Virus record (IMG/VR): IMGVR_UViG_3300014039_000016
Coordinates: 72,829-136,828 of that record
Length of the DNA: 64,000 nt
DNA from: a virus
Strand: one strand, 5' to 3'
Part shown: in pieces, positions 1-64,000 of the stretch
Numbering within the stretch: the first letter of the stretch is position 1
Layout: the number at the start of each line of letters is the position of its first letter
Translations under genes and position numbers: made by a program
Notes under the pieces: model-generated
The model's database searches: none
What the model saw: the letters and a program-made list of their open reading frames with translations, nothing else
Told to the model about the DNA's origin: nothing

Positions 1-777
1 GGTATCTTGATAAAAAGCATCAACTTCTCTTTCTTTATCTTCACTATTTAAAAATGCTTTATGAACATATCTGTCTTCAGGTCTTAAATAATGAGAATCT
101 GAAGTTGGAATCATTTTTAAATTAAAGCAATTTGCAATAGATAACAATCTTTGATTTACAATAATTTGTTCTTTAGATACGCCTGGCTGAACTTCAATAT
201 AAAAATTATCTCCAAAAATCTCTTTATTCCAAAGTATAAAATTCACTATTTTATCGTGACATTCTTCAGCACTTCTCATATCTCCTATTTTTTCTGCGGC
301 AGTCATCTTTAATATATTTTTGCCTAATTCTCCGCCAATGCAAGCTGAACTAGCAATTAAATGACCTGGGTTTTTAGAAACTACTTTTTTTAAATCTTTT
401 TTTAGAGTGTCTACTCTTGTCATACCTGATGTAGTATAACAGTTAAGCCAAGCTATTGTAGACAATTCTTTAATTTGATGATAACCAATTTCATCAATAG
501 CTGTTAAAACATAGTGATAATGCTCATTATTTGGTCTTTCATCTACTAAGTAAATCTCATTTGCTAATCCAATTTTAAAATTTGGATATTTTTCTTTAAT
601 TACTTCTTGGTAATATTTATTTGCTTTTACATGAGAAGATACACATTCATGCTCGCTGATACTAATACCCGCTAATCCTAGTTCTATAGCTTTATCAATT
701 AAAGCTTCTGGAGTAGGCAAAGCATCTCTAAGTCTTAAATTACTATATCTTGTATGATTATGATTATCATACCTCAT
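1..777 (-). CDS. DNA polymerase III alpha (DnaE-like), N-terminal PHP domain. Partial: runs off the window start.
   Basis: Minus-strand ATG at 775-777 preceded by GGAGGA. Translation MRYDNHNHTRYSNLRLRDAL...GLAGISISEHE carries PHP-domain HxH/E motifs. No stop before position 1. Not in the ORF track because it is incomplete. Confidence 0.6.
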   Translation of the reverse strand, partial: MRYDNHNHTRYSNLRLRDALPTPEALIDKAIELGLAGISISEHECVSSHVKANKYYQEVIKEKYPNFKIGLANEIYLVDERPNNEHYHYVLTAIDEIGYHQIKELSTIAWLNCYTTSGMTRVDTLKKDLKKVVSKNPGHLIASSACIGGELGKNILKMTAAEKIGDMRSAEECHDKIVNFILWNKEIFGDNFYIEVQPGVSKEQIIVNQRLLSIANCFNLKMIPTSDSHYLRPEDRYVHKAFLNSEDKEREVDAFYQDT

Positions 778-1444
778 TTAATGACTCCTCCTCTTCTTCA
801 TATCTTTTCCAATGATAACTGCCAGCACTATTGGTTCGTCCAGAGACACAATTATTTATAGCACTTCTGCTTCTATGACAAAATTCTGCAGCTTCTGTAG
901 CACTTGGAAAAATTTGACCAGTTTCTAAGCATATAACTTTCTTAGCATGCGGACTATTGCCACCTGAAAAATTTTTATGATTTTTTCTCATTTTCTCTTT
1001 AGTTTCTTCAGTATGTTTTCTCCCAAAAAAAGGATTGTTTTCTCCACTATAAAGAATACTTAATTTCTTTTTCATTTCTTCGCTCATATGGCGATTTTGA
1101 GATTTTTTTGTCTCACTAATTTTTCTTTTAGTCTCATCTGTAATTTGATGATTATTTCCACCTTTTTGGATATTATAACCATTCTCAATAGAATCGTATA
1201 AAGTAATGTAATATTCTTCTTTTATATTAGCTTCTTCTTCAGATAAATTTTCTTCTAATATTTCATGGGTAAAATTGTCCCAGCCATATTTCTGTATAGC
1301 ATTCCAAAATTTACTTTGCTTTTTAGAAGTATAAGAATAATATCCAACTCCATCCTTCCTCCATCGTTTTTCTGGTGATTGGTTTGTTTGACCTATATAT
1401 TTTTTACCATTAATTTTATTGGTGTGTGCGTATACAATATACAT
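767..1444 (-). CDS. GIY-YIG homing endonuclease (I-TevI/Seg-like) with NUMOD3 repeats
   Basis: N-terminal IYVYAHTNKINGKKYIGQT...YG and repeated NPFFGRKHTEETKEKM-type motifs. C-terminal DNA-binding tail. Confidence 0.85.
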   Translation of the reverse strand: MYIVYAHTNKINGKKYIGQTNQSPEKRWRKDGVGYYSYTSKKQSKFWNAIQKYGWDNFTHEILEENLSEEEANIKEEYYITLYDSIENGYNIQKGGNNHQITDETKRKISETKKSQNRHMSEEMKKKLSILYSGENNPFFGRKHTEETKEKMRKNHKNFSGGNSPHAKKVICLETGQIFPSATEAAEFCHRSRSAINNCVSGRTNSAGSYHWKRYEEEEESLNEV

Positions 1445-1474
1445 TTGTTGTTCCTCTTTATTTATTATATAATT

Positions 1475-1502
1475 ATTATATCATATATTTTATATAAAAT
1501 CA
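1475..1502 (-). promoter_or_regulatory. sigma-70-type promoter (extended -10 TGnTATAAT, -35 TTGATT, 17-nt spacer)
   Basis: Plus-strand attatatcata...aatcaa. Upstream of the GIY-YIG gene. Confidence 0.6.
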
Positions 1503-1529
1503 AGAAAACGAGAACTAATTGTTCTCGTT
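1496..1529 (-). terminator. rho-independent terminator
   Basis: AACGAGAAC-taatt-GTTCTCGTT hairpin followed by a T-rich run on the minus strand. Confidence 0.45.
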
Positions 1530-1700
1530 CTTTATATTTTTTCTTATTTCATTGATACAGTTTTCACAAATTTCTGCGTTTCCCCAGGCAAACCAATTTG
1601 AATTATCTGTATCTTTGAATAATATTCTCTTTTTTATTTTATAACTTTCTAAATTATCAGGAATCATTTTAGAACATATTGCACATATATTTTTCATCAC
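1515..1700 (-). CDS. small Cys-rich (zinc-ribbon) hypothetical protein
   Basis: CxxC...CxxC pattern. Overlaps the start of the downstream helicase by 4 nt. Confidence 0.3.
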   Translation of the reverse strand: MMKNICAICSKMIPDNLESYKIKKRILFKDTDNSNWFAWGNAEICENCINEIRKNIKNENN

Positions 1701-2881
1701 TCGTTTCTCCTAATCACTAATTTTTCTGATGCTCTAGTCGCGGCTGTATATAGCCATCTTGCATGCTCTATCTTAATATTAGGAAAAGACTCCTCAATAA
1801 CTAAGACCTTATCCCATTCACTACCTTGTGCGCTATGACAAGTAATTGCATAAGCATAGGTGAAGTTTTTAGGAATTAAATCGCCATATATATACTTCAT
1901 TTTCCTAAGTTGATATTGAACGCGCCAATCTAAAAAAGGCTCTTCTTTAGTAAAAAAAGTTCTATCCATATCTAATAAAGGAAAAGTATCGCCGCCATCT
2001 GGTTTAAAATCGCCAATTATAATTGGAACTTCTCGTTCATCTGTTTGAATACGATTAGGAACTCTAATAAAGCTGGTGCATGGATTAATTAATGTACCTG
2101 TTGTACCATTAACAAGAGCATCACCATTTTCATTTGTATCGTCCCAATAATTTCGTTTACAAATAATTTTTTCTCCATTTTTTGGTAATCCTGAATAACC
2201 TAATAGACCTCTTACCTGGCTATTTATAGAATGTCGAGTTGCATTTGTTGCAACTAAAATTTGGTCCGCCCATGTTAGCATTCCAGTATTTAGCTCATTT
2301 TGTTTAACTATACAAACTTCATTACCTTTCATAAAAGAAATTGGTTCAAAATTACGAATTTTCATCGTAAGTCTAATAATCTCACTTTCTGCGGCTTGCC
2401 TCATAACCTCGTCTAAGAATACATCAGGATGCTTAAGGAGGTCATTTTCCTCGGTCTTGTCGATTTGAGGTAGCTGAAAAGGGTCTCCAAGGAAGATAAT
2501 AAAAATATGATGCGTCATAAGCAAATCTACCATCGACTTCGGAACCATAGACACTTCATCTACAACCACTATTGTATAGTCTAGCTCTTTTCTTATGCGT
2601 CTACCAAATCCGCCACTTGCCTTTGGATAATGCTCATATAATAAGTGATGAAGAGTACAAGCGCCAGGATTTCCTTTTTTTCTTAAGACTTCCGCGGCTT
2701 TACCCGTATAAGTAGCATAAGCTACCTTTTCTGGAGAAACATCTAACGCGCTAATAATAAACTTAACTAAGGTTGATTTTCCAGTTCCAGCATAGCCCGC
2801 AATAACTGCATATTTGTCTCCTTTTTTATGCTTATCTAAAACTACTTTTAATCCTTCCTCTTGCTTCCTCGTTAATATCAT
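1697..2881 (-). CDS. SF1 DNA helicase, Dda/RecD-like
   Basis: Walker A AGYAGTGKST, Walker B VVVDEVSMV, and a C-terminal UvrD_C_2-like region. Confidence 0.8.
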   Translation of the reverse strand: MILTRKQEEGLKVVLDKHKKGDKYAVIAGYAGTGKSTLVKFIISALDVSPEKVAYATYTGKAAEVLRKKGNPGACTLHHLLYEHYPKASGGFGRRIRKELDYTIVVVDEVSMVPKSMVDLLMTHHIFIIFLGDPFQLPQIDKTEENDLLKHPDVFLDEVMRQAAESEIIRLTMKIRNFEPISFMKGNEVCIVKQNELNTGMLTWADQILVATNATRHSINSQVRGLLGYSGLPKNGEKIICKRNYWDDTNENGDALVNGTTGTLINPCTSFIRVPNRIQTDEREVPIIIGDFKPDGGDTFPLLDMDRTFFTKEEPFLDWRVQYQLRKMKYIYGDLIPKNFTYAYAITCHSAQGSEWDKVLVIEESFPNIKIEHARWLYTAATRASEKLVIRRNE

Positions 2882-3690
2882 TATTCTTTCACCTCATAAA
2901 AAGTCATATCGCTATAATCAACCGTACCTGTATCTTCAATGCGGAAATCATCAATTTTTAATCTTAAATTATCTATAATATCATTATTAATAGCAAATTC
3001 TTTAGGATTTTTTAAAAATTCTTCATATTCTTCTTTAGATAAATCAATTTCTCCTTCATAATGTCCATATCTTAAAAACCCACTAACATAATCTGGAATG
3101 ATATTATCTATGAAAATTGTTTTATCTTCTTTCTTATGCCTCTCATTAGCCTTATCTATTGTCATTCTATTTAAAGAAGTAATTGCGCTAACACGACCAT
3201 CTTTGATTATTTTACTTAAATTTACAGGAGTGTAGTTACAAACATTTGCTGCTAAGTTAAGATGATACATATCATCACACCCTTCCATATTAGAATGGTC
3301 ATGACCATGAATATTTAAACACCAAGATAAACCCTTTATAGGTTCATGTGATAATAAAATCTTTTCAGCAATAAAAACAGGACCAGTATAAATTTCATTA
3401 AAATAATCTCGATATTTACCTAAACATGAATAATCATGGTTGCCGCAAATTAATATCCTATAATTTACATTTAGCTGTTCTAAATACTTTGGGTCTCCTA
3501 TATCTCCTAATAAAACTAAGGTATCATTCTTATGAACCAATTTATTGATTCTTTGAACCTGCTCTTCTGGAGTTATCCAATTCTTATCCATAAGTTTACA
3601 ATCACTATCATTGAAATGTGTATCAGATAAAATCCAAACAGAGCCAGTCATAGACCAATGCCTAAAAATATTATATAACATATTTATCAT
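2881..3690 (-). CDS. calcineurin-like metallophosphoesterase
   Basis: SDTHF...GDIGD...GNHD motifs. Confidence 0.8.
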   Translation of the reverse strand: MINMLYNIFRHWSMTGSVWILSDTHFNDSDCKLMDKNWITPEEQVQRINKLVHKNDTLVLLGDIGDPKYLEQLNVNYRILICGNHDYSCLGKYRDYFNEIYTGPVFIAEKILLSHEPIKGLSWCLNIHGHDHSNMEGCDDMYHLNLAANVCNYTPVNLSKIIKDGRVSAITSLNRMTIDKANERHKKEDKTIFIDNIIPDYVSGFLRYGHYEGEIDLSKEEYEEFLKNPKEFAINNDIIDNLRLKIDDFRIEDTGTVDYSDMTFYEVKE

Positions 3691-3693
3691 ATC

Positions 3694-4131
3694 TTACTCT
3701 CCTTTTTCATCCAATTCATCATATAACTCATTTCTAATGCGCATAAGAGTTTGACCTAATTTATTTTGTCCTACTCCTTTACATTTACCCCAATAAGTAT
3801 CTCCCCAAGTGTTACCTTCTACTATTGGTTCTAATCCAGTCTGTAAGAGTTTGATTTTAAGGTCTTCATTCTCTGTAAACTTCTGTTTACAAACATCATA
3901 CATTACCTGGTCTTTAATTTCTTCCCAATCATCTCTTAACTCAACTTTTCTGCCTAATCTTTTAGCCGCACCAGGTCTTAAACCAATAAACTTACGCCTC
4001 TCTTCATCTGTTTTACACTTAGCAGCCTGAAAAGCAGCTTCTGTTGAATTATATAATATGCCATTATAAAATATCGGAACTTCATAAAAATTACTTAAAA
4101 ATCCAAATTTACCATCAAATATATCTATCAT
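3694..4131 (-). CDS. NADAR (YbiA/DUF1768) domain protein
   Basis: FLSNF, EAAFQAAK and GDTYWG hallmark motifs over the full 145 aa. Confidence 0.85.
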   Translation of the reverse strand: MIDIFDGKFGFLSNFYEVPIFYNGILYNSTEAAFQAAKCKTDEERRKFIGLRPGAAKRLGRKVELRDDWEEIKDQVMYDVCKQKFTENEDLKIKLLQTGLEPIVEGNTWGDTYWGKCKGVGQNKLGQTLMRIRNELYDELDEKGE

Positions 4132-4169
4132 TTTAATATTATTCCTTTCTTATCTATATAAATATTATA

Positions 4170-4379
4170 TCATATTTTAAAATTAAAATCAATACAATAA
4201 TACTTTTTCTTTTCTATTTTTTTCTTTATACATTCCTTACATTTATTTTTTACTATTGGAGCAATAGAAGTACAAATATCCATTTCTGAATAATTGTACC
4301 CCTCTAACCAAAATAATCTATTACAATAAAAGCATCTCTTTGGAATAAAAGCAAATTTATCATAATGTGTTAAAGTCAT
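4170..4379 (-). CDS. small Cys-rich hypothetical protein
   Basis: CFYCN...CKEC pattern. Its 3' end overlaps a promoter motif, so the exact extent is uncertain. Confidence 0.3.
   Translation of the reverse strand: MTLTHYDKFAFIPKRCFYCNRLFWLEGYNYSEMDICTSIAPIVKNKCKECIKKKIEKKKYYCIDFNFKI
4174..4202 (-). promoter_or_regulatory. sigma-70-type promoter (conserved phage motif)
   Basis: attatatcata-N-aatcaa. Upstream of the NADAR gene. Confidence 0.6.
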
Positions 4380-4380
4380 T

Positions 4381-6276
4381 TTAGAACCCCCATGCTGTTA
4401 CAAAAGAAGCTTCTTTTATATCAATAATTTCATAATCAACCATAATTAACTGCGGATTTACCTCATAATTCCACTCATTAGAATTACATTTGCAAACTGC
4501 ATTAATTATATAATCATTACCATTATTAAAAGTATCAATTTCTTCTTCTGTACCCCCAAATTGTATAATATCAGCAACTGAATTAGTATATTTTAAAGTA
4601 TTTGATTTCATCACTTTAAAAGTATCTTTATTAACTTTAATATTCTTTATATATACAAGCGGTCTTTCAAAATCTTTACCTAGATAATCATTCATATTAG
4701 CCATTTCTAATATTTTCTGTCCTTCATTTTCAGAAGTCATATTCTTAGCATCCCATATATAATCAACATAATAAATAGGGTCTTCATTCATATCTTTAAG
4801 AATAGAATCTGTATCGTTTACAAAACTTAGTATCGGTTCTCCAAAAACTTCAGCCCCATAATCTGGGTCTAAACTACCACAATCTAAACCTAAACCGAAA
4901 GCACCTTGATGACCTTCCGCGTATCGAGCTCCCGCGGCAATACAAATATCTTTAAAATTCATATCTTTACCATATCCGCGTGCAGACCCCTCATAAGTCA
5001 CATATTGATTTTCTTTATCAACTACTTTTGTTAAAATACATACAGGTCTTTGATACTTTGCCATGAACTTATTCGCTATTAACCCAGCTATATTCCTATC
5101 AACCTCGCCAGGTTCTAATAAGAATAACAAAACTTTATGGTCTAACATATGATTTTTTTCAATTAAGCCCTCTAAATGTTCAAGTCCACTATCTTGAGCT
5201 TTTGTTTGTCTATTCTTTACATTTGTGCATGTTCGTATAGCTTGGTCAACAACTCTTTCCATTTCTCCTTGCGCGTGACCTCTTTTAGTTGAAAGAACCC
5301 TTTCAAACGCTCTATATTCTAGCATTGATTGGAATAATAATTCTTTCTCTTCTTGTGTTCCACTTCTAACCATTGCATTAACAAAAGGAGCAATAAAGAA
5401 AGCCGCGCCCATTGGAGTAATTTGTAAACCATGCTCTGAAGATGGCTTATAATCAGATTTATTTAAAGAAAAAGAATTTTTCTTTGCCATTTCATATATA
5501 AAAGGATTTTTAATATTTTCCTCTTTAAAACCTTCAAAGATGAGGTATTTCGTCTCAAGCGAGAGAATACTCATCATATCCGCCATGTTTCCAAGTGCAA
5601 CGAGGTCTAAGTAATTATTAGCAAAGTCTGTATCCTTTAATTTATCTAAAAAACGACAAAACTGCCATGTAACACCAACTCCAGAAAGTTCTTTATTAGG
5701 ATATGGAGTTAATTGATTATTAATAATAACTGTATTATGATACATTGCGGGATTAGATACTTCGTGATGGTCTAATATTAAAACTTCTGTATTATGATTA
5801 TCTAACTCTATATGAAAATTAATATCATTACTTCCTGCATCCGGCAATATAACTAAATCATATTTTTCTGCTTCTTCACAACAATCTGAAAGTCCATGCT
5901 GCTTTCCATTATGAAGAAAATATGATACATTATTTATAACAAAAGAAGGAAAAGAAGCATATAAATAATTTAATAAAAGCGCGCTTGAAGTATATCCATC
6001 ACAATCTGCATCAACTATTATTAATACTTTATGATTTTGCATAATATGTTTAATTAACATTGCCGCACCACGCTCCATTAAATCTAATCCAAATGCTTCT
6101 GGCGGATTGACGCATTCTTCTGTTGGGTTTATATATTCATATATATCTTCTTTTGAAATTCCTCTATTCAAAATAACTTGAAGTTCCGCAGAATTTGTTT
6201 TTACTGGATTATTATATAATTGAATGTGCATTATTTTACCCCACAAACAGCTATCTTTTTTGAGCATTGTGGACAA
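4381..6276 (-). CDS. DHH-family phosphoesterase, RecJ-like ssDNA exonuclease
   Basis: IVDADCDGYTSS (DHH motif II) and ILDHHEV (DHH motif). Confidence 0.75.
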   Translation of the reverse strand: MSTMLKKDSCLWGKIMHIQLYNNPVKTNSAELQVILNRGISKEDIYEYINPTEECVNPPEAFGLDLMERGAAMLIKHIMQNHKVLIIVDADCDGYTSSALLLNYLYASFPSFVINNVSYFLHNGKQHGLSDCCEEAEKYDLVILPDAGSNDINFHIELDNHNTEVLILDHHEVSNPAMYHNTVIINNQLTPYPNKELSGVGVTWQFCRFLDKLKDTDFANNYLDLVALGNMADMMSILSLETKYLIFEGFKEENIKNPFIYEMAKKNSFSLNKSDYKPSSEHGLQITPMGAAFFIAPFVNAMVRSGTQEEKELLFQSMLEYRAFERVLSTKRGHAQGEMERVVDQAIRTCTNVKNRQTKAQDSGLEHLEGLIEKNHMLDHKVLLFLLEPGEVDRNIAGLIANKFMAKYQRPVCILTKVVDKENQYVTYEGSARGYGKDMNFKDICIAAGARYAEGHQGAFGLGLDCGSLDPDYGAEVFGEPILSFVNDTDSILKDMNEDPIYYVDYIWDAKNMTSENEGQKILEMANMNDYLGKDFERPLVYIKNIKVNKDTFKVMKSNTLKYTNSVADIIQFGGTEEEIDTFNNGNDYIINAVCKCNSNEWNYEVNPQLIMVDYEIIDIKEASFVTAWGF

Positions 6277-6437
6277 ATAACATAGGTACTTTTACTTGCC
6301 GCAATTAAAAGAAAATCATCATCTCTTCTTGGTGGTGTATAACTTTCTTTAACATCTTCTGCTTCAAAACTAAATTTACATCCACATTCAGGACATTTTC
6401 TTATTTTTCTTGTGCCTTTTTCAATAATTTGTATCAT
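6231..6437 (-). CDS. small zinc-ribbon hypothetical protein
   Basis: CPECGC...CPQCSKK. Overlaps the start of the RecJ-like gene. Confidence 0.3.
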   Translation of the reverse strand: MIQIIEKGTRKIRKCPECGCKFSFEAEDVKESYTPPRRDDDFLLIAASKSTYVICPQCSKKIAVCGVK

Positions 6438-6448
6438 TTTTACTCCTC

Positions 6449-7570
6449 CTAATATAGATTTATTCTTTTCTTAAATAATTCCATAAAAACATCTGGACCT
6501 TTATCAATAGGACTATCTTTATAATCTAAATAATCCCATTTATCAAATATAAAACTAATTTTAACTAAATTACCATATTTATGATAAATATTAGTTAAAT
6601 TTCTAGTTAATTTTATAAACTCATCATCACCCTTTTTTTGGAACTGCTTATCCAAACAAATAATAATTTCTTTAACTCCTAGATTAATAAGAATCCAAGC
6701 TTGATATTGAATAAAAGCACTTCCGCAAACTGCAACTGAGATATCATTATCTTTACCAAAATAACTTGCATATAGGAGAGGTGACTTCTCCCCTTCAAAA
6801 ACAAAAACTTTTTCCGCAGCTCTTATATTATCTTTACTATTGTTTATATTATATAAATTAAATGAAAGTGGATGATTATATAAAACGCCATTTATTTTTG
6901 CGGGTCTATATTTTCCAAAGATTTCATTTTCTTTTATTAATGTTCTTTCTCGTATTCCTATTAGTCTATTGTCAATATCTCTATGCGGAATCACAATACT
7001 CGTATTAATTGGATTATATCGAATACCCGCATTTATCATTACTTCTTCTGTAATTCCTTCTTTTATCCAGGGCATTATAATAGGTTGAGGTAAATTTTTT
7101 AAAATATCATCTTTATATTGTTTCAATTTCACAATTTGAGTATTAATATTAATATCTTTAACTCTATCATAATTATTTAATATTTTCCAATCTTCGTGTG
7201 ACTGATAGTTACTATCATAAACATTTTGATTAGGAGAAAAACCAAAATATTGAGCAACATAATCAATAGCTTCCGGAAGCTGCCATTGAGAATCTTCTTT
7301 TTCTAAATGTGGTTCTTCTCTTGATTTTACTTTTCTTACTAACTCATAAATGTCAAAAGTCTCTCCACAATCTGTATAACATCTAAATAATTTAGTATTA
7401 TCATAATAGTATAATTTTTTACTATTTCCATTATGACAAATAGTTCGACATTTTAGTAAACTACCTTCTCGAATTGGTTCTCCGCCCATTTCATTAACTA
7501 AAGATTCAATTTGCTCAATAGTCAAACTGTTTTTTATTTCATCTTTATTATAACTATATAATTCTGGCAT
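6449..7570 (-). CDS. DNA primase (DnaG-like zinc-binding domain plus TOPRIM)
   Basis: CHNGNS...CYTDCGE zinc-finger motif and an FVFEGEKSPL TOPRIM glutamate region. Confidence 0.65.
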   Translation of the reverse strand: MPELYSYNKDEIKNSLTIEQIESLVNEMGGEPIREGSLLKCRTICHNGNSKKLYYYDNTKLFRCYTDCGETFDIYELVRKVKSREEPHLEKEDSQWQLPEAIDYVAQYFGFSPNQNVYDSNYQSHEDWKILNNYDRVKDININTQIVKLKQYKDDILKNLPQPIIMPWIKEGITEEVMINAGIRYNPINTSIVIPHRDIDNRLIGIRERTLIKENEIFGKYRPAKINGVLYNHPLSFNLYNINNSKDNIRAAEKVFVFEGEKSPLLYASYFGKDNDISVAVCGSAFIQYQAWILINLGVKEIIICLDKQFQKKGDDEFIKLTRNLTNIYHKYGNLVKISFIFDKWDYLDYKDSPIDKGPDVFMELFKKRINLY

Positions 7571-7572
7571 AT

Positions 7573-7842
7573 TTAAAATTCACTCTCGTCTAAAATCTTA
7601 ATTTTTAAATTTTCTATATCTTGTAACTCATAACTATAATCTGTAACAAACATAGGTTCAATGCGGCAAGTGCCTTTATCGGATTTACACCACATAAGAA
7701 TATTTTTCCATCTACCGCGTCTATTTTTATAAACAGATATCTTGGTATCTGGGACATCAAAATCTCCGCGTTTAATTACTGATTCTAGAGCTTCAATATC
7801 TTCTTTTGATGCTTGTAACATAATCATACCTACATCAATTTT
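7573..7842 (-). CDS. replicative DNA helicase (DnaB-like), exon 2 (C-terminal part)
   Basis: DVGMIML (the DADLIMF equivalent) and VYKNRRGRW (the KQRNGP equivalent), in frame with exon 1 if splicing joins 9028 to 7842. The boundary is inferred, not proven. Confidence 0.55.
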   Translation of the reverse strand, partial: KIDVGMIMLQASKEDIEALESVIKRGDFDVPDTKISVYKNRRGRWKNILMWCKSDKGTCRIEPMFVTDYSYELQDIENLKIKILDESEF

Positions 7843-8100
7843 CCTTTTTACCTTTATTTTCATAAAGGAGTAGACTATATCTTTACCATGGCTTTCGCTT
7901 TAGGTCCCTGTACTTCCATTTTAAAATAAATAAAATGTACTTCGCGCAACCGAATAGTCGTTGAACCTTCCTCTATTCGAGGCTCGGCTGCTGATTGCCC
8001 AATCTTTCTAATTTTCAAACATTCACACTTGATTTTATTTCATATCTATGTTGTAGTTTAGAAAGCTCTAAGGGTTTTCCAGCAATTCTCAGGGTGATAA

Positions 8101-8949
8101 TCACTTAGCATTTCTACTAAGGACGACTGTTTCCAAATTTTTATAAATTAAATATTTTCTTTCTAAATGAACTAATGGACAACTATCATATAATTTTTTC
8201 ATTATAAAGTATGGTTTTTGTATACCTCCACATCGAATGTAAAAAGTATTATTTTGAACATTGTTTTTTTGTTCTAATGGATTATCCAATTTTAATACTT
8301 CTTTTATCCATTCAAGAGTTTCTTTAGTTCCAACAAAACTTATACCAAATTCATTATTATTTCCTAAAAAAATAGAACCATCTCCATCAAAGTAACCTAA
8401 AATATAAGGTAGAAAAAATTCTTTTTCTATTTTTGGTGGCTCTAAAATTAAACTTTTTCTTGGAACAATTCCTTTATTTATTAAATCAGAAACCATTTCA
8501 TTACTATTAAAAATAATTTTACTCATAGGAGTGTTATTTGAAAAGCCTTCATTTTGAATATGGTCAACAATTTTTACATCACTATTCATAAATTCTTTAA
8601 GCTTTTCTAAATGTTTTTTATCTTTTCTGCTAATATTTACACCACAAAAATTTCCTGCATTGCAATCTGTTCTTCTTTGATACACATATCCATCTGCAGC
8701 AATAAACCCTAGCCAATAAGCCTTTTCTTCGGTATCAATATTTTGAAATTTTCGATAATCAGCTTTATATTTATGATTATCGTTTCTATAAGTTATTTGA
8801 TTTTCTTTTAACACTCTTGAAATTACATTTTTTGAAACTTGATATTTGGCTCCAATATTAACCATACTTTGTTTTTGATTTATATATAAATTAATAATGT
8901 TCTTCTGTTGTTCATCTGTAAAATTAATTTTTCTCATAAATACCTCCAA
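8101..8949 (-). CDS. LAGLIDADG homing endonuclease (double-motif), intron-encoded
   Basis: YWLGFIAADGYV and ILGYFDGDGSI motifs with an N-terminal HTH. Confidence 0.85.
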   Translation of the reverse strand: MEVFMRKINFTDEQQKNIINLYINQKQSMVNIGAKYQVSKNVISRVLKENQITYRNDNHKYKADYRKFQNIDTEEKAYWLGFIAADGYVYQRRTDCNAGNFCGVNISRKDKKHLEKLKEFMNSDVKIVDHIQNEGFSNNTPMSKIIFNSNEMVSDLINKGIVPRKSLILEPPKIEKEFFLPYILGYFDGDGSIFLGNNNEFGISFVGTKETLEWIKEVLKLDNPLEQKNNVQNNTFYIRCGGIQKPYFIMKKLYDSCPLVHLERKYLIYKNLETVVLSRNAK

Positions 8950-8954
8950 TTAGA

Positions 8955-8970
8955 TGTGTGTGTGTGTGTG
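8955..8970. repeat. (TG)8 dinucleotide microsatellite inside the helicase intron, in the loop of an inverted repeat
   Basis: tgtgtgtgtgtgtgtg, flanked by ATTAGATGT (8949-8957) and ACATCTAAT (8981-8989). Confidence 0.8.
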
Positions 8971-9027
8971 TATTATTCCTACATCTAATATGAAAAATAT
9001 TTAAGCTATATTATAAAAATTTGTCCA

Positions 9028-10293
9028 ATCTGCAATAGATTTTGCTCCACGCAATAAGTTTTGGTCATATTCTTTTGCATCTCGATAATCTCCATTAAGC
9101 TGTGTTGCGGACATAATAAAAATACCATACTGATTACATAAATCCTTTAATCTAATTGAAATCATAAAAAGAATATTATCTTCTCTTAAGCGCACTCCAC
9201 CGCTTCTTTTTGTTATCTCTTCAAGTATCTTCATCGAGGTATGTAGATAATCTAAAAAGCAGTACTTCGCCTCATGCTCCCTAATATTTCTTTTAATTGT
9301 ATTTTCTATATCTTGTAAAGAAAAGTCTGGAAGATATTCAAAATAAATTTTACTTTGTTTTAAAAGCTGTGCTGCTTTTTGAACTCTTTCCCATTCTCCT
9401 TTTAAATACTTACCATCTAATAAATGTTCTTCATTAACTCCTGATAAAAAAGCAATCATCATAGTCTGAATTTCATCAAGAGGTTGTTCTGTAGCTATAT
9501 ATATAGTAGGTTCTGATTTTCCTGTACTAATCCATTTATTCTCATGTAAATCATACATTTGAGAGCATCCGATATAGCAAGCATCCGCAATCATAGAACG
9601 AGTTTTACCAACTCCTGTTGCGGCAGACCTTAAATAAAATTTCTTTAATCTTGCTCCTCTTACAACCGTATTTACATATTTTCCAAAAAGAGGATATCCT
9701 AACTCCGGATTGGCTTTTAATGATTCTAGAAGTTCACTGACGCCCTCTCCTACCTGAATTCCGCCATCTGCATCGTCATCAACATACTTCATTCTAATTT
9801 GTAAAATTTTGTCATCTATAATATTTGCAATCTGTTCGAGGGATGTATTATCTAGCCAATCCTCTTGCTTTTGTTTCTTTTTTATATCTAAGACATTATC
9901 TGGGTCATACAAATCGGTTAAATCCATACCAGTAATAGTATTAAGTTGTTTTAATAATGTCATTTTCTTCATTCTATTATAATAATAATCAAAAGTTGAT
10001 ATATTAGATTTTTCCGCGCAAGTAAGGATATATTTTGCACCATCATTAGCTTTATAAATTGCTAATTTTTTTGGTCTTTGATTCAAATAATCTTCAATAG
10101 TTTCTATTGTTATATTTTTTGCTCCTAATTGATGTAAATTATAAATACTTCCAAAAACAATTTTTTGAAAATCATTTGCAAAATCTTCTTCTAAAAAGAA
10201 ATATTTATCTGTCGCATCTAATAAATTAGGATTATTATATATATTTCCTATAACTTGTACTAAACAAGCTATGTCACAATAATTACTTTTCAT
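9028..10293 (-). CDS. replicative DNA helicase (DnaB-like), exon 1
   Basis: RecA-fold motifs GVGKTRSMIADACYIG (Walker A) and ...SATQLNGDYRDAK. As drawn in the track, the ORF reads through into the intron to a stop at 9001. Confidence 0.7.
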
Positions 10294-10303
10294 TTACCTC
10301 TCC

Positions 10304-10843
10304 TTAATCATCTAAGTTAAACAATTTAGGTTTAGCTTTTTTTATCTCAGGAATTTTTATCGTTACCTCTTTGATTTTTTCTTTATATATTGAGAAATCT
10401 TTATTATTATTCACTTGAGTAGTAATAAAAATATTGTAATAATAATTTTTTGCATCTTCATACACAAAAGGAATAATACCAACTCCTTTTCGTTCTTTAT
10501 CTATTGGATTACCTTTTATTTCGTGAAAATAAATTAACGATTTTAACATTCCACTATAACTATATTTATTATTCTCTTTATATTCTTTAATTTGCTTCAT
10601 AACGAGCGCCCAATTTGCTTTTCCTTTATAAAGAGCATTTATATAGTCTTTTAATATTTTTAAATCTCGGTCTTCTTGAGTTTCTTCTTTTTTAGCTTTT
10701 TGTGATTCCATTTCAACAAAATTAGTATTTTCCGGGTCACACGCGGCATGCGCATATCTTCTCATTCCATACCTAACAGCCTGAATTTTGTTAGTATCAA
10801 AAATCTCTCCGCATATTGGACATTTTACTTCATGTTTCGCCAT
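10304..10843 (-). CDS. hypothetical protein with N-terminal zinc ribbon
   Basis: CPICGE...HAAC pattern. The position next to the helicase suggests a replication accessory role. Confidence 0.35.
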   Translation of the reverse strand: MAKHEVKCPICGEIFDTNKIQAVRYGMRRYAHAACDPENTNFVEMESQKAKKEETQEDRDLKILKDYINALYKGKANWALVMKQIKEYKENNKYSYSGMLKSLIYFHEIKGNPIDKERKGVGIIPFVYEDAKNYYYNIFITTQVNNNKDFSIYKEKIKEVTIKIPEIKKAKPKLFNLDD

Positions 10844-11234
10844 AAATTATCACCTTCCCATGCTTACCAATTTTTTTCATATAATCTATCATATCTTTAG
10901 TTCCTTTTGAAGCACCATCCCAAAAGGCTAATAAATAATCTGCATAATCTCCCATTATATGATTCCTAATTATGCCTGCGGATTTGCCATACTTTTCCCA
11001 ATTAGGATAAAAATATTTTAAAGAATAACCAAATTCTTTTGCATATCTTTCTCCTAATTTATCTGCGCCTCTTGCACCTCCGCAGACTATTTCTTCTATA
11101 TCGTCTATTTTTATTTCTTTTAATGTCTTACATAATAAATCATAATCTTGAAAAGACCTTGTTCCAGCAATTATTAATTTCATTATTTTATACACCTCTA
11201 TAAATATTATACTATATTTTTTGTATAAAATCAA
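10830..11234 (-). CDS. SLOG/DprA-like Rossmann-fold protein (DUF2493-like)
   Basis: IIAGTRSF...CGGARGADKLGERYAKE...AFWDG pattern. Confidence 0.45.
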   Translation of the reverse strand: MILYKKYSIIFIEVYKIMKLIIAGTRSFQDYDLLCKTLKEIKIDDIEEIVCGGARGADKLGERYAKEFGYSLKYFYPNWEKYGKSAGIIRNHIMGDYADYLLAFWDGASKGTKDMIDYMKKIGKHGKVIIYGET

Positions 11235-11275
11235 ATAAAGGAGTATTTATAATAAATACTCCTTTATCATTAAGA

Positions 11276-12313
11276 TTACATTTCTTTATATTTTACGAGG
11301 TCTTTTAAATCTGTAACAATAAGGTCGATTGCTTCAACTTGGTCTCTTGTTGCATCTTTAATTTTCTTTCCTTTTCCAAGATATCTCTCAATACATTGAG
11401 TAATTCTTGGTTGCCAATATTCAGCAAAAGTTTTTCCTTCTTCTGTCTCCTGCTTAATATCTGCAGAACCTGGAATATTAATAATGATATCATTAAACTC
11501 TTTCATTAACTTATCAAAATCAAGTTCCATAGAAGTATCTAAGTGAACATTCTCTCTCTTGTCAGTAAATAAATCACTACCATCTTCTGCCATCTGCTTA
11601 TCAATAGCATCTCCGATTGCCTTAACTAAATTATCATAACTTAATTCTATGTAATCTGGAGTATACTTGAAACGAGAACCAGCTTCGTATCTTGAAGTTC
11701 CTCTAAGAAACATTAAGACTTTTTCATTTCCTGCTTCATCAGTTACTGAACGAGTATATCCAATAAGGTCACACATTCTTGCAATAACATTGTTTGCTCT
11801 TTTATCAAGAGTTGGAACAATTTTATTAAACTGATTTCCGCCTTCATCAGTGAATGTTTTATCTGTTTCATGTGATATAATAACTAATCCATATCCCATC
11901 TGTACAATCTTTCTTAAACATTCATCAAATTCTTTTTCAATAAGTCCATAACCTTTACCAAAAGGAATATCTGATACCGTGTCTGCATTATTATTTGCAC
12001 AAATATATTTTGTACAATAATCATATGCTATATCTCCAGTATCAATAATAATTGTTTCAAACATTTCTTTAGCTTTATCGTCCTTTAACTGTCTAAGAAC
12101 TTGTTTGAATTCTGACCATGAGTTAATTGGCTGTGCCATTGCTCCTGGAATTGCAGAATATCCCTTTTCAAAAGCTAAAAGAAAGTGCTTTGGGAACTTT
12201 ACTGCGGTAGTTGTTTTACCAGTCTTCCATCCGCCATACATAAATACGCTATATCCTCTCATGTCTCTACTAACTTGATGGGGCTGTACGCTAAAAATAT
12301 CTATCCCTGCCAT
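11276..12313 (-). CDS. AAA_24/Sak4-like phage ATPase (RecA-fold recombination protein)
   Basis: Walker A GGWKTGKTT and a downstream IIIDT motif. Confidence 0.6.
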   Translation of the reverse strand: MAGIDIFSVQPHQVSRDMRGYSVFMYGGWKTGKTTTAVKFPKHFLLAFEKGYSAIPGAMAQPINSWSEFKQVLRQLKDDKAKEMFETIIIDTGDIAYDYCTKYICANNNADTVSDIPFGKGYGLIEKEFDECLRKIVQMGYGLVIISHETDKTFTDEGGNQFNKIVPTLDKRANNVIARMCDLIGYTRSVTDEAGNEKVLMFLRGTSRYEAGSRFKYTPDYIELSYDNLVKAIGDAIDKQMAEDGSDLFTDKRENVHLDTSMELDFDKLMKEFNDIIINIPGSADIKQETEEGKTFAEYWQPRITQCIERYLGKGKKIKDATRDQVEAIDLIVTDLKDLVKYKEM

Positions 12314-12442
12314 TAAAATATCTTACCTTCCTTATTCTATAAAATTGATTTAAAAAATCCAAAACCTAATTTCAATTCTAAATTGCGGTTGCTAGTGAGC
12401 CTAGCAGAGAAAGAAATTAAAGTGGGGATATCCCCACTTTAA

Positions 12443-13420
12443 TTAAAAGTTAAAACCACCCATTGCTGCACTAACAGCACTTGAAGCAGATGTTGCTGCA
12501 GGTGTTGAATTAGCGTTTGCAGCTCTTGAAGCCTGATACTCTTCATTTCTCTTCTTAGTTTCTGCGAGATATTTTTCACGGTCTGCCATAGCTGTCTTAA
12601 TTTCCTCTGGCGAAATATCTCCATCTTCCTCGATTGCATAAACAGCATCAGTCTGAGATGTTCCATCAATTACCCATTCTTTAACATTTCTTGTTGTTTC
12701 AATAACCTGTGGAGCACCGAATGCTGACTCTTCAGTTCTCTTATTAGAAATATTCTTACTATTAATATGTCCCCAAACTTTTGTAAAAGTAAGATTATTT
12801 GAACTTGCATCAAGACTTTCAAAATACTGAATTCCGCCCTTATCATAGCATACAAATTCAATTGGGAGAATTGCATTTCTGAAGTTAAAGATAGCACCTT
12901 TAATTACTAAATGTTCATCTATATTATGCTCTTCATCAGCTTCAACGAATCTTGTTCCATTAATAAGAATATCTGCAATAAAAAGATTTCTCTTATCTAT
13001 TTTCTTATTAAGTTCGCTAATTGCTTTAACGAATCCGCCTTCACATTTCTTTGCACTTACTAACTCTTCCTCTCCAGTTGTTCTATTAAGAGTATAAAAA
13101 TCATTAAGTGCAGTTGCGGTATCTACAGCAAGTAACATAGCTTCATCCTTACCATTTACAACGACAGTCTTTCCATTCTCAATAATAGACTTTAAAGTTG
13201 TATATGTGTTATTCTTACTGCCCTTTGCAGTATATTCTGTTACAAAAGTAAAATGTATCTTAACAATATTAAGACAATCTTCATCTGTTGCTAAATTAAG
13301 AGTTCCCGCAATATACTCTTTTCCATAATTGTTTGACTCTTTATTCTGAACAGTTTTAATTGCTAAATCATGTTCGTATAACTTTCCTTCTAAATGTACT
13401 GAATTAATCATTTTCTTCAT
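12443..13420 (-). CDS. putative OB-fold ssDNA-binding protein
   Basis: N-terminal INSVHLEGKLYEHDL pattern resembling an SSB N-terminus, and a Ser/Ala-rich tail ending in ...GGFNF. Weak. Confidence 0.3.
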   Translation of the reverse strand: MKKMINSVHLEGKLYEHDLAIKTVQNKESNNYGKEYIAGTLNLATDEDCLNIVKIHFTFVTEYTAKGSKNNTYTTLKSIIENGKTVVVNGKDEAMLLAVDTATALNDFYTLNRTTGEEELVSAKKCEGGFVKAISELNKKIDKRNLFIADILINGTRFVEADEEHNIDEHLVIKGAIFNFRNAILPIEFVCYDKGGIQYFESLDASSNNLTFTKVWGHINSKNISNKRTEESAFGAPQVIETTRNVKEWVIDGTSQTDAVYAIEEDGDISPEEIKTAMADREKYLAETKKRNEEYQASRAANANSTPAATSASSAVSAAMGGFNF

Positions 13421-13466
13421 TATTCTTATTTTCTCCTTAATTTAAAATTAATTCTTTATATAATAT

Positions 13467-13496
13467 ATTATATCAAAAATTTTTTATTTTATCAAG
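13467..13496 (-). promoter_or_regulatory. sigma-70-type promoter (conserved phage motif)
   Basis: TTGATA-17-TATAAT on the minus strand. Upstream of the ORF at 12443. Confidence 0.55.
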
Positions 13497-13506
13497 CTAC
13501 TGAAGA

Positions 13507-13863
13507 TTAATCATCTGTTAAATGCTGTTCTCTTCCAAGAGCTGTAATTGCATATATTACTGGATTTGTTCCAACCTTTTCAACATATCCATCAGTAACT
13601 AATTTTCTTAATGCGCCAGATGCAGTTCTTGAAGTAATACTTAAACCTTCCCCAATACTTTTTGCATTAAAAAGATTCTTATAGGCTTCCTCATTATCCT
13701 GCATATAATCTAAAACAAGCTTACCATTTTCTGTGAACTGCGGCTTGCTAGCTTCTTTTGTTATACAAAGTGCATCAAAATAATTTCTTGCATCTTCGCT
13801 AAGAACTAAACCTGAATTAATTGCTTCTTTAATCTCTTTAATAAAAACATCTCTTTTACTCAT
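13507..13863 (-). CDS. hypothetical winged-helix DNA-binding protein
   Basis: C-terminal ...ASGALRKLVTDGYVEKVG resembles a wHTH. Confidence 0.35.
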   Translation of the reverse strand: MSKRDVFIKEIKEAINSGLVLSEDARNYFDALCITKEASKPQFTENGKLVLDYMQDNEEAYKNLFNAKSIGEGLSITSRTASGALRKLVTDGYVEKVGTNPVIYAITALGREQHLTDD

Positions 13864-13901
13864 TCTTTTAAATCCTCAACTTTTCTTTTCTTTATATAAA
13901 T

Positions 13902-13931
13902 ATTATATCATATTTTTTATTTATTTTCAAT
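13902..13931 (-). promoter_or_regulatory. sigma-70-type promoter (conserved phage motif)
   Basis: attatatcata motif. Upstream of the ORF at 13507. Confidence 0.5.
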
Positions 13932-14627
13932 AGAAGCTGTGATTAATTCACTGTATGGTAAATTCTCAATCCATGAACAAAGCTCTCTCCATTCATCTAA
14001 TTTATGATTTTTTCTTTGCTTGTAAATATCGCAAAGTACTTCATAATTTAACATTATATTTCTTGTCTGATTATATGATGAAGGAAGTAATTGTATCATT
14101 TGCCACCAAACATTTTTATCTTTTGGCTTACATTCTATTATTCCAGTATCTTCATACTCAATAGTGCCACCATTAAGATAAATATTTCGATAATAGTTTA
14201 AATAACTTATTGTTTGCTCTAAATGCTCTAAACTATCAACACTTAAATGTTCATGACTAAAATCATCAAGTGTAAATTCTTTCTCTTGAATTTTATGCAT
14301 TGTAGAACAAGAGTTAGAAACAGTTCCAACTTTGTAAGTGTCTGCTTCTTTCCACCAGTATAGCGGCGCTGTAACTCTTACAAAAATCGGCATCATCCTC
14401 ATATATTTTCTATGCTCTGTACCTGCTTTAGCTAATTTCTTCATAAGTGAATAATCATTATCACCTAAAGTATGACCTTTAACATAACACTCATCTGAAT
14501 CTTCTGATAATCCATACTTAATTCCACTGTCACTCTTATCCCAACTATTCATTGGATTTCGCATACCCTCAATAACAAATTCCATTTGCTCTGGTGAAGG
14601 TAAAACTGTATGTTCTATTTTAATCAT
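13917..14627 (-). CDS. hypothetical protein
   Basis: ORF with good coding periodicity and no confident motif. Confidence 0.4.
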   Translation of the reverse strand: MIKIEHTVLPSPEQMEFVIEGMRNPMNSWDKSDSGIKYGLSEDSDECYVKGHTLGDNDYSLMKKLAKAGTEHRKYMRMMPIFVRVTAPLYWWKEADTYKVGTVSNSCSTMHKIQEKEFTLDDFSHEHLSVDSLEHLEQTISYLNYYRNIYLNGGTIEYEDTGIIECKPKDKNVWWQMIQLLPSSYNQTRNIMLNYEVLCDIYKQRKNHKLDEWRELCSWIENLPYSELITASIENK

Positions 14628-14797
14628 TCATGTGCTCCTTAAATTCTTTTAACTTTTTATTAAATCTTTCTCTCTTTTTCTTTTCATGCCTTATATTTAT
14701 TAATTCAAAAATAAAATAAAACAATAATAATATAAGGCCTATGCCACAACTAACAATAAATTCAACCATATATTTAGTAAACCAAAATTCAAACATT

Positions 14798-15754
14798 TTA
14801 TTTATTTCCTTTCAAGATATTATAACCATAATTAACGCTATCATATAAACTTATATAGTATCTCTCTTTTTCATTTAATTCTGCTCTATCACATTTTTCT
14901 AGTAATTCCCAAGAGAAAGATTGTAAGCCATATTCTTGCATTGCTTTATATAATTTATTACCTGCGGGAGTATCTATTCCTAAACTGCATTTTGCATGCT
15001 CTGACCATCTGGAAGCAATATCCGCTGCTTGACCTATGTAACATTCTCCTGTGATAATATTGGTTATTTTATAAATACCTGTAACAGTAGAAGTACCAAG
15101 TATATTCGCGGCAAGTGCCTTTAACGGTTTTTGAAACCATGTTTGCCAAATCAACATACTTAAGACTCTTGGCTTATTTAAAGTCTTTTTTATATTTTCT
15201 AACTTTTGGATATCTGCAATATCAGCATCACTTATTTTTAAACAATAGAAAGATTGCTGTTCTTTAATTTTCTTTTCTCTAATTTGAGCTTCTATTGCGG
15301 CAGTCCTAGTTGCCTTTATTTTATCTAATTCTTTTTGAATTTCGGAAGTTTCTGCAAGTAATTTTTCTTGCGCGATTGCGTAAGCTTCTCTAAGACTGTC
15401 TTCTAATTCACTATATTCTTCTTCTGTGTTCTTATATGCTGCATCTAAAATATCGCAATATGATTCAAATGCTTCTTGAGACCTTTGTTTACTATTAGAA
15501 ATAGTTTCGTCTATTTGGCGTAAATTCTCTGTATAAATATTAATTTGCTCTTTTAAATTCTTAATATCGTTTTTTGTATTTAATTGTTCGTAATTTAACT
15601 TATCTTTTTCTAATTTAAGGTTACTTATTTGATATTCTAGTTTGCTTTTTTCATCTTTAGCTTTTGTATTATCTTTGATTTTTACAGTTAATACAAACCA
15701 TAATGCAACCACTAAAACAAAACAAAATATACCTAATCCAATTGTAATACCCAT
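14798..15754 (-). CDS. membrane-anchored coiled-coil protein with a C-terminal GIY-YIG nuclease domain
   Basis: N-terminal transmembrane helix GITIGLGIFCFVLVVALWFVL, about 200 aa of heptad-rich sequence, and a C-terminal GIYKITN...YIGQ...R...E...YG...N module. Confidence 0.6.
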   Translation of the reverse strand: MGITIGLGIFCFVLVVALWFVLTVKIKDNTKAKDEKSKLEYQISNLKLEKDKLNYEQLNTKNDIKNLKEQINIYTENLRQIDETISNSKQRSQEAFESYCDILDAAYKNTEEEYSELEDSLREAYAIAQEKLLAETSEIQKELDKIKATRTAAIEAQIREKKIKEQQSFYCLKISDADIADIQKLENIKKTLNKPRVLSMLIWQTWFQKPLKALAANILGTSTVTGIYKITNIITGECYIGQAADIASRWSEHAKCSLGIDTPAGNKLYKAMQEYGLQSFSWELLEKCDRAELNEKERYYISLYDSVNYGYNILKGNK

Positions 15755-15813
15755 TCTTCACCCGATAAAAAAATTGGGGTAGATATTACTCTACCCCAAG
15801 TATTGTATATAAA

Positions 15814-16128
15814 TTACTCAGCATCCTCTGCTGCAGCTGCTGCATCCTGAGCAAGTGCTGCTTCATGGTCATAAGATAAACCTGCATCTGTAAGTTTAAT
15901 GAACTTAACTGGCTTATGAGAAACTGTTCCCTCTTCATCTGTTACTTCAATCTCAGCTGGAACTCTCTTAGCATATCCTTTTCTCTGAAGACCTGCTGTT
16001 ACGATACCATCTACTGACTTCTTCTCAAGACCAAGTGCCTCTGCGATATCTGCTGATGTCACATTTGTATCGCCAATCTCCTTTAAATAATTTAATACCT
16101 TTAATGAATTGCCCTTTACTGCTACCAT
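15814..16128 (-). CDS. hypothetical acidic-tailed protein
   Basis: ORF with an Ala/Asp/Glu-rich C-terminus. Confidence 0.35.
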   Translation of the reverse strand: MVAVKGNSLKVLNYLKEIGDTNVTSADIAEALGLEKKSVDGIVTAGLQRKGYAKRVPAEIEVTDEEGTVSHKPVKFIKLTDAGLSYDHEAALAQDAAAAAEDAE

Positions 16129-16204
16129 TATTTCTTTTTCTCCTTTTAATTAATTATTTTTTTTATTTTATAAGTGATAGACACTTTATATAAAATGAAT
16201 TAGA

Positions 16205-16399
16205 TTACTTAGAAAATTTTTCTTGTATATATTCATCAATTTCAAGAAGTTCTTCTCCACTAAGGTTTTTTGATAACTTAGCCATTTCTTCTAAATTTTC
16301 TAATACATTATTTCCTTGTTGACATTCTTTTTCTAAAGAATATATCTTCTTTGCTATTCCTTTTAAATGCGAATTCATATCTATCTTCCTTATATACAT
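16205..16399 (-). CDS. small hypothetical protein
   Basis: Preceded by two tandem consensus promoters. Confidence 0.3.
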   Translation of the reverse strand: MYIRKIDMNSHLKGIAKKIYSLEKECQQGNNVLENLEEMAKLSKNLSGEELLEIDEYIQEKFSK

Positions 16400-16429
16400 A
16401 TTATATCAAAAAATTTTTATTTTTTCAAG
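16400..16429 (-). promoter_or_regulatory. sigma-70-type promoter (first of a tandem pair)
   Basis: attatatcaaa...ttcaag. Confidence 0.5.
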
Positions 16430-16478
16430 TTTGATAGGTTTTAAACTTAAAAACATTCTTTTCTCTTTTGATATAAAT

Positions 16479-16508
16479 ATTATATCAAAAAATTTTCAAG
16501 TTTTCAAC
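16479..16508 (-). promoter_or_regulatory. sigma-70-type promoter (second of a tandem pair, 79 bp upstream)
   Basis: attatatcaaa...ttcaag. Confidence 0.5.
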
Positions 16509-16524
16509 TTACTGCAACATTATA

Positions 16525-17637
16525 TTAAAAGATATTCTCAATAGTACATTCTTTAACTTCTTTATCTTCTCTAAGGAACTTAAAGAATCCATGTCTTATT
16601 GTATGTTCTTTTTTATCCATTTCCATCATTTGAATAGAACATACTTTATTAAGATATTTATTTGGATTTATACTCATATCTTCTTTCATTTCATCAGATA
16701 TTCCAGAATGAATAGTTCCAATATCTATAATATTGCCTTTATTATCATATGCTCCAATTTTTATTCTTGCGTTTAACCATTTATAATAATATGGTTTTGT
16801 TACGGGAGTAGGGTTAAACCCCGCCGCAATAAGGTCTTTATAAGAACCTTGTAAACGATTGTTATTTTCATCAATACAAAAACCCCAAGAGTCAAGTTCC
16901 TTACCATAATATTCTTTAGTTGGCTCTTCAAAACCTATAATAACAACATCTGCAAAATCAACTTTCTTTGCTTTTAAATTAGTCATAGGTCTTTTTCCAG
17001 GCTCATATTTTCCATTCTTTAATTTTATAACCATACCTTCTTCACCTGCGGAAAGAGCATTTCCAACTCTCTCATATAGATTGTCACACCACGCATCCGC
17101 GAGTTCAATAAAATCATACTGATTAAGATTGTATAATTCATATATCTTTTTTAAGATATTATATCTTTCCCAAGCACCGGTTTCCGCAATTACAAAATTA
17201 ACACCTTTATACATTAAAATATCGTGAATATAATAATGTATTTTACCATATGACCCATTTTGTCTTTCGATTGCCTTTTGGGGCAAGCATCCCATAATAG
17301 TAGTTACATTTTTTGAACTACCACCTGGATAATAGATTTCTCCAATGATAATTGTATCATCAGGTAAACAAGATAATGCATCTATAATATGTGGTACATT
17401 ATCACTCTTTTCTGACTGTAGTCCTGTTGTTCTACTAGCGCTTCTTGAAAATAAATAAGTTCCGGCAGAATGTTTTTCATATTGATACCAATAACCATCT
17501 TTTTTAAGTTGTCCAAAATATTCATCACTTTCACATGCTTTTTTTAATACAGTTTCATTACCCTTGTTTATTAACATAGTTTCATACATTAATGCACTAG
17601 GATATAGCTCTTCGATTTTATTTTTATCAAAACTCAT
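16525..17637 (-). CDS. ATP-dependent DNA ligase (T7-like small ligase)
   Basis: Motif I LKKDGYWYQ (KxDG) and motifs IV/V EGMVIKLKNGKYEPGKR. Confidence 0.75.
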   Translation of the reverse strand: MSFDKNKIEELYPSALMYETMLINKGNETVLKKACESDEYFGQLKKDGYWYQYEKHSAGTYLFSRSASRTTGLQSEKSDNVPHIIDALSCLPDDTIIIGEIYYPGGSSKNVTTIMGCLPQKAIERQNGSYGKIHYYIHDILMYKGVNFVIAETGAWERYNILKKIYELYNLNQYDFIELADAWCDNLYERVGNALSAGEEGMVIKLKNGKYEPGKRPMTNLKAKKVDFADVVIIGFEEPTKEYYGKELDSWGFCIDENNNRLQGSYKDLIAAGFNPTPVTKPYYYKWLNARIKIGAYDNKGNIIDIGTIHSGISDEMKEDMSINPNKYLNKVCSIQMMEMDKKEHTIRHGFFKFLREDKEVKECTIENIF

Positions 17638-17648
17638 TTTTAACTACC

Positions 17649-18455
17649 TCAATCTGTTAAGATATTTTCTTCATAAGCAATAACGCTTACAACAGGACTA
17701 TTCCATTCTTCAAAGACATATGAAATATTCCCACGATTTTTTACATTTTGTGATAAATAGTTTGTATCTACAATAAACTCACTACAACAATTAGAGTGTA
17801 TTGTATATACATTATTAGTGTCTGTATGTCTATCTGATTTCGTATCAGACATAATACAAGGTATAACAGTTCCATTTGCTAATACCAAATCGAAATATTG
17901 TCCTATTGATAAATTAAAATAAGTTCCCATAGCTACACAATATCTATTGTCAATTGTCCTTAGACCATTTTCATCTGTTACTGCATAGTTTCTTTGCAAA
18001 TATAATTCATTTGAGCCATTTAAACAAATTGCTCTATAACTCATATAACTTTTAAATCCATTATAATTTGCATAATATGGTAAATCATATTGAACACCAA
18101 TAGGCTGATATACTTCTACTTCATCTGCGGTAAGCTCTTCTTCAATATCTTCTTCTTCTTCTATTATTACTTCAGTTGTAACATTATCTTCATTTAAGCC
18201 TTCTAAGAGAATAATATCTTCCGAGTTTTCCTCATTTGAAATTTGACTCTGCTCATAATTAAGCGAATACTGATTGACAAGTTCAGGAGAGCCAAGTGTT
18301 GTTTCTGGTCGCGGTAGTAATATTAATATTAATAATGAACTACCAAGAAAGAATGTGAGTAGACTTATAAAAAGATAGTCAGAATCATCTATGCGACTAG
18401 AATGTTTTTTGTTTCTCTTTATTTGTTTCATTTTTCCTCCCATTAAGAGCGGCAA
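17649..18455 (-). CDS. membrane/secreted hypothetical protein
   Basis: N-terminal TM/signal YLFISLLTFFLGSSLLILILL followed by an acidic linker. Confidence 0.4.
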   Translation of the reverse strand: MPLLMGGKMKQIKRNKKHSSRIDDSDYLFISLLTFFLGSSLLILILLPRPETTLGSPELVNQYSLNYEQSQISNEENSEDIILLEGLNEDNVTTEVIIEEEEDIEEELTADEVEVYQPIGVQYDLPYYANYNGFKSYMSYRAICLNGSNELYLQRNYAVTDENGLRTIDNRYCVAMGTYFNLSIGQYFDLVLANGTVIPCIMSDTKSDRHTDTNNVYTIHSNCCSEFIVDTNYLSQNVKNRGNISYVFEEWNSPVVSVIAYEENILTD

Positions 18456-18526
18456 AACTGTATAATATATATGATTTTTAGAACAATAAAATTATCTATT
18501 ATTGTCCTTTATTTATCATATATATT

Positions 18527-18555
18527 ATTATATCATATTTTTTTTATTAAGTCAA
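18527..18555 (-). promoter_or_regulatory. sigma-70-type promoter (-35 TTGACT)
   Basis: TTGACT-17-TATAAT with an upstream TG. Confidence 0.6.
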
Positions 18556-18743
18556 TTTGAGAAAAACTATGTGCGAAAGTCTAAGCGGCAGCCGGTGAAA
18601 ACCGGCGCCGTAGGTCTTTCTTTGACTAGCTTTCTTTCTCCCTACTGAGAAAGAAAGTAGAAGATATTGATACACTTGCCCTTAAGCAGGTATTATTATA
18701 TGAAAATTATAGTATATTGATTATCCATTTTTGTCCAAAAATT

Positions 18744-21077
18744 TTAAATTTTTGTGACTTTAAGAATCTTGTTGTCTTTAATCATAATATTCCCCAAAGA
18801 TATTTTACCTAAAAGTGGAATTTCGGTTGCCGCAATACATAATGAATTTTTATTACCACATAATAAAATATTATCTTCATCACTTACCATCAAAGCTCCA
18901 GCAACTTCTTCTTTTGAACAAATAGTTCCTCTACCGCCTCGTCCTTGAAGAGGAAACTCATTGAGTTCAACTTTTTTACCAAGACCGCTTGTAGTGAATA
19001 TAGCTAAATTATCCGTATTTTTATGAATAGGTAATGCCGCAACTACTTCATCATTTTCATCTAATTTCATACCTTTAACACCCAGAGTTACTCTACCAAC
19101 AGGAGTGATATCTTTTGTTTCAAACTTAATACTATTTCCATTTTTTGAGATTAAGATAATAGGTTCTTCATCCTGGAATATCACATCTACAACTTCATCA
19201 TCATCTCTTACTCTTAGCGCTGCGATTCCAGTATTCTTTCGTGCAGACATATACTCTTCAAGATAAGTCTTTTTAATCATACCTTTTTTAGTAATAAAAA
19301 TTGCAAATTTTGGAGTGGTCTTTCTATGTAAAGAAGTTACTGCAATAATCTTTTCATCATTGTCCAATTTTACTAAGTCAGATATTAGACAGCCTTTTGT
19401 TGCGTTTGTTCCTACTGGAATATTATCAACAAGAGTTCTATACATCTTTCCGCAATTAGTGAAGAACATCATTGTATCTATAGTATTGGTTTTTACGACA
19501 TCTAAAAGTGCGCTATCTTCAGACTTTACTCCTTTTGTATTTCTTCTTTGAACTCTGAAAGAAGACTGCGGAACTCTTTTTATTAATCCAGTCTTTGTTG
19601 TTACTACAACAACATTCTCTGGAATTACTTCTGCAATTTCCTTTTCTTCTTTTGGGACTTCAATTTGAGCAAGTTCTGTTCTTCTTTCATCTCCAAACTT
19701 TTTAACAATATCGGAGAGTCTTTCCCACAGCTTTTCAACTTGTACTTCTCTAAATTTTAAAAGATGTTCTAAATCTTCTATTGTTCTTAATAATTCCTCT
19801 TTTTCTTTCTCAAGTTCAACTTTTTCAAGTCTTGCTAATTTAGATAGCTTCATATCTAGGATAGCTTTTGCTTGAGCTTCAGAAAAACTATAAGTATCTA
19901 TCAAACGCTGCTTGGCGTTACTTGCACTGTCAGATTTTTTAATTAAATTGATAATGTTATCAATATCTTCAAGAGCCTTAATAAGTCCATCAACTATATG
20001 CAATCTTTCTTTTGCCTTAGTTAAATCATATTGTGCTTCTTTCTTTAAACAACTAATATTATGTTCAACATAAACCTCGATTGCGTCTTTAAGATTCATT
20101 TCTGTTGGTGTCTTTCCTATAAGAGCAACTTGATTATATGAAAAAGAGCTTTGTAAAGATGTCTTATTAAATAATTGCGCAACAACTTTTTCAGGCAATG
20201 TATTTTTTTCAACTTTAATAACTAACTTTACGCCTTTAGAATCAGTATCATTAGAAATTGCAGTGATTCCATTTATTTTACCTTCATCCGCAGCATTACC
20301 AATTTCTGTAATAAGACTTTCCACTCTTGTACCATATGGAATCTCATAAAAGATAATTTTTTGTTTGTCAATCTTATATCTTCCACGAATCTTTACACTT
20401 CCATGCCCAGTTTTCATAATTGCGGGAATATCATTTTTATTAATAATAATACCTCCGGTTGGAAAATCTGGACCTGGTAGCATTGGTTCTTTACCATCTA
20501 AATAATCTCTTATTGCATTTGCAACTTCTTTTAAATTATGTGGTGCCCAAGAACATCCCATTGCCCAACCAATTCCTTCATTTGGATTGCATAACAAATT
20601 CGGAAAAATTGCTGGTAAAGTAACTGGCTCCTTTTCAGTTTCATCGTAGTTTGGGATAAAATCTACAGATTCTTTTTTAATTCCATTTAAGAGACCTACT
20701 TCACTTAATTTAGTGAGTCTTGCCTCTGTATAACGCATTGCCGCGGGTCCATCTCCAAGAATATTACCAAAGTTACCATGTCCATCAAATAAAGGATATC
20801 TCATAACCCAATCCTGGGAAAGTCTAACCATTGCTCCATAGATAGAGCTATCTCCATGAGGATGGAAACGACCCATTGTATCTCCAACAATTCTTGCAGA
20901 TTTTACATGAGGCTTATTAGCTGTTCTTCCTTCAATAAAGGCATCCCAGATAATTCTTTTAGCAACAGGTTTTAATCCGCTTTTTGCGTCTGGAAGACTT
21001 CTATCTGTATTAACTGCAATACCATATTCAAGACTATTTCTTTGTATCTCATCTTCTATTGTGTTATTATTCCACAT
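18744..21077 (-). CDS. type II DNA topoisomerase subunit A (GyrA/ParC- or T4 gp52-like)
   Basis: N-terminal GLKPV...R motifs, a HPHGD region and a GyrA-like breakage-reunion domain. Confidence 0.85.
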   Translation of the reverse strand: MWNNNTIEDEIQRNSLEYGIAVNTDRSLPDAKSGLKPVAKRIIWDAFIEGRTANKPHVKSARIVGDTMGRFHPHGDSSIYGAMVRLSQDWVMRYPLFDGHGNFGNILGDGPAAMRYTEARLTKLSEVGLLNGIKKESVDFIPNYDETEKEPVTLPAIFPNLLCNPNEGIGWAMGCSWAPHNLKEVANAIRDYLDGKEPMLPGPDFPTGGIIINKNDIPAIMKTGHGSVKIRGRYKIDKQKIIFYEIPYGTRVESLITEIGNAADEGKINGITAISNDTDSKGVKLVIKVEKNTLPEKVVAQLFNKTSLQSSFSYNQVALIGKTPTEMNLKDAIEVYVEHNISCLKKEAQYDLTKAKERLHIVDGLIKALEDIDNIINLIKKSDSASNAKQRLIDTYSFSEAQAKAILDMKLSKLARLEKVELEKEKEELLRTIEDLEHLLKFREVQVEKLWERLSDIVKKFGDERRTELAQIEVPKEEKEIAEVIPENVVVVTTKTGLIKRVPQSSFRVQRRNTKGVKSEDSALLDVVKTNTIDTMMFFTNCGKMYRTLVDNIPVGTNATKGCLISDLVKLDNDEKIIAVTSLHRKTTPKFAIFITKKGMIKKTYLEEYMSARKNTGIAALRVRDDDEVVDVIFQDEEPIILISKNGNSIKFETKDITPVGRVTLGVKGMKLDENDEVVAALPIHKNTDNLAIFTTSGLGKKVELNEFPLQGRGGRGTICSKEEVAGALMVSDEDNILLCGNKNSLCIAATEIPLLGKISLGNIMIKDNKILKVTKI

Positions 21078-21091
21078 TACATATCTCCTTA

Positions 21092-23017
21092 TTATTCAGC
21101 ATTATACATTGCTTCTTCGCCATAATCTTTTAAGAATTTCTTTCTATAAATAACATTTTCACCCATAAGCTGACTAAAAAGCTGATTAGCAGTGTTTACA
21201 TCTCCAACTTTAATCTGCCTAATAATACGGGTTTCTGCATTGGTTAAGCATTCTTCAGTCTCATCTTTATCCATTTCTCCGAGACCTTTCATTCTTTTTA
21301 CTTCATACTTTTCTCCTAAATGATTATTACGATACTCTAATAATGCAGCATCATCTTTAAGATATTGATATGATTTTCCATTTTTTTCAATTATTCTGTA
21401 AAGAGGTGGAACACCCGCATAAACATATCCTTCAGTAATCAATTTTGGACATAAATTCCAACAGAAGGTATAGAATAAGTTCTTGATATGGCTTCCATCA
21501 ATATCGGCATCACTCATAATAATGATTTTTCCATATCGTAATTTTTTCATATCATAAGTAATTTTATTAGTTTTTACATCAAAACTCCATCCGTCCTCTC
21601 CGAAGAATGCAGATAACATAGTAACAATTTCTGCGTTTTTCATAATCGCAGCAATGGTTGCTTTTTCGCAATTAAGAACTTTTCCTCGTACAGGGATTAC
21701 TGCTTGATAAGTTGCATTCCTAGCTAGTTTTAAGTTACCAGAGGCGCTATCACCCTCTGTAATATAAATCTCACAAAGCTCACGACTTTCGCTACTTGCA
21801 TCAGCTAATTTACTATCAAACTTTAAAACTTTTTTCTTTTTCTCTTGTTTATTTCTAACAGTTTCTCTAGCCTTCTTCGCAGCTTCTCTAGCTTTACGCG
21901 CATTTAATGCTTTATCCGCTATTCCCTTAATATCTTTTTCATTAGCGGTAAGCCAACTCTGTAAGCTTTCAGATATTACACTTGTAAAAGGAGTCATATC
22001 AATCTTTACAATTCTACTCTTGGTCTGCGCATCATAAGAAATATTAGGGGCAGTTATATTAAAAGCTATAAGCAACCCTTCTTGTATATCATCACCTGTT
22101 AAATTATCATCTTTTTCTTTTAACCAATTCTTTTCTCTAAAGAATTTATTCATCTCTCTTGTAATAATTGTCTTTATCTGTGTAATATGAGGACCGGCAT
22201 CCGTCTCTCCTGTATTAACATATGATATAATATTAGAGCTATACTTATCTGTATAAGTTAATACTAAATCAAGTTTATTTTTCCCATTCTCATAGTTAAT
22301 ATTTAATCTATTCTTTAATATCTCACTATCTCCTGCGATATCATTAAGTAAATCATTCAATCCATTTTTAGAAAAATAAGAAATACGAGCATCTGTTTCT
22401 TTTTCTATTAAATTGATTGTTAGTCCAGGACACAGACAAGTTAATACATGAAATAACTTTTTAAGTCTTTCAGTATCTATAGCCGAACTTGTAAAGAATT
22501 CTTCACTTGGTTGCCATGATACTATTGTTCCAGTGTGATGATTTCCTTGACTACCAAGAACCCTTTTCTTAAATACTCCTTCAATGAACTGAACTTCTTC
22601 CATCTTTCCATCACGATAAGAAGTTACTGTAAGCCAATGACTTAAATAATTTGTTAATTTACTACCTATACCATTTAAACCAAGTGCTGTTCCTTCATAA
22701 ACGCCATCATCAGAAAATTTACCAGATGTATTTAATACATCAAAAGATGCCTGCAAAACAGTCTCTCCATCATCTCTCAGTGAATTGATGGGGAATCCTT
22801 GACCAAAATCTTCCACTGTGCAACTTCCATCTTTTGAATAAGTGACATTAATAATATCTCCATGTCCTGCTTTATGCTCATCAATTGCGTTTGATACAAT
22901 TTCTATCACGAGTTGAGTAGAATACTCCGTGCTACCGCAATATACACCTGGTCTAAGGCGGGTAAACTCAAGAGGGGTTTTACTTTGTATGGAATCTGCG
23001 TCATATAATTTACTCAT
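21092..23017 (-). CDS. type II DNA topoisomerase subunit B (GyrB-like ATPase plus TOPRIM)
   Basis: GHKL ATPase N-terminus (...NAIDE...) and a TOPRIM EGDSA motif. Confidence 0.85.
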   Translation of the reverse strand: MSKLYDADSIQSKTPLEFTRLRPGVYCGSTEYSTQLVIEIVSNAIDEHKAGHGDIINVTYSKDGSCTVEDFGQGFPINSLRDDGETVLQASFDVLNTSGKFSDDGVYEGTALGLNGIGSKLTNYLSHWLTVTSYRDGKMEEVQFIEGVFKKRVLGSQGNHHTGTIVSWQPSEEFFTSSAIDTERLKKLFHVLTCLCPGLTINLIEKETDARISYFSKNGLNDLLNDIAGDSEILKNRLNINYENGKNKLDLVLTYTDKYSSNIISYVNTGETDAGPHITQIKTIITREMNKFFREKNWLKEKDDNLTGDDIQEGLLIAFNITAPNISYDAQTKSRIVKIDMTPFTSVISESLQSWLTANEKDIKGIADKALNARKAREAAKKARETVRNKQEKKKKVLKFDSKLADASSESRELCEIYITEGDSASGNLKLARNATYQAVIPVRGKVLNCEKATIAAIMKNAEIVTMLSAFFGEDGWSFDVKTNKITYDMKKLRYGKIIIMSDADIDGSHIKNLFYTFCWNLCPKLITEGYVYAGVPPLYRIIEKNGKSYQYLKDDAALLEYRNNHLGEKYEVKRMKGLGEMDKDETEECLTNAETRIIRQIKVGDVNTANQLFSQLMGENVIYRKKFLKDYGEEAMYNAE

Positions 23018-23021
23018 TTAA

Positions 23022-23249
23022 TTAATTCCTTTCTTTCTTTATAATATTTACAATATCTATTCCATTAAAAGTAATAGCTATTTTATTATTAGGAAAAACT
23101 TGCTGATATTCTTCTAAAAAGTTTGATATTTCTCTCATACTAAATATCTCCTGGTCAAACTTAAAAACAATAACATCTCCATCTGATATTGATAAAGTTG
23201 TACAAGAAATACCTTTTTCAAAAGAATCTTCTATAAAACTATTTACCAT
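23022..23249 (-). CDS. small hypothetical protein
   Basis: ORF downstream of the topoisomerase B gene. Confidence 0.3.
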   Translation of the reverse strand: MVNSFIEDSFEKGISCTTLSISDGDVIVFKFDQEIFSMREISNFLEEYQQVFPNNKIAITFNGIDIVNIIKKERN

Positions 23250-23277
23250 TCTCTTCTCCTTTTCTTTCTATATTAAT

Positions 23278-23306
23278 ATTATATCATAATTTTTTTCTGA
23301 TGTCAA
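23278..23306 (-). promoter_or_regulatory. sigma-70-type promoter (-35 TTGACA)
   Basis: TTGACA-17-TATAAT with TG. Confidence 0.6.
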
Positions 23307-23421
23307 ACTTTCGATTTAGTGAGCTAAATTGTAGTTAGCTGTAGTAAAGTTAAAATTAATTTTCTGAGTAAATCTTCGTTTTATGAGAAAAATTGATATA
23401 CATAATAAAAGAGTAGGAAAA

Positions 23422-23841
23422 TTAATTCCTACTCTCGCTCATCTTTCTATGAAGATATTCTCTTTTAACAATAGAAGTTTCTAACTCTGTCATATCATTA
23501 GAAATCTCAGTTGCTAACCTGTTAACTTCTGCAACTTTCGCATTCATCTGCTTAAACATGCACTTGGCTGTATCAGAAGTCTTATCAAAGTTCTTATAAG
23601 ACATTACTGTCTGAACAAACTTTCTATTAGCTTCACACTCCGCCTTTAATTTCTGATATCTTTTCTTCTTAAGGTTAATGCGCGCGCGAGCATGAGCGAT
23701 TCCACAGCCAACTAATTCAGAACCATATTCTCTATCATCTTCATGCAGCCGTGCCCTTCCGCAGCCGATATCTCCATGTTTTCCTCTTATAACGACCTTA
23801 GCCGCACCTGTCTTTTCATTATATTTACTATTCATTATCAT
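23422..23841 (-). CDS. hypothetical protein
   Basis: ORF with no confident motif. Confidence 0.35.
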   Translation of the reverse strand: MIMNSKYNEKTGAAKVVIRGKHGDIGCGRARLHEDDREYGSELVGCGIAHARARINLKKKRYQKLKAECEANRKFVQTVMSYKNFDKTSDTAKCMFKQMNAKVAEVNRLATEISNDMTELETSIVKREYLHRKMSESRN

Positions 23842-23845
23842 ATAT

Positions 23846-24406
23846 TTATTCTCCTTTTACTTCTTTATATTTTAATTGAATATCTTCAATAATGGTATCA
23901 AGAGAAACTGGAGTATTGTTATGACTATCCATTCCAACATGATACATTGTAGGAATATTATTATAAAAATTCTCTTTCTGATGAGTATGACCATACAAAT
24001 TAATCACCTGTCTCTTCAGCGGAAGGTCGTTATCTTCATTTGCAACTATTGTTGGATAATGGCTTAAATAAAAATTATAACCTCGCAATTTTATTGTAGT
24101 TGCAAACCCATCAATAAGAACATTCGGACATTCAGCATAAAGCCTCTGTCTTGTAGCAGTATCGTGATTTCCAAAGAATAAATGAATTTCTCCCTTTAAT
24201 TGCTTTAAACACTTAATGCCTACATTATTATCTCCCAACATAACATCTCCAAGATGATAAACGACATCATCTGGCTGAACAACAGAATTCCAATTTTTAA
24301 TAATTGCGGCATTCATTTCTTCTATTGTACCAAAACCGCGTTCTTTAAAAATAAATTCTTTATTATGTCCAAAGTGAGAATCACTCGTGAAATATATTTT
24401 TCCCAT
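23846..24406 (-). CDS. calcineurin-like metallophosphoesterase (candidate 2',3'-phosphatase partner of the adjacent kinase)
   Basis: SDSHFGH...GDVMLGD...GNHD motifs. Starts 4 nt after the upstream kinase ORF ends. Confidence 0.7.
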   Translation of the reverse strand: MGKIYFTSDSHFGHNKEFIFKERGFGTIEEMNAAIIKNWNSVVQPDDVVYHLGDVMLGDNNVGIKCLKQLKGEIHLFFGNHDTATRQRLYAECPNVLIDGFATTIKLRGYNFYLSHYPTIVANEDNDLPLKRQVINLYGHTHQKENFYNNIPTMYHVGMDSHNNTPVSLDTIIEDIQLKYKEVKGE

Positions 24407-24409
24407 ATA

Positions 24410-25210
24410 TTACCTCCTTATCTTTCTTCTATGTATTTCATATTTATCTTTTAATTCTATGTTAGTAATCTCTCCGCAATCTGTTGTTATTGTAGAAATA
24501 GGATAAATATTATATATATCTGTATAAGGGTAGTTATCATGTACGGGGTCTGAAAATGTAGACCTCATTCTAGTAATAACTTCTTCAGGCACATAAGCTC
24601 TTGTTCCTTTTCTTAAACTATTCCCATAAAGTGCAACTTCTTCACTGACACTTACAAAAAGTGGAACTACATTAACATCTTTTAAGAAGTCTTTTCCAAT
24701 AGAGTTAATTAACTTCATTCTTGAACCTTTATTAAGATGAGTCGCATCTGCAAAACAATAATTGTTAAAAGCTATCTGATATTTAATCTGATTAACGAAT
24801 AATTGAAAAACTTCTTTTTCTTTTGAGAAATACTCTTCATCTTCTGAAACTATACTAAAACGAATTAAATCTCTACTAGCAACATGTTTTTCATAGTTAA
24901 TCTTATTAAGTTTGCAGAACATAGATAAGAAACTTGACTTTCTTGAACCTGGACATCCGCACATTAAGAACAAATATTTTTCATTAGGCTTTATCTCTAT
25001 ATCGCCGATAATTTCACCATCTTTATCTCCTTTTATAAAATATGGATATCCTTTTTCTTCATTACACTCATTTGAAAATAATGAAAATGTATAAATACCT
25101 GGCTTATAATAGTGACCATCTCCACGATAACAGCTATTATATTTAGGACAATATTCACTTCCACATCTTGTTATATCATTATCAAAATAAGAAATTGCAT
25201 TATTATTCAT
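24410..25210 (-). CDS. P-loop kinase (polynucleotide-kinase-like)
   Basis: Walker A MCGCPGSRKSSF. Confidence 0.5.
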   Translation of the reverse strand: MNNNAISYFDNDITRCGSEYCPKYNSCYRGDGHYYKPGIYTFSLFSNECNEEKGYPYFIKGDKDGEIIGDIEIKPNEKYLFLMCGCPGSRKSSFLSMFCKLNKINYEKHVASRDLIRFSIVSEDEEYFSKEKEVFQLFVNQIKYQIAFNNYCFADATHLNKGSRMKLINSIGKDFLKDVNVVPLFVSVSEEVALYGNSLRKGTRAYVPEEVITRMRSTFSDPVHDNYPYTDIYNIYPISTITTDCGEITNIELKDKYEIHRRKIRR

Positions 25211-25515
25211 TATATTTTACCCTCTTTATTTAACTTAGCCTTAAATTCTCCGTAAGGAAGAATTCTGTTTCCTTCTTCATCAAAATTGCCTTCATTAAAT
25301 TCCAATAGAAAATCACTATAATCATACTTAGTCCACGGTTTACATTCTACATGATTATGCTCTTCTTTGCAATTAAGACACCATAATCGTTTTAAATGTC
25401 CGGCTTCTCTTTCCTGCCCTCTCTTGCGCGGAATGTCAAAACCTCTTTTCCCACATTTTGTACAATAAAATTCACTTGGGTCTGCTAATTGCGTTCTTCT
25501 TGCCATATATAACAC
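25210..25515 (-). CDS. hypothetical zinc-ribbon protein
   Basis: CTKCG...CLNC pattern. Confidence 0.35.
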   Translation of the reverse strand: MLYMARRTQLADPSEFYCTKCGKRGFDIPRKRGQEREAGHLKRLWCLNCKEEHNHVECKPWTKYDYSDFLLEFNEGNFDEEGNRILPYGEFKAKLNKEGKI

Positions 25516-25536
25516 TTCCTTTCTTTTATATATATA

Positions 25537-25565
25537 TTATAACATTTTTTTTAATAAAAATCAAA
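25537..25565 (-). promoter_or_regulatory. sigma-70-type promoter (variant -10 TGTTATAAT)
   Basis: attataacat...atcaaa. Confidence 0.5.
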
Positions 25566-25602
25566 AAAAATAAGGCGTACTACTAATACAGTAGTACGCC
25601 TT
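25560..25602 (-). terminator. rho-independent terminator after PhoH exon 2
   Basis: 13-bp stem AAGGCGTACTACT/AGTAGTACGCCTT followed by TTTTTTTT. Confidence 0.7.
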
Positions 25603-25606
25603 ATAA

Positions 25607-26029
25607 TTATAAATTTTCTGCAATTTTTGCAATTTTACTTCTATAAATATTTTTAAGAGTAACTTCACTATAAAAATTTTGTCCTCTAAATACTTTAGAA
25701 ACTCTGCGGAGACCATTATGCTCACCCGCATACATATCTAAATCAACTTGGGCATTATCATCTCCATCAAGAATTACTTGACAATCATCACCAACTCTTT
25801 GAAGAGCAAGTTTCATTAAGTCTGAATCCATATTTTGTGCTTCTGTGATATAAATAATAGAATTAGAACCTGAAGTATCATATCCTCTAATATCAGCTAA
25901 AGGTAAAAGAATAAGCTGTTCATGCAATATCATATCATTTACAGTATCCTCTCCAAGTTTTGCCTTTAGAAAGTTTCCGATTTGGCTATCTAAAAGCTTC
26001 TCCGTCCTAGTTCCAGGGTAAACAAATAA
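25607..26029 (-). CDS. PhoH-like ATPase, exon 2 (C-terminal part)
   Basis: YPGTRTEKL (the LPGDLKEK equivalent), ITEAQN (the LDEAQN equivalent) and VILDGDDNAQVDL (the VVTGDxTQIDL equivalent). The start boundary near 26029 follows a G on the intron side. Inferred. Confidence 0.6.
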   Translation of the reverse strand, partial: LFVYPGTRTEKLLDSQIGNFLKAKLGEDTVNDMILHEQLILLPLADIRGYDTSGSNSIIYITEAQNMDSDLMKLALQRVGDDCQVILDGDDNAQVDLDMYAGEHNGLRRVSKVFRGQNFYSEVTLKNIYRSKIAKIAENL

Positions 26030-27340
26030 CTTTATAATTTTCATTATAAACCTGACTATATCTTATTTTAAACTATTTTTTAAAGAACAATATTTATTAT
26101 ATTTTCTTTGTAAATGTCTTGGACAATTTTCATATAAAATATTTAAAATTTTTAAAACTTGTAATCGACCTCTCCATTGAGTGTGCCAAGCAGATGTAAA
26201 AAAATTTTTATTTGTTTTTTCATTATCTGCTAAAAGATTGATTAAGGTTTGGAAATCTTGAACCTCTGTTTCATGATACGCAGTATAGCTTAAAGTAACA
26301 TCAGTACTAAAATCTTTACTGTAGCTCAATCCTCCATCCCCATCGAATAGACCTAATGCATAAGCACCCCAATATTTTTTAGGAATCTTTTGATATGGAA
26401 TATGGTCTATCATATAAGTTTTATTAGGAATAATATTATATTTTGCTAAATCATTATAGATTTGTTCATCAGTAAATTCTACAGAGCAACAAGTACTATT
26501 TGGTCGAATATCATAAATAATTTTTCCGTCTAACGCTAAATCTTCTTGAAATTTTTCTAAAATTTCTTTATCTCTTTCTTGTAATTGTAACCTAATTCTA
26601 CCTGTAGTTCTATAATGGTCAACGCTTCCATCTGTGAATAAAAAACCTAGCCAATAAGCTTTTTCTGGTGAATCAATGACTGAAAAGTAATCGCTTTTAA
26701 TTCTACGATTAATTCGATTAGTATTTTTAATTTGTAAGCCAAGTTCTTTCAGGCGGTGCTTAGTTGTTTCTTCATCTAAGTTACAATAATTAGCAACCTC
26801 TTTCAAGAAAGCACCTTCATCAATCATTTTTTTAACTTCCATAATTTGCTCATTAGTTAATTGTTTTTTCTTTCTACCTCCTCTAATAGGAATTTGATTT
26901 TCTTCAAGCAACTTTGTAATTTGCCTTCTATTAAAAGAGGGATAATCTCTTAATAATTGAGCTATTGATTTACCTTGTTGGTATTCTTGTATAATATTTT
27001 TTGTTTCCATAAAGAAACCTCCTTGTAATATTTTTACTATTCATATAAATATTAAAAATAAAAGAGGTAACTTTTCCTGTTTTGTCCAAAATTTTTCAGT
27101 TTAAAATCCATGCACTTCGAGATATTAAAATCCCTACTCTACTAACTTCCATATAAAAAATATGTGTTTTCGATAGTCGATGAACCTTCCTCTATTCGAG
27201 GCTCGGCTGCTGATTGTCCAATCTTTCTAATTTTTAAACATTCACACTTAGTCGTATTTCATACTTATGTTGTAGTTTAGAAAGCTCTAAGGAGGTTCCA
27301 GCAGTTCACATGGTTTTACTTGAGCCTTACCCTATTTTTA
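26030..27340 (-). mobile_element. group I intron (putative) in the PhoH-like gene, carrying a LAGLIDADG homing-endonuclease ORF
   Basis: PhoH is split between its Walker A region and its LPGD...DEAQN region. Segment 27170-27300 is near-identical to 7960-8095 of the helicase intron. Boundaries are approximate. Confidence 0.55.
26063..27010 (-). CDS. LAGLIDADG homing endonuclease (double-motif), intron-encoded
   Basis: YWLGFLFTDGSV and ALGLFDGDGGL motifs. Confidence 0.85.
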   Translation of the reverse strand: METKNIIQEYQQGKSIAQLLRDYPSFNRRQITKLLEENQIPIRGGRKKKQLTNEQIMEVKKMIDEGAFLKEVANYCNLDEETTKHRLKELGLQIKNTNRINRRIKSDYFSVIDSPEKAYWLGFLFTDGSVDHYRTTGRIRLQLQERDKEILEKFQEDLALDGKIIYDIRPNSTCCSVEFTDEQIYNDLAKYNIIPNKTYMIDHIPYQKIPKKYWGAYALGLFDGDGGLSYSKDFSTDVTLSYTAYHETEVQDFQTLINLLADNEKTNKNFFTSAWHTQWRGRLQVLKILNILYENCPRHLQRKYNKYCSLKNSLK

Positions 27341-28208
27341 ACCCAAGCTTAGCCGCGCCTCTAGCTGCGACTGTATTACAAAAAATAATGATTTTTTCTT
27401 TTTTGCCAGTTTCTAATTGATTCATCATATAAGCGAAAGCAAGGTAAGATTTTCCACTTCCCGCAGGACCTCTTAAGACAATCATCTGGTCATGAACTAA
27501 AGAGTCTAATGCAAGTAGCTGATATGCGTCATTATTGTAAGGACTTATCTTACCAAAGAATTTAGAGTCAATCTTAGGATATATAACTTTTTTATAACCT
27601 TCTTCTGTCCATTTATATTTATCAACAATACAGCTATTATTAACTACAATCAAATATTCATTAGTTAATAGACCATATTTATTATTTTTAGAATTAACTT
27701 CACAAGAATAGAAATTTGCTAATTCTTCATCATCTAAGTTTATAATTTTATAGCCAGTATAATCATCTTCTTCAACATCTGGACTGACTGTACTTAAACC
27801 TGCGGCTACCGCAAGCATTTTGCATGCAACATCTCTTGTTATAAATAAAGTTTCATCATTTTCTTTTTGTAAACTAAGAGCTGCATTAATAATATCACTA
27901 TCATTATTTGTGGCATTTGCTCCAGTTTTAATAACTTTATATTGGCTACTTTTGTTATCTAATAAATGAAGTAATTTTCTAGCTTTATATTTAATTTCAT
28001 TATCTTTTGATGCAGAGGTTTTTATATTTTCTAATTCCACGAGTGTAACATCCGCGATATAGAAAAAATCTTCAAAAGCTTTTTCTTGTAGTTCTAATAA
28101 AGCACAAGTATCATAAAATTTATTCATCTTCGTCCTCCTCATATTCTTCCAAATCTTGAGAAGCTTGGAACCCAATAGCAACGCCATTTCCTCCACAATC
28201 TTCTTCAA
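27340..28208 (-). CDS. PhoH-like ATPase, exon 1 (PIN-like N-terminal region plus Walker A)
   Basis: VLRGPAGSGKSYLAFAYMMNQL matches the PhoH P-loop. As drawn in the track, the ORF ends at 27327 inside the intron. Confidence 0.6.
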
Positions 28209-28417
28209 TATCTTTTTTTACATTATATGTTTCTTTTGCAATTACAGTACATATATGTTGACTTAGCTGTTGTAAAATTGTAATTACGCAATCTACGATT
28301 GGAATAATCAAAAGAACAAACAGACTTCCTTTTATAAAATTTTTCATTAGAGAAGCCCTCCTGGTTTATTTTATATATAATATGAAAAAAGAAATAGAAA
28401 AATTATACATTTTTGAC

Positions 28418-28449
28418 CAAATAAAAGAAAGGTGCGGCATTGCCGCACC
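28418..28449 (-). terminator. rho-independent terminator after the RNA-ligase-like gene
   Basis: GGTGCGGCA/TGCCGCACC stem followed by TTTCTTTTATTT. Confidence 0.65.
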
Positions 28450-28452
28450 TAT

Positions 28453-37787: not shown

Positions 37788-38556
37788 GTCTATAATTTCT
37801 AAAATTGTCCTCTAACCAATCATTATCTATATAATAGAAGCCGTATACTACAAGCGCAATTAATAACACCCATCCAATCCAGAATAGTACTAATACCCAT
37901 TTACTGTTTTTTATCATTTTCTTTTGAGCTTCTGTTGTACCCAAATTATTTATAAATTTAGAGTTATTAGTAATTGTATTATCAGATAAATTAGTATAAA
38001 TTGTTCCAGTGAAATTAGTGTCAATAGTATAATACACCCATCTATCATCTGAACCCAAATATTCTGTTTTATTATGATATTCTTGACCTGAAAGATTAAT
38101 TTTAGATGTATTGAAATCAACTCCACAAAAATTAACAGTAGTACATTCAACTATTTTTTCAGAAAAAATGACCTTATCCCAAGTCCAATAAGTTTCTGTT
38201 GTATAATAAGTTTCTGTTTTTCCATTAACAGTTCTTGTATGCGCAACTCGTCTTGTATGCATAGTGTAATGTTCTTTATATTTTTTGATACTATAATACT
38301 CTCCATCAATATCCGAAATTGAGACTGGGTCAACCACCTTCAGAGAGCCATAAACAAAAGCATTACCAACATCAGTTCTCATGCCATATTCAAACAAATC
38401 TTTATTATCGTCTATCTCTATTGCTGTTTTATATTCTTCATTCTTTTTATCTAAACTTGAAGATATCTTAGTTGATAATAAGATACCTATAGTTAAAAGA
38501 ATTGCAACTATAATAATACTCGCAATAACCTCTCTTTTGGTGATTGTAAAATCCAT
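37777..38556 (-). CDS. membrane protein with N- and C-terminal TM helices
   Basis: Hydrophobic segments at both ends. Confidence 0.4.
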   Translation of the reverse strand: MDFTITKREVIASIIIVAILLTIGILLSTKISSSLDKKNEEYKTAIEIDDNKDLFEYGMRTDVGNAFVYGSLKVVDPVSISDIDGEYYSIKKYKEHYTMHTRRVAHTRTVNGKTETYYTTETYWTWDKVIFSEKIVECTTVNFCGVDFNTSKINLSGQEYHNKTEYLGSDDRWVYYTIDTNFTGTIYTNLSDNTITNNSKFINNLGTTEAQKKMIKNSKWVLVLFWIGWVLLIALVVYGFYYIDNDWLEDNFRNYRRGW

Positions 38557-38570
38557 AGTCTCCTCCTTAA

Positions 38571-39119
38571 TTAATCAAATAAATTAGTTGGTGCATCAGA
38601 CAGCCCATTAAAATCTATTCTTTCAAAGTGTTGTCTATCATATCCAGTAATACCTAAAAATAATCTAGCTGGAAAACTCTTAACATATTTATTATAATCT
38701 GAAACAGCTTCATTATAAGTCTTTCTGTGCGCGGAAATTAAATTCTCTGTAATAGAAAGTTCATTCATTAATTCACGGTAATTATCAGAACTCTTTAATT
38801 CTGGATAAGCCTCTGCAACAATAGAAATAGTCTTAGTAACCTCTGCGGCAGCCGCATCAGAATCACTTCCTCTTGCCGCAATAACAGTCATCAGTGTATT
38901 GTACTCATGCTCATCATATGCTTTCACACAATCTACTAAGTTAGGAATTAAATCTGCTCTACGCTTTTCCTGAACAGTAACATTAGACTTCGCATTTTCA
39001 ACTGTCTCTTCTAATCTGATTGCCTTATTCTGTGGGGTCTGTGCAACAAAGATTAACAAAATGAAAACAGCAATAACACTAACTGTAATAATAATTGGTA
39101 ATTTATTAAAATTCTTCAT
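38571..39119 (-). CDS. LemA family protein
   Basis: N-terminal TM plus a QEKRRADLIPNLV motif. Confidence 0.8.
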   Translation of the reverse strand: MKNFNKLPIIITVSVIAVFILLIFVAQTPQNKAIRLEETVENAKSNVTVQEKRRADLIPNLVDCVKAYDEHEYNTLMTVIAARGSDSDAAAAEVTKTISIVAEAYPELKSSDNYRELMNELSITENLISAHRKTYNEAVSDYNKYVKSFPARLFLGITGYDRQHFERIDFNGLSDAPTNLFD

Positions 39120-39291
39120 ATTTTTCTCCTATTTTATAATATCATTTAATTTATTGATTAATATTTCTGGGTTATCTGATATTTGGCATATGTATTCATC
39201 ATTATAATAAATTTCATATGCCTCATCATATTCTTGTCGTCCCCAACAATCACAACCACTCGCAACTTTAACTTCTTTGTATGAAAACATG

Positions 39292-40131
39292 TTACTCTCC
39301 TACATATATTAACTTGTCAATATATTCTCTACCTTCACCTTTAAACATTGGAATTTCCGTATCAATAGTCCAGCCTTTAATTCTGTCTCCATCTGAAATA
39401 GATTTAGGGTTCTGCATATCTTCACGAATACAGCAACTTCCGCATTTCTGATGTGTTGGAAAATCATTCCAATTAACACCTTTCTGCGTCATAAGCATAT
39501 CTTGGATATCACTACATGACTTATCCTGTAATTCTTTCTGAGAAAAATAAGCCTGACCTACCATCTGAATAGAATTACGAGAGGCATCCAGTTGCCGCCA
39601 ATAAATAAGATTAGTTACTTCTTCTTTTGGAATATTGAAACAACGAGCATCGAACATAGCGCCTTTTAGCATAGAGTGGACATGATTCATATGGATTATC
39701 TCTAAATTATCATCAACTACATTTCCTTCCTCATCTGAATTAGAAAGTATTTCCTTTTCAACATTCTTAGCAAAAGCCTTATTGAATGCCATCGTAGCCA
39801 TACTCGCGGCAATGCTACAAAGCTTTTCTACTCGATAGTCAAACCAGGCATCTGTTGTTAATGTCTGATAATCAACCAAGATTAAAGTAATTTCATCTGA
39901 TTGTGTATATCCTAACACACAACCCTGGATATTCTGACACAAATATTGAGTTGTCTGTTGCATTGTTTTAATTAGCACCTCGTCAAAAGGTCGCTTAAAA
40001 CCTCGCGTAAAGGTGTGAAATGCCTTGCCATCAATTCTAATAGCAACAGGCATCCTCTTTATTAACTTAGTATCTGGAACAGCTTCATAGAATGTTTTCA
40101 TGCGAGTTCCAAGTTCATCTCTAATACTCAT
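39292..40131 (-). CDS. Thg1-like protein (tRNA-His guanylyltransferase family, 3'-5' nucleotidyltransferase)
   Basis: VAIRIDGKAFHTF (the VRLDGRNFHRF equivalent) and YTQSDEITLIL (the catalytic QSDEYS equivalent). Confidence 0.85.
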   Translation of the reverse strand: MSIRDELGTRMKTFYEAVPDTKLIKRMPVAIRIDGKAFHTFTRGFKRPFDEVLIKTMQQTTQYLCQNIQGCVLGYTQSDEITLILVDYQTLTTDAWFDYRVEKLCSIAASMATMAFNKAFAKNVEKEILSNSDEEGNVVDDNLEIIHMNHVHSMLKGAMFDARCFNIPKEEVTNLIYWRQLDASRNSIQMVGQAYFSQKELQDKSCSDIQDMLMTQKGVNWNDFPTHQKCGSCCIREDMQNPKSISDGDRIKGWTIDTEIPMFKGEGREYIDKLIYVGE

Positions 40132-40144
40132 ACTTACTCCTTTA

Positions 40145-40570
40145 CTAAGAAATCATTGAACCAACAACTTTATTAGCAATCTTCATATCTGCTTTACCTT
40201 TTAAAGCTGCCATAATCTTACCTCTGTTACTCTTTACTAACTCCAATCCTGTTTTCTGAATAAAATTCTTAATATCTTCTTCATTATCCATAAGGCTTGG
40301 CGCGAATTCATTGATAATATCCAACTTAACCTTATACTCTTCAAGAGTCTCTACTCTATCAGCAGGACAAGTATCTATCATCTCCTGTACAGTTTTCTTC
40401 TCTTTAAGAATAACTGCATTAATCTGGTCTTCTGTAACATTATCTTTACACTTATTATCAATTCCAAATTTCTGAACTGCCTGAACAAGACTTGAAATAG
40501 TATTTTTTCTTTCCTTATCCTTGTTTTTCATCGCAGCAATCATTTCTTTTTGCAAAAAATCTAAAGTCAT
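40145..40570 (-). CDS. GatB/YqeY-domain protein
   Basis: LQKEMIAAMKNKDKERKNTISSLVQAV matches the YqeY family. Confidence 0.7.
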   Translation of the reverse strand: MTLDFLQKEMIAAMKNKDKERKNTISSLVQAVQKFGIDNKCKDNVTEDQINAVILKEKKTVQEMIDTCPADRVETLEEYKVKLDIINEFAPSLMDNEEDIKNFIQKTGLELVKSNRGKIMAALKGKADMKIANKVVGSMIS

Positions 40571-40591
40571 ATTTTTTAATCTCCTTTATTA

Positions 40592-40840
40592 TTAATATAA
40601 AAAATGAAAAGAATCTTTATCTTTTACAATAGTCCCATGCAGGGTCTGTTGAATTTCTCTTTTTTTATTCTTTTCTTCTCTTTTTAAATATTTTAAAATA
40701 GCTTTTCTGCATCCTCTTTTAGTTAAATATCCTTTTGCGACTATGTAATAGTCTTGAATCATATTAGAGTATAAATACCCATTATATCCATGTGGAACAC
40801 AAGGTTCTATTTTATACTGATATTCTTTCCTTTCTTTCAT
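40592..40840 (-). CDS. small hypothetical protein
   Basis: ORF with no confident motif. Confidence 0.3.
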   Translation of the reverse strand: MKERKEYQYKIEPCVPHGYNGYLYSNMIQDYYIVAKGYLTKRGCRKAILKYLKREEKNKKREIQQTLHGTIVKDKDSFHFLY

Positions 40841-40841
40841 A

Positions 40842-41675
40842 TTACTTCTTTTCCTTATTAAAACTTAATTTCTCCTGAAAGGTAATCTCTTTTACATCTT
40901 CAAAACCAAGTTCTCCGTCTTTAATAAAGTACTGATTGATTAGAGTGTTAATAATTCTCGCACCAATAGAGTTATTCTTAAAATTATCTTTAAGATACTT
41001 CTTAATTGTATCTACACAAACCTCTCTGTCTACATCTGGAAAGAGACGCAGATAATTCTCTAACAATTCTGAACTTTCAAGAATTTCATATAAATCCTTT
41101 AAGACTAGCTTATCTGTATTATATACTAAGCCTACTCTGCCTAAGAACTCTGTCTTTACACCAAAACTTCTTAACTTATCAAGAGTAATCTCTTCTTCAT
41201 TGTTAAAAGCACCTGCAAAAACGAATAAGCATTTACTAATATCAATATTAACATAATGTCCATAATTACCATACACCGCAGTAGCAGGAGATTCAAGAAC
41301 CTTTAAGAACTCATTCTGAACTCCTAATGTAACTTCATTAGCAATAGAAGAATTAGAATTATCTGAAATAAACAGTTTATCAAATTCATCTACAAAAACA
41401 ATAGTTGGCTTACCCTTTAATTCCGCAATAGGTGACAATGCCTTACTTAAAGAATTACCTGATGTACCTTCTTTAGTAAGCTGTGCGGCATTGATACTAA
41501 TAAAAGCAAGCTCCTTCTCTCTAGCTAAAGTCTCAATAGTAAAAGATTTTCCGCTCCCACTGTCTCCTGTCAAAATAAAATGTGGTCTAATTGCTCCGCC
41601 ACTTGCGGAAAAGATATCAAATACTCTTCCTAATTCTCTAACAATCCTTTCCTGTCCAATAATTTTTGTTTTCAT
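40842..41675 (-). CDS. AAA+ family ATPase
   Basis: Walker A LTGDSGSGKSF and Walker B VFVDEFDKL. Confidence 0.7.
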   Translation of the reverse strand: MKTKIIGQERIVRELGRVFDIFSASGGAIRPHFILTGDSGSGKSFTIETLAREKELAFISINAAQLTKEGTSGNSLSKALSPIAELKGKPTIVFVDEFDKLFISDNSNSSIANEVTLGVQNEFLKVLESPATAVYGNYGHYVNIDISKCLFVFAGAFNNEEEITLDKLRSFGVKTEFLGRVGLVYNTDKLVLKDLYEILESSELLENYLRLFPDVDREVCVDTIKKYLKDNFKNNSIGARIINTLINQYFIKDGELGFEDVKEITFQEKLSFNKEKK

Positions 41676-41720
41676 AAATAGTAAACCTCATTTCTTTTAT
41701 TTTCTATATATATTATATCA

Positions 41721-41754
41721 AAAAATATAAAAAAAATAAAGGGCGAGTTTAATA
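41721..41754 (-). terminator. rho-independent terminator after the surface-protein gene
   Basis: GGGCGAG/CTCGCCC stem followed by TTTATTTTTTTT. Confidence 0.65.
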
Positions 41755-41767
41755 CTCGCCCTAATAA

Positions 41768-43099
41768 TTATTTCTTCTTTTTAGTTAAACATATTGCACA
41801 TAAAATCCAAAAAATACAGCATAAAGATACTACAACACATATAGTCCACCAGCCTAAAAGGCTTTCATCTCCAGTTTGTACGCTAACCGTCGAGATATCT
41901 GCGGCAATTTCTGGTGTCTTACTCGGCTTTATATCTTTAGACTCCGCAATTTCTTCATCTGCCTCTAACTCTGGTGCTTTTGTTTCTTTTGTCATTTCAG
42001 TAGAGCTAGTTGTAGTTTTCTGTACAGTAGTTGTTTCTAATTCTGTGGTTGTCTCTTCATTCTTAAAACTTTCCGTTTCATTTTGCTTAATTGTTTCTGT
42101 TGTTTGTTCAGAAGAACTCTCTGTTGTATTTTGTTCAGAAGATGATTCAACTGTTGTAGTTTCAGAATTTGATTTTGTAAAACCTCTAAAAGCTATTTTA
42201 TGAATTTCGCTACTATGCGTTAAAGTATTACAAATTACTGAGCCAATAAGGTTTCCTGCATTTATATTTACAGTAGCCATTGGCGCAAGAATAGTTCCTG
42301 AGAATATACAATTTTGATTAATATTTCCGCAATAAGCACCAAAATTCCAAAGAATATTGCCACTCCATGACTCCCAGCCTTCATTTTGTATTTTACTTTC
42401 AATATTTATATTTTCTTCATTATTAGTAATAACATTAATAACTACAATTTTATCTTTAGCTATTGATTTAATGTATTCTCCCTGGTCAATATCATGTGAT
42501 AAGTCTTCTGCATTAATATTAAAGACTATAATGTTATTATTCACAGGTGTAAATTTACCATTCCAATAATTATTTTTCATAATTTTTGAAGAGTTTACTT
42601 GACTATATAAATCATTCGCATAAACTGTTAAATCAGCAAAAAGCTTTTCAAAATCTAAAAATTCTCCATCGCTTTTTTGTACGACAGATAAAAGATTATT
42701 TGTAGTTCCAAAAACTTGATTATCTACGAACCACTGATTTCCACGCTTTTCTATATTATAAGTATCACTAGTAACTAATCTATTGGTTACTCCATTCTGA
42801 AAGACATATAATCCATTAATTAAATTTTGAATATAAGATGTATTGTATTCACCTGGAACTCGTGAATTTTCAATACTACAATAACTCCATAAGTTATGGA
42901 TTAAGACATTACCTTCTACATGCCCAATACCTTGTTTATATTCTTTCGTAACAACAGCATAATCAAGCGTAAAATCTTCTCCTGATGCTTTGGTTGTGTG
43001 TGGCAGTAGTATAAAAGTTGCTGTAATTATTAACATAATTGCTAATAAAAATGAGATTATTTTCTTGTTATTTTTCATTTCCTTCCCTCCATAAAACAA
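41768..43099 (-). CDS. cell-surface protein with signal peptide, Ser/Thr/Glu-rich linker and C-terminal membrane anchor
   Basis: N-terminal signal/TM, a TTVESSSEQNTTESSSEQTTE linker and a C-terminal hydrophobic segment followed by a KKKK tail. Confidence 0.4.
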   Translation of the reverse strand: MFYGGKEMKNNKKIISFLLAIMLIITATFILLPHTTKASGEDFTLDYAVVTKEYKQGIGHVEGNVLIHNLWSYCSIENSRVPGEYNTSYIQNLINGLYVFQNGVTNRLVTSDTYNIEKRGNQWFVDNQVFGTTNNLLSVVQKSDGEFLDFEKLFADLTVYANDLYSQVNSSKIMKNNYWNGKFTPVNNNIIVFNINAEDLSHDIDQGEYIKSIAKDKIVVINVITNNEENINIESKIQNEGWESWSGNILWNFGAYCGNINQNCIFSGTILAPMATVNINAGNLIGSVICNTLTHSSEIHKIAFRGFTKSNSETTTVESSSEQNTTESSSEQTTETIKQNETESFKNEETTTELETTTVQKTTTSSTEMTKETKAPELEADEEIAESKDIKPSKTPEIAADISTVSVQTGDESLLGWWTICVVVSLCCIFWILCAICLTKKKK

Positions 43100-43124
43100 A
43101 ATAAGGGCAGAAAAATCTGCCCTT
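43091..43124 (-). terminator. rho-independent terminator after the CAP-domain gene
   Basis: AAGGGCAG/CTGCCCTT stem followed by ATTTTGTTTT. Confidence 0.6.
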
Positions 43125-43128
43125 ATCC

Positions 43129-44052
43129 TTAGTTCATTAATAAGATATAATAAAAATATCCTTCTGCGTCTTGCGCGATTCCTACTCCAATATAATTGTA
43201 ATTATTACTTAACATTAAAGCATTATGTGCTTTAGAATTTTTCCAGCCTTCAACCGCTTCCGCACAGCTAGAAAAATATCTTGCATAGTTTTCTCCAAAA
43301 TTACCAGATAGATTGTATAACTCAAAAATGCTACTTGCCGATTCAAAATTAGGTCTATAATGATGCATTGCGCCATCTGAAGTATATCCAATCATATTCC
43401 AATCTGAATAAGCTGATTCGGTAGCTCTATGTTCTGCGGCAAGTGATAATACATTATTATATTCTAAAGGATATAAGCTATTTGAAATACGATAATCATT
43501 AATTATTGATACAAGTTCTTGTATTTGATTATCATATTTCACAATATTATTCGCAGATATTTGTTTTAAGTCATTATCGGTTAGGATTTTTGGTTGTGGA
43601 ATTTCATTTGTATTACTATAATTAACTCCATTACAAATAATATTAGTTATAGTAGGTTGCGGAATTTCTGCTTGAGTCTCCTCCATCTCGGTAGAAGCTT
43701 CTATAACCTGAGTTTCCGCGTCAACATTTTTAGAATAAGTTTCTGTTTCTTCAATTTCTGTCTCTGTTTCTTCTTCTATTGTTGATTCTAATATAATATT
43801 TTCAACAGTTTCTTCTTCTATACTTCTATTTGTTTCGGTCTCGAAAATCATATTTCGTGCAGCCGCGATTTGTCCATTCTGCTGTATATCTACTATTGTG
43901 TTAGCACTTCTACCTTCCTTGAAAGCACAAATACCAGCGATTAAGAAGACTCCCGCAGTTAAAGAAACTGTTGAAATTTTTAATATCTTTCTATTCATTA
44001 ACAGTACCTCCTCTTTTGAAGAAGGACATACAAATGAAAAGTGAAGATGCAA
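43129..44052 (-). CDS. CAP/SCP (PR-1/YkwD-like) domain protein with N-terminal TM
   Basis: C-terminal ...GWKNSKAHNALMLSNNYNYIGVGIA matches the CAP domain. Confidence 0.55.
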   Translation of the reverse strand: MHLHFSFVCPSSKEEVLLMNRKILKISTVSLTAGVFLIAGICAFKEGRSANTIVDIQQNGQIAAARNMIFETETNRSIEEETVENIILESTIEEETETEIEETETYSKNVDAETQVIEASTEMEETQAEIPQPTITNIICNGVNYSNTNEIPQPKILTDNDLKQISANNIVKYDNQIQELVSIINDYRISNSLYPLEYNNVLSLAAEHRATESAYSDWNMIGYTSDGAMHHYRPNFESASSIFELYNLSGNFGENYARYFSSCAEAVEGWKNSKAHNALMLSNNYNYIGVGIAQDAEGYFYYILLMN

Positions 44053-44119
44053 CTGGCTAGCTTTTCAGCCCCTATAGCTTTGCGTCCTTACCTTTCGATA
44101 AGTTTGCCCATAAAAATAT

Positions 44120-44153
44120 TATATATAATAAAAGCCATAGTTATCTATGGCTT
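44120..44153 (-). terminator. rho-independent terminator after the vWA gene
   Basis: AAGCCATAG/CTATGGCTT stem followed by a T-rich run. Confidence 0.55.
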
Positions 44154-44161
44154 AATTATTA

Positions 44162-45661
44162 TTAAATTGTAACACATGAATATCTGTCACTGTTAAGCTT
44201 AGCTAACATAAGGTCATATCCATCTTTTCCAGAAAGGATAGTTTCTACCATATTCATATTAAACCCAGAGACATAAGAGAATCTTCCGCCAAGAGCTGGA
44301 ATATTATTCTGTCTAGCATCTAAGTTCCAAAAGATGACCTTTGGAAGCTCATAGCCTTCAGCCGCCCACTTCTGAGCAATCTTCTCTAACTCTGTTGATA
44401 TATCGCCTTCTGTTACTGCACTACGATAACCATATTTAGCATCTCTGTTAGACTTGATATTGACGCAATAGTTAAATTCCATATCTGAAAAGATATAAAG
44501 TCTCTCTGGCATATCTGCTGGGGATACATTATCTTTCTTAGCTGTATTTAATAACATATCAAAAACAGCTTCGATGTTAGTGCTATTGCCCCAATCTGAA
44601 CGACCCGCTACTCTCTCGAACTTATCAACAATATCTGTTCCCTCAAACTTTATCAACTTAGGGGAATTAGAAAAAGTGATAAAATGATTAGCGAAAGGTC
44701 CATGACCTCTTTCTGCAATATATGCGCCCATTGATACAGCCGCTGCGATAGGTGTGCCATACATAGAACCTGAAGTATCTACGATACAAAGACCATTTTC
44801 TTCATGTCCATTGTAGTAATCCTTAAGATTAGTCCAGTATTTCTCAAGCATAGCAATATCTGTCTCAGTCTTGTCACTATAGTCAAAACACTTCTTAGCA
44901 ATATCTACTGGATTAAGGACATCTGCATTTACTGTTGTATTAGTGTCTTTAGCAAAAGACTCATACTTTTTAGCTATAATATCTCTGCGGGCGAAAGCAT
45001 TCTTATAGATAAGACCAGCCTTAGATGGTAACTTATCGAACTCAATCTCATCCCATCTATTTTCAGACATTAATCTCTCTACAATATTAATCTTCGCGCG
45101 AAGGGCGGATAAAAGCTTACGATATTCCTTATGAGTTAAACCAAGATAAACTCTTAACTTGTTACCAAGCTTAGCAGTCTCTCTTGAGGAGGCATTCTCT
45201 GAAGGCATCCACTTAGCAAGTAATGAAGGTGTCTTAGACTGAACATCAAGTGTAAGCTGCTCCTTAATCTTTGAAAATGCGAGATATTCTGCTGGTGTAC
45301 CAACTGTTGAATAGATAAGGTCGTCCCATCTACCAAAATTAGATACATTATCTAAATTACGCTTTGCAACTCCAGGATGATTCTCACAAAGCCAGCGGAA
45401 ACAAACTCTAAAGAAGCGTCTTTCTCCCATGCCTCCTCTGCAATCTCTGAGGTAGAATAAACACTTCATAGCTAGTAACTCATCTTCTTCTATCGCGTTC
45501 TTAAAAAGAAGAATGCAGTCCTTATCAGAACGATTTCTGAAAGCTCCGCCTAAAGCGAACATATCCAGCACAGCAGACTTAGTTGTGTTATGAGTGACAC
45601 CACCATTTTCTGTATTTGTAAAGTTATTGTCATCTACTAATCCGTTTAAAAATGAATTCAT
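44162..45661 (-). CDS. vWA-domain protein (DUF2828-like), possibly Ro60-related
   Basis: MIDAS-like CIVDTSGSMYG motif. Confidence 0.55.
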   Translation of the reverse strand: MNSFLNGLVDDNNFTNTENGGVTHNTTKSAVLDMFALGGAFRNRSDKDCILLFKNAIEEDELLAMKCLFYLRDCRGGMGERRFFRVCFRWLCENHPGVAKRNLDNVSNFGRWDDLIYSTVGTPAEYLAFSKIKEQLTLDVQSKTPSLLAKWMPSENASSRETAKLGNKLRVYLGLTHKEYRKLLSALRAKINIVERLMSENRWDEIEFDKLPSKAGLIYKNAFARRDIIAKKYESFAKDTNTTVNADVLNPVDIAKKCFDYSDKTETDIAMLEKYWTNLKDYYNGHEENGLCIVDTSGSMYGTPIAAAVSMGAYIAERGHGPFANHFITFSNSPKLIKFEGTDIVDKFERVAGRSDWGNSTNIEAVFDMLLNTAKKDNVSPADMPERLYIFSDMEFNYCVNIKSNRDAKYGYRSAVTEGDISTELEKIAQKWAAEGYELPKVIFWNLDARQNNIPALGGRFSYVSGFNMNMVETILSGKDGYDLMLAKLNSDRYSCVTI

Positions 45662-45717
45662 ACTCTTTTCTCTCCTTATTTATCTTATATTTTTAAGAAA
45701 GGCTATTATCATAGCCG

Positions 45718-45799
45718 AAAGACGCGAGTGGGAATCGAACCCACCACCCGAAGGTTTCAACGGAGTTGCAGTCCGCGTCAATACCACTCTGACACCGCG
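45718..45799 (-). tRNA. tRNA-Cys(GCA)-like with an atypical 15-nt variable arm
   Basis: Acceptor stem GACGCGG/TCGCGTC, T-arm GTGGG-TTCGATT-CCCAC and anticodon loop CTGCAAC. No encoded CCA. Confidence 0.6.
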
Positions 45800-45802
45800 T
45801 CA

Positions 45803-46147
45803 TTATACCACATATATATATGTTAATGTAAATTTAAACTTACTAAATGGAATATATAGTGCTTCAATATCAAAAACATCATTATTTTTATCTTGTACTT
45901 CTGTTTCAAAAACACCATTTTTATTATTTATATAGATACTTCCTTTTGTTCCATTTGCCTTTTTATAAAAAAATGGATATCCTAATCCCTTAGGTTCTAC
46001 TTCTATACCAAATTTTACCATATTTGTTACTGGAATTTCTACATATTCTACTGTTTCAGCAGCTCTATTAGGAAAATTAATATTTTCACTATAACTAGGA
46101 GTTTGTGAAACAATATTAGCATCTGTTATTTGCATAACTTTAAACAT
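45803..46147 (-). CDS. hypothetical protein
   Basis: ORF between two tRNA-like genes. Confidence 0.35.
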   Translation of the reverse strand: MFKVMQITDANIVSQTPSYSENINFPNRAAETVEYVEIPVTNMVKFGIEVEPKGLGYPFFYKKANGTKGSIYINNKNGVFETEVQDKNNDVFDIEALYIPFSKFKFTLTYIYVV

Positions 46148-46176
46148 TAATTACCACCTTTTCTTATTTGCTTTAA

Positions 46177-46260
46177 CTACGGCAGTGGGACTCGAACCCA
46201 CACGCCACAATGGCACAGGAATCAAAATCCTGCATGTCTATCCATTTTCATCATGCCGCA
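46177..46260 (-). tRNA. tRNA-Gln(UUG)-like with a long 14-nt variable arm
   Basis: Acceptor TGCGGCA/TGCCGTA, anticodon arm CAGGA-TTTTGAT-TCCTG, variable hairpin GCCATTGTGGC and T-arm GTGGG-TTCGAGT-CCCAC. Confidence 0.55.
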
Positions 46261-47028
46261 TTATATTTTATTCCATTCTTCTTCAGAATAAGAATTAATA
46301 TCTTTTTTTCGACTTGGAAGATTTTCTGATATACACCATTTAGTGATAGCTTTATCAGAAACACCATATTGTTCTCCTATCTTTGTAAATGGAGTAGTTC
46401 TAATAAGTTTTTTCAATTCTTCTCTTGATGGTCTTTTACATACTCTCTTTAATTTTGAAGAACATTCAAAACATAATCCAGAATTAGAATTTTTAGATAT
46501 TTCTTTATTACATTCTTTACAATAATACTTTATTTTTTTAGTATTATCAGAAATAATCCCCTTAGAAGAGATATGATTTCTATTTAATTTATTCTTTCCA
46601 TTTGTAGTATCTAACTGCTGATTGCAATTAGGACAAACCCAACGAAGATTTTCTAATCTATCATCATGGTTACAGCCATTTATATGGTCAAGAATTAAAG
46701 TTAATTCTTTTCCTTGCCATATAGGTTCTTGTCCGCAAATAGAACAAACATATGGAGTATATTCTCCTTTAACATACCATCTTCTTAAAGTTGCTTGACT
46801 AGCTGTTGAATCTTTAATAAAGATATTTCCCTCATTTCTCTCTATTCCTTTTTTAATAGCAAAATGAGAAATATCTATATTATATTTTTCTAATCTTGAT
46901 TTTACTGTGTTATTATTACTACCACTATGAGTAGCATATCCAAGTTTATCAATTACTTCTTTCATAGAAGAACTTGACTCTACTATTTGTTGAAGTTCTT
47001 CTTTTGAAAAATTATCAATTATTGCCAT
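46261..47028 (-). CDS. HNH homing endonuclease with C-terminal HTH module (paralogue family)
   Basis: CSICGQEPIWQGKELTLILDHINGCNHDDRLENLRWVCPNCN. The C-terminal 55 aa are shared with the ORFs at 58041 and 59549. Confidence 0.8.
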   Translation of the reverse strand: MAIIDNFSKEELQQIVESSSSMKEVIDKLGYATHSGSNNNTVKSRLEKYNIDISHFAIKKGIERNEGNIFIKDSTASQATLRRWYVKGEYTPYVCSICGQEPIWQGKELTLILDHINGCNHDDRLENLRWVCPNCNQQLDTTNGKNKLNRNHISSKGIISDNTKKIKYYCKECNKEISKNSNSGLCFECSSKLKRVCKRPSREELKKLIRTTPFTKIGEQYGVSDKAITKWCISENLPSRKKDINSYSEEEWNKI

Positions 47029-47151
47029 TTTTATTCTCCTTCATCTTTTGATATAATATATCAAAAATCCGAAGTACGAATTTTAGAACTTCGACCAAAT
47101 TTAAAAAAATTTTTTCTTTGTGCCTTACCGCTTGGCGATACCCCAAAGAAA

Positions 47152-47223
47152 TGTAAACCGAGAGACTCGAACTCTCATCTTCTGAACCACAATCAGAGGT
47201 CCTAGCCCTTGAACGAGGCTTAC
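47152..47223 (-). tRNA. tRNA-His(GUG). No encoded G-1 and discriminator A73.
   Basis: Acceptor GTAAGCC/GGTTTAC, anticodon loop TTGTGGT and T-arm GAGAG-TTCGAGT-CTCTC. The base 5' of G1 is U. Confidence 0.8.
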
Positions 47224-47225
47224 AA

Positions 47226-47299
47226 TTGGGCGTGAGGGATTCGGACCCTCGGTCTCTCCGTCCCAAGCGGAGCGCGATACCAAACTTCGCTAACGCCCA
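47226..47299 (-). tRNA. tRNA-Pro(UGG)
   Basis: Acceptor TGGGCGT/ACGCCCA, anticodon loop CTTGGGA and T-arm GAGGG-TCCGAAT-CCCTC. Sits 2 nt from tRNA-His. Confidence 0.75.
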
Positions 47300-47383
47300 A
47301 AATAACAAGACATTTTTCTGCTGTTCTATCTATTTGAAAGAAAGTAATTATTTGCTGTAAATGTCTTTCTTTATTATATAAAT

Positions 47384-47412
47384 ATTATATCATAAAATTT
47401 TATAAAAATCAA
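47384..47412 (-). promoter_or_regulatory. sigma-70-type promoter driving the tRNA-Pro/His unit
   Basis: TTGATT-17-TgaTATAAT. Confidence 0.6.
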
Positions 47413-48296
47413 TTAAAGATACTCATATGTCCGCATAATGTACATTCACCTATGCGGCAATCCTGTGGGCATTCACTAACACGATAATTTTTTATTGGTA
47501 TCATGTTATGACAAGGAATAGCTATGTTCTTTTCAATATAAACATAATCATTATCTCGTGAGCATCTCATTCCTTTTGTATTGATAGCAATGCCATCTCT
47601 ACCAAACTGTTTTAAGACTTCATTACGAGTTGGATAAGTTTTTTCAGTACCGTCATCAAAGATTACTAAATATCTATCTCCAACTTTATAATTTCTAATT
47701 TTGTCTCCGCGTTTAGAAGTATCTAATAAGTCTTCTTCGCACATATAGTGACAGTTAATTTCTTCACATTTTTTTATAAAATCTTCAACCTGTTCATTTC
47801 CATTAGTAATAACTGTTTCACATTTAAAATTGTTACCTAAAGCTTCATTTAATACTTTAGCTTTCTCCATGAAAGTATCTAAATCCGCATATTCATAATG
47901 AAAACTTGCAGTCATTGAGAGAACTTTATTATGAGATGTAGCAACTTCATTAAGTACTAAAAAGTATTCCGCAGGCTTTGAAAGATTAGTTGTAATATTA
48001 ATCTTAGCAATAGGATAACTTTCATATAACTTATCTAATAAAATTCTTAAATCTTTAAATAAAGAAATCTCTCCACCAATTAAGTCTATCTTAACTTTTT
48101 TCTTATTTATCGTATAAAGTTCTTCCGCAATTCTAATAATATCATCTGCCGCGTCTAAACAAGTTGCAAAATCATAAATGAGATTACTTTCAGTTTGAAT
48201 AAAATCTCTACGAATACAATAGCTACAATGATAATTGCAAATATCTGTTAAACGCCATTTTATAACACACATTGTATCTAAATCAACAATCTTCAT
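47409..48296 (-). CDS. radical SAM enzyme with C-terminal Cys-rich (SPASM/twitch-like) region
   Basis: CNYHCSYC (Cx3Cx2C) near the N-terminus and C-terminal CPQDCRIGECTLCGH. Confidence 0.7.
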   Translation of the reverse strand: MKIVDLDTMCVIKWRLTDICNYHCSYCIRRDFIQTESNLIYDFATCLDAADDIIRIAEELYTINKKKVKIDLIGGEISLFKDLRILLDKLYESYPIAKINITTNLSKPAEYFLVLNEVATSHNKVLSMTASFHYEYADLDTFMEKAKVLNEALGNNFKCETVITNGNEQVEDFIKKCEEINCHYMCEEDLLDTSKRGDKIRNYKVGDRYLVIFDDGTEKTYPTRNEVLKQFGRDGIAINTKGMRCSRDNDYVYIEKNIAIPCHNMIPIKNYRVSECPQDCRIGECTLCGHMSIFN

Positions 48297-48326
48297 TAAT
48301 ATTTCCCTTTCATCTTTTCTATAATA

Positions 48327-48356
48327 ATTATATCATAAAATTTTTAAAAAAGCAAA
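48327..48356 (-). promoter_or_regulatory. sigma-70-type promoter (weak -35) upstream of the radical SAM gene
   Basis: attatatcata with a TTGCT-like -35. Confidence 0.4.
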
Positions 48357-48361
48357 ATATT

Positions 48362-50737
48362 TTATCTAAAGATAATCTCAACAACAGAATCAGAATTTTC
48401 TTTAATTACTCTATACGCATTTGCGGCAGTTCTCTCACATGCAGTAGCTATTCCATTAGCACCAACTGTAACATAACCATTAACCCGAGCTGTACCGTCA
48501 TGACGAACTGGTAAAACACCCAACATACCGACAGCCGCCCATTCTGGTCTATCAAATCTTGACTTGTACTCTTGTGAACTATCATAATTAGGATTTAAAA
48601 CAAATCTAGTTCCTTCGTATTCGCCTTCAACAACTTGATTTTCATATTTTTTAGTTTCTTTATTCTTAACTTGAATTATCTTTGGAGCTGGTTCTTCTTT
48701 TAATCTGCGGAATTCGTCTCTAAGATACATACCATTCCAAACATCGCAATCTCCATTACCTAAAACAAAAGGTGCGCCAGAGATAACACCTAAAATATAA
48801 TCATCATCAGCTTCCGCTATTTTAATTTTATCTCCATCAAGAGTTACAAAATAACCAACTCTATCTTCTGCATTAGGATTCTCATCAAGCCATTCAAAAA
48901 ATTCAGCATAATCCGCAGTTGTAGAAGCGGTAATTGTATTTGCAGCTTTTGTTATACCAGAGAATTGAACAGAAAAAGCATTTGACCTTGCACTCTCACT
49001 AGCTCCATTACCTATTGCAAGTGCAGTGCCAACTTTGTTAGATGATGTACCACCTGTAGTCATTGCGGCATTAAAATGTCCCATTGCATAAGAACACCAA
49101 TTAGATGCTTTTGTAGAATCACCACTAGCATGAGAGTAATAACCTTCAGCTATAGTAAAACTCCCTTCTGAAAAAGAAGCATATCCTGAAGCTGTTGAGC
49201 TATCACCTATTGCAAAAGAAGAGGCTCCAGACGCTTTTGATTCAATGCCTCCTGCAAAACTACTCTGTCCGGAAGCTATTGTTGAACAGCCAGAGGCAAA
49301 AGCTGTTATTCCAGAAGCTACTGTACTACAACCTTGTGCATGTGACCTTATACCAGATGCTTCTGTATAAACACCTTCAGCATGTGAATAATGTCCTGAT
49401 GCAGTGTTACCACCACCTTCACAATGCGAAGCTGCGCCTGAAGCAGTTGAAAGTGTATAATTCTTATTAAAACTAACAGCAATCCAAATTTTTTCAAGAT
49501 TCTTATTTAAAAGAGATTTTATAATACTTTCATCTGTAAAATTAGGATTTCCAAAATACATTGCTGGTTTATTAATTACACTTGAAATTGTAACTTGTTT
49601 TACTTGAGAGGAAGTAAAACTATAAAATTCATCTACTGTAAGTGGATTATCAAATAAATGAACTACATCTTCGCCATTATCTATACCTGCTTGAATAGCA
49701 TCCGGTAAATAAGATAAAGCTGATGAATTATTTGTATAATACATATAATATTTTACATCTGTTAATCCAGTTGTAGTTTTTACAGTATTTAATTGGCTTG
49801 CAGGTATTTCTTTTATTGTAATATCAACTTCTGTATAATAATCACTACCTTGACCCATATATCCAACAGCATAAGTACCTTCAACATGTGCGCCTACGCC
49901 TGTAGCTTTTCCGCCAAGACCTTCAGAATAGGAACCACGTCTTGTTGCAAAAGTACCACAACCAGAGGCATGAGATATACTACCAGAAGCTGTTACATAT
50001 TTACCTTCTGCATGAGATGCGTAACCTGAAGCTGTAGTATAGATTCCTTCAGCAGTTGCGTATTGTCCTACTATAGAATCTTTTATTGCTCCAGCTGTTA
50101 CTCTTCCAGTAGGTTTTTCATATGCTGCTTTAATTGCACCAGTTAAACTACCGTCTCCAATAGTAGAAATATCAGATTTTCCTAATGTTGTTTGTATTGT
50201 ATCATTACCAAAAGTAATATCATTATCGTCAGTTCCAGTTGTCTTTATTGTAATATCTCCCGCAGCATAAGATTCAATAGTATCTTTTGAGTCAAGTACA
50301 AAACTATCTCCTGCATTTAAAGTTAAAGTACTTCCTGCAGAAATCGTACAATCGTTATTGTCTGCATTAATATCTACTGCATCTGAATCACTAATACTAA
50401 TTACAGAAGTATTTTTTACTTTTAAATCAATACCCATTGTCGAATTAAGAGTTGTAGTAATATCTCCTTCTTCATTGGTAACATTAAGTCCCTTTTTTAT
50501 ATCTTGTAAATACATTTTATCTTCAGTACTTAATAAACCGGCTTTTGATGTTGTAGCTTCTTCATATGTAGTATCAGTAAACTTCGCAGTGCTTGGAACA
50601 TCTATATTAACAGTATGATTATTAACTTTTATTGCATTATCTGCGGCAGCCGCAGATGCAACTTTAGCCTTGCTAATATACTCTTTTAACTTGGCAGTAT
50701 ATTTAGTTAAGCCAGTTTTAGTTAAATATTTACCCAT
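48362..50737 (-). CDS. repeat-rich fibre/tail-fibre-like structural protein
   Basis: Many degenerate Y-x-ASG-x-SHAEG / TASGxxSHA repeats over about 400 aa and a C-terminal beta-rich domain. Confidence 0.45.
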   Translation of the reverse strand: MGKYLTKTGLTKYTAKLKEYISKAKVASAAAADNAIKVNNHTVNIDVPSTAKFTDTTYEEATTSKAGLLSTEDKMYLQDIKKGLNVTNEEGDITTTLNSTMGIDLKVKNTSVISISDSDAVDINADNNDCTISAGSTLTLNAGDSFVLDSKDTIESYAAGDITIKTTGTDDNDITFGNDTIQTTLGKSDISTIGDGSLTGAIKAAYEKPTGRVTAGAIKDSIVGQYATAEGIYTTASGYASHAEGKYVTASGSISHASGCGTFATRRGSYSEGLGGKATGVGAHVEGTYAVGYMGQGSDYYTEVDITIKEIPASQLNTVKTTTGLTDVKYYMYYTNNSSALSYLPDAIQAGIDNGEDVVHLFDNPLTVDEFYSFTSSQVKQVTISSVINKPAMYFGNPNFTDESIIKSLLNKNLEKIWIAVSFNKNYTLSTASGAASHCEGGGNTASGHYSHAEGVYTEASGIRSHAQGCSTVASGITAFASGCSTIASGQSSFAGGIESKASGASSFAIGDSSTASGYASFSEGSFTIAEGYYSHASGDSTKASNWCSYAMGHFNAAMTTGGTSSNKVGTALAIGNGASESARSNAFSVQFSGITKAANTITASTTADYAEFFEWLDENPNAEDRVGYFVTLDGDKIKIAEADDDYILGVISGAPFVLGNGDCDVWNGMYLRDEFRRLKEEPAPKIIQVKNKETKKYENQVVEGEYEGTRFVLNPNYDSSQEYKSRFDRPEWAAVGMLGVLPVRHDGTARVNGYVTVGANGIATACERTAANAYRVIKENSDSVVEIIFR

Positions 50738-50752
50738 TTTATTCTCCTTTCT

Positions 50753-50790
50753 AAATAAATAAAAAAAGAACGAGAATTACTTCTCGTTCT
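50753..50790 (-). terminator. rho-independent terminator overlapping the GT2 stop codon
   Basis: AGAACGAGAA/TTCTCGTTCT stem followed by TTTTTTTATTT. Confidence 0.55.
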
Positions 50791-51970
50791 TTTCATCTAC
50801 TGTATAAACATAACCTTCATCACCTAATACACCGGATTTCTTATCTAAATCAATAACCCATTTAGGTAATTTTTCTCTAAGTGCATCAAATTCTTCTTTT
50901 CCGCCATAAGGTTCTGTTTTTACTTTATTCATAAATTCAAAAAATGTAATTTCTGGAATTATGTTTATCATATCCTGAGCCATTCCCGCGTATTGAGCGG
51001 TATACATAGTTTTTAAAATCTCTTCATCAATCTGATTTTCAATTTCTTTATAACAACTATGATAGAATCTTTTTGCATTAAAGAGATTCTGTTCTGCAAA
51101 CATTGGTTTTTCATTTAAACACTTAATATAACTGAAGTAATGGGAAACCATCTGCTCGACTGTAAATCGAGTAATCCCTCCATTGAAAGGATTTTTCTTT
51201 TTACAGAACTTAATTGCATTAATTGCCGCAGCAGTTGAACCAACAAGACATAAATCCCAGTTATATAATGGAATTCCGCCATTCTCTTCCATACCTATTC
51301 TTGTAATAGAATGTTCTGAACCAGTTCTCCAAAGATAGATAGGGTCTTCAATACGATTTATCATTAATGGAGAGCCTTCTATACTCATGCGAATCTCCCA
51401 GTTGAACTGTCCGTCTTCCATAGCTCGCAGCTCAGAGAACTTAATTCCAGCTTCTCTGAGGAATGAAACTCGGTATAAGCGCCCAAAGACCCACGGGTGA
51501 GTAACATCATTGCGCGGCATCATTCTCGGAGGCACGCCCTGCCCCATTTGAATTAATTGTTGCTTTTCCGCGGCGCTCATTTTACCTTGTTCTATCTCTT
51601 GGAAGAATGGACCTTGTACTTCAATACAATTTGGAGTTGTATTATCTAATAAACTTTCAATAGAGAATGGTGAAATAAAAATATCATCAGCATCTATAAA
51701 AGTTATCCATTCTGCAGTGCATGCCTCTAGCGCTCTTTGTCTTGCAATACCAGGACCCGCATTTTTATCACAATTTACTGTAATAATTTCTAAATCTGGA
51801 TATAATGTTTTTAAGAAATCATATTTCCCATTATCCGCGGGGTCATCATTAGCAATAATAACCTGACATCTATTCTTATAACTCTGTATTTGAATAGATG
51901 CCAAAGTATCCTTTATTGTTTCTATTGCATGAAAAGCAGGAATTCCAATAGCTACATCTTTCTTACTCAT
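50777..51970 (-). CDS. family 2 glycosyltransferase
   Basis: GT-A fold: GIPAFHAIETIKDTLASIQIQSY...IANDD and DxD FIDADD. Confidence 0.8.
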   Translation of the reverse strand: MSKKDVAIGIPAFHAIETIKDTLASIQIQSYKNRCQVIIANDDPADNGKYDFLKTLYPDLEIITVNCDKNAGPGIARQRALEACTAEWITFIDADDIFISPFSIESLLDNTTPNCIEVQGPFFQEIEQGKMSAAEKQQLIQMGQGVPPRMMPRNDVTHPWVFGRLYRVSFLREAGIKFSELRAMEDGQFNWEIRMSIEGSPLMINRIEDPIYLWRTGSEHSITRIGMEENGGIPLYNWDLCLVGSTAAAINAIKFCKKKNPFNGGITRFTVEQMVSHYFSYIKCLNEKPMFAEQNLFNAKRFYHSCYKEIENQIDEEILKTMYTAQYAGMAQDMINIIPEITFFEFMNKVKTEPYGGKEEFDALREKLPKWVIDLDKKSGVLGDEGYVYTVDEKNEK

Positions 51971-52022
51971 TGCAATAATCTCCTTTTATCTCTTTTATTT
52001 AATTATATCATATTTTTTAGAA

Positions 52023-53228
52023 TTACGCAAACATTGCTGCAATCTCATCCTCTGTGATAGGAGTAAGCTCTTCCGCAGTTTCATCAACTACAATAGTGAT
52101 TGTGGTATCATCAATCTTACCCTCAATCTTAGCCGCAGCTATCTCTGATTCTGTTCCCATAAATACACGAGAATCGATATATGCTTTAACTGTTGATGCT
52201 TTTGCATTAACTTTATAATCTGTTCCAAGAACAGAAGTTAAGAATGCTTCATCAATAGCAACTTCCGCATAAGTAGGTGTTGCACTATCACTTGAAGCTA
52301 CTGTGCAAATATATAACTTATTTCCGCTTAAATATACTTCACCAACTTTAGCTGTTGTTGGAAGTGTCTCAATAGTTCCTTTAAATACAAGAGCGTCACC
52401 AGTTGCAGCAATACTATCTAATACTTCTTGTGATAACATAGCTTTTGTGATTGCCGTGTTATCAATAGTTGCAGAAATCTTATTATTAGAACCAACAACT
52501 ACTTTAACAACGCCATTGTCAGTACCTTCATAAACATCAACTAAATCTTTAACATAGATATAGATTTTTTGATTATCAGCAGTTCCATCTTGAGCATTAA
52601 TAACTAATTCAATATACTTACCAAGTTTTTCATCTGTTACACCATCTGGTAATGCAGAAATATTTTCACCATCTTGATAATATAATTCGCCAATCTTGGT
52701 AAATTCAGTTACCTTACCTGATTTAACTAAAAAATCTTTAGGAATATCAATTTTACCAATTTCTGCGCCATTCTGTGTAAAAGTATATGTCTTTAAAGCA
52801 CCTTCTGTTGTAGTGCTAGTTGCAATAGATACTGTTGCATGTTCTTTAATCAAATTCTTAATAGAGCCTTCAACACTATCTTCACCTTCAAGTTTAGCAA
52901 TTTCTTTTTGTAAATTATCAATATCTGTAGTGATAGAAGTAATATCTACTGATACTTTATCTGTTTTATCTTCATTAAAGAATAAATCAATATAGACTTT
53001 ATCAATATCTTCTCTAAGTTCACCAGATTTTAATACTTTACTAAAAGGAATATTTATTTTAGATGCTGTTCCTGTAGGTAAACCTGAATCATTAACACCT
53101 TGATAAATTTCATAAGTTGCGGCATAGCCAGTTTCAGGTGTCTCTGCAGCTTTGATATAAACTTTATTATATTTTTTAATTGCCGCGTCATAAACTACAA
53201 GACCTTCTTTATCTAAATATTGCGCCAT
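52023..53228 (-). CDS. hypothetical structural protein
   Basis: Thr/Val/Ala-rich. Sits in the structural/lysis block. Confidence 0.35.
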   Translation of the reverse strand: MAQYLDKEGLVVYDAAIKKYNKVYIKAAETPETGYAATYEIYQGVNDSGLPTGTASKINIPFSKVLKSGELREDIDKVYIDLFFNEDKTDKVSVDITSITTDIDNLQKEIAKLEGEDSVEGSIKNLIKEHATVSIATSTTTEGALKTYTFTQNGAEIGKIDIPKDFLVKSGKVTEFTKIGELYYQDGENISALPDGVTDEKLGKYIELVINAQDGTADNQKIYIYVKDLVDVYEGTDNGVVKVVVGSNNKISATIDNTAITKAMLSQEVLDSIAATGDALVFKGTIETLPTTAKVGEVYLSGNKLYICTVASSDSATPTYAEVAIDEAFLTSVLGTDYKVNAKASTVKAYIDSRVFMGTESEIAAAKIEGKIDDTTITIVVDETAEELTPITEDEIAAMFA

Positions 53229-53246
53229 TAAAATTATCTCCTTTCA

Positions 53247-53750
53247 TTAATTAAATAATTCATCAATATCTTCTTTAGTGATTAAACTTTTGTTGATTAT
53301 ATTTTGAACAACTTCTGTATCTATATTCTCTTGAATATATTCTTTTGATATTAAATTCTTAATATAATCATCAGATATATGAATTTTTCCATTCTCTTCT
53401 ATTAAAATAGAATTATTATCAATTATAATTGCACCAAGTTTGTCTTCTGTTGCAATAGGAAGTATATTCGCTATTTCTTTTTTTAACTCATCTTTAGTAT
53501 AATAGTTATCTAAATTAAGTTCAGTACTTCCTATTAAAACCCAATTACTATCAACATACATATATTGATTGTAAGAAGTTTTTTCTGCGGAAGTTGGTAC
53601 AAAATAAATTGTTTTTTCTTTTATATCAACTGTTGGTAATGAATCAACGAATTGAATATCTAATGCACCCACTTTAGAAAAAAGGTAGTCTGCGTATTGC
53701 TTACTAGCTTTTTTAGCAAGCGCATAAGTGACAGCAGAAAATCCGCTCAT
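53247..53750 (-). CDS. hypothetical protein
   Basis: ORF with no confident motif. Confidence 0.35.
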   Translation of the reverse strand: MSGFSAVTYALAKKASKQYADYLFSKVGALDIQFVDSLPTVDIKEKTIYFVPTSAEKTSYNQYMYVDSNWVLIGSTELNLDNYYTKDELKKEIANILPIATEDKLGAIIIDNNSILIEENGKIHISDDYIKNLISKEYIQENIDTEVVQNIINKSLITKEDIDELFN

Positions 53751-53769
53751 TTTAGATTACCTCCTTTTA

Positions 53770-53958
53770 TTAAAGTTCATGCCAGACTCCATCTCCGCCA
53801 AGCATCCAAACAGAAGAATCTTCTAAGCAAACACAAGTACTGCCCGCAATAGCACCTTTACATGTCTCATGTAATGTATCAATATCTGATAAGCTTGTTG
53901 CTACAGCTTCTACTACATAAGCTTCTACTTCGCCTCTCTGTGCGGTAATATCAACCAT
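53770..53958 (-). CDS. small hypothetical protein
   Basis: ORF with no confident motif. Confidence 0.25.
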   Translation of the reverse strand: MVDITAQRGEVEAYVVEAVATSLSDIDTLHETCKGAIAGSTCVCLEDSSVWMLGGDGVWHEL

Positions 53959-54032
53959 TAGAAATTCTCCTTTCTATTATTATTTCCTATTTATTTTTAA
54001 CTTTTATAAATTATAACTTTAACATTTTTGAC

Positions 54033-54072
54033 CAATAAAAAATAAGCCCATGAAGAAAATCCTCATGGGCTT
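54033..54072 (-). terminator. rho-independent terminator after the holin-like gene
   Basis: AAGCCCATGA/TCATGGGCTT stem followed by ATTTTTT. Confidence 0.6.
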
Positions 54073-54076
54073 ATAA

Positions 54077-54406
54077 TTAATTTTCTTTACTTTCATCTAT
54101 ATATTTCTTATATTGCTTAATCATTTGAATAAATTTATCATATCCAAACATTGCAATATAAGCTTCTGCAATGCATAATACTATAATGCCAATTACAATA
54201 ACTGGTGTAACTGTAATTTTTGCATAACAAATATATGCAATTGCCGCAAGAACTGTAATAACAATAGATGTACAAATAGCTAAAATGTTGTTAGGAAAAT
54301 CATTACAGATTTTCTTTTCAACTTCTACAGCTAAACTTGTAACAAAAGCAATAATAATAACTGCAATTAATAATTGTGCAAGTGTTGTTGCTGTCATAAT
54401 ATTCAC
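54077..54406 (-). CDS. holin-like small membrane protein
   Basis: Three predicted TM segments in 109 aa, followed by a terminator. Sits upstream of the endolysin. Confidence 0.4.
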   Translation of the reverse strand: MNIMTATTLAQLLIAVIIIAFVTSLAVEVEKKICNDFPNNILAICTSIVITVLAAIAYICYAKITVTPVIVIGIIVLCIAEAYIAMFGYDKFIQMIKQYKKYIDESKEN

Positions 54407-54411
54407 ACTCC

Positions 54412-54852
54412 TTAAATTTTAGAAGAAGGCGTTTCCGCGATAGCTGTCTTATTCATTAAATTTAACTGTTCTTCATAAGGTTGAGTTGCGTTTGCGGCAT
54501 CCTTCTTAATTTCTGTTGTGTCATAAATTTTGTATTCTGGATAAGCTTTTTGAATGTCTATCATTCTATAAATATTATAAACCATAACATTCGCAAGATA
54601 TTCAGCTTTTGCTTTAATAGAATAAGTAGTTTGCGCAATTGCGCAAAGACTTAGAACAGGTATTAAAACTTCTAATCCGTAATACTGTATTACTTGATAA
54701 TTATACTCATCTTCTGCAATCATAGGTGTAAGCATTAAAGTAAATAACCAAGTAAAATAAGTTAAAAAAGCATAAGGGAGAAAGAGAATTACTTTACTAA
54801 CAGTAACTCTCTTCTCTCTTGATGTAAATAATTTTTTAATAGATTGGAGCAT
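54412..54852 (-). CDS. small membrane protein (holin/antiholin candidate)
   Basis: Two hydrophobic helices. Adjacent to the endolysin. Confidence 0.35.
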   Translation of the reverse strand: MLQSIKKLFTSREKRVTVSKVILFLPYAFLTYFTWLFTLMLTPMIAEDEYNYQVIQYYGLEVLIPVLSLCAIAQTTYSIKAKAEYLANVMVYNIYRMIDIQKAYPEYKIYDTTEIKKDAANATQPYEEQLNLMNKTAIAETPSSKI

Positions 54853-54864
54853 TTAAGCACCTCC

Positions 54865-55761
54865 TTATGCAGGAGTTACTTCTGATGTCCATACCCAAGC
54901 ATAATGTTCGCCATAGATATCAAGTAAAACTTTTTCTCTATCATCAGAGAAACTATTGATTTGATATGTCCTATCTGTATAAGCAAGCGAAGTTCCATTT
55001 ACATCTGTTGAACCTGTAAATAAAACATCCATTCCTTCTTCAAGAGCTGGAGTTGACGATTCCTCTTCCTCTTGTGAATCTGAATAATACTTTTCATTAA
55101 CTCTTGCTTGATATGCGTCATAATCGTATCCTGCTTCAGCTAATCTAGCTCTACGCTCTTCACCATTACCATATTCTCCACGATAAATAGCATCTACTAC
55201 ATCCTCATCTATTGCGGAAGTTGGTGCTTCTGGCTCGACTGGAGTTTCTTCAGGCTGACTGCCGCCATTTACATAATCCCAAACATAATCATTATATACT
55301 CTTAAATCAAAATCATTAATAATATCTAATGTTGTTTGATAGTAGTCTGGTGCGGTTGCATACTTAAGACCAATATCATTAGTAAGACCTTCAAGTTCTC
55401 CTTCCACTGTGTTTGCAGAAGTTGCATCATCATAATTCTCCCATTGCATAAGGTCGTAGTAACCCTGTACAGCGCCCGCAATATCTGGATAAGATGCAAA
55501 GCCATCCTGTATATTTACATACTCGCCATTGATATATTCTGTTGTATCTAATGTAACATCATTACCTTTAATACCAAATAGAGTTGCTGCATTAAGATTC
55601 CAACCGGATTCTTTTCCGCCTTGTGCGATTACAACTGCAGGAGAAATTGTTTTCTGACCAGCTTCTCTACGCTTAACCCATTCATTACAAACAATAGGAG
55701 CAAGAGTATTTACAAAATGATTTACATGGTCATATCTTGTGTTAGTTACTGGAAAATCCAT
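54865..55761 (-). CDS. endolysin, N-acetylglucosaminidase (Glucosaminidase/FlgJ-like) domain
   Basis: VVIAQGGKESGWN matches the SGWG catalytic motif. The C-terminal acidic region may bind cell wall. Confidence 0.7.
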   Translation of the reverse strand: MDFPVTNTRYDHVNHFVNTLAPIVCNEWVKRREAGQKTISPAVVIAQGGKESGWNLNAATLFGIKGNDVTLDTTEYINGEYVNIQDGFASYPDIAGAVQGYYDLMQWENYDDATSANTVEGELEGLTNDIGLKYATAPDYYQTTLDIINDFDLRVYNDYVWDYVNGGSQPEETPVEPEAPTSAIDEDVVDAIYRGEYGNGEERRARLAEAGYDYDAYQARVNEKYYSDSQEEEESSTPALEEGMDVLFTGSTDVNGTSLAYTDRTYQINSFSDDREKVLLDIYGEHYAWVWTSEVTPA

Positions 55762-55916
55762 TATTATTTCCTCCTTTTTTATTCTTCAATTAATATGAAA
55801 AAAGGACAAATCAATTTTACTTGATTTGTCCTTAATTCTAAAATTTGATTTGAAAAATTCCAAAAGGTGTTTTTGTTTCCTGCGGACGGGCGTTAGCCTG
55901 CCTAGCAGATAAAGAA

Positions 55917-56144
55917 TTACTGAGCGTCTCTTTCCTTTTCTAATATTGCAATCTTTTCTTTCTCTTCTGCAATGTAGTTAGTTAAGTTCTTAATCATTCT
56001 TTCACGACCTTCTTCGTGACCACCCATCTCTTCAAGTTCTCTCTTATTAACCTCAATCATACGATACATCTGGTCAATCATTGCCTGATGTCCCGCAATC
56101 TTAGAAGTAATACTTTCTTCTGGCATATGGTCAATATCTGGCAT
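55917..56144 (-). CDS. small hypothetical protein
   Basis: ORF with no confident motif. Confidence 0.3.
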   Translation of the reverse strand: MPDIDHMPEESITSKIAGHQAMIDQMYRMIEVNKRELEEMGGHEEGRERMIKNLTNYIAEEKEKIAILEKERDAQ

Positions 56145-56281
56145 ATCCTTATTCCTCCTTAATCTAAAAATAAGCGCACTTTAATATCTAAAGTACGCTT
56201 TAATTAAAACTAGACAGGTTTATTCTAAGGTTTTTTTGCTAAACTTACTTATTATAAATAATTTGCTGCTTCTGTCTAAAA

Positions 56282-56390
56282 ACCATCAAAAGGGACTTGA
56301 ACCCAATATAGACAATCTTAATTTTTACTCTTACATAATTGTCAACACTTTAAGAGTAAGTGTAGCCTTTCCTTTCAGCTAACATGATGG
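56282..56390 (-). ncRNA. tRNA-like RNA (109 nt) with a 9-bp hairpin and 17-nt loop where the anticodon arm should be
   Basis: Acceptor CCATCAT/TTGATGG (6 of 7 paired), D-arm TAGC...GG...GCTA, long variable hairpin and T-loop TTCAAGT. The central stem is TTACTCTTA/TAAGAGTAA. Confidence 0.4.
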
Positions 56391-56397
56391 CTATAAG

Positions 56398-56469
56398 CAC
56401 GCCCAGCAGGAGTCGAACCCACATACACTGTTTTGGAGACAGTAGTCCTAGCCATTAAACGACAGGCGT
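56398..56469 (-). tRNA. tRNA-Trp(CCA)
   Basis: Anticodon arm ACTGT-CTCCAAA-ACAGT and T-loop TTCGACT. Confidence 0.75.
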
Positions 56470-56522
56470 GTATCTGCGGCAGGTGACGAATCCTGCCATG
56501 TAGATGTCGTCATCACCTACAG

Positions 56523-56608
56523 CGCCGCGCCTGAGATTCGAACTCAGATACCCCTCACGAGGATGCATGTTTTCAAGACATGTGCTGTACCAGTTGAGCC
56601 AACGCGGC
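56523..56608 (-). tRNA. tRNA-Ser(UGA), class II
   Basis: Anticodon loop CTTGAAA, an 18-nt variable arm and T-arm CTGAG-TTCGAAT-CTCAG. Confidence 0.75.
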
Positions 56609-56614
56609 AGTAAA

Positions 56615-56686
56615 TGCGGGAACGGAGACTCGAACTCCAACTGAGTGGTTCGTAGCCACTTCGTCTATCCATTAGCGTATTCCCGC
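56615..56686 (-). tRNA. tRNA-Arg(ACG)
   Basis: Anticodon arm AGTGG-CTACGAA-CCACT and T-loop TTCGAGT. Confidence 0.75.
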
Positions 56687-56689
56687 AAA

Positions 56690-56774
56690 CGCGGGCACTA
56701 AGATTCGAACTTAGACACCCCGCATGAGGTGGAAGCATTAGCAATGCTCTGCGATACCTTTACGCCATACCCGC
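56690..56774 (-). tRNA. tRNA-Ser(GCU), class II
   Basis: Anticodon arm GAGCA-TTGCTAA-TGCTT, a long variable arm and T-arm CTAAG-TTCGAAT-CTTAG. Confidence 0.75.
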
Positions 56775-56776
56775 AA

Positions 56777-57052
56777 TCATTTATTTCTATAAACCTGAAG
56801 CCATGTTCGATAAGCTCTTTTATAATCGGTATCACTCCATCTTAAACAGCTTAAACAATAGGTTTCCCAAAAAGCAAAGTCTTTGTATTCACAAATATCA
56901 TACTTTTCATAAATCTTTTTATAATTATTTCTTTTGATAACTTCATCTGGATGTTGTTTTAACCACATACGGACTGTTGAATTAGCAATTCTTTTTTTCT
57001 CTTTTCCTTTATGGTCACAATACCAAGTATGTTTTTTATAACTTCTGCTCAC
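56777..57052 (-). CDS. hypothetical basic protein
   Basis: GTG start with AAAGGAGG 8 nt upstream. An 11-codon uORF with its own strong SD lies immediately upstream. Confidence 0.35.
   Translation of the reverse strand: MSRSYKKHTWYCDHKGKEKKRIANSTVRMWLKQHPDEVIKRNNYKKIYEKYDICEYKDFAFWETYCLSCLRWSDTDYKRAYRTWLQVYRNK

Positions 57053-64000: not shown

Follow-up and report, generated by a model that had tools for sequence, protein, structure and literature searches.

A NADAR-domain protein encoded in the replication block of a ~150 kb human gut phage is a candidate AdfN-type counter-defence enzyme

Introduction

What does a phage gain from a small NADAR-domain gene placed among its replication genes, and which host defence, if any, would such a protein undo? 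Johannesman et al. 2025 (Nat Commun) described phage NADARs, named AdfN, that free DNA of ADP-ribose and defeat the DarTG1 system (PMC11825919). Their examples are AdfN-T4 (gp30.3) together with AdfN-Bas32 and AdfN-Bas60, which are unrelated to AdfN-T4; AdfN-Bas32 rescues RB69, T5 and Bas25 on DarTG1 hosts (PMC11825919). All NADAR subtypes assayed in vitro remove the guanine-linked ADP-ribose installed by DarT1 (PMC11125620). Iyer et al. 2022 argued on contextual grounds that most phage NADARs have a different role, the processing of soluble ADP-ribose derivatives (PMC9503650). Here we analysed one such gene in a 64,000-nucleotide stretch of viral DNA (the window). A preliminary description, made from the sequence alone, had proposed that the gene is a stand-alone anti-defence factor.

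Results

Identity of the protein

The ORF, as read from the sequence, starts with ATG and encodes 145 aa (Table 1). It had been described as carrying the complete NADAR signature, and the four quoted motifs are all present: FLSNF at residues 11-15, E-AA-FQA-A-K at 31-38, GDTYWG at 110-115 and N-K-LG-QT-LM-RI-R at 123-133. The HMMER comparison with Pfam NADAR (PF08719), which the same description had proposed as a check, returned 90.1 bits (E=2.4e-25) against a gathering cut-off of 35.1 bits and spanned profile positions 9-162 of 163. This match is far above chance, and membership of the NADAR superfamily (Pfam PF08719 / DUF1768) is confirmed. The protein also matches phrog_1017 (E=3.3e-42) and scores barely above the cut-off of TIGR02464, the riboflavin-intermediate N-glycosidase domain (75.7 vs 73.7 bits). 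Membership of the DS-32 NADAR anti-phage proteins (NF053876) was rejected on score (52.5 bits vs a cut-off of 240). Homologues are numerous, with 476 phage records found by tblastn and 6,253 sequences at E<=1e-10 in a large protein database. With a pI of 5.2 the protein is acidic, and a Methanobrevibacter-labelled homologue has the same value; values of 7.9-9.4 were obtained for AdfN-Bas32, the SPbetaL3 NADAR, YbiA and T4 gp30.3.

Table 1. Positions of the NADAR gene, its active-site codons and the adjoining features in the window
Feature	Position	Strand	Remarks
Ribosome-binding site GAAAGGA	4143..4149	-	11 nt ahead of the NADAR ATG, read from sequence
NADAR-domain protein	3694..4131	-	minimal YbiA-type core, without N-terminal extension
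Codon of E31, catalytic Glu	4039..4041	-	= PnE43, EcC7 E88, AdfN-T4 E36; PMC11543638, PMC11825919
Codon of K38, phosphate-coordinating catalytic Lys	4018..4020	-	= PnK50, EcC7 K95, AdfN-T4 K43; PMC11543638
Codon of K57	3961..3963	-	= PnK75, EcC7 K115
Codon of E105	3817..3819	-	= PnE125, YbiA-subfamily hallmark Glu, distal ribose coordination; PMC11543638
Sigma-70/SigA-type promoter, extended -10	4164..4192	-	best-scoring promoter-like site in 2500-6500
69-aa Cys-rich (CxxC...CxxC) Zn-ribbon ORF	4170-4379	-	just upstream of the NADAR promoter
269-aa calcineurin-like metallophosphoesterase	2881..3690	-	phrog_547 E=5e-23; Metallophos_2 E=1e-4, under the Pfam cut-off
394-aa SF1 (RecD/PIF1-like) helicase	1697..2881	-	AAA_30, AAA_19 and UvrD_C_2 matches
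61-aa Cys-rich (CxxC...CxxC) ORF	1515..1700	-	last gene ahead of the promoter copy at 1503-1475

Fold and active site

From a 46-sequence alignment, AlphaFold2 gave a very confident model (pLDDT 95.6, pTM 0.89) with the alpha+beta YbiA-like fold, a helical core with two small beta sheets at its flanks. Foldseek superposed it on YbiA with a TM score of 0.83 and on PnNADAR with 0.76, making E. coli YbiA the nearest fold match, and the model agrees with the solved NADAR structures.

We mapped residues through an HMMER alignment to 8BAU, the 46-homologue alignment and a 6-way alignment, and took their roles from PMC11543638 (Schuller et al. 2023). Residues E31, K38, K57, G60, R61, W69, E105, D111 and W114 are invariant in 46 of 46 homologues, and the equivalents of these invariant residues in PnNADAR and in NADAR from E. 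coli C7 contact ADP-ribose or are needed for catalysis (PMC11543638). Beyond the equivalences in Table 1, R61 corresponds to PnR79, W69 to PnW89, D111 to PnD130 and W114 to PnW133. The catalytic Glu and Lys, E31 and K38, stand seven residues apart in an E-x2-FQ-x2-K helix. A lack of catalytic residues had been named as evidence that would speak against the proposal; they are in place in both the sequence- and the structure-based alignments.

Two positions help to locate the protein within the superfamily. At the position of PnE125, the subfamily marker is Glu in the broad YbiA subfamily, according to de Souza & Aravind as cited in PMC11543638, and the other states outlined there are an Asp two residues upstream for the BC4488/DarG1 type and a His for the T4 type. 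Since E105 is a Glu, the window NADAR is placed by this marker in the broad-sense YbiA subfamily and is of neither the BC4488 nor the T4 gp30.3 type. The second position is K57, whose equivalent EcC7 K115 is required in vivo against DarT1 and dispensable for catalysis (PMC11543638). AdfN-Bas32 also has Lys at this position, where E. coli YbiA has Ala and T4 gp30.3 has Gln. AdfN-Bas32 neutralises DarT1 in the absence of phage (PMC11825919), and YbiA and T4 gp30.3 by themselves do not rescue DarT1 toxicity (PMC11125620). Over this handful of sequences, a Lys of the K57 type appears to correlate with stand-alone DarT1 neutralisation.

Relationship to characterised NADARs

Comparison of the window NADAR with bas32_0066 (QXV80247.1), which also belongs to phrog_1017, gave 47% identity across 137 aa (E=8e-41). 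The Bas33 NADAR gene is identical to bas32_0066, and we infer that bas32_0066 is AdfN-Bas32 because PMC11825919 states that the Bas32 and Bas33 copies are identical. The phage-encoded, orphan NADAR of the window, its catalytic site intact, is thereby clearly homologous to an experimentally validated AdfN, and this homology, together with the common PHROG, lends support to the proposed anti-defence role. Both proteins are minimal (~145-149 aa) and lack an N-terminal extension, their E/K/E catalytic residues agree, each has a Lys where EcC7 has K115, and both genes are orphans amid early or DNA-metabolism genes. Their carriers differ, AdfN-Bas32 coming from a Gram-negative T5-like siphovirus (Markadamsvirinae) and the window from a gut phage of ~150 kb and 30% GC whose replication module is SPbeta-like. 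The host phyla differ as well, and so does the pI (5.2 for the window protein, whose activity is predicted, vs 7.9 for AdfN-Bas32).

Among cultured phages the closest homologues are the SPbetaL3 NADAR (WIT27337.1; 59% identity), which is likewise 145 aa long, and the PBS1 'YbiA-like protein' (52%), also a NADAR-domain protein. SPbeta-like phages and the window phage have the SPbeta-type replication genes YorF and YorH in common, whereas the NADAR neighbours in SPbetaL3 and PBS1 are unlike those in the window; both proteins are functionally uncharacterised. In SPbetaL3 (OQ921343.1) the NADAR gene (3992-4429) is in an anti-defence neighbourhood, ~3.4 kb upstream of Gad1 (7793-8414), which is annotated as an anti-Gabija gene. 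Identity to the Methanobrevibacter-labelled NADAR is 60%, and by pairwise scores the window protein groups with this sequence, SPbetaL3 and AdfN-Bas32, with YbiA and T4 gp30.3 more distant. Such a grouping would fit the reported clustering of AdfN-Bas32 with archaeal NADARs (PMC11825919).

The structurally solved E. coli K-12 YbiA (PDB 2B3W) and Phytophthora nicotianae NADAR (PDB 8BAU) are just 35-39% identical to the window protein, YbiA itself 38%. Besides having Ala in place of K57 and giving cells no protection against DarT1, YbiA is encoded on the chromosome in a LexA-regulated operon and has a riboflavin-related activity. The DarT1-associated BC4488-type antitoxins known as DarG1 (E. coli C7; G. 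lovleyi, PDB 8BAT) are of the same superfamily and have the catalytic Glu and Lys, so that the chemistry is presumably the same; unlike them, the window NADAR has no adjacent DarT1 ART gene and no basic N-terminal beta1-beta2-alpha1 extension. AdfN-T4 (gp30.3, PF08010) is, like the window protein, a phage orphan with the catalytic E/K pair, and its anti-DarTG1 role has been demonstrated. The two are nevertheless only 35% identical over 57 aa, and AdfN-T4 belongs to PHROG 652 instead of 1017, has His for the hallmark Glu and Gln for K57, and needs a T-even co-factor for full activity.

The promoter and the transcription unit

The promoter that had been placed at 4174-4202 exists, but those coordinates are ~10 nt off: it runs from 4192 to 4164 on the minus strand and consists of TTGATT (4192-4187), a 17-nt spacer, TG (4172-4171) and TATAAT (4169-4164). 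It overlaps the codon (4172-4170) at which the 69-aa ORF upstream stops. A region-wide count of generic promoter-like sites showed no excess over shuffles in this AT-rich DNA, and a strand-specific family emerged only with the stricter extended -10 motif. This motif, TTGAnn-N14-TGnTATAAT, occurs 18 times on the minus (coding) strand of the window and not once on the plus strand, with 0.035 copies expected in shuffles. The -35 elements of the 18 copies start at 62995, 62127, 61881, 60935, 59552, 47412, 35739, 33752, 33323, 25564, 23306, 18555, 16507, 16428, 13930, 13495, 4192 and 1503. Their consensus, TTGAnn-tttataaaaaWttaTGaTATAAT-atttatata, shows that the spacer and the sequence after the -10 element are conserved too. 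Because the copies are confined to the coding strand, far exceed the shuffled expectation and have spacer and downstream sequence in common, we conclude that this is a genuine phage promoter family for the host primary sigma factor. An early timing of NADAR expression is plausible. Several of the 18 copies stand before tRNA clusters and replication genes.

The idea of a stand-alone gene did not hold, as the next gene begins 4 nt past the NADAR stop codon. Because of this 4-nt gap, the overlap of the helicase start with the metallophosphoesterase stop, the lack of any terminator-like site on the minus strand between 2500 and 6500, and the position of the next promoter copy (1503-1475, minus strand), NADAR apparently heads a four-gene unit comprising NADAR, the metallophosphoesterase, the SF1 helicase and the 61-aa ORF. 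From this arrangement the metallophosphoesterase is probably co-transcribed with NADAR. Gene-neighbourhood comparisons gave no evidence for a functional link between these two, and we rejected a general NADAR-metallophosphoesterase module: the adjacency is kept only in close variants of this phage lineage, contigs with 60-64%-identical NADARs have other neighbour genes, the genes adjoining NADAR in SPbetaL3 and T4 are not homologous to the 269-aa protein, and its SPbeta homologues lie ~108 kb away from the NADAR gene. The Cys-rich ORFs that flank the unit, the 69-aa one upstream of the promoter and the 61-aa one that is its last gene, had no matches in Pfam, PHROG or PADLOC.

The phage and its variants

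In human gut metagenomes the window has matches on contigs of ~150 kb, among them ERZ808287 NODE_10 (151,093 bp) and one from a Hadza sample (147,775 bp); megablast against known phages gave no match for it. At least 23 metagenome contigs, the longest of 151 kb, encode the exact NADAR protein, and its neighbour genes are unchanged wherever the contigs were displayed or grouped as similar. The phage has ~30% GC, and its ORFs of at least 90 aa lie nearly all on one strand. It encodes SPbeta-like replication genes (YorF, YorH, DnaB, Pol III alpha, NrdD), topoisomerase II, a primase, a RecJ-like exonuclease, lysis genes and 22 tRNAs. NADAR sits between the 69-aa Zn-ribbon ORF and the 269-aa metallophosphoesterase, and the replication-block setting ascribed to it is borne out by the RecJ-like exonuclease, primase, DnaB and SF1 helicase alongside.

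Pfam lists for the window contain no ART, DarT, Macro or NAD-salvage gene, and NADAR is therefore an orphan, antitoxin-like gene. PADLOC returned no match for DarG. Bacterial genomes that carry NADAR relatives were also considered as a guide to the host and proved uninformative: the relatives are 41-53% identical and spread over Lachnospiraceae, Oscillospiraceae, Selenomonadaceae, Proteobacteria and others.

A 96%-identical variant contig, L007 (gut metagenome ERZ943825), retains the identical 29-nt promoter. When L007:5022-6179 is compared with window 3694-4192, a gene for a 216-aa N6/N4 DNA methyltransferase lies between promoter and NADAR in the variant and takes the place of the window's 38-nt promoter-to-NADAR spacer. 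In this variant NADAR thus stands beside an orphan DNA methyltransferase, and genes of this type are commonly taken to serve anti-restriction; the juxtaposition is compatible with a counter-defence role.

Other features of the window

The window has several further features. An RNA-repair-type gene set lies on the minus strand (23846-29712, 39292-40570, 44162-45661 and 63167-63457) and comprises an RNA ligase (PF09414), an AAA_33 (PNK-like) kinase beside a Metallophos_2 phosphatase, PhoH/PIN, a Thg1-like enzyme, YqeY, a DUF2828/TROVE-like protein and a 96-aa protein with a cREC_REC cyclic-phosphate-processing domain (E=3e-21). The 22 tRNA genes are found at 45.7-63.6 kb. A c-di-GMP-I riboswitch aptamer (RF01051) at 44045-44118 on the minus strand scored 61.6 bits (gathering score, 35) directly upstream of genes for a CAP-domain protein (43129-44052) and pAdhesive_15 (41768-43099), and is a predicted phage-borne c-di-GMP-responsive element. 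A major-vault-protein shoulder domain (PF11978) occurs in an 839-aa protein that adjoins a 530-aa Band_7/SPFH protein (30723-33242 and 33783-35375, minus strand), an unusual pair in a phage; a PHROGs search with the 839-aa protein found nothing.

Homing endonucleases are polymorphic between the window (7573-10293, 25607-28208 and 4381-6276, minus strand) and the contigs L007, L008, L010 and L011. DnaB is an uninterrupted 511-aa protein in L008 and in the window a 430-aa ORF followed by a LAGLIDADG ORF (8101-8949) and a 96-aa ORF. In the window a LAGLIDADG ORF also interrupts PhoH. RecJ is intact there (631 aa), and a GIY-YIG ORF splits the L007, L010 and L011 copies into 383 + 240 aa. Group I introns were considered at these interrupted genes and dropped, Rfam having no match at the gathering threshold.

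Discussion

We favour the reading, with a probability of roughly 0.6, that the window NADAR is an AdfN-type enzyme that would cleave the N-glycosidic bond between ADP-ribose and guanine on phage DNA, undoing a DarT1-type modification. The protein has the NADAR domain and fold, a conserved active site, close homology to a validated AdfN, orphan status and an upstream promoter. In the mechanism that we propose, host RNA polymerase would start at the strong sigma-70/SigA-type promoter and transcribe NADAR along with replication genes. The protein would bind the ADP-ribose moiety via K38, R61, W69, D111 and W114, and would use E31 and E105 to hydrolyse the N-glycosidic bond from ADP-ribose to the nucleobase (guanine N2 in tested NADARs). 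Adducts left on replicating phage ssDNA by a host DarT1-type, or other guanine-directed, ADP-ribosyltransferase would be cleared and replication would continue. The replication block is a place where a DNA-repairing activity would be needed. We infer the enzymatic activity, the DNA-guanine substrate, early expression and a host defence of this kind. As to the target, the preliminary description had named DarTG-type systems; this should be narrowed to DarTG1-type systems, the thymine-linked ADP-ribose made by DarT2 not being reversed by tested NADARs (PMC11825919, PMC11125620).

Some observations weigh against an AdfN-type activity. The pI of 5.2 contrasts with the 7.9-9.4 of AdfN-Bas32, YbiA and T4 gp30.3. 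The basic N-terminal extension proposed for ssDNA binding in DarT1-linked NADARs is lacking, although AdfN-Bas32 lacks it too. Activity in vitro does not predict protection in vivo, as seen with YbiA and the T4 NADAR, which fail against DarT1 in cells (PMC11125620). The TIGR02464 score is marginally above its cut-off, and the large RNA-repair and tRNA repertoire of the phage could hint at RNA or a small molecule.

Of the alternatives, we give most weight to reversal of RNA-base ADP-ribosylation, then to soluble ADP-ribose derivatives and least to a riboflavin-intermediate glycosidase. In the first, NADAR would act beside the RNA-repair and tRNA set of the phage and, instead of shielding DNA, reverse ADP-ribosylation of guanosine or cytidine in mRNA, tRNA or rRNA by RNA-directed host ART toxins. 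NADARs including YbiA and the T4 protein do take guanosine-linked ADP-ribose off RNA (PMC11833690), cytidine-ADPr is removed by YbiA-type NADARs (PMC12945103), and genes for an RNA ligase, a PNK-like kinase with phosphatase, a Thg1-like enzyme and a cREC domain lie in the window together with 22 tRNAs. We nevertheless regard this role as unlikely: NADAR is in a DNA-replication operon with the RNA-repair genes tens of kb off, its nearest validated relative counters a DNA-modifying toxin, and the papers that we consulted document no phage defence that ADP-ribosylates RNA bases and is reversed by a NADAR.

A related and bolder idea is that the natural target is the product of an undescribed ADP-ribosylating defence in low-GC gut bacteria, either tRNA or mRNA bases or a soluble N-glycosidic ADPr signal; NADAR would then be teamed with the unusually rich RNA-repair set, and possibly with the translationally coupled metallophosphoesterase, which could dispose of the ADP-ribose set free. 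We consider this quite unlikely.

Degradation of soluble ADP-ribose-derived molecules, whether these are immune signals or toxins in which ADPr is linked N-glycosidically or arise as by-products when RNA is repaired, would be in line with the contextual argument of Iyer et al. (PMC9503650) and with a small, acidic protein that has no obvious nucleic-acid-binding extension, and the cREC domain protein of the phage is likewise predicted to process ADPr or cyclic-phosphate derivatives. This is improbable in our judgement, as KptA/Tpt1, TIR, SLOG, Macro and NAD-salvage genes were not found in the window, and the tested NADARs all act on base-linked ADPr of nucleic acids, a soluble-signal substrate never having been demonstrated.

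We consider it highly improbable that the protein is a YbiA N-glycosidase of the housekeeping type, one that breaks down reactive intermediates of the riboflavin pathway and has no role in conflict. The TIGR02464 score, the hallmark Glu and the nearest fold match would favour this, but against it stand the absence of ribA/ribD or other riboflavin genes from the window, the 38% identity to YbiA vs 47-60% to the Bas32/SPbeta/archaeal-type group, and the presence of the gene in hundreds of phages, where a metabolic function has no evident use.

The AdfN-type reading opens no new question, since its concept, its chemistry and the distribution in phages are known from published work (PMC9503650, PMC11543638, PMC11125620, PMC11825919). 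A phage NADAR as an anti-DarT factor is published under the name AdfN, and the protein described here is a further, uncharacterised example. With it, the published AdfN counter-defence class gains one well-conserved member from an abundant ~150 kb human-gut phage lineage, which would extend the validated Bas32/'archaeal-type' NADAR clade to phages of Gram-positive bacteria (SPbeta and PBS1 relatives).

Follow-up and report, generated by a model that had tools for sequence, protein, structure and literature searches.

The window analysed here (the whole stretch of 64,000 nucleotides of viral DNA) carries, between positions 10293 and 7573, a DnaB-type replicative helicase gene in two parts; this gene and the other genes and RNA elements described below lie on the minus strand. 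The first ORF (9001..10293) runs to ...RGAKSIAD, followed by 8 read-through codons and a stop, and the second ORF (7573..7863) includes the ...KIDVGMIML...VYKNRRGRW... sequence. When 9028 is joined to 7842, as had been proposed in an earlier sequence-only reading of this DNA, exon 1 (9028..10293; 422 codons, with the DnaB N-terminal domain, the Walker A motif GVGKT and most of the RecA-like domain, ending in ...GCA GAU) enters exon 2 (7573..7842; 89 codons plus stop, starting with AAAAUUGAU) in frame, and a 511-aa protein with the junction at residue 422/423 is obtained. Alignment of this spliced protein to DnaB HMMs, the check suggested with that proposal, gave a single continuous Pfam DnaB_C match (PF03796; 5e-16) that crosses the junction, spans residues 208-472 and covers profile positions 10-244 of 255, and the DnaB N-terminal profile (PF00772) scored 21 bits, just below its cut-off of 23. 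SPbeta YorI, an annotated replicative DNA helicase, shares 37.5% identity with the spliced protein over 97% of the length of the latter. The exon 2 ORF, which had been credited with the missing C-terminal motifs, indeed aligns with the C-terminal end of uninterrupted homologues of ~511 aa, of which there are more than 6000 (best 98% identity). With SPbeta-like YorF and YorH as neighbours, the interrupted gene is the YorI orthologue of an SPbeta-like human gut phage of roughly 140-150 kb. A promoter and terminator scan of the helicase locus returned matches at chance level only.

The exons are separated by 1185 nt (7843..9027), the insert size given by the sequence-only reading, and this segment is very probably a mobile, IA-type group I intron. 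Two alleles of the locus with 95% DNA identity (L001 and L002) lack precisely the bases 7843-9027, so that the insertion is exact and the junction is fixed independently of the protein alignment; no microhomology was found at the boundaries. The base preceding the 5′ junction is U9028, the first intron base is U9027 and the last is G7843 (the omega-G), so the U at the end of exon 1 and the terminal intron G that had been pointed out as hallmarks were verified. The insertion point falls within the codons of a conserved motif, ...RGAKSIAD↓KIDVGMIML (the arrow marks the junction), and SIAD↓KID was found across the join in all 13 uninterrupted helicase homologues aligned. The helicase ORF does end soon after RGAKSIAD, as had been stated, but the stop is not a chance one: the 8 extra codons (WTNFYNIA) are the start of the intron, and its in-frame UAA (9001..9003) halts translation of the unspliced exon 1; the same tail is also present in two intron-bearing homologues (P0003 and P0004). 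The empty site of the L001 type (TCAATCGCTGAT↓AAAATTGATGTAGG; ...GCTGAT↓AAAATTGATGT...; ...AAATCAATCGCTGAT↓AAAATTGATGTAGGTATG...) is the candidate target of the endonuclease encoded by the intron, and the predicted ligated exon junction is ...GCAGAU-AAAAUU... (TCTATTGCAGAT-AAAATTGATGTAGG).

When a short stretch was scanned on the minus strand with the Infernal model RF00028, the group I core was detected with 61.2 bits, above the gathering score of 50 (E 1.2e-14), and the match covered 7851-8129, from P3 through P9 (model positions 1-253). This score, the empty-site alleles and the covariation described below bear out the view that a group-I-like intron interrupts the helicase gene. In Rfam scans of the whole 64-kb window, run in both modes, this intron was filtered out and a second one was missed too; the default filters constitute a technical trap, by which a genuine group I intron scoring above the threshold is lost when 64 kb are scanned together. 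The end of the Infernal match at G7851 was considered as an alternative 3′ splice site; it would add LKR, which is present in no homologue, and it is excluded by the empty-site DNA. The intron 3′ end reads ...AAGG↓ in all the copies.

The full structure derived from the copies of the intron comprises P1, P1a, P2-P9 and P7.1/P7.2. The predicted 5′ strand of P1, GAU↓UG (9026..9030), spans the 5′ splice site and would pair with the internal guide sequence CAGUC (8125..8129), which places U9028 opposite G8127 in a U-G wobble. P1 (5 bp) does not vary among the 8 distinct aligned copies, nor in L170, and therefore shows no covariation itself; its predicted assignment is based on where it lies, on the U-G pair, on the ORF-less copies (in one of which, L131, the P1 hairpin is formed locally) and on the covarying adjacent P1a. 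P1a is the longest perfect inverted repeat of the intron: the 13 nt of its 5′ strand (CAAAUUUUUAUAA, 9011..9023) are 100% complementary to its 3′ strand (UUAUAAAAAUUUG, 8134..8146), 4 of the 6 pairs tested covary between copies, and the helix closes an 864-nt loop that holds the endonuclease gene. This location of the ORF inside the P1 extension went unnoticed in the sequence-only reading. P2 (CUUAGUA-GAAA-UGCUAAG, 8104..8121), with compensatory changes in 5 of its 7 pairs, is followed by the ribozyme core (7843..8103), which starts with J2/3 and contains P3 (8094-8090 with 7910-7906), P4 (8084-8079 with 7994-7989), P5 (8074-8072 with 8000-7998), P5a (8065-8058 with 8011-8004), P5b (8051-8044 with 8033-8025), P6a (7982-7970), P7 (7959-7954 with 7878-7873), P7.1 (7953-7942), P7.2 (7937-7917), P8 (7905-7885), P9 (7868-7851) and the intron tail UAAAAAGG (7850-7843). 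P7.1 and P7.2, located between P7 and the 3′ strand of P3 and showing double changes in 6 of 6 tested pairs, mark the predicted fold as subgroup IA.

Covariation was analyzed on a gap-free, helix-trimmed alignment of 8 distinct copies (A3; 75 pairs in 15 helices), which was made by anchor-based segmentation because a plain MAFFT alignment of the ORF-deleted copies (A2) misaligned P7.2, the 3′ strand of P3 and P8. In A3, which was trimmed with the structure in mind and so favours it, 99.5% of the cells were paired, and the controls were far lower (33-43% in slid controls). Double (compensatory) changes were present in 35 of the 75 pairs, a count that none of 500 shuffles reached. P3 exists in 6 different compensated versions across the copies; P3, P5a, P5b, P6a, P7.1, P7.2 and P9 covary, and P4, P5 and P7 are invariant. 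No convincing P10 was found by inspection: the GGAAA 5′ of CAGUC shows no complementarity to exon 2, with which only non-adjacent, AU-only matches were seen. The P10 pairing between guide and exon 2 is common, but not universal, in group I introns. Two other candidate elements were rejected. One was a guide sequence located before the ORF: AUCU at ~8954 pairs with AGAU, but the splice-site U would then face an A instead of a G, and the element lacks conservation in L123. The other, GUGAUUAUCAC, was considered as a P2.1 hairpin; it is not kept in other copies and is treated as J2/3.

A second group I intron of 1318 nt (26023..27340) interrupts a PIN-PhoH (YlaK-like) gene of the same window, and its exact insertion is proven by uninterrupted homologues. 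It has a textbook 7-bp P1 and a contiguous 7-bp P10, it lacks P2, and it carries a LAGLIDADG ORF (27010-26063) in the P8 loop; as this ORF splits the core, the intron is invisible to Rfam, and a scan of 26300-28800 missed it. Part of the helicase intron had been described as nearly identical to this second intron. The second intron is real, and the two repeat strings quoted in support of that likeness occur exactly twice each in the window (0 expected by chance), as exact runs of 35 and 25 nt at 7963-7997/8049-8073 and 27182-27216/27268-27292; the alignable block, however, is limited to 121 nt (8074-7954 versus 27293-27173) with 10 mismatches, i.e., ~92% identity, and the similarity falls off towards 8095. 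The two introns share the ribozyme subfamily, the P4-P7 core and a LAGLIDADG product whose N-terminal region is HTH-like; they differ in the host gene, in the position of the ORF (the P8 loop versus P1a in the helicase intron), in the absence of P2 from the second intron and in its 7-bp P10, for which the helicase intron has no convincing counterpart. A recent recombination or gene conversion between the two cores, like the domain shuffling described for T4 introns, would account for the exact runs and for the variable helices P5a and P6a having the same sequence in both, and among the fetched loci the helicase intron is the closest relative of the block of the second intron. We consider such an exchange rather unlikely: the block is only 92% identical, an intron on an unrelated contig (L157) is closer to the helicase intron (96.7%), and orthologous copies span 83-93%, so that, with a small sample of relatives of the second intron, the similarity falls within ordinary conservation of the subfamily.

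The predicted LAGLIDADG homing endonuclease gene of the helicase intron (8101..8937; 278 aa plus stop) is preceded by a Shine-Dalgarno sequence, GGAGG (8947-8943). The sequence-only reading had placed a double-motif protein at 8101-8949; both motifs are present, WLGFIAADG (D82) and LGYFDGDG (D184, D186), but the start is most likely the ATG at 8937, 5 nt past GGAGG, rather than the TTG at 8949, and gene callers gave 278 aa for the identical ORF in another locus (L003). A hairpin (UUAGAUGU...ACAUCUAA, 8950..8988) with an (AC)8 run in its loop (8971-8956) lies just upstream of this Shine-Dalgarno sequence and is not a conserved feature of the other copies. D82/G83 and D184-G187 are invariant in an alignment of 42 homologues, Pfam LAGLIDADG_3 (PF14528) matches the protein with 3e-9, and PDB 2DCH matches its sequence with an E-value of 3e-5. 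In the AlphaFold model (pLDDT 90.8, pTM 0.81) the protein is predicted to be a double-LAGLIDADG monomer to which a three-helix (HTH-like) domain is added at the N-terminus (residues ~8-45); the pseudo-symmetric alpha-beta-beta-alpha-beta-beta-alpha fold is present twice in this model. Foldseek returned 83 PDB matches with E<=0.001, and among the matches listed 50 of 50 were LAGLIDADG homing endonucleases, maturases or engineered derivatives, the best folds being the bI3 maturase, I-Tsp061I, I-AniI and the I-OnuI family. The ORF is intact, double-domain and under purifying selection, with a dN/dS of 0.27 for a single pair (the window and L170). Metagenome protein sets contain more than 4000 members of its family; the four members whose context was inspected (53-65% identity) all reside in this helicase intron, and homologues at 53-56% identity have the same helicase context.

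The presence of the bI3 maturase and the bifunctional I-AniI among the best structural matches, the extra N-terminal domain and the need for P1 to form across a very long loop would all suit a protein that acts mainly as a maturase, i.e., as an RNA-folding cofactor that closes the 864-nt P1a loop, rather than, or besides, as a homing endonuclease. Such a main role seems quite improbable. In pure maturases such as bI3 the catalytic aspartates tend to be lost, and here those at both catalytic positions are invariant in the 42 homologues; ORF-less copies of the intron persist, so that the ribozyme is not strictly dependent on the protein; and the variable presence of the intron at one precise site is in keeping with active homing.

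That the insert might be a decayed, non-splicing relic, leaving the helicase as a pseudogene or a truncated protein, has nothing positive to recommend it, although the default Rfam filters missed the intron and P1 is short and without a P10. We regard this as highly improbable, given that the core is intact and above the Rfam gathering score, its helices are maintained by compensatory changes in diverged copies, purifying selection acts on the endonuclease, and the interrupted gene encodes the only DnaB-type helicase of the phage, within a conserved replication module, in an arrangement that recurs on several contigs of 110-151 kb. Least credible of all is a split helicase translated from two ORFs and assembled without RNA splicing, for which the in-frame ATG at 7863 (in the ORF 7573..7863) could be invoked, since that ATG lies within the P9 hairpin and lacks a Shine-Dalgarno sequence, the break falls inside a conserved motif, and a complete ribozyme with a correctly placed U and omega-G exactly flanks it.

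Splicing, endonuclease activity and homing, all three of which we infer from the sequence, could then proceed as follows. In the pre-mRNA, the last three exon bases and the first two intron bases (GAU↓UG) would pair with CAGUC ~900 nt downstream, and the 13-bp P1a would join both P1 strands, looping out the entire endonuclease gene; the 5′ splice-site helix could thus form only once the ~900-nt endonuclease loop had been transcribed. External guanosine would attack after U9028, omega-G7843 would dock, and ligation of the exons would restore the 511-aa helicase; unspliced mRNA would yield a helicase truncated after the 8 extra codons. The endonuclease would be translated from its own Shine-Dalgarno sequence and ATG. 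As its final ~15 codons overlap the 3′ strand of P1a, the guide sequence and P2, a ribosome completing the endonuclease would melt P1, and endonuclease translation and formation of the 5′ splice-site helix probably exclude each other on any one transcript. We tentatively raise the possibility, on balance doubtful, of a translational switch by which each transcript would give either endonuclease or spliced helicase mRNA, and which would set the relative amounts of homing enzyme and replicative helicase. The LAGLIDADG protein, which has maturases among its nearest predicted folds, might also clamp the long-range helix. In a mixed infection, the endonuclease would presumably cleave, at this site, helicase alleles that lack the intron, and repair would copy the intron into them.

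Ten further copies of the intron were found at the same helicase site (9 IMG/VR loci and 1 MAG), and 2 of these 10 are ORF-less (317 and 351 nt). The intron is present or absent among near-identical phages, yet occupies the same site in helicases just 53% and 59% identical. In the one allele pair compared, exon-flank mismatches per 25 nt relative to L001 showed no gradient from the junction and no clear co-conversion tract. An empty site with the exact flanks of the window gave 0 matches in JGI metagenomes, and an Rfam scan of an insert in the primase gene of L001 found nothing. The intron-endonuclease pair recurs in uncultured SPbeta-like gut metagenome contigs, yet megablast of the helicase locus against GenBank phages gave no match. 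In four helicase homologues (P0003, P0004, P0019 and P0106) the Walker A motif is split between GVGK and T by a Hom_end/LAGLIDADG intein, in the first two together with the intron and in the last two without it. The empty site, the intron without and with its ORF, and the intron combined with the intein provide a natural series for study of the homing cycle. The annotation should be corrected as well: a helicase 'truncated' at 430 aa, a hypothetical protein and an orphan of 96 aa become one 511-aa helicase plus a mobile intron, and the PIN-PhoH gene needs the same correction.

Phage IA introns with endonuclease genes are known from T4 td/nrdB/sunY, the SPO1 DNA polymerase, SPbeta bnrdE/bnrdF, Twort-like staphylococcal phages and Bacillus prophages (PMC3984707, PMC2504315, PMC5618024, PMC4299906, PMC8270828). 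The helicase intron resembles them in the P7.1/P7.2 core, in its in-frame insertion into a DNA-metabolism gene at a conserved motif, in the stop codon soon after the 5′ splice site, in an ORF looped out of the core, in being present or absent among close relatives and in the existence of ORF-less derivatives; 277 GenBank phage records contain sequences with 77-83% identity to its P4-P7 core. It differs in its host gene, a DnaB-type (YorI-like) replicative helicase, for which literature searches found no described group I intron, and in the placement of the ORF in the P1 extension, with its end overlapping the guide sequence and P2. The endonucleases of phage introns are most commonly GIY-YIG, HNH, PD-(D/E)xK or EDxHD enzymes (PMC3984707), unlike the LAGLIDADG endonuclease predicted here. 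The latter shares with I-Tsp061I, I-AniI, the I-OnuI family and the bI3 maturase the two LAGLIDADG motifs with conserved acidic residues, and its predicted fold matches theirs with Foldseek E-values of 1e-9 to 1e-7, but identity is only 10-20% and the N-terminal three-helix domain is added. The P-loop inteins of cyanobacterial and mycobacteriophage DnaB, which splice at the protein level and are absent from the window, represent a second kind of selfish element in the same helicase. The DnaB-type helicase thereby joins the phage genes colonised by group I introns; general understanding of such elements is unchanged by this case, and the intron is a well-formed but ordinary member of a kind of selfish element that has been known for a long time.

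According to the sequence-only reading, the gene of a DnaB-like replicative helicase is split in this phage and can be joined in frame at 9028/7842. The DnaB-like ORF (10293-9001, minus strand), i.e., helicase exon 1 and its read-through, runs to ...LLRGAKSIAD and then through eight further codons (WTNFYNIA) to a stop; a LAGLIDADG ORF (8949-8101, minus strand; 282 aa in its longest form) follows, and then a 96-aa ORF (7863-7573, minus strand) that contains ...KIDVGMIML...VYKNRRGRW. Joining 9028 to 7842 gave an in-frame protein of 511 aa, and alignment of this spliced product to the DnaB profile bore out the claim: Pfam DnaB_C covered residues 208-472 (profile positions 10-244 of 255) as a single stretch, with the junction (residue 422/423) inside the continuous match. 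The public protein search returned more than 6000 helicase homologues, nearly all of them uninterrupted and about 511 aa long; the top one, P0001, aligned over 100% of the length at 98% identity. In 13/13 aligned uninterrupted homologues ...LLRGAKSIAD/KID[VA]G... was read without a residue gained or lost. The contigs that carry P0001 (L001 and L002, from human-gut metagenomes) share 95% DNA identity with the window, and in them window segment 10400-9028 directly abuts 7842-7400, as GCTGAT/AAAATT. Because these flanks are adjacent and the two insert boundaries have 0 bases in common, the insert is exactly 7843-9027 (1185 nt). U9028 precedes it and G7843 is its last base, so that the intron-less alleles fix the proposed insert with a U before it and a terminal G. 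A 3′ splice site at G7851 was rejected, since it adds three residues that are present in no homologue.

When Rfam was run on the whole 64-kb window, whether with the gathering threshold or by E-value, the helicase intron was missed. With only 7500-9200 (1.7 kb) as input, RF00028 matched 7851-8129 on the minus strand with 61.2 bits (E 1.2e-14; gathering score 50), and the alignment was good over P3 to P9; the Infernal search proposed earlier thus finds the core. The whole-window misses are a filter effect, not absence of the intron, and in AT-rich phage DNA false negatives are possible when RNA scans take a whole window. The presence of P7.1 and P7.2 places the intron in subgroup IA.

The 5′ architecture was read from L131, an ORF-less copy of 317 nt, in which the order is /UGGA, the hairpin CAAAGUAA...UUACUUUG, GAGA and CAGUC; therefore GAU/UG and CAGUC form P1, in which a G faces the U of the splice site. 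In the window the extension of P1, here called P1a, pairs CAAAUUUUUAUAA (9023-9011, minus strand) with UUAUAAAAAUUUG (8146-8134, minus strand). At 13 bp it is longer than any other perfect inverted repeat of the intron, its arms are 864 nt apart, and the loop holds the endonuclease ORF. No convincing P10 pairing was found in the helicase intron. For the covariation analysis all copies were cut at invariant anchors and their helix strands aligned without gaps (A3), and P1, P1a, P2, P3, P4, P5, P5a, P5b, P6, P6a, P7, P7.1, P7.2, P8 and P9 were scored, P3 and P7 as a pseudoknot. Standard pairs filled 99.5% of the 600 cells, against 33-43% with partners slid by 1-3 columns, and both-side changes were seen in 35/75 pairs, a level reached in 0/500 shuffles; the strands were picked with knowledge of the structure, which biases A3 in its favour, but the slid and shuffled controls remained far lower. 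P1, P4, P5 and P7 were invariant among the aligned copies. The strands of P3, about 185 nt apart, occurred as CCCUG/CAGGG, CUCCG/CGGAG, UCUCG/CGAGA, GACCG/CGGUC, UCCCG/CGGGA, GAUCG/CGAUC and, in a Bacilli MAG copy (L170), GACGG/CCGUC.

The intron-encoded protein most likely starts at ATG 8937, 5 nt past GGAGG, and has 278 aa, the length at which the identical ORF is called in L003 (a locus on a 151-kb contig from the gut; across the intron it has 100% identity to the window). That it is a double-motif LAGLIDADG protein was upheld by the match to Pfam LAGLIDADG_3, by similarity to I-Tsp061I (PDB 2DCH; E 3e-5, both motifs covered), and by D82/G83 (WLGFIAADG) and D184-G187 (LGYFDGDG), which are invariant in a 42-sequence alignment. 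More than 4000 homologues exist, and nearly all of the best 120 listed are of 270-280 aa. The AlphaFold model (pLDDT 90.8) predicts a three-helix domain at the N-terminus and, after it, two halves with the alpha-beta-beta-alpha-beta-beta-alpha fold, and its best PDB folds were bI3 maturase, I-Tsp061I, I-AniI and the I-OnuI family. Between the window and L170 copies dN/dS was 0.27, which points to purifying selection on the endonuclease. Two homologues (53-56% identity) also lie between DnaB exon 1 and an exon 2 ORF of 78-82 aa, so that the pairing of ribozyme and endonuclease recurs in the phage lineage. The last ~15 codons (...LETVVLSRNAK) double as the P1a 3′ strand, the guide sequence and P2, and ETVV is kept there in 87 of the best 120 homologues. 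This overlap of the ORF end with the 5′ splice-site helix, the most interesting point about the intron, could couple endonuclease translation to splicing. An (AC)8 repeat (8956-8971, minus strand), in the loop of a hairpin (8988-8950) just 5′ of the Shine-Dalgarno sequence, is missing from the other copies.

Ten other copies of the intron were collected, all at the same helicase site. The endonuclease-protein search gave L123 (helicase 53%, intron DNA 75% identical), and the J3/4-P4-P5 motif retrieved eight further IMG/VR loci; the L170 helicase is 59% identical. ORF-less IMG/VR copies were L131 and L129 (351 nt). Empty-site, ORF-less, ORF-bearing and intron-plus-intein alleles form a natural series at this site, which fits the gain/loss cycle of a homing element. 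From structure, conservation and distribution, we infer that the intron would splice and home. The J3/4-P4-P5 motif is present in 44 viral contigs (IMG/VR loci L124-L167), in most of which the upstream exon differs and P1 is an ordinary local hairpin; several other phage genes have thus been colonised by this ribozyme subfamily.

A second intron in the window, part of which had been described as nearly identical to a segment of the first, proved real, but the identity was lower. The two quoted strings recur exactly, at 27182-27216 and 27268-27292, inside a split PIN-PhoH (YlaK-like) gene with minus-strand exons at 28127-27341 and 26022-25607. The intron (1318 nt, 26023-27340, minus strand) is predicted to splice at 27341/27340 and 26023/26022, and the spliced protein (400 aa) matched PhoH as a single stretch. 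Uninterrupted 400-aa homologues (95% identity) read RGAAKLG/FYPGTRTEKL exactly at the junction, and AKLG[FY]YPG was found in 120/120 homologues. Rfam did not detect this intron, which has a 7-bp P1 with a U-G pair, a contiguous 7-bp P10, no P2, and a 10-bp P8 whose loop encloses the second LAGLIDADG ORF (27010-26063, minus strand), between the PIN-PhoH halves. The block common to both introns (121 nt, 10 mismatches) is ~92% identical. Over it, helicase-intron copies of other phages are 83-93% identical to the window's, and the value rises to 96.7% for an intron (L157) whose contig is unrelated. A recent exchange between the two window introns is therefore not shown by this similarity; with an identity within the range of other copies, they belong to one subfamily.

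The window is phage-like and AT-rich (32% GC), with about two dozen tRNA genes, a large array of about 21-22 tRNA genes at about 45700-63600 (all on the minus strand) and a c-di-GMP-I riboswitch aptamer (44045-44118, minus strand; RF01051, 61.6 bits, gathering score 35). The helicase aligns over 97% of its length with SPbeta YorI, which is annotated as replicative DNA helicase, at 37.5% identity. Its neighbours include YorF-like, YorH-like, AAA_24, primase, DHH/RecJ and PolIII-alpha genes, and among genomes the closest relatives are MAGs of Clostridium, Lachnospiraceae and Bacilli. In L003 an intein of ~1.06 kb (L003 10691-11755) interrupts Walker A between GVGK and T; the window helicase has an empty site at about 9601-9603. 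Inteins with Hom_end and LAGLIDADG domains occur in four relatives (P0003, P0004, P0019 and P0106), without the intron in P0019 and P0106 and together with it in L003; therefore two kinds of selfish element have each invaded the gene independently. The first residue of the intein is Ala (ALPNS...) and its C-terminal residues are ...VTHN, features reminiscent of mycobacteriophage DnaB inteins of class 3. The adjoining primase is continuous in the window (6449-7570, minus strand). In the intron-less L001 (6437-7473) and L002 an insert of ~1 kb with a GIY-YIG ORF separates it into two parts (residues 1-262 and 261-373), and an Rfam scan (L001) found no ribozyme in the insert.

The observation in the sequence-only reading is confirmed, and its interpretation as a group I intron with an endonuclease is supported. 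Group I introns bearing homing endonuclease genes have been known in phage DNA-metabolism genes since T4, also in SPO1, Twort-like phages, Bacillus prophages and gut crAss-like phages, and SPbeta bnrdE/bnrdF carry group I introns plus an intein (PMC3984707, PMC2504315, PMC5618024, PMC4299906, PMC8270828, PMC7886860). LAGLIDADG is not the commonest enzyme type in phage introns (PMC3984707). Sequences with 77-83% identity to the ribozyme core occur in 277 GenBank records of phages whose hosts belong to many genera, mostly in gaps without annotation. Our literature search turned up no report of a group I intron in a phage helicase of the DnaB/YorI type. The helicase intron is an element of a kind already known, and its DnaB/YorI-type host gene and LAGLIDADG enzyme are differences of detail from the known phage group I introns.

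Follow-up and report, generated by a model that had tools for sequence, protein, structure and literature searches.

The DNA analysed here is a stretch of 64,000 nt from a virus (positions 72,829 to 136,828 of IMG/VR record IMGVR_UViG_3300014039_000016), called the window throughout. Its minus strand carries a gene of the PIN+PhoH type ("PhoH2") that is interrupted by a 1318-nt insert containing a LAGLIDADG endonuclease gene (Table 1). The PhoH motifs that a first-pass annotation had assigned to the two exons are all present: exon 1 carries GPAGSGKSYLAFA, and exon 2 carries YPGTRTEKL, ITEAQN, which is the Walker-B-like motif of this protein, and ILDGDDNAQVDL. The exact exon/intron boundaries are 27341|27340 and 26023|26022. 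The first-pass value of about 27340 for the inner end of exon 1 is thereby made precise, and that of 26029 for the beginning of exon 2 gives way to 26022. The beginning of the gene is also displaced, from a TTG at 28208, which was rejected as a start codon, to an ATG at 28127. This probable start is preceded 6 nt upstream by the Shine-Dalgarno sequence GAGGAGG and shares nucleotides with the stop codon of the ORF before it; alignments with homologues begin at residue 1.

Table 1. Positions of the PhoH2 gene, its intron and the related helicase intron in the window
Feature	Position	Strand	Remarks
PhoH2 exon 1	27341..28127	-	PIN domain, Walker A GPAGSGKS; 3' end ...AAKLG + base 1 of Phe codon
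PhoH2 exon 2	25607..26022	-	FYPGTRTEKL ... ITEAQN ... ILDGDDNAQ; stop codon 25609..25607
Terminator-like hairpin and T run	25570..25604	-	Directly past the PhoH stop codon; from a consensus scan only
Group I intron, IA-like (P7.1 + P7.2)	26023..27340	-	1318 nt; starts after U27341, ends with G26023
Internal guide sequence GGGUAAGGCUCAAG	27319..27332	-	Pairs with both exon ends (P1, P10)
Core, 5' half	27173..27313	-	P3 5' strand, P4, P5, P5a, P5b, P5c, P6, P7 5' strand; segment common to the helicase intron
P7.1	27164..27150	-	Compensatory changes across eight introns
P7.2	27134..27119	-	Compensatory changes across eight introns
P3 3' strand	27112..27108	-	Compensatory changes across eight introns
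P8 5' strand UUUUAAACU	27098..27106	-	9 bp; compensatory changes in 3 pairs
Putative LAGLIDADG homing endonuclease gene	26063..27010	-	315 aa, in loop L8; ribosome-binding site AAGGAGG upstream
Core, 3' part	26023..26064	-	J8/7 and P7 3' strand AAGAUAUAGUC, P9, terminal G; 92-98% identical in seven homologous introns
Related group I intron in DnaB-like helicase gene	7843..9027	-	Junction SIAD|KIDVG
Helicase intron, LAGLIDADG ORF	8937..8101	-	
Helicase intron, P2 hairpin	8124..8107	-	
Helicase intron, core	8095..7851	-	

The intron is inserted within KLG-F/Y-PG, a conserved motif that lies between Walker A and Walker B. When the exons are joined, with GCTTGGGT|TTTACCC as the predicted ligated sequence, they encode a protein of 400 aa that reads ...AAKLGFYPGT... 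across the junction. Exon 1 alone covers positions 8-67 of the Pfam PhoH profile and exon 2 alone positions 82-198, and the joined product gives a single match to PF02562 over positions 8-198 of 205 (104.5 bits, cut-off 27). The PhoH domain with its Walker A is preceded, as in other PhoH2 proteins, by a PIN domain in exon 1 (PF13638, PIN_4, 35.9 bits, cut-off 21.9), and the joined protein matches phrog_2765 with an E value of 1e-71. In TBLASTN searches the uninterrupted PhoH2 genes of many phages align to it in one piece. Further evidence for a single split gene, as first proposed, comes from two close relatives, L001 and L002, which are collinear with the window from 32164 to 21821 (about 91% nucleotide identity, 95% amino acid identity in PhoH). 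Both are devoid of exactly 27340..26023, and their uninterrupted genes show the predicted junction, AAKLG|FYPGT.

With a probability of roughly 0.9, the insert can be considered as a group I intron, presumably self-splicing and homing, that bears its own LAGLIDADG gene, as the first-pass annotation had suggested. The guide sequence provides the first argument. P10 is formed by 27332..27326 (GGGUAAG) and UUUACCC of exon 2 (26022..26016), while P1 is formed by 27325..27319 (GCUCAAG) and CUUGGGU of exon 1 (27347..27341), with the pair U27341·G27325 at the splice site. In a scan of the whole 1318-nt intron, a single site reached 17 contiguous pairs (8+9) with the two exon ends. The runner-up reached 10, and the features of the insert therefore exceed chance.

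The second argument is the covariation of the RNA structure among eight homologous PhoH introns, consisting of the window copy and those of seven viral contigs (L003-L009) whose PhoH genes carry this intron at the corresponding codon. P10 covaries with a synonymous UAC/UAU choice in a Tyr codon of exon 2 (four sequences of each kind), P1 pairs in all eight sequences with a G:C to A:U change in L003, and a terminal G (G26023 in the window) precedes exon 2 in every intron. Over the whole structure 98.8% of the cells pair, a proportion inflated by the structure having been drawn partly from the window sequence first. Changes on both sides are found in 30 of the 83 pairs, a count that is free of this bias; the set does include near-duplicates (L006/L007 and L005/L008), so that independent changes are fewer than the cells counted. 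Sliding the partner strand as a control left 4-5 pairs changing on both sides, and none of 500 shuffles matched the observed values, whether for paired cells, for compensatory pairs or for the covariation score. The same nested helices are recovered by RNAalifold on its own.

Compensatory changes occur in P3, P4, P5, P5a-c, P6, P7.1, P7.2, P8 and P9, the last being a hairpin with a GAAA loop (26050..26031). P7 pairs 26059..26054 with 27178..27173 (strands GACUAU and AUAGUC) and is invariant in the eight introns, so that covariation is neutral on this helix. P8 flanks the endonuclease ORF, whose final codons provide its 3' strand, AGUUUAAAA (26074..26066); this covarying helix is also predicted independently by RNAalifold. 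No P2 helix was identified in the PhoH intron. In the Michel-Westhof classification, subgroup IA is marked by two additional helices, P7.1 and P7.2, which follow P7 and precede the 3' strand of P3. Both hairpins are present in all eight introns, which places them in subgroup IA (IA1 or IA2). Two alternative pairings were rejected. The 3' strand of P3 proposed by the Rfam alignment, AACACA right after P7, was replaced by the covarying partner CAUGG (27112..27108), located downstream of P7.1 and P7.2, and an extension of P3 by AAAA/UUUU was discarded, as its U run forms part of P8, which covaries.

Scoring with the Infernal group I model, a check suggested in the first-pass annotation, gave a partial match. 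The 5' half of the core matches RF00028 (model positions 53-154 only, 22.6 bits, E 9e-4), but this score is below the gathering score of 50 bits. Two causes are invoked for the shortfall: the ORF of about 1 kb in L8, by which the core is cut in two, and the filters of the search. At gathering thresholds, a scan of the whole window found neither the PhoH nor the helicase intron, and a scan of 25400-28400 with E<=10 returned only chance snoRNA-like matches. The group I matches surfaced only when short sub-windows were scanned, for which filtering is less strict; the negative results of the whole-window and 3-kb scans are thus not evidence of absence.

The endonuclease consists of an N-terminal helix-turn-helix-like region followed by two LAGLIDADG motifs, AYWLGFLFTDGSV and AYALGLFDGDGGL. 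The identification of this ORF inside the insert is confirmed by its matches to Pfam LAGLIDADG_3 (PF14528, 30.8 bits, cut-off 22.5) and to phrog_4645, annotated 'endonuclease' (E 2.9e-52). The Asp residues of LAGLIDADG motifs are catalytic. Full-length, intact homologues are found in the seven other PhoH introns (56-72% amino acid identity), and both motifs, each with its final acidic residue, are kept in all eight ORFs when TAG is read as Gln in the phages that use this code. No LAGLIDADG structure was retrieved from the PDB by sequence search with the endonuclease; a single, weak match was obtained, between its N-terminal region (residues 14-94) and a chain whose entry describes an uncharacterized protein. 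Upstream of each endonuclease gene lies TTGGACAAA, which occurs three times without mismatch on the minus strand. If one mismatch is tolerated, the motif occurs 30 times for an expectation of 25, and is not enriched. No convincing -10 element was found in the PhoH intron.

The distribution of the intron and the intact state of the eight endonuclease ORFs support its mobility. Besides its presence or absence at the exact same site in close relatives, the intron of L003-L009 is 79-98% identical to that of the window at the nucleotide level, whereas the surrounding PhoH exons share only 36-64% of their amino acids. Differences between the window and the intron-less alleles are mildly denser by the junction (5-7 per 30 nt vs an average of about 2), which is suggestive, without being conclusive, of a co-conversion tract. 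The same intron is also found under two genetic codes, the standard one in the window and L004, and one in which TAG encodes Gln in L003 and L005-L009, where the endonuclease genes contain 3-8 in-frame TAG codons. A megablast search of GenBank phages with 21.6 kb of the window gave no match, which indicates that this virus has no close sequenced relative among them.

These elements suggest the following scenario. Once transcribed, the intron RNA would fold so that GGGUAAGGCUCAAG binds the terminal 7 nt of exon 1, the cleavage site being marked by a U·G pair, as well as the initial 7 nt of exon 2. Splicing would begin with the attack of an external guanosine after U27341; exon 1, set free in this way, would attack in turn after the terminal G26023, producing a ligated message for the 400-aa protein. 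The endonuclease would be expressed from its gene in L8 by means of its own ribosome-binding site. It would be expected to cut the intron-less PhoH alleles of co-infecting phages, where the junction shared by L001 and L002, GCAGCTAAATTAGGTT|TTTATCCTGGAAC (GCAGCTAAATTAGGTT|TTTATCCTGGAACTAG for L001), is a candidate substrate. Repair of the cut gene from the intron-bearing copy would insert the intron together with some flanking exon sequence, in other words homing.

Three other explanations must be weighed. Decay of the intron, which would no longer splice or move and would leave PhoH as a pseudogene or rescued by other means, is very unlikely: it could account for the missing P2 and the low Rfam score, but every helix is intact in the window copy, and P1 and P10 fit the exons of the window itself, which differ synonymously from those of the intron-less alleles. 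Moreover, the endonuclease ORF is intact with both catalytic-motif Asp residues, and the PhoH exons of the window and L001 differ by 60 synonymous vs 21 non-synonymous codons, which shows that the host gene is still under selection. Hardly credible is the possibility that a free-standing endonuclease gene separates two PhoH ORFs translated independently, without RNA splicing. It would agree with the ORF lists, where ORFs of 293 and 145 aa each have a possible start codon, and with the lack of an Rfam match at the gathering score for the insert. Against it, the frame of exon 1 meets a stop after only 4 codons of the insert, the 145-aa ORF has its ATG (26044) inside the P9 hairpin without a Shine-Dalgarno sequence, the fold is a complete and covarying group I structure whose guide sequence pairs with both exon ends, and the close relatives have the insert exactly excised. 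Finally, an intein or a group II intron can practically be dismissed: an intein is reported in a phage PhoH gene (PMC3322345) and LAGLIDADG domains do occur in inteins, but read-through as an intein is impossible, given that stop codons interrupt the exon frame and the ORF has its own start codon and ribosome-binding site, the insert contains neither a continuous open frame nor group II domain V/VI structure, no group II family was matched in the Rfam scans of the whole window or of 25400-28400, and the P, Q, R and S elements of group I are present with the terminal G.

The group I intron of PhoH2 has a relative in the window, as first proposed, within the DnaB-like helicase gene. Its junction is fixed by the uninterrupted helicases of L025, L026, L027 and L029, and its core, which is contiguous, matches RF00028 above the gathering score of 50 (61.2 bits, E 2.7e-15). 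The segment shared by the two introns, initially estimated at about 130 nt, spans 142 nt (27314..27173 vs 8095..7954, repeat family D10) with 89% identity and corresponds to the P3(5')-P4-P6-P7(5') core. A search with an nhmmer core profile and the Q/R/S strings finds no further copies in the window.

Alignment of the two introns shows that the shared segment lies 5' of the endonuclease ORF in PhoH and 3' of it in the helicase gene, in agreement with the initial observation. In PhoH the ORF is located in L8, as attested by the covariation of P8; in the helicase-type introns it lies upstream of a P2 hairpin, which also covaries when a second copy of the helicase intron, in L030, is considered. 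The most likely location there is L1, this placement being tentative. The hairpin CUUAGU/GCUAAG, assigned to P1 by the Rfam alignment, was rejected as such and is identified as P2, since the L030 version UCUAGU/ACUAGA ends in U:A and the hairpin does not depend on the exon sequence. Scans for a conventional guide sequence in the helicase intron found none. As P1, the best model is a short GAU|UG pairing with CAGUC just 5' of P2, a tentative assignment; analogous pairings are seen at two other insertion sites. Two explanations had been put forward for the different position of the ORF, and the better one is a single core that hosts the endonuclease gene in one loop or another. Intron shuffling is disfavored in that the endonucleases of the window share only 31% identity, which argues against a recent shuffle of the whole element. 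The 89% segment is the portion under strongest constraint in an intron family that is widespread among phages, with blastn matches to the core segment in 233 phage records.

Related introns are found at several distances. Those in L025-L029 interrupt an ATPase gene upstream of the helicase gene. Together with the helicase intron they have the same core and an endonuclease of the same PHROG family as the PhoH intron, and differ from it in the sequence of P1, P3, P7.1, P7.2 and P8; the cores of these ATPase-gene and helicase introns are 84-89% identical to the PhoH core and 84-95% to the helicase core. Further away, the introns of Bacillus phages SP-15 (in the major capsid gene), AR9 and PBS1, of Listeria phage LPJP1 and of Vibrio phage ICP1 share the P4-P6/P7 core over about 170-205 nt. 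Their host genes differ from PhoH and the likeness is one of core; the nucleotide identity of 71-76% suggests that all belong to a single broad family of phage introns. For the endonuclease, the nearest annotated relatives, full-length with about 30% identity, are the LAGLIDADG ('DOD') proteins of the recA/rec introns of Staphylococcus Twort-like phages (Kayvirus, Silviavirus), such as I-MsaII. They are annotated as intron-encoded, belong to a different host gene and phage group, and were compared at the level of the endonuclease proteins.

The classical examples of phage T4 are the group IA2 introns of td, nrdB and nrdD (sunY) with I-TevI, I-TevII and I-TevIII. Like the PhoH intron, they are phage group I introns with P7.1/P7.2 that interrupt a conserved motif of a gene of the nucleotide-metabolism type. 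Their endonuclease ORF also occupies a peripheral loop with its end running into a core helix, and their presence varies among related phages. The PhoH intron differs by its LAGLIDADG instead of GIY-YIG or HNH endonuclease, its PhoH2 host gene, the position of its ORF in L8 and the lack of a detected P2. A selfish self-splicing element of another kind has been reported in the PhoH gene of Campylobacter phage vB_CcoM-IBB_35, which is interrupted by an intein (PMC3322345); splicing takes place there at the protein level, as opposed to the RNA level for an intron. The papers searched contain no description of a group I intron in phoH.

On a larger scale, it is possible, although doubtful, that a single ribozyme family has colonised several replication-type genes in one phage group (PhoH2, the DnaB-like helicase gene and, at two positions, the ATPase gene beside it), with the endonuclease gene travelling as a separate cassette between its loops L8 and L1, and that this family crosses the boundary between genetic codes. 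In that case the code need be no obstacle to the spread of the ribozyme, but would limit each endonuclease to the phages that share its own.

The PhoH intron leaves the understanding of group I introns unchanged, and within the literature searched phoH is a new host gene for them. Overlooking this intron would lead to the annotation of PhoH2 as two fragments and an orphan endonuclease, and the same error would affect at least seven other viral contigs. The alignment of eight introns, together with the sister introns that have the gene in another loop, constitutes a compact natural series for the study of the entry of endonuclease genes into ribozyme loops and of the co-evolution of guide sequences with the synonymous sites of the exons.

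The insert in the window's PhoH gene divides what is otherwise a single reading frame. Once 28127..27341 and 26022..25607 are joined, the resulting 400-aa protein matches the Pfam PhoH profile in one stretch (positions 8-198 of 205, 104.5 bits); the separate pieces cover only positions 8-67 and 82-198. The joined protein also matches PIN_4 (Pfam), follows phrog_2765 from end to end and aligns in one piece with the uninterrupted PIN-PhoH genes of Alicyclobacillus, Geobacillus, Bacillus and Enterococcus phages. At the sequence level, two IMG/VR relatives (L001 and L002) are decisive for a split gene with exact boundaries. Both encode the same PhoH protein uninterrupted (95% identity) and are collinear with positions 32164..21821 of the window at about 91% nucleotide identity, exactly 27340..26023 being missing there; their junction, ...AAKLG/FYPGT..., is the predicted one. 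The first-pass annotation was thus right to describe one split gene rather than two independent ORFs, with PhoH motifs on either side of the insert. Its start at TTG 28208 is replaced by ATG 28127, the likely start codon because of its GAGGAGG Shine-Dalgarno sequence, its overlap with the upstream ORF stop and the alignment of homologues from residue 1. PhoH proteins usually carry an Asp ahead of the Glu in the Walker-B-like motif (DEAQN); this motif reads ITEAQN in the window PhoH2 (25827-25844, minus strand), and ISEAQN or IMESQN in its relatives from seven viral contigs with a homologous PhoH intron (L003-L009).

Coordinates of the PhoH locus, the related introns and neighboring features
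Feature	Position	Strand	Source
PhoH 5' ORF with GPAGSGKSYLAFA		minus	ORF listing and direct reading
948-nt ORF inside insert (endonuclease)	27010..26063	minus	ORF listing and direct reading
PhoH 3' ORF with YPGTRTEKL, ITEAQN, ILDGDDNAQVDL		minus	ORF listing and direct reading
Guide sequence GGGUAAGGCUCAAG, 14 nt	27332..27319	minus	
P8 strands, UUUUAAACU with AGUUUAAAA	27106..27098 with 26074..26066	minus	
Segment common to PhoH and helicase introns	27314..27173 and 8095..7954	minus	
UUGGACAAA ahead of the intron endonuclease genes	27081-27089 and 9020-9028	minus	
UUGGACAAA, third copy	18730-18738	minus	
(CA)10 run	~8953-8972	minus	
ATPase gene upstream of the helicase, window copy	11276-12313		
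227-aa ORF with HNH-like motif DHFNHNKRDNSLENLEWVT	29955-30638	minus	
c-di-GMP-I riboswitch aptamer	44045-44118	minus	
ORF with N-terminal hydrophobic segment	44052..43129		
ORF with hydrophobic segments at both ends	43099..41768		
Paralogous stretches amid tRNA genes	46265-46839, 58111-58586, 59553-59774		

By direct reading, the insert RNA contains the classical elements AAUCAGCAGCC (Q), GUUCAUCGACUAUCG (R) and AAGAUAUAGUCAGG (S). The guide sequence pairs with the end of exon 1, CUUGGGU, through a U27341·G27325 pair, and also with the start of exon 2, UUUACCC; a scan of all 1318 nt gave 8+9 contiguous pairs at this site versus 10 at the runner-up. The last intron base is G26023. In Rfam, no match to the insert appeared in the first, wider scans; on a 361-nt sub-window RF00028 aligned over model positions 53-154 (22.6 bits, E 9e-4), a partial match below the gathering score of 50, which we attribute to the core being split in two by the ORF.

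The contigs L003-L009 were obtained by searching IMG/VR with the endonuclease protein. In each of them a PhoH2 gene is broken at this very codon (residue 263/264), the insert again being a homologous intron with its endonuclease; intron nucleotide identities are 79-88% (5' part) and 92-98% (3' part), and PhoH exon amino-acid identities only 36-40% and 50-64%. The structure was tested on an alignment of ORF-deleted constructs from these introns and that of the window, for helices P1, P10, P3, P4, P5, P5a, P5b, P5c, P6, P7, P7.1, P7.2, P8 and P9. In this eight-intron alignment 98.8% of cells are paired, and both sides have changed in 30 of 83 pairs versus 4-5 in slid-partner-strand controls; in none of 500 shuffles did the share of paired cells, the number of compensatory pairs or the covariation score reach its observed value. 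RNAalifold, blind to the drawn structure, recovered all nested helices, including P10 and a 7-bp P3. The guide reads GGGUAAG with the exon 2 Tyr codon UAC and GGAUAAG with UAU, and L003 has A instead of G at exon position -2 and, correspondingly, U instead of C in the guide. P7 is invariant, so that covariation neither supports nor contradicts it. No P2 helix was found in the PhoH intron structure. These elements, the pairing of the guide with both exons and the covariation identify the insert as a group I intron, in line with the first proposal, and the presence of P7.1 and P7.2 assigns it to subgroup IA.

The PhoH exons and endonuclease genes of L003 and L005-L009 contain in-frame TAG where the window protein has Gln (for instance EAqN, RLqLq and TqWRGRLqV, at about 1800-4400 in each locus), with 3-8 per endonuclease frame and 1-8 per PhoH frame. 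Since these codons fall at Gln positions of homologues, TAG appears to be decoded as Gln in the six phages. The standard code applies in the window and L004, and the same intron/endonuclease family therefore seems to span different genetic codes.

The ORF of the insert, recognized at first pass as a LAGLIDADG gene, matches Pfam LAGLIDADG_3 above the cut-off as well as phrog_4645, and carries two LAGLIDADG motifs, both with the terminal Asp. It is preceded by an AAGGAGG ribosome-binding site, is intact in 8/8 homologues, and lies in loop L8, bracketed by P8, whose 3' strand consists of the last endonuclease codons directly before the stop. The nearest annotated relatives are intron-encoded LAGLIDADG enzymes of staphylococcal phage recA introns (~30% identity); sequence search found no solved structure. 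The motif UUGGACAAA stands ahead of both intron endonuclease genes of the window, and all eight PhoH introns share its GGACAA core unchanged. The third copy is intergenic, after gene 21077..18744, and is followed by a TATAAT-like box. With one mismatch allowed, enrichment of UUGGACAAA is not statistically significant; it could represent the -35 box of a promoter or, alternatively, mark an endonuclease cassette's 5' end.

The PhoH intron is considered mobile because it is present or absent among relatives whose PhoH proteins are 95% identical and because its conservation across phages greatly exceeds that of its host gene. Most likely, it would be spliced by the standard two-step guanosine-initiated pathway and, during co-infection, would spread to PhoH alleles lacking the intron through homing by its endonuclease, all catalytic steps of both processes being inferred. 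At the junction, synonymous differences from the intron-less alleles are mildly clustered (AAG CTT GGG T versus AAA TTA GGT T), which fits either co-conversion or a P1-pairing requirement.

The core common to this intron and the helicase intron (a related group I intron in the DnaB-like helicase gene) was confirmed as a 142-nt segment of 89% identity that begins with the 5' strand of P3, continues with P4-P6 and ends with the 5' strand of P7. The helicase intron has a contiguous core (RF00028, 61.2 bits), and four loci with an uninterrupted helicase establish its junction as SIAD/KIDVG. The endonuclease gene is found in L8 in the PhoH intron and upstream of the core in the helicase intron. The hairpin that follows the latter ORF covaries in a second copy of this intron, L030, and is therefore P2; the Rfam alignment, which draws it as P1, was rejected on these grounds. 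A conventional guide sequence is missing beside the 5' splice site of the helicase intron (7843-9027, minus strand). The most consistent candidate for P1 is a short 5-bp pairing directly 5' of P2, GAU/UG with CAGUC at 8129..8125, and at two further sites where introns of this type are inserted, the analogous position agrees with the exon ends as well. Because of this placement, the helicase-intron ORF is tentatively assigned to L1, the P1 loop.

Two explanations had been offered, one core with endonuclease genes in different loops, or intron shuffling. The positions in L8 and, tentatively, L1, the identity of only 31% between the two window endonucleases and the 71-76% identity of the same core to introns of SP-15, AR9, PBS1, LPJP1 and ICP1 argue for one old ribozyme family carrying related endonuclease genes in different loops, and against a recent shuffle. 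No further copy of the core was found within the window. The (CA)10 run is part of the loop of a hairpin that shortly precedes the ribosome-binding site of the endonuclease gene in the helicase intron. In the loci with uninterrupted helicases (L025, L026, L027 and L029), introns belonging to this family occupy no fewer than two different sites of the upstream ATPase gene, with two insertions in L027, each with a LAGLIDADG ORF; the window homologue of this gene is uninterrupted.

The window is AT-rich (G+C 24-39% in 300-nt windows, 24-30 kb), contains 22 tRNA genes and appears to belong to a large phage genome; no close relative was found among GenBank phages. A promoter-like repeat of ~50 nt occurs in at least 13 copies across 1455-63000 (e.g. 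25516-25569, 30639-30687 and 47364-47417) and reads on the minus strand TTGATTTTTATAAAA...TATGATATAATAT, which corresponds to a -35 box and an extended -10 box. These repeats, all oriented like the genes, are probably the phage's own sigma-70-type promoters. The ORF with the HNH-like motif, located ~1.8 kb ahead of the PhoH gene, probably encodes a free-standing homing endonuclease, and the paralogous stretches (70-86% identity) may represent either small repeated ORFs or additional mobile endonuclease genes within the tRNA cluster. The c-di-GMP-I aptamer (RF01051, 61.6 bits versus a gathering score of 35), a second-messenger riboswitch within a phage genome, is located where ORF 44052..43129 begins; the ORF after it also has a Thr/Ser/Glu-rich C-terminal region.

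Inteins have been reported to interrupt PhoH and a ribonucleotide reductase gene (PMC3322345). Among the searched full-text papers mentioning phoH, 'group I intron' and phage, no title or abstract concerns an intron in phoH, and the texts consulted do not describe one. Among phages, group I introns that carry homing endonucleases are classic elements, and the PhoH intron adds an example to this well-known class.

Follow-up and report, generated by a model that had tools for sequence, protein, structure and literature searches.

Organization of the TLP locus

The window (the whole stretch of 64,000 nucleotides analysed here, positions 72,829 to 136,828 of IMG/VR record IMGVR_UViG_3300014039_000016) comes from a gut phage of ~151 kb, whose host is probably a member of the Lachnospiraceae. 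It encodes a Thg1-like protein (TLP), a tRNA-His(GUG) and several genes matching RNA-repair families:

23846..24406, minus strand: phosphoesterase adjoining the kinase gene (Pfam Metallophos_2, 8e-9; PHROG 547, 9e-48)
24410..25210, minus strand: polynucleotide-kinase-like P-loop kinase (Pfam AAA_33, 3.9e-6; PHROG 505 polynucleotide kinase, 4.8e-11)
28453..29712, minus strand: RNA ligase (Pfam RNA_ligase, 1.5e-19, plus PHA02142 OB domain; PHROG 968, 2e-57)
35717..36529, minus strand: RlaP-type (Pol-beta family) RNA-repair nucleotidyltransferase (Pfam RlaP, 2.7e-5, above cut-off; PHROG 388 nucleotidyltransferase)
36522..37259, minus strand: metallophosphoesterase, overlapping the RlaP gene (Pfam Metallophos, 6.9e-14; PHROG 246)
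39292..40131, minus strand: TLP, bacterial type, 279 aa (Pfam, PDB 4KGK, PHROG 4717, alignment A1)
40145..40570, minus strand: YqeY/GatB-tail-like protein (Pfam YqeY, 9.8e-16)
44162..45661, minus strand: DUF2828/DUF7788 protein (Pfam; PHROG 850 'RNA-binding protein', 4e-123)
46261..47028, minus strand: HNH/zinc-ribbon homing-endonuclease-like gene between tRNA-His and tRNA-Gln (weak HNH_3 and Zn-ribbon matches)
47152..47223, minus strand: tRNA-His(GUG), G1:C72, A73, no encoded G-1 or CCA (Rfam, ARAGORN, MFE cloverleaf)
47224..47225, minus strand: 2-nt spacer 'UU' from A73 of tRNA-Pro to G1 of tRNA-His (sequence read)
47226..47299, minus strand: tRNA-Pro(UGG), U1:A72, A73 (Rfam, 63.3 bits)
63167..63457, minus strand: cREC_REC (cyclic-phosphate processing receiver) protein, within the tRNA array (Pfam PF20274, 3.1e-21)

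The sequence-only reading of this DNA had assigned ORF 39292-40131 to the Thg1 family from two signature motifs, and profile searches bear this out: the ORF matches Pfam Thg1 (PF04446) at 1.4e-30 (106 bits, cut-off 29.2 bits) and PHROG 4717 'tRNA-His guanylyltransferase' at 3e-87, with a Thg1C match (19.7 bits) below the Thg1C cut-off. Among the two motifs, QSDEIT is present as given, but the one given as VRIDGKAFHTF actually reads IRIDGKAFHTF. The best match among solved structures is the Bacillus thuringiensis enzyme BtTLP (4KGK, 1e-59, in two stretches that together span the whole protein), compared with 4e-13 for the archaeal MaTLP and 1e-7 to 4e-10 for eukaryotic Thg1. In alignment A1, the phage TLP is 46% identical to BtTLP (PDB 4KGK/4KGM; Rao et al. 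2011, Hyde et al. 2013); both share the catalytic columns, with R-x-D and SDE invariant, and both carry a TLP-type motif (DASRNSIQM in the phage protein) at the place of Thg1's HINNLYN. Unlike BtTLP, the phage protein has an acidic insertion of ~30 aa (residues ~123-157) between two conserved halves. The Thg1 enzymes of yeast, human and Candida (PDB 3OTB, 3WBZ, 5XOX) belong to the same Pfam family and fold class, but the phage TLP is only distantly similar to them, and a eukaryote-type identity was rejected given the much weaker matches and the absence of HINNLYN. Judged from its sequence, the product is a bacterial/archaeal-type Thg1-like protein; enzymes of this class lengthen RNA at the 5' end, in the 3'->5' direction, on an opposite-strand template. 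The chemistry of the phage protein would be expected to follow that of BtTLP, namely activation of the 5' phosphate with ATP/GTP and then templated 3'->5' addition.

The YqeY gene adjoins the TLP gene, as had been proposed, but it lies directly upstream in transcription and not downstream. Of 80 related loci, only 6 have YqeY within 10 kb of TLP, and there the two genes are mostly non-adjacent; the TLP-YqeY adjacency is not conserved. The DUF2828/DUF7788 gene is part of a variable island with tRNA-Pro, tRNA-His, tRNA-Gln and tRNA-Cys, and is near TLP in only 6 of the 80 relatives. The homing-endonuclease-like gene is missing between tRNA-His and tRNA-Gln in the otherwise identical locus L093.

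The tRNA-His and the tRNA ends of the phage

The tRNA-His(GUG) is encoded on the minus strand, which the earlier reading had left unstated, and runs from 47223 to 47152 (ARAGORN; Rfam RF00005, 50.2 bits, E 4e-9). With its flanks it reads 5'->3' ...CGCCCAA-UU-G1UAAGCC...GGUUUAC72-A73-UUUC, so that the first pair is G1:C72, position -1 is U (47224) and position 73 is A (47152), and the sequence past A73 does not encode CCA. U-1 and A73 had been claimed correctly. Folded on its own, the tRNA sequence gives a perfect cloverleaf (MFE fold, -21.1 kcal/mol), and its body (D and anticodon arms) closely resembles that of phage tRNA-His with the canonical G-1:C73, e.g., that of L085. The U-1/A73 tRNA-His is also present in independent assemblies and diverged relatives (L005/L087, L082, L092 and L093); the copies in L005, L082, L092 and L093 are identical or near-identical, and L005 carries a compensatory change (G5.U68 to A5-U68). 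It is a genuine, conserved phage tRNA, and its conservation together with the compensatory change suggests that it is used as a folded tRNA, which says nothing about charging.

U-1 occurs in 16 of 20 phage tRNAs against a background T of 0.31 (binomial estimate ~1e-5) and A73 in 14 of 20, and none of the 20 has G-1 or C73. U-1 and A73 are generic tRNA ends in this phage; tRNA-His is special in what it lacks, the His-specific G-1:C73, and not in having U and A. Because its ends follow the general pattern, with a U-1 leader, A73, a U-rich trailer and no CCA, tRNA-His is without both of the marks by which bacterial HisRS identifies it. Two divergent tRNA-His families of the phage group, with unrelated acceptor stems, both keep U-1/A73. 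In the second family, each of the 5 distinct loci has an upstream spacer of precisely 2 nt (CU or UU), and at locus L262 the gene adjoins a cREC homologue 74% identical to that of the phage.

The missing G-1 and the A73 had together been called a eukaryote-type arrangement. The tRNA is indeed without both bacterial His marks, but the enzyme is a bacterial-type TLP. On paper the substrate resembles that of eukaryotic Thg1, an enzyme that reads the anticodon and places a G opposite A73 without templating, whereas TLPs are limited to Watson-Crick addition (PMC3061083; PMC12632743; PMC3245924). Alpha-proteobacterial tRNA-His and the (8/4) tRNA-His of alpha-proteobacterial phages likewise lack G-1 and carry A73 (Wang 2007; Yuan 2011; Mukai 2017), and examples encoded by phages have been described before (PMC5389517). 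The alpha-proteobacterial type, however, has G1-U72, U20a and a co-evolved anticodon-reading HisRS (PMC3064791), whereas in our phage the first pair of tRNA-His is G1:C72, the cloverleaf is 7/5 and the host probably belongs to the Clostridia.

The encoded U-1 might itself be kept, either by RNase Z cleavage after the upstream N73 with trimming or because the U-1:A73 pair shifts the RNase P cut, leaving a paired pU-1; HisRS would then read the resulting 8-bp, 5'-phosphorylated end and TLP would be unneeded. U47224 can pair with A73 and the stem in the ARAGORN drawing has 8 bp, a spacer of precisely 2 nt occurs both in the window and in the second family, and the U-rich trailers and lack of an encoded CCA would fit RNase Z-type processing, which is well established in Bacillus subtilis. 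However, positions -1 and 73 could also pair in thirteen further tRNAs of the window, for which cleavage at +1 is presumed, U-1 as the standard RNase P leader base does not mark His as special, the 2-nt spacer would leave U-2 too, and in Tsarbombavirus the A-1 or C-1 of tRNA-His cannot pair with A73. Taken as a whole, we regard this reading as improbable.

Distribution of TLP and of G-1-less tRNA-His among phages

TLP and tRNA-His had been read as a self-contained tRNA-His maturation module. Both parts are real and U-1/A73 is conserved, but their co-occurrence across phages does not support the proposal. At least 234 IMG/VR relatives carry TLP, and neighbourhoods were taken for the best 80; tRNA-His lies within 10 kb of TLP only in L005 among these 80 and in none of 30 loci from genomes, counts that cover 10 kb around TLP and leave tRNA-His possible elsewhere in those genomes. 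Across both sets, this tRNA-His is found within 10 kb of TLP only in the window's own sub-lineage; among further TLP loci, tRNA-His is nearby in only 4 of 89. The complete 88-kb genome of Staphylococcus phage PMBT8 has TLP and zero tRNA genes, and Bacillus phage G has TLP with a canonical G-1:C73 tRNA-His. Phages AR1 (E. coli), Tsamsa and Kirov (Bacillus) are without TLP, yet their tRNA-His is also without encoded G-1. These comparisons show that TLP and G-1-less tRNA-His occur independently, which leaves a dedicated enzyme-tRNA pair as only a possibility.

Tsarbombavirus (Bacillus cereus-group phages such as BCP78, TsarBomba and Bc431v3) resembles the phage in carrying TLP (42-44% identical), ~20 tRNAs and, in ten genomes with TLP, an A73 tRNA-His that is without G-1 and adjoins tRNA-Pro. 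Unlike in the phage, this tRNA-His has C1:G72 with A-1 or C-1, and the genomes are unrelated to the phage at the DNA level; Tsamsa and Kirov, related Bacillus phages, have the Tsarbombavirus type of tRNA-His. TLP-carrying Fusobacterium phages also have tRNA-His with A73. The retention of U-1/A73 in two tRNA-His families and the pairing of TLP with A73, G-1-less tRNA-His in Tsarbombavirus make TLP-dependent N-1 addition on the phage tRNA-His plausible.

If the pair were dedicated, RNase P would cut at +1, TLP would add the -1 nucleotide (G, or U templated by A73), and only then would host HisRS charge the tRNA, giving the phage control of its own His decoding. Consistent with this, the tRNA-His has neither G-1 nor C73, and the penalty for losing G-1 exceeds 100-fold for the HisRS of E. 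coli and of yeast (PMC3064791); U-1/A73 recurs on unrelated acceptor stems, and the Tsarbombavirus and Fusobacterium tRNAs point the same way. BtTLP, a templated tRNA 5'-end repair enzyme, slowly adds G-1 or U-1 to A73 tRNA-His in vitro, and restores the -1 nucleotide and growth in yeast thg1-delta with only A73 tRNA-His (PMC3061083). But its kcat/KM for G-1 is ~50-fold lower opposite A73 than opposite C73, opposite A73 it prefers U over G ~40-fold, and it strongly favours 5'-truncated tRNAs as substrates (PMC3061083). Archaeal-type enzymes are said to need C73 (PMC3245924). Dictyostelium DdiTLP2, a TLP-type enzyme, is the physiological mitochondrial tRNA-His G-1 maturation enzyme (PMC12632743), but it adds G-1 opposite C73 by Watson-Crick pairing; because the phage template base is A73, the templated product would be U-1. 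Considering also the hundreds of relatives with TLP and no tRNA-His nearby, tRNA-less PMBT8, phage G, and the TLP-less carriers of G-1-less tRNA-His, we find a dedicated module rather unlikely.

The tRNA-His might also work with no -1 nucleotide, through inefficient charging by the host HisRS based on anticodon and body and offset by abundance, or non-translationally as a decoy for tRNA-targeting defences; TLP would then be irrelevant. The genes of AR1, Tsamsa and Kirov indicate that a G-1-less tRNA-His can persist without TLP, the D and anticodon arms of the window's tRNA-His are near canonical, and according to work cited in PMC3064791 yeast lives without G-1 if tRNA-His and HisRS are overexpressed. 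Loss of both G-1 and C73, however, should strongly harm use by a standard bacterial HisRS (PMC3064791), and the compensatory change in L005 points to folded-tRNA use, with charging unaddressed. Inefficient charging and a decoy function are, even jointly, unlikely.

A proposed primary role in RNA repair

Overall, we favour with moderate confidence that TLP is primarily an RNA-repair tool, its action on the phage tRNA-His being a possible secondary use. Its TLP-type class, the invariant catalytic columns, the repair genes in the window and its independence from tRNA-His argue for this, whereas U-1/A73 in two families and the A73, G-1-less tRNA-His of Tsarbombavirus (both of which fit a real dependency), as well as the yeast rescue by BtTLP, count against it. 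In large, tRNA-rich phages, RNA ligase, kinase/phosphatase, RlaP, nucleotidyltransferases and Thg1 co-occur, which has been read as a counter to tRNA-cleaving host defences, and Iyer et al. placed phage Thg1 under RNA repair (PMC7824862). Our phage, large and tRNA-rich, is like the phages with such toolkits (T4 Pnkp/Rnl paradigm; jumbo-phage survey of Iyer et al. 2021), but unlike the jumbo phages of that survey it is below the jumbo range in size and comes from the gut. In Aeromonas phage 4L372D, a tRNA nucleotidyltransferase gene lies 1.1 kb from TLP. Truncated-tRNA repair is a property of all studied TLPs except DdiTLP2 (PMC12632743), although an in vivo repair role of bacterial or phage TLPs has never been demonstrated (PMC3245924; PMC6471195).

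As a repair enzyme, TLP would be one tool of a kit with the RNA ligase, the PNK-like kinase, the phosphoesterases, the RlaP nucleotidyltransferase and cREC. During infection it would mainly restore 5' nucleotides that are lost or damaged in the acceptor stems of host or phage tRNAs, and its putative substrates include tRNAs damaged by host tRNA-targeting defences. RNase P would be expected to cut the phage pre-tRNA-His at +1, and TLP may then act on it opportunistically, with U-1 templated by A73 preferred to G-1, by analogy with BtTLP biochemistry. Such U-1 addition would restore an 8-bp acceptor end with the 5' phosphate at -1. On this reading tRNA-His maturation would not be why the TLP gene exists, nor do the comparative data show it to be a requirement.

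A 164-kb IMG/VR viral contig (L137) carries a gene 97% identical to BtTLP, in the company of phage genes for DNA polymerase, ligase and homing endonuclease. This suggests that BtTLP, the 'bacterial' model enzyme, may itself be phage-borne.

Identity of the Thg1-like protein

The protein considered here is encoded by the following ORF:

39292-40131, minus strand: Thg1-like protein (TLP), 279 aa, Pfam Thg1 (PF04446)

As the sequence-only reading had proposed, this ORF belongs to the Thg1 class: its product matches PF04446 with 106.4 bits (E 1.4e-30; cut-off 29.2) and PHROG 4717, "tRNA-His guanylyltransferase", at 3e-87. Of the two signature motifs quoted in that reading, QSDEIT is present as given, but the first is IRIDGKAFHTF and not VRIDGKAFHTF. 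The catalytic motifs IRIDGKAFH (R-x-D, strand 1) and QSDEIT (S-D-E) occupy invariant columns in the alignment with the Bacillus thuringiensis enzyme BtTLP (PDB 4KGK), which is the top solved relative (E 1e-59; 46% identity). The archaeal MaTLP (5AXK) matches at 3.8e-13 and eukaryotic Thg1 chains at only 2.5e-7 to 4e-10. The eukaryotic HINNLYN motif in the C-terminal half is absent from the phage TLP, which has WRQLDASRNSIQM versus WRYVDTHINNLYN in chain 5XOX; the site reads DASRNSIQM in the phage TLP and DASKNSISM in BtTLP. With BtTLP as best match, far ahead of the eukaryotic chains, and DASRNSIQM replacing HINNLYN, the ORF is by sequence a bacterial-type TLP and not a eukaryote-type Thg1.

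By analogy with BtTLP and MaTLP, the phage enzyme would catalyze templated 3'-to-5' addition and favour 5'-truncated tRNAs. The nucleotides added by BtTLP are Watson-Crick-templated, and its activity is far higher on 5'-truncated tRNAs of whatever type (PMC3061083). According to a 2025 preprint, every TLP studied behaves as a repair enzyme except DdiTLP2, which adds G-1 only opposite C73 (PMC12632743), and archaeal-type enzymes require C73 according to a review (PMC3245924).

A gene 97% identical to BtTLP (query rebuilt from the PDB alignment, with 7 residues missing) lies at 9998-10735 of L137, an IMG/VR contig (163,815 bp) that derives from an isolate genome. Its neighbours encode a phage DNA polymerase, an NAD-dependent ligase, a group II intron reverse transcriptase and a GIY-YIG homing endonuclease, so that this model "bacterial" enzyme may itself be borne on a phage-like element.

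The tRNA-His gene and its ends

47223 to 47152, minus strand: tRNA-His(GUG), Rfam tRNA model 50.2 bits, E 4e-9

Every gene of the window is on the minus strand, a correction that has to be added to the TLP and tRNA-His features, which are otherwise real. ARAGORN finds 22 tRNA genes in the window, and 2 more lie just outside it in a 151-kb contig carrying the identical phage. Taken by itself, the tRNA-His sequence gives a clean cloverleaf fold (-21.1 kcal/mol). In minus-strand order the region runs from tRNA-Pro (...CGCCCA-A73) through UU to G1-UAAGCC...GGUUUA-C72, A73 and UUUC. The upstream tRNA-Pro is thus 2 bases away, position -1 is U, the discriminator is A and CCA is not encoded. Rfam, the fold and the sequence read therefore confirm a tRNA-His(GUG) with no encoded G-1 and with A73, positions -1 and 73 being U and A rather than G:C. 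Both marks of a canonical bacterial tRNA-His, an encoded G-1 and C73, are absent from this gene, whose acceptor top pair is G1:C72. On paper the tRNA resembles the eukaryote-type arrangement that had been proposed, but the enzyme is of the bacterial type.

Among the 20 window tRNAs with Rfam-defined ends, U-1 occurs in 16 (background T 0.31; binomial estimate about 1e-5), A73 in 14, and G-1 or C73 in none. U-1 and A73 are generic within this phage; the notable point is the missing His-specific G-1:C73. U is the usual leader base at -1 for bacterial RNase P, and a cut at +1 of tRNA-His is therefore expected. The loss of G-1 alone carries a cost of more than 100-fold with the E. coli and yeast HisRS (PMC3064791). 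As for the 3' ends, CCA is encoded by only 1 of the 20 genes and 13 are followed by UU or UUU; the U-rich trailers and missing CCA (19 of 20) fit Firmicute-like maturation by RNase Z and CCA-adding enzyme.

G-1-less, A73 phage tRNA-His has already been reported for alpha-proteobacterial phages (PMC5389517). The alpha-proteobacterial delta-G-1 tRNA-His resembles that of the window in lacking G-1 and having A73, but it has G1-U72, with U72 as an identity element, and U20a, whereas the window has G1:C72, and the U72C change costs 91-fold with Caulobacter HisRS (PMC3064791). It also goes with a host HisRS whose insertion reads the anticodon. We rejected this type because of C72 and the likely Clostridia host.

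Conservation of the tRNA-His ends

The tRNA-His copies in the independent assemblies L092 and L093 are identical, and diverged copies retain U-1 and A73, namely those of L005 and L087 (G5.U68 to A5-U68) and of L082 (a D-loop change). While a metagenome scan with a strict tRNA-His pattern returned no loci, a looser pattern returned 48, revealing a second family with the acceptor GUGUUGU/ACAACAC, unrelated to the window's stem, and with U-1, A73 and a UUUU trailer. The family is found at L232, L235, L259, L262, L264, L275 and other loci, in dense tRNA arrays of human-gut contigs, some of 160-230 kb; the L262 locus also has a homologue, 74% identical, of the window's cREC protein. Given the independent assemblies, the diverged relatives and this second family, the U-1/A73 state is not a one-off error. 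A blastn search of GenBank phages with the window's tRNA-His gave spurious short matches only.

In both families exactly 2 nt (UU or CU) separate the upstream discriminator from G1. One could imagine that the encoded U-1 is retained by way of this conserved spacer; we regard such retention as very improbable.

Among the unambiguous, non-redundant tRNA-His genes of IMG/VR and the metagenomes whose anticodon arm is that of the window, about 6 are G-1/C73, about 8 U-1/A73, about 3 U-1/C73-CCA and about 3 G-1/A73. These counts indicate that non-canonical tRNA-His genes are common in phage-like contigs. One gene, at 8395-8470 of L083, is otherwise like the canonical type of L085, but an insertion and mismatches at positions 2-3 disrupt its 5' acceptor strand; the gene is either decaying or in need of 5' editing.

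Co-occurrence of TLP and tRNA-His

According to the sequence-only reading, the phage Thg1 and the G-1-less tRNA-His form a self-contained maturation module. The distribution of the two genes does not support this: across the TLP loci and phages compared, TLP and G-1-less tRNA-His show no clean association. The phage TLP has close relatives on at least 234 IMG/VR contigs, and among the best 80 of these loci only L005 has a tRNA-His within the 10-kb flanks on each side. The same flanks contain none at 30 genome-derived loci, and tRNA-His is near 4 of 89 more distant TLP loci. Absence here refers to the 10-kb flanks of TLP, and to the whole genome for Staphylococcus phage PMBT8, whose complete 88-kb genome encodes a TLP (41.5% identical) and no tRNA genes. 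Aeromonas phage 4L372D has no tRNA-His within 20 kb of its TLP; a gene for a tRNA nucleotidyltransferase is 1.1 kb away from that TLP.

Where both genes occur, the ends of the tRNA vary. They are U-1/A73 in the window's lineage; A-1 or C-1 with C1:G72 and A73 in ten Tsarbombavirus genomes (BCP78, TsarBomba, PBC6, BC01, MarvelLand, 0524phi7-1, BCP12, McCartney, QCM8 and Emiliahah); encoded G-1, A73 and CCA in Fusobacterium phage Fnu1 and its relatives; and canonical G-1:C73 in Bacillus phage G. Conversely, G-1-less tRNA-His occurs in TLP-less phages, a set made up of AR1, Tsamsa and Kirov. The T4-like AR1 has U-1, C73 and CCA, and the Bacillus phages Tsamsa and Kirov, neither of which is among the 46 Bacillus records that make up the full TLP-positive list, have C-1, C1:G72 and A73. 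Vibrio phage nt-1 (KVP40-like), a putative member of this set, has U-1, C73 and CCA. The T4-like matches listed (H138-H161 of 433 near-full-length records) align with E. coli tRNA-His only from G+1, and a temperate Streptococcus phage has a canonical tRNA-His. G-1-less tRNA-His is thus spread, with or without TLP, over unrelated lineages: T4-like phages, Bacillus sipho- and myophages, and gut phages (GenBank loci: AR1 L220, nt-1 L281, Tsamsa L224, Kirov L225). That the window's tRNA-His works or persists without any -1 nucleotide, as the presence of G-1-less genes in TLP-less phages might suggest, is in our assessment unlikely, the HisRS cost of losing G-1 being the point to weigh on the other side.

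Genomic context and RNA-repair genes

The window phage is about 151 kb. Megablast comparison of 24 kb of its sequence with GenBank phages gave no match, and it has no close cultured relative. TLP relatives (49-67% identity) lie on isolate contigs of Roseburia, Blautia, Lachnospiraceae A4 and MD308, Eubacterium plexicaudatum and Clostridium sp., which together with the CW_7 repeats of the phage endolysin suggests that the host is probably in Lachnospiraceae/Clostridia.

The genome combines an RNA ligase, end-healing kinase and phosphatase, and repair nucleotidyltransferases, i.e., an RNA-repair gene set:

28453-29712, minus strand: RNA ligase
24410-25210, minus strand: PNK-like kinase
23846-24406, minus strand: phosphoesterase beside the PNK-like kinase
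35717-36529, minus strand: RlaP nucleotidyltransferase
36522-37259, minus strand: metallophosphoesterase beside RlaP
63167-63457, minus strand: cREC protein
44162-45661, minus strand: DUF2828 "RNA-binding protein", listed with the set

Phage Thg1 has been classed among RNA-repair functions by Iyer et al. (PMC7824862). The DUF2828 protein has no significant match among PDB sequences.

The neighbourhood of TLP is not conserved among relatives. The YqeY gene, placed downstream of TLP in the sequence-only reading, is actually upstream in the direction of transcription; we rejected it as a conserved partner, since only 6 of 80 relatives have it within 10 kb of TLP, and those in which the two genes are neighbours are near-identical genomes. 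The tRNA-Pro/His/Gln/Cys block with DUF2828 is a variable island, near TLP in a handful of the 80 relatives, with the Pro-His-Gln-Cys cluster kept in L005, L082 and L092-L094. An HNH/zinc-ribbon gene (46261-47028, minus strand) separates tRNA-His from tRNA-Gln and is polymorphic: the otherwise identical L093 is without it, and there the two tRNA genes are a few nt apart. An extra PD-(D/E)XK gene lies within the tRNA array of L227, an independent assembly.

Other tRNAs and genes of the window

Several other tRNA genes are unusual. In tRNA-Phe(GAA) (57596-57669, minus strand; U-1, A73) a C1.C72 mismatch tops the acceptor stem; the sequence is identical in L227, and two IMG/VR pattern scans gave no diverged relatives. 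Replacing position 1 by G templated on C72 would be the preferred reaction of BtTLP, making this tRNA a candidate, and only that, for TLP "editing". Position 33 is a near-universal U in tRNAs and the discriminator of bacterial tRNA-Gln is usually G73; tRNA-Gln(CUG) (57783-57856, minus strand) has the anticodon loop GGCUGGG, with G33, and A73. Long variable arms, unusual for their isotypes, are present in tRNA-Gln(UUG) (46177-46260, minus strand; 84 nt) and in tRNA-Cys(GCA) (45720-45801 and 61287-61368, minus strand; about 82 nt). The first tRNA-Cys and tRNA-Tyr score below the Rfam gathering score. A small ORF lies between tRNA-Gln(UUG) and the first tRNA-Cys, and they adjoin the DUF2828 gene.

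A PIN/PhoH gene is apparently split, and the LAGLIDADG ORF between the PhoH parts suggests an intron or intein insertion:

27327-28208, minus strand: PIN and N-terminal PhoH part
26063-27010, minus strand: LAGLIDADG endonuclease ORF
25607-26044, minus strand: C-terminal PhoH part

Further genes are homing-endonuclease-like:

767-1444 and 14798-15754: GIY-YIG
8101-8949: LAGLIDADG
29955-30638 and 58041-58784: HNH
59549-60244: PD-(D/E)XK

Just downstream of the TLP region, 30723-35375 and 38571-39119 (minus strand) contain a gene for an 839-aa major-vault-protein shoulder/repeat protein, with SPFH/flotillin-like and LemA-family proteins nearby.

Possible roles of the TLP

We favour, at about even confidence, a reading in which repair comes first and tRNA-His is optional: the TLP would serve mainly as a general polymerase for the repair of tRNA 5' ends, inside the phage's RNA-repair kit. 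RNase P would cut tRNA-His at +1, and the TLP may then add a -1 nucleotide, an A73-templated U being likelier than G. The acceptor end would then again have 8 bp and carry a 5' phosphate, which is what HisRS mainly recognizes (PMC3061083, discussion).

A more dedicated role, in which adding N-1 (A73-templated U, or G) to the phage's own A73 tRNA-His is the physiological function of the TLP, is possible but doubtful. BtTLP rescues a yeast thg1-delta strain with only A73 tRNA-His and restores the -1 nucleotide (PMC3061083). However, its G-1 addition is about 50-fold less efficient opposite A73 than opposite C73, and when GTP and UTP compete on A73 tRNA-His, U is added about 40-fold more than G (PMC3061083), which argues against G; the uneven co-occurrence of the two genes does not support a dedicated module. 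It is with similar reserve that we suggest a TLP-supplied -1 nucleotide in the gut-phage group, and perhaps in Tsarbombavirus too.

Implications for phage TLPs

Genes for "tRNA-His guanylyltransferase" are annotated in 164 phage records of GenBank, and IMG/VR has hundreds of contigs with such a gene; they have already been read as tRNA modification or repair functions (e.g., PMC7824862). The 2019 Thg1 review nowhere mentions phages (PMC6471195). In the literature searched we found no paper linking a phage TLP to a G-1-less phage tRNA-His, and no discussion of how a G-1-dependent HisRS would charge such a tRNA. Although the biochemistry of bacterial-type TLPs was worked out over ten years ago, the literature assigns them no in vivo role (PMC6471195, PMC3245924), and many such genes are located in phages. 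A TLP alongside a conserved tRNA-His without both bacterial identity marks therefore offers a concrete, testable candidate substrate, and a dependency between enzyme and tRNA in this phage is a genuine possibility, though no more than that. Should the more ordinary interpretation hold, the gene simply adds to the annotated "tRNA-His guanylyltransferase" genes of phage RNA-repair kits. If instead the TLP supplies the -1 nucleotide, this would be the first post-transcriptional installation of tRNA-His identity by a bacterial virus; a physiological substrate would be known for the first time for any bacterial-type TLP, and His decoding would be under phage control.

What the first reader, a model, noticed from the sequence alone, without database searches (positions are those of the whole stretch)
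45718..46260. Class-I-anticodon tRNAs carrying long, class-II-like variable arms
The Cys(GCA)-type gene at 45718-45799 has a 15-nt variable arm with the hairpin ACC-TTCG-GGT. The Gln(UUG)-type gene at 46177-46260 has a 14-nt variable arm with the hairpin GCCA-TTG-TGGC. The second Cys(GCA) gene at 61290-61368 has a 12-nt variable region made by tandem GGTTGCA duplication. Long variable arms are normally confined to Leu, Ser and Tyr in bacteria, and to Sec. These could be decoys for host tRNA-targeting nucleases or modification enzymes, suppressor or recoding tRNAs, or non-translational tRNA-like regulators. The first one lies 57 nt upstream of a vWA (DUF2828-like) gene. vWA plus a tRNA-like RNA recalls Ro60/Rsr with Y-RNA (YrlA) tRNA mimics.
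Basis: seen in the sequence. Interest (0 to 1): 0.55.

Follow-up and report, generated by a model that had tools for sequence, protein, structure and literature searches.

The report
Phage tRNAs with extra variable arms
A large gut phage encodes real cysteine and glutamine tRNAs that carry an extra hairpin arm normally seen only on leucine, serine and tyrosine tRNAs; this turns out to be a recurrent, apparently undescribed habit of phage tRNA clusters whose purpose is not yet known.

Summary
ARAGORN and the Rfam tRNA model place variable regions of 15, 14 and 12 nt in Cys(GCA) 45720-45801, Gln(UUG) 46177-46260 and Cys(GCA) 61290-61368, all on the minus strand. No alternative class-I register exists.

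All three look like working elongator tRNAs rather than decoys or Y RNAs.
- Cys#1 is a 7/5 tRNA-Cys (GCA, U73) with a 10-nt cUUCGg hairpin inserted before nt 48.
- The Gln gene has a tRNA-Leu body converted to Gln identity (UUG, A37, U1:A72, G73). It fills the slot that holds an ordinary tRNA-Gln in a close relative.
- Cys#2 carries a 7-nt tandem duplication.

Long-armed tRNA-Cys is recurrent. It makes up 17 of 46 unique Cys genes in related phages, against 10 of 221 for other class-I isotypes. I found 44 distinct arms, 41 of them hairpins, mostly closed by GNRA or UNCG tetraloops, and some stems covary.

The neighbouring vWA protein has a Ro60-like fold and belongs to a family already annotated as "Ro-like RNA binding protein". 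Its linkage to tRNA-Cys does not depend on arm length.

The purpose of the arms is inferred, not shown. The best guess is escape from tRNA-cutting host defences. I rate this a new variant of a known kind.

The parts
45720..45801 (-). tRNA-Cys(GCA) no. 1. 82 nt, 7-bp acceptor stem and 5-bp T stem, U73, no encoded CCA, 15-nt variable region.
   Evidence: ARAGORN. Rfam tRNA 46.0 bits. The MFE fold shows a fifth arm.
45745..45759 (-). Variable region of Cys no. 1: TGAA + hairpin ACC-UUCG-GGU + G. Four unpaired bases lie 5' of the hairpin and one lies 3'.
   Evidence: Read from the sequence and ARAGORN brackets. Relatives carry GCC-TTCG-GGT and GCC-TTTG-GGT. Covariation count.
46177..46260 (-). tRNA-Gln(UUG). 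84 nt, with a tRNA-Leu-like body, U1:A72, G73 and anticodon loop UUUUGAU.
   Evidence: ARAGORN. Rfam 44.7 bits. 80% identical to a tRNA-Leu(UAG) in L001. Profile scores with the anticodon loop masked: Leu 20.4 bits, Gln 8.6 bits.
46202..46215 (-). Variable arm of the Gln gene: U + GCCA-UUG-UGGC + GU. The geometry (1 unpaired 5', 2 unpaired 3') is that of tRNA-Leu.
   Evidence: Geometry table.
61287..61368 (-). tRNA-Cys(GCA) no. 2. U73, encoded CCA (61287-61289), U4.C69 mismatch, 12-nt unstructured variable region.
   Evidence: ARAGORN. Rfam 55 bits over 61290-61368. The MFE fold does not form the acceptor stem.
61315..61326 (-). Variable region AGGTTGCAGGTT, made by a 7-nt tandem duplication (GGTTGCA x2, then GGTTCA).
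   Evidence: Read directly from the sequence. V length.
45701..45716 (-). Terminator-like hairpin GGCTAT-GATA-ATAGCC followed by TTTCTT. It lies between Cys no. 1 and the Ro-like gene.
   Evidence: Consensus scan. This is a pattern match only.
44162..45661 (-). Ro60-like RNA-binding protein (DUF2828 + DUF7788/vWA, MIDAS motif DTSGS). It starts 58 nt downstream of Cys no. 1. It is context, not part of the tRNAs.
46261..47028 (-). HNH homing-endonuclease gene inserted between tRNA-His and the long-armed Gln gene. It is absent at this position in the close relatives L003 and L004.
   Evidence: PHROG 10822. Alignment of the slot.

Best explanation
The three loci are genuine phage elongator tRNA genes. 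They belong to the window's set of 22 tRNAs from a large, AT-rich phage related to human-gut metagenome phages.

Cys no. 1 is a canonical 7/5 tRNA-Cys. It has the GCA anticodon, U73, and G15 with G as the last variable base. A stable 10-nt cUUCGg hairpin has been inserted just 5' of position 48.

The Gln gene is a tRNA-Leu body that keeps the Leu-type D arm, variable-arm geometry and T arm. It has been remoulded to glutamine identity. The anticodon loop changed from UUUAGGU to UUUUGAU, which gives UUG and A37. The acceptor end is U1:A72 with G73.

Cys no. 2 is an ordinary-shaped tRNA whose 5-nt variable loop was lengthened by a 7-nt slippage duplication. It may be decaying.

I expect the host's CysRS, and GlnRS or GluRS plus GatCAB, to charge them, and that they read UGY and CAA codons during infection. 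These steps are inferred.

The extra arms are kept as hairpins by selection. The most likely reason, also inferred, is that a remodelled variable region makes the phage's own tRNAs poor substrates for host nucleases that recognise or cut tRNAs. Decoding then continues when host tRNAs are destroyed.
For: tRNA status
- ARAGORN and Rfam scores are well above threshold, with full cloverleaves.
- U73 follows the acceptor stem in every 7/5 long-armed Cys examined except two metagenome genes, L115 and L135.
- The standard code is in use, and the codons are used: TGT 179, TGC 64, CAA 258, CAG 200.

Gln remoulding
- The gene is 80% identical to a tRNA-Leu(UAG) and about 70% to other Leu genes, but at most 69% to ordinary Gln genes.
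- With the anticodon loop masked, a Leu profile gives 20.4 bits over nt 6-79. A Gln profile gives 8.6 bits over the T arm only.
- Between the conserved tRNA-His and the conserved start of the next ORF, the 94%-related phage L003 has a normal 74-nt Gln(UUG). L004 and the window have the long-armed gene. They are positional alternates.

Selection on the arms
- 17 of 46 unique Cys genes are long, against 10 of 221 for other class-I isotypes.
- There are 44 distinct long Cys variable regions, and 41 form a hairpin. Of 22 tetraloops, 13 are GNRA and 2 are UNCG, against about 5% expected. The proportion matches that of genuine Leu and Ser arms in the same loci.
- Stems covary: U:G, C:G and U:A in the L017 group, A:U and G:U in the window group. 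The V helix is 97% paired, and 2 of 3 pairs change on both sides.
- Intermediate relatives have short Cys genes at the same position, so the arm is a recent gain.

Precedent for evasion
- T5/SP15 tRNA-Tyr resists because of its longer variable loop, and swapping that loop removes the protection (PMC12673091, PMC13096335).
- VapC4 targets tRNA-Cys(GCA), and VapC52 cuts a variable loop (PMC13273310).
- The window also encodes a cyclic-phosphate-processing cREC domain protein inside the tRNA cluster and a Ro60-like protein. Both belong to families linked to RNA repair in phages (PMC7824862).
Against: - Nothing here shows expression, processing or charging.
- The Gln gene lacks E. coli GlnRS elements G10 and G3:C70, and has G2:U71. 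Its large Leu-type D loop could hinder GatCAB. Its identity is therefore not secure.
- Cys no. 2 has a weak acceptor stem and an unstructured insert, which fits a decaying gene.
- No nuclease that attacks tRNA-Cys or tRNA-Gln in the unknown host is known.
- Adding an arm could equally create a target.
- The covariation rests on few, closely related sequences.
- Hairpin maintenance could reflect only avoidance of misfolding after a neutral insertion.
Confidence: 0.6

Rival explanations
1. Neutral tolerance. The arms are insertions and duplications that persist because the variable region is the least constrained part of a tRNA, and because CysRS, GlnRS and the ribosome do not read it. The tRNAs work in translation, but the arm does nothing.
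For: - Cys no. 2 shows the raw mutational process, a 7-nt slippage duplication that leaves an unstructured 12-nt loop.
- Several relatives have unstructured 8-14-nt loops: L009, L046 and L052.
- The same phages also break the rule the other way, with short-armed Leu (7 of 35) and Tyr (3 of 8) genes. Cultured Felixounavirus phages do too.
- E. coli LeuRS is known not to need the arm (PMC9976931).
- Class I synthetases leave the variable side facing solvent (textbook knowledge, not tested here).
Against: - The isotype bias is strong: Cys 37% against 0 of 35 Gly, 0 of 33 Arg, 0 of 15 Pro and 0 of 14 His.
- 15 of 22 tetraloops are GNRA or UNCG.
- Stems are kept through compensatory changes.
- Many unrelated arm sequences fall into two recurrent geometries.
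Confidence: 0.2
2. Decoy. The arm-bearing tRNAs mainly act as competitive substrates or inhibitors that soak up a host nuclease or modification enzyme that recognises long variable arms. They are not mainly adaptors in translation.
For: [quoted passage not shown]
- One of the two Cys arm geometries (1 unpaired 5', 3 unpaired 3') equals that of tRNA-Tyr in the same loci.
Against: - Anticodon GCA is invariant and U73 nearly so in the long-armed genes. A pure decoy would not need this.
- The window's own arm geometry (4 unpaired 5', 1 unpaired 3') resembles no canonical class II tRNA.
- The long-armed Gln replaces the only Gln(UUG) gene in its slot.
Confidence: 0.1
3. Ro partner. The tRNA-Cys next to the Ro60-like gene is that protein's RNA ligand or client, a tRNA-based counterpart of YrlA. 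The arm is a binding handle.
For: - The protein has a Ro60-like fold.
- The tRNA is on the same strand, 58 nt upstream.
- tRNA-Cys is the nearest upstream tRNA in 51 of 76 informative loci, while the second-nearest varies.
- Y RNAs lie within 4 kb of Ro60 on the same strand and mimic tRNA (PMC4201824).
- In cultured phages the family sits beside tRNA clusters, and in Listeria phage LP-125 it sits near an RtcB ligase.
Against: - The linkage holds for short and long Cys genes alike.
- The tRNA is complete with Cys identity elements, and there is no YrlA or Y RNA match.
- A terminator-like hairpin separates the tRNA from the gene.
- The loci are homologous phages, so shared gene order may be simple inheritance.
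- No Pfam TROVE match was found.
Confidence: 0.08
4. Deliberate mistranslation. The Leu-bodied tRNA with anticodon UUG is charged by LeuRS or SerRS and inserts Leu or Ser at CAA codons, as nematode nev-tRNAs do.
For: - The gene has a Leu-type D arm, A15/U48 and Leu arm geometry.
- LeuRS and SerRS ignore the anticodon.
- G73 on a Leu body can shift identity towards Ser in some systems (PMC9976931).
Against: - A73, the main LeuRS determinant, is replaced by G73.
- The acceptor end has U1:A72, G2:U71, C3:G70 and U11:A24, which does not fit bacterial SerRS.
- A37 and U38 were changed to the Gln pattern along with the anticodon.
- The gene sits in the slot of a canonical tRNA-Gln.
Confidence: 0.05

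Closest known systems
selC* tRNA-Cys (Mukai et al. 2017, PMC5389517)
   Same: These are cysteine tRNAs with U73 and a GCA (or UCA) anticodon that carry a long variable arm. They are reported from Clostridia, Bacilli and other anaerobes, and are charged by CysRS.
   Different: - selC* species are Sec-like, with longer acceptor stems (8/4 in some) and longer anticodon stems. They occur in genomes with the selenocysteine machinery.
- The window's gene is a plain 7/5 tRNA with a 5-bp anticodon stem and a 7-nt D loop. It lies in a phage tRNA cluster. Its hairpin is inserted after four unpaired bases.
nev-tRNAs of nematodes (PMC3333845) and alloacceptor tRNA remoulding
   Same: A class II (Leu-type) body carries an anticodon of a class I amino acid. 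This resembles the window's Gln(UUG) gene.
   Different: nev-tRNAs are charged with leucine, because LeuRS ignores the anticodon. The window's gene has also lost A73 and gained U1:A72, G73 and A37, so the identity itself appears to have been switched to Gln.
Phage T5/SP15 tRNA-Tyr with a distinctive variable loop (PMC11555353, PMC12673091, PMC13096335)
   Same: A phage-encoded tRNA has a variable region that differs from the host's, and this has been shown to matter for defeating a tRNA-cutting defence (PtuAB). It lies in a tRNA cluster with homing endonucleases.
   Different: That is a class II tRNA with a lengthened arm. Here, class I isotypes acquire an arm de novo, and no cognate defence is known.
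Ro60/Rsr with YrlA tRNA-like Y RNA (PMC4201824)
   Same: A Ro60-fold protein is encoded within 4 kb of, and on the same strand as, a tRNA-shaped RNA.
   Different: YrlA lacks an anticodon arm and has a Ro-binding stem formed by its ends. The RNAs here are complete tRNAs, no Y RNA model matches, and the protein has no Pfam TROVE match.
allo-tRNAs (PMC5389517)
   Same: These are irregular long-armed tRNAs with many non-Ser anticodons, some of them in phages and tRNA polycistrons.
   Different: allo-tRNAs have 8/4 or 9/3 acceptor/T architecture and mostly Ser-type identity (G73 or U73 with a long arm). The window's genes are 7/5.

Membership tests
Bacterial elongator tRNA (Rfam RF00005) | Cloverleaf that scores above the family's gathering score. 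| tested here: met
   46.0, 44.7 and 55 bits against a gathering score of 29. ARAGORN calls all three.
tRNA-Cys (CysRS substrate) | GCA anticodon and U73 discriminator. In E. coli, also a G15:G48 pair. | tested here: met
   Both Cys genes have GCA and U73. Cys no. 1 has G15 and G as its last variable base; Cys no. 2 has A15 and U. Charging itself is not testable here.
tRNA-Gln (GlnRS, or GluRS plus GatCAB, substrate) | U1:A72, G73, U35, G36, A37, U38. In E. coli, also G2:C71, G3:C70 and G10. | tested here: inconclusive
   Present: U1:A72, G73 and loop UUUUGAU. Absent or altered: G2:U71, C3:G70 and A10.
Class II tRNA (Leu/Ser/Tyr type) | Variable arm of 10 nt or more that forms a stem-loop. | tested here: met
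   Cys no. 1 has a 3-bp stem with a UUCG loop. Gln has a 4-bp stem with a 3-nt loop. Cys no. 2 has no stem, so it does not meet the feature.
Class II tRNA (Leu/Ser/Tyr type) | Canonical arm geometry and an enlarged D loop with a 3-bp D stem. | tested here: inconclusive
   Gln has Leu geometry (1 unpaired 5', 2 unpaired 3') and a 10-12-nt D loop. Cys no. 1 has geometry 4/1, not seen in Leu, Ser or Tyr of the same loci, and a 7-nt D loop with a 4-bp stem.
selC* tRNA-Cys / tRNA-Sec-like | Extended acceptor stem (8/4 or similar) and a 6-bp anticodon stem. | tested here: not met
   The gene has a 7-bp acceptor stem, a 5-bp T stem and a 5-bp anticodon stem. By contrast, the Dehalococcoidia genes found are 8/4 with G73.
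YrlA / Y RNA | Ro-binding stem formed by the RNA ends, and a tRNA-like domain without an anticodon arm. | tested here: not met
   No Rfam family other than tRNA, tmRNA and a riboswitch matched, even at E <= 10. A complete anticodon arm is present.
YrlA / Y RNA | Encoded within 4 kb of the Ro60 gene on the same strand. | tested here: met
   Cys no. 1 is 58 nt upstream on the same strand. Cys is the nearest upstream tRNA in 51 of 76 loci.
Ro60 / TROVE protein (for ORF 44162-45661) | Helical-repeat domain followed by a vWA domain with a MIDAS motif. | tested here: met
Ro60 / TROVE protein (for ORF 44162-45661) | Sequence-level match to Pfam TROVE or to solved Ro60 chains. | tested here: not met
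   Pfam gives only DUF2828, DUF7788 and a weak VWA_2. phmmer and a profile search against PDB sequences find no Ro60.
Suppressor / recoding tRNA | Anticodon complementary to a stop codon, or a mismatch between anticodon and identity elements. | tested here: not met
   The anticodons are the sense anticodons GCA and UUG. Stop codon use is ordinary: TAA 34, TGA 7, TAG 2. Identity elements agree with the anticodons.

The most novel reading that the evidence does not exclude
Phage tRNA clusters systematically equip selected class I tRNAs (above all tRNA-Cys, also Lys, Gln, Met and Ile) with a structured variable arm that acts as a molecular tag. In the most novel version, the tag lets the adjacent Ro60-like protein, together with the cluster's cyclic-phosphate-processing and repair enzymes, recognise the phage's own tRNA-Cys as partner or client. 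That would be a tRNA-based equivalent of the Ro60-Y RNA particle, while the tRNA still works in translation.
Probability: 0.08. Interest if true: 0.85.

Novelty: new variant of a known kind. Interest (0 to 1): 0.55.

Why it matters
- The rule that only Leu, Ser, Tyr and Sec tRNAs carry long variable arms underlies tRNA classification, isotype-specific gene finders and ideas about synthetase recognition.
- Here it is broken repeatedly, and apparently under selection, in phage tRNA clusters. The breaks go both ways: long-armed Cys, Lys and Gln, and short-armed Leu and Tyr.
- If the arms protect phage tRNAs from host nucleases, variable-region remodelling would become a general counter-defence alongside anticodon-loop mutation.
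- The Leu-to-Gln gene is a natural case of a tRNA changing amino-acid identity across the class I/II body boundary.
- Naturally arm-tolerant CysRS and GlnRS substrates are of practical interest for tRNA engineering, for example aptamer-tagged or orthogonal tRNAs.
- For annotation, Rfam's default filters missed one of these genes.

Tried and rejected
- Alternative class-I register: rejected. Rfam aligns the extra bases as a variable-region insert.
- Sec-like 8/4 architecture: rejected.
- Y RNA or YrlA near the Ro-like gene: no Rfam match in the window at E <= 10, nor in 15 related loci at the gathering score.
- Sequence-level TROVE or Ro60 relationship: none in Pfam or in PDB sequence and profile searches. 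Only fold comparison showed it.
- Close cultured relatives:
  - A 3.4-kb blastn against 50,697 phage records found only a tRNA-Leu in a faecal contig and an unrelated ORF fragment.
  - The 82-nt Cys gene alone found nothing.
  - A second long-armed Cys gene found only partial tRNA matches in Bacillus phages.
- Relatives of Cys no. 2: no hit in IMG/VR for its anticodon arm. I therefore could not test whether the duplication is conserved.
- Metagenome scan for the window-type Cys arm with a free hairpin: no hit. The broader pattern was used instead.
- Arm tolerance explained by synthetase class: considered, but it rests on Cys alone and was dropped as an argument. Long arms are absent from Arg, Trp and Val, which have class I enzymes, and present in Lys.
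- Function of the radical SAM gene beside the tRNAs: NCBIfam gave only sub-threshold matches.
- Literature searches for long-armed tRNA-Cys in phages or tRNA arrays found no description.
- The supplement of PMC5389517, which shows the Firmicutes selC* structures, is not held.
Full report
**Setting.**
- The window has 32% G+C.
- All 43 ORFs of 150 aa or more lie on the minus strand, and the standard genetic code is in use.
- ARAGORN finds 22 tRNA genes between 45.7 and 63.6 kb, all on the minus strand. They are interspersed with two HNH endonuclease genes and genes for a PD-(D/E)XK nuclease, an endolysin, a pre-neck-appendage-like protein and a radical SAM protein.
- No close cultured relative exists in 50,697 phage records.
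- Close relatives are IMG/VR contigs of 145-147 kb (L003, L004) and a sequencing-run contig (L106). A more distant relative (L103) comes from a human-gut metagenome.

**The observation.**
- ARAGORN and the Rfam tRNA covariance model agree on three genes with over-long variable regions:
  - Cys(GCA) at 45720-45801 (15 nt);
  - Gln(UUG) at 46177-46260 (14 nt);
  - Cys(GCA) at 61290-61368 (12 nt).
- The model treats the extra bases as an insert in the variable region and offers no other register.
- Cys no. 1 reads TGAA-[ACC-UUCG-GGU]-G. Gln reads U-[GCCA-UUG-UGGC]-GU. Both hairpins appear in unconstrained minimum-free-energy folds.
- Cys no. 2 reads AGGTTGCAGGTT. This is a 7-nt tandem duplication of the junction between an ordinary AGGTT loop and the T stem. 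It forms no hairpin. The gene also has a U4.C69 mismatch and is the only tRNA in the window with an encoded CCA.
Otherwise the description is exact.

**What the Cys gene is.**
- Cys no. 1 has a 7-bp acceptor stem, a 4-bp D stem with a 7-nt loop, a 5-bp anticodon stem, loop CUGCAAC, a 5-bp T stem and U73.
- GCA and U73 are the main CysRS determinants (PMC5389517).
- Removing the 10-nt hairpin leaves TGAAG, an ordinary 5-nt loop. I therefore read the arm as an insertion just before position 48.
- The gene is not Sec-like, so it is not a selC* tRNA-Cys in the sense of Mukai et al.
- Its nearest relatives are other Cys tRNAs.

**What the Gln gene is.**
- Its best match is a tRNA-Leu(UAG) from a faecal phage contig, at 80% identity. 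The match shares the D arm pattern, the anticodon stem CAGGA/UCCUG, the arm U-GCC-GCGA-GGC-GU and the T arm.
- Other Leu tRNAs follow at about 70% identity. Ordinary Gln tRNAs reach at most 69%.
- With the anticodon loop masked, a profile of 76 Leu tRNAs scores 20.4 bits over nt 6-79. A profile of 48 Gln tRNAs scores 8.6 bits over the T arm only.
- Three things differ from Leu:
  - the loop is UUUUGAU instead of UUUAGGU, which gives anticodon UUG and A37;
  - the first base pair is U1:A72;
  - the discriminator is G73 instead of A73.
- These are the features that mark bacterial tRNA-Gln, and A73 is the main LeuRS determinant (PMC9976931).
- In L003, whose neighbouring protein is 94% identical, the same slot holds a normal 74-nt tRNA-Gln(UUG). 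The slot lies between tRNA-His and the conserved ribosome-binding site of the next ORF.
- L004 holds the long-armed gene there. The window holds an HNH gene plus the long-armed gene.
- I read this as a Leu body remoulded to Gln identity that is used interchangeably with a canonical Gln gene.
- The identity is not fully secure, because G10 and G3:C70 are missing.

**How common this is.**
- I fetched 86 loci through the neighbouring protein, not through tRNA shape.
- Counting unique sequences from these loci and the window, 17 of 46 Cys tRNAs have a variable region of 8 nt or more. The figure for all other non-Leu/Ser/Tyr isotypes is 10 of 221 (Fisher p = 1.5e-8).
- The other long ones are Lys(UUU), Gln, Met and Ile(UAU).
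- None occur among 35 Gly, 33 Arg, 15 Pro, 14 His, 13 Thr or 9 Trp genes.
- The rule is also broken the other way. Seven of 35 Leu and 3 of 8 Tyr genes are short, as are all three Leu genes of a cultured Felixounavirus.
- Pattern scans found further long-armed 7/5 Cys genes:
  - in unrelated phage contigs of 94-411 kb;
  - in 32 metagenome loci, mostly inside dense tRNA clusters.
- The same pattern hit only 11 loci in one genome for each of 185,579 species.
  - Seven were the known Sec-like 8/4, G73 type in Dehalococcoidia.
  - Three were tRNA arrays binned with Phycisphaerae.
- Intermediate relatives of the window's phage have short Cys genes at the same position, so the arm is a recent gain in this lineage.

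**Are the arms selected?**
- Across all sources there are 44 distinct long Cys variable regions, and 41 form a hairpin.
- Of the 22 tetraloops, 13 are GNRA and 2 are UNCG. About 5% would be expected by chance.
- The proportions match genuine Leu (13 of 20) and Ser (16 of 20) arms from the same loci.
- The arms fall into two geometries.
  - Four unpaired bases 5' and one 3' (the window's type). This is not seen in Leu, Ser or Tyr.
  - One unpaired base 5' and three 3'. This is Tyr-like.
- In a 12-sequence alignment the arm helix is 97% paired, and two of its three pairs change on both sides. The changes include U:G, C:G and U:A among near-identical tRNAs.
- The sample is small and the sequences are related, so this is supportive rather than conclusive.

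**The neighbouring protein.**
- ORF 44162-45661 matches DUF2828 and DUF7788 and has an intact MIDAS motif.
- Sequence and profile searches find no Ro60.
  - Foldseek: 2nvo E = 1e-7, then 2i91 and 1yvp.
- This resemblance is already recognised.
  - PHROG 850 is named 'RNA-binding protein'.
  - 701 cultured phage genomes carry the family.
  - It is annotated 'Ro-like RNA binding protein' in mycobacteriophages.
- In Felixounavirus the gene abuts the 22-tRNA cluster. In Listeria phage LP-125 it lies between a tRNA cluster and an RtcB ligase.
- That fits the published view of TROVE proteins as RNA-repair platforms in large phages (PMC7824862).
- In the gut and rumen clade, tRNA-Cys is the nearest upstream tRNA in 51 of 76 loci, with a median gap of 259 nt. 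The second-nearest tRNA varies.
- The linkage holds for short and long Cys genes alike.
- A terminator-like hairpin lies between the tRNA and the gene, and no Y RNA model matches.
- The Ro idea is therefore right about the protein but unsupported for the tRNA arms.

**Mechanism.**
- Shown:
  - gene structure;
  - identity elements;
  - the cassette replacement;
  - recurrence;
  - hairpin conservation.
- Inferred:
  - the tRNAs are charged with Cys and Gln and used in translation;
  - the arm is adaptive.
- The most concrete precedent concerns tRNA-Tyr.
  - T5/SP15 tRNA-Tyr resists through its longer variable loop.
  - Replacing that loop abolishes the protection (PMC12673091, PMC13096335, PMC11555353).
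- Toxins that target tRNA-Cys(GCA) or cut a variable loop are also known (PMC13273310).
- The window has a cREC cyclic-phosphate-processing domain gene inside the tRNA cluster and homing endonucleases next to tRNA genes. Homing endonucleases are reported to drive amplification of anti-defence tRNA loci (PMC13096335).
- I therefore favour this reading: working tRNAs with a selected variable-region remodelling, probably for escape from tRNA-targeting defences.
- Neutral tolerance is the main rival.

**Novelty.**
- Long-armed Cys tRNAs (selC*), class II bodies with class I anticodons (nev-tRNAs, allo-tRNAs) and defence-evading phage tRNAs are all known.
- Ten full-text searches did not turn up either of the following:
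  - a widespread 7/5, U73 tRNA-Cys with a structured arm in phage tRNA clusters;
  - a Leu body switched to Gln identity.
- I rate it a new variant of a known kind, of moderate interest.

Noticed in passing
window 44045-44118 (-), with ORFs 43129-44052 (-) and 41768-43099 (-): A c-di-GMP-I riboswitch aptamer (Rfam 61.6 bits, gathering score 35) follows a terminator-like hairpin and a promoter-like site. It precedes a CAP-domain secreted protein and then an adhesin-like protein (pAdhesive_15). This would be a phage-borne riboswitch controlling secreted or surface proteins.
   Followed up: partly
window 63167-63457 (-): A 96-aa ORF between tRNA-Ala and tRNA-Thr matches PF20274 cREC_REC (cyclic-phosphate processing receiver domain, E = 3e-21). 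The literature links this family to RNA ligases and repair of cleaved tRNA in large phages.
   Followed up: partly
window 46261-47028 (-) and 58041-58784 (-): Two paralogous HNH homing-endonuclease genes (PHROG 10822) each sit just upstream of a Gln tRNA gene. The first is absent from the same slot in L003 and L004, so it is a recent insertion.
   Followed up: partly
window 57783-57856 (-) and 63005-63079 (-): tRNA-Gln(CUG) has anticodon loop GGCUGGG, with G33 instead of the near-universal U33. tRNA-Ala(UGC) has loop CCUGCAA, with C33. Both score well with Rfam (59 and 71 bits).
   Followed up: no
window 45720-45801 (-): Rfam's default speed filters at the gathering threshold missed the long-armed Cys gene. 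It scores 46 bits with laxer filters. The window's tRNA-Tyr (60328-60412) was also absent from that listing.
   Followed up: partly
L007 1615-1698, L036 3426-3509, L045 2380-2465, L058 1644-1730: A family of tRNA-Lys(UUU) genes has 15-18-nt variable arms. Three of the four share the flanks c...atc and differ in the stem (GAGA/TCTC, AAGC/GCTT, AGA/TCT). L083 also has Lys(CUU) and Gln(UUG) genes with GNRA-capped arms.
   Followed up: partly
L015, L016, L033, L036, L054, L061 and cultured phage L141 (Escherichia phage skuden, 7780-9176): tRNA-Leu genes have only 5-7-nt variable loops, and some tRNA-Tyr genes have 4 nt (L005, L033, L079). These are class-I-shaped versions of class II isotypes. All three Leu genes of a Felixounavirus are of this kind.
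   Followed up: partly
L033 957-1055, L034 139-237, L035 604-702; L043, L052, L070 (CTA anticodons); L030, L036, L040, L056, L070 (tmRNA): Related phages carry 99-nt tRNA-like genes with a 4-base anticodon (taaa). They also carry long-armed amber-suppressor-type tRNAs (88-91 nt) and phage-encoded tmRNAs inside the tRNA clusters.
   Followed up: no
L093, L095-L097, L099, L101, L102 (Dehalococcoidia genomes): 92-93-nt Sec-like (8/4) tRNAs with a GCA anticodon and G73 are conserved across several Dehalococcoidia/SAR202 genomes. These are probably the known class of Sec-like tRNAs that read Cys codons.
   Followed up: no
L094, L098, L100 (contigs binned with Phycisphaerae): Arrays of up to 31 tRNA genes within 8-kb stretches combine a long-armed Cys gene (GCGC-GNRA-GCGC, U73) with short-armed Leu genes. 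They look like a mobile or viral tRNA array binned into MAGs.
   Followed up: no
L143 (Listeria phage LP-125) 4001-8066: The DUF2828 Ro-like gene lies between a tRNA cluster and an RtcB-like ligase and a DUF1768 (NADAR) gene. This arrangement resembles the bacterial rsr-yrlA-rtcBA operon.
   Followed up: no
window 47409-48296 (-): A radical SAM protein with a Cys-rich C-terminus lies directly beside tRNA-Pro and tRNA-His. Only sub-threshold matches were found (viperin-like, MoaA, twitch-domain), and its function is unknown.
   Followed up: partly
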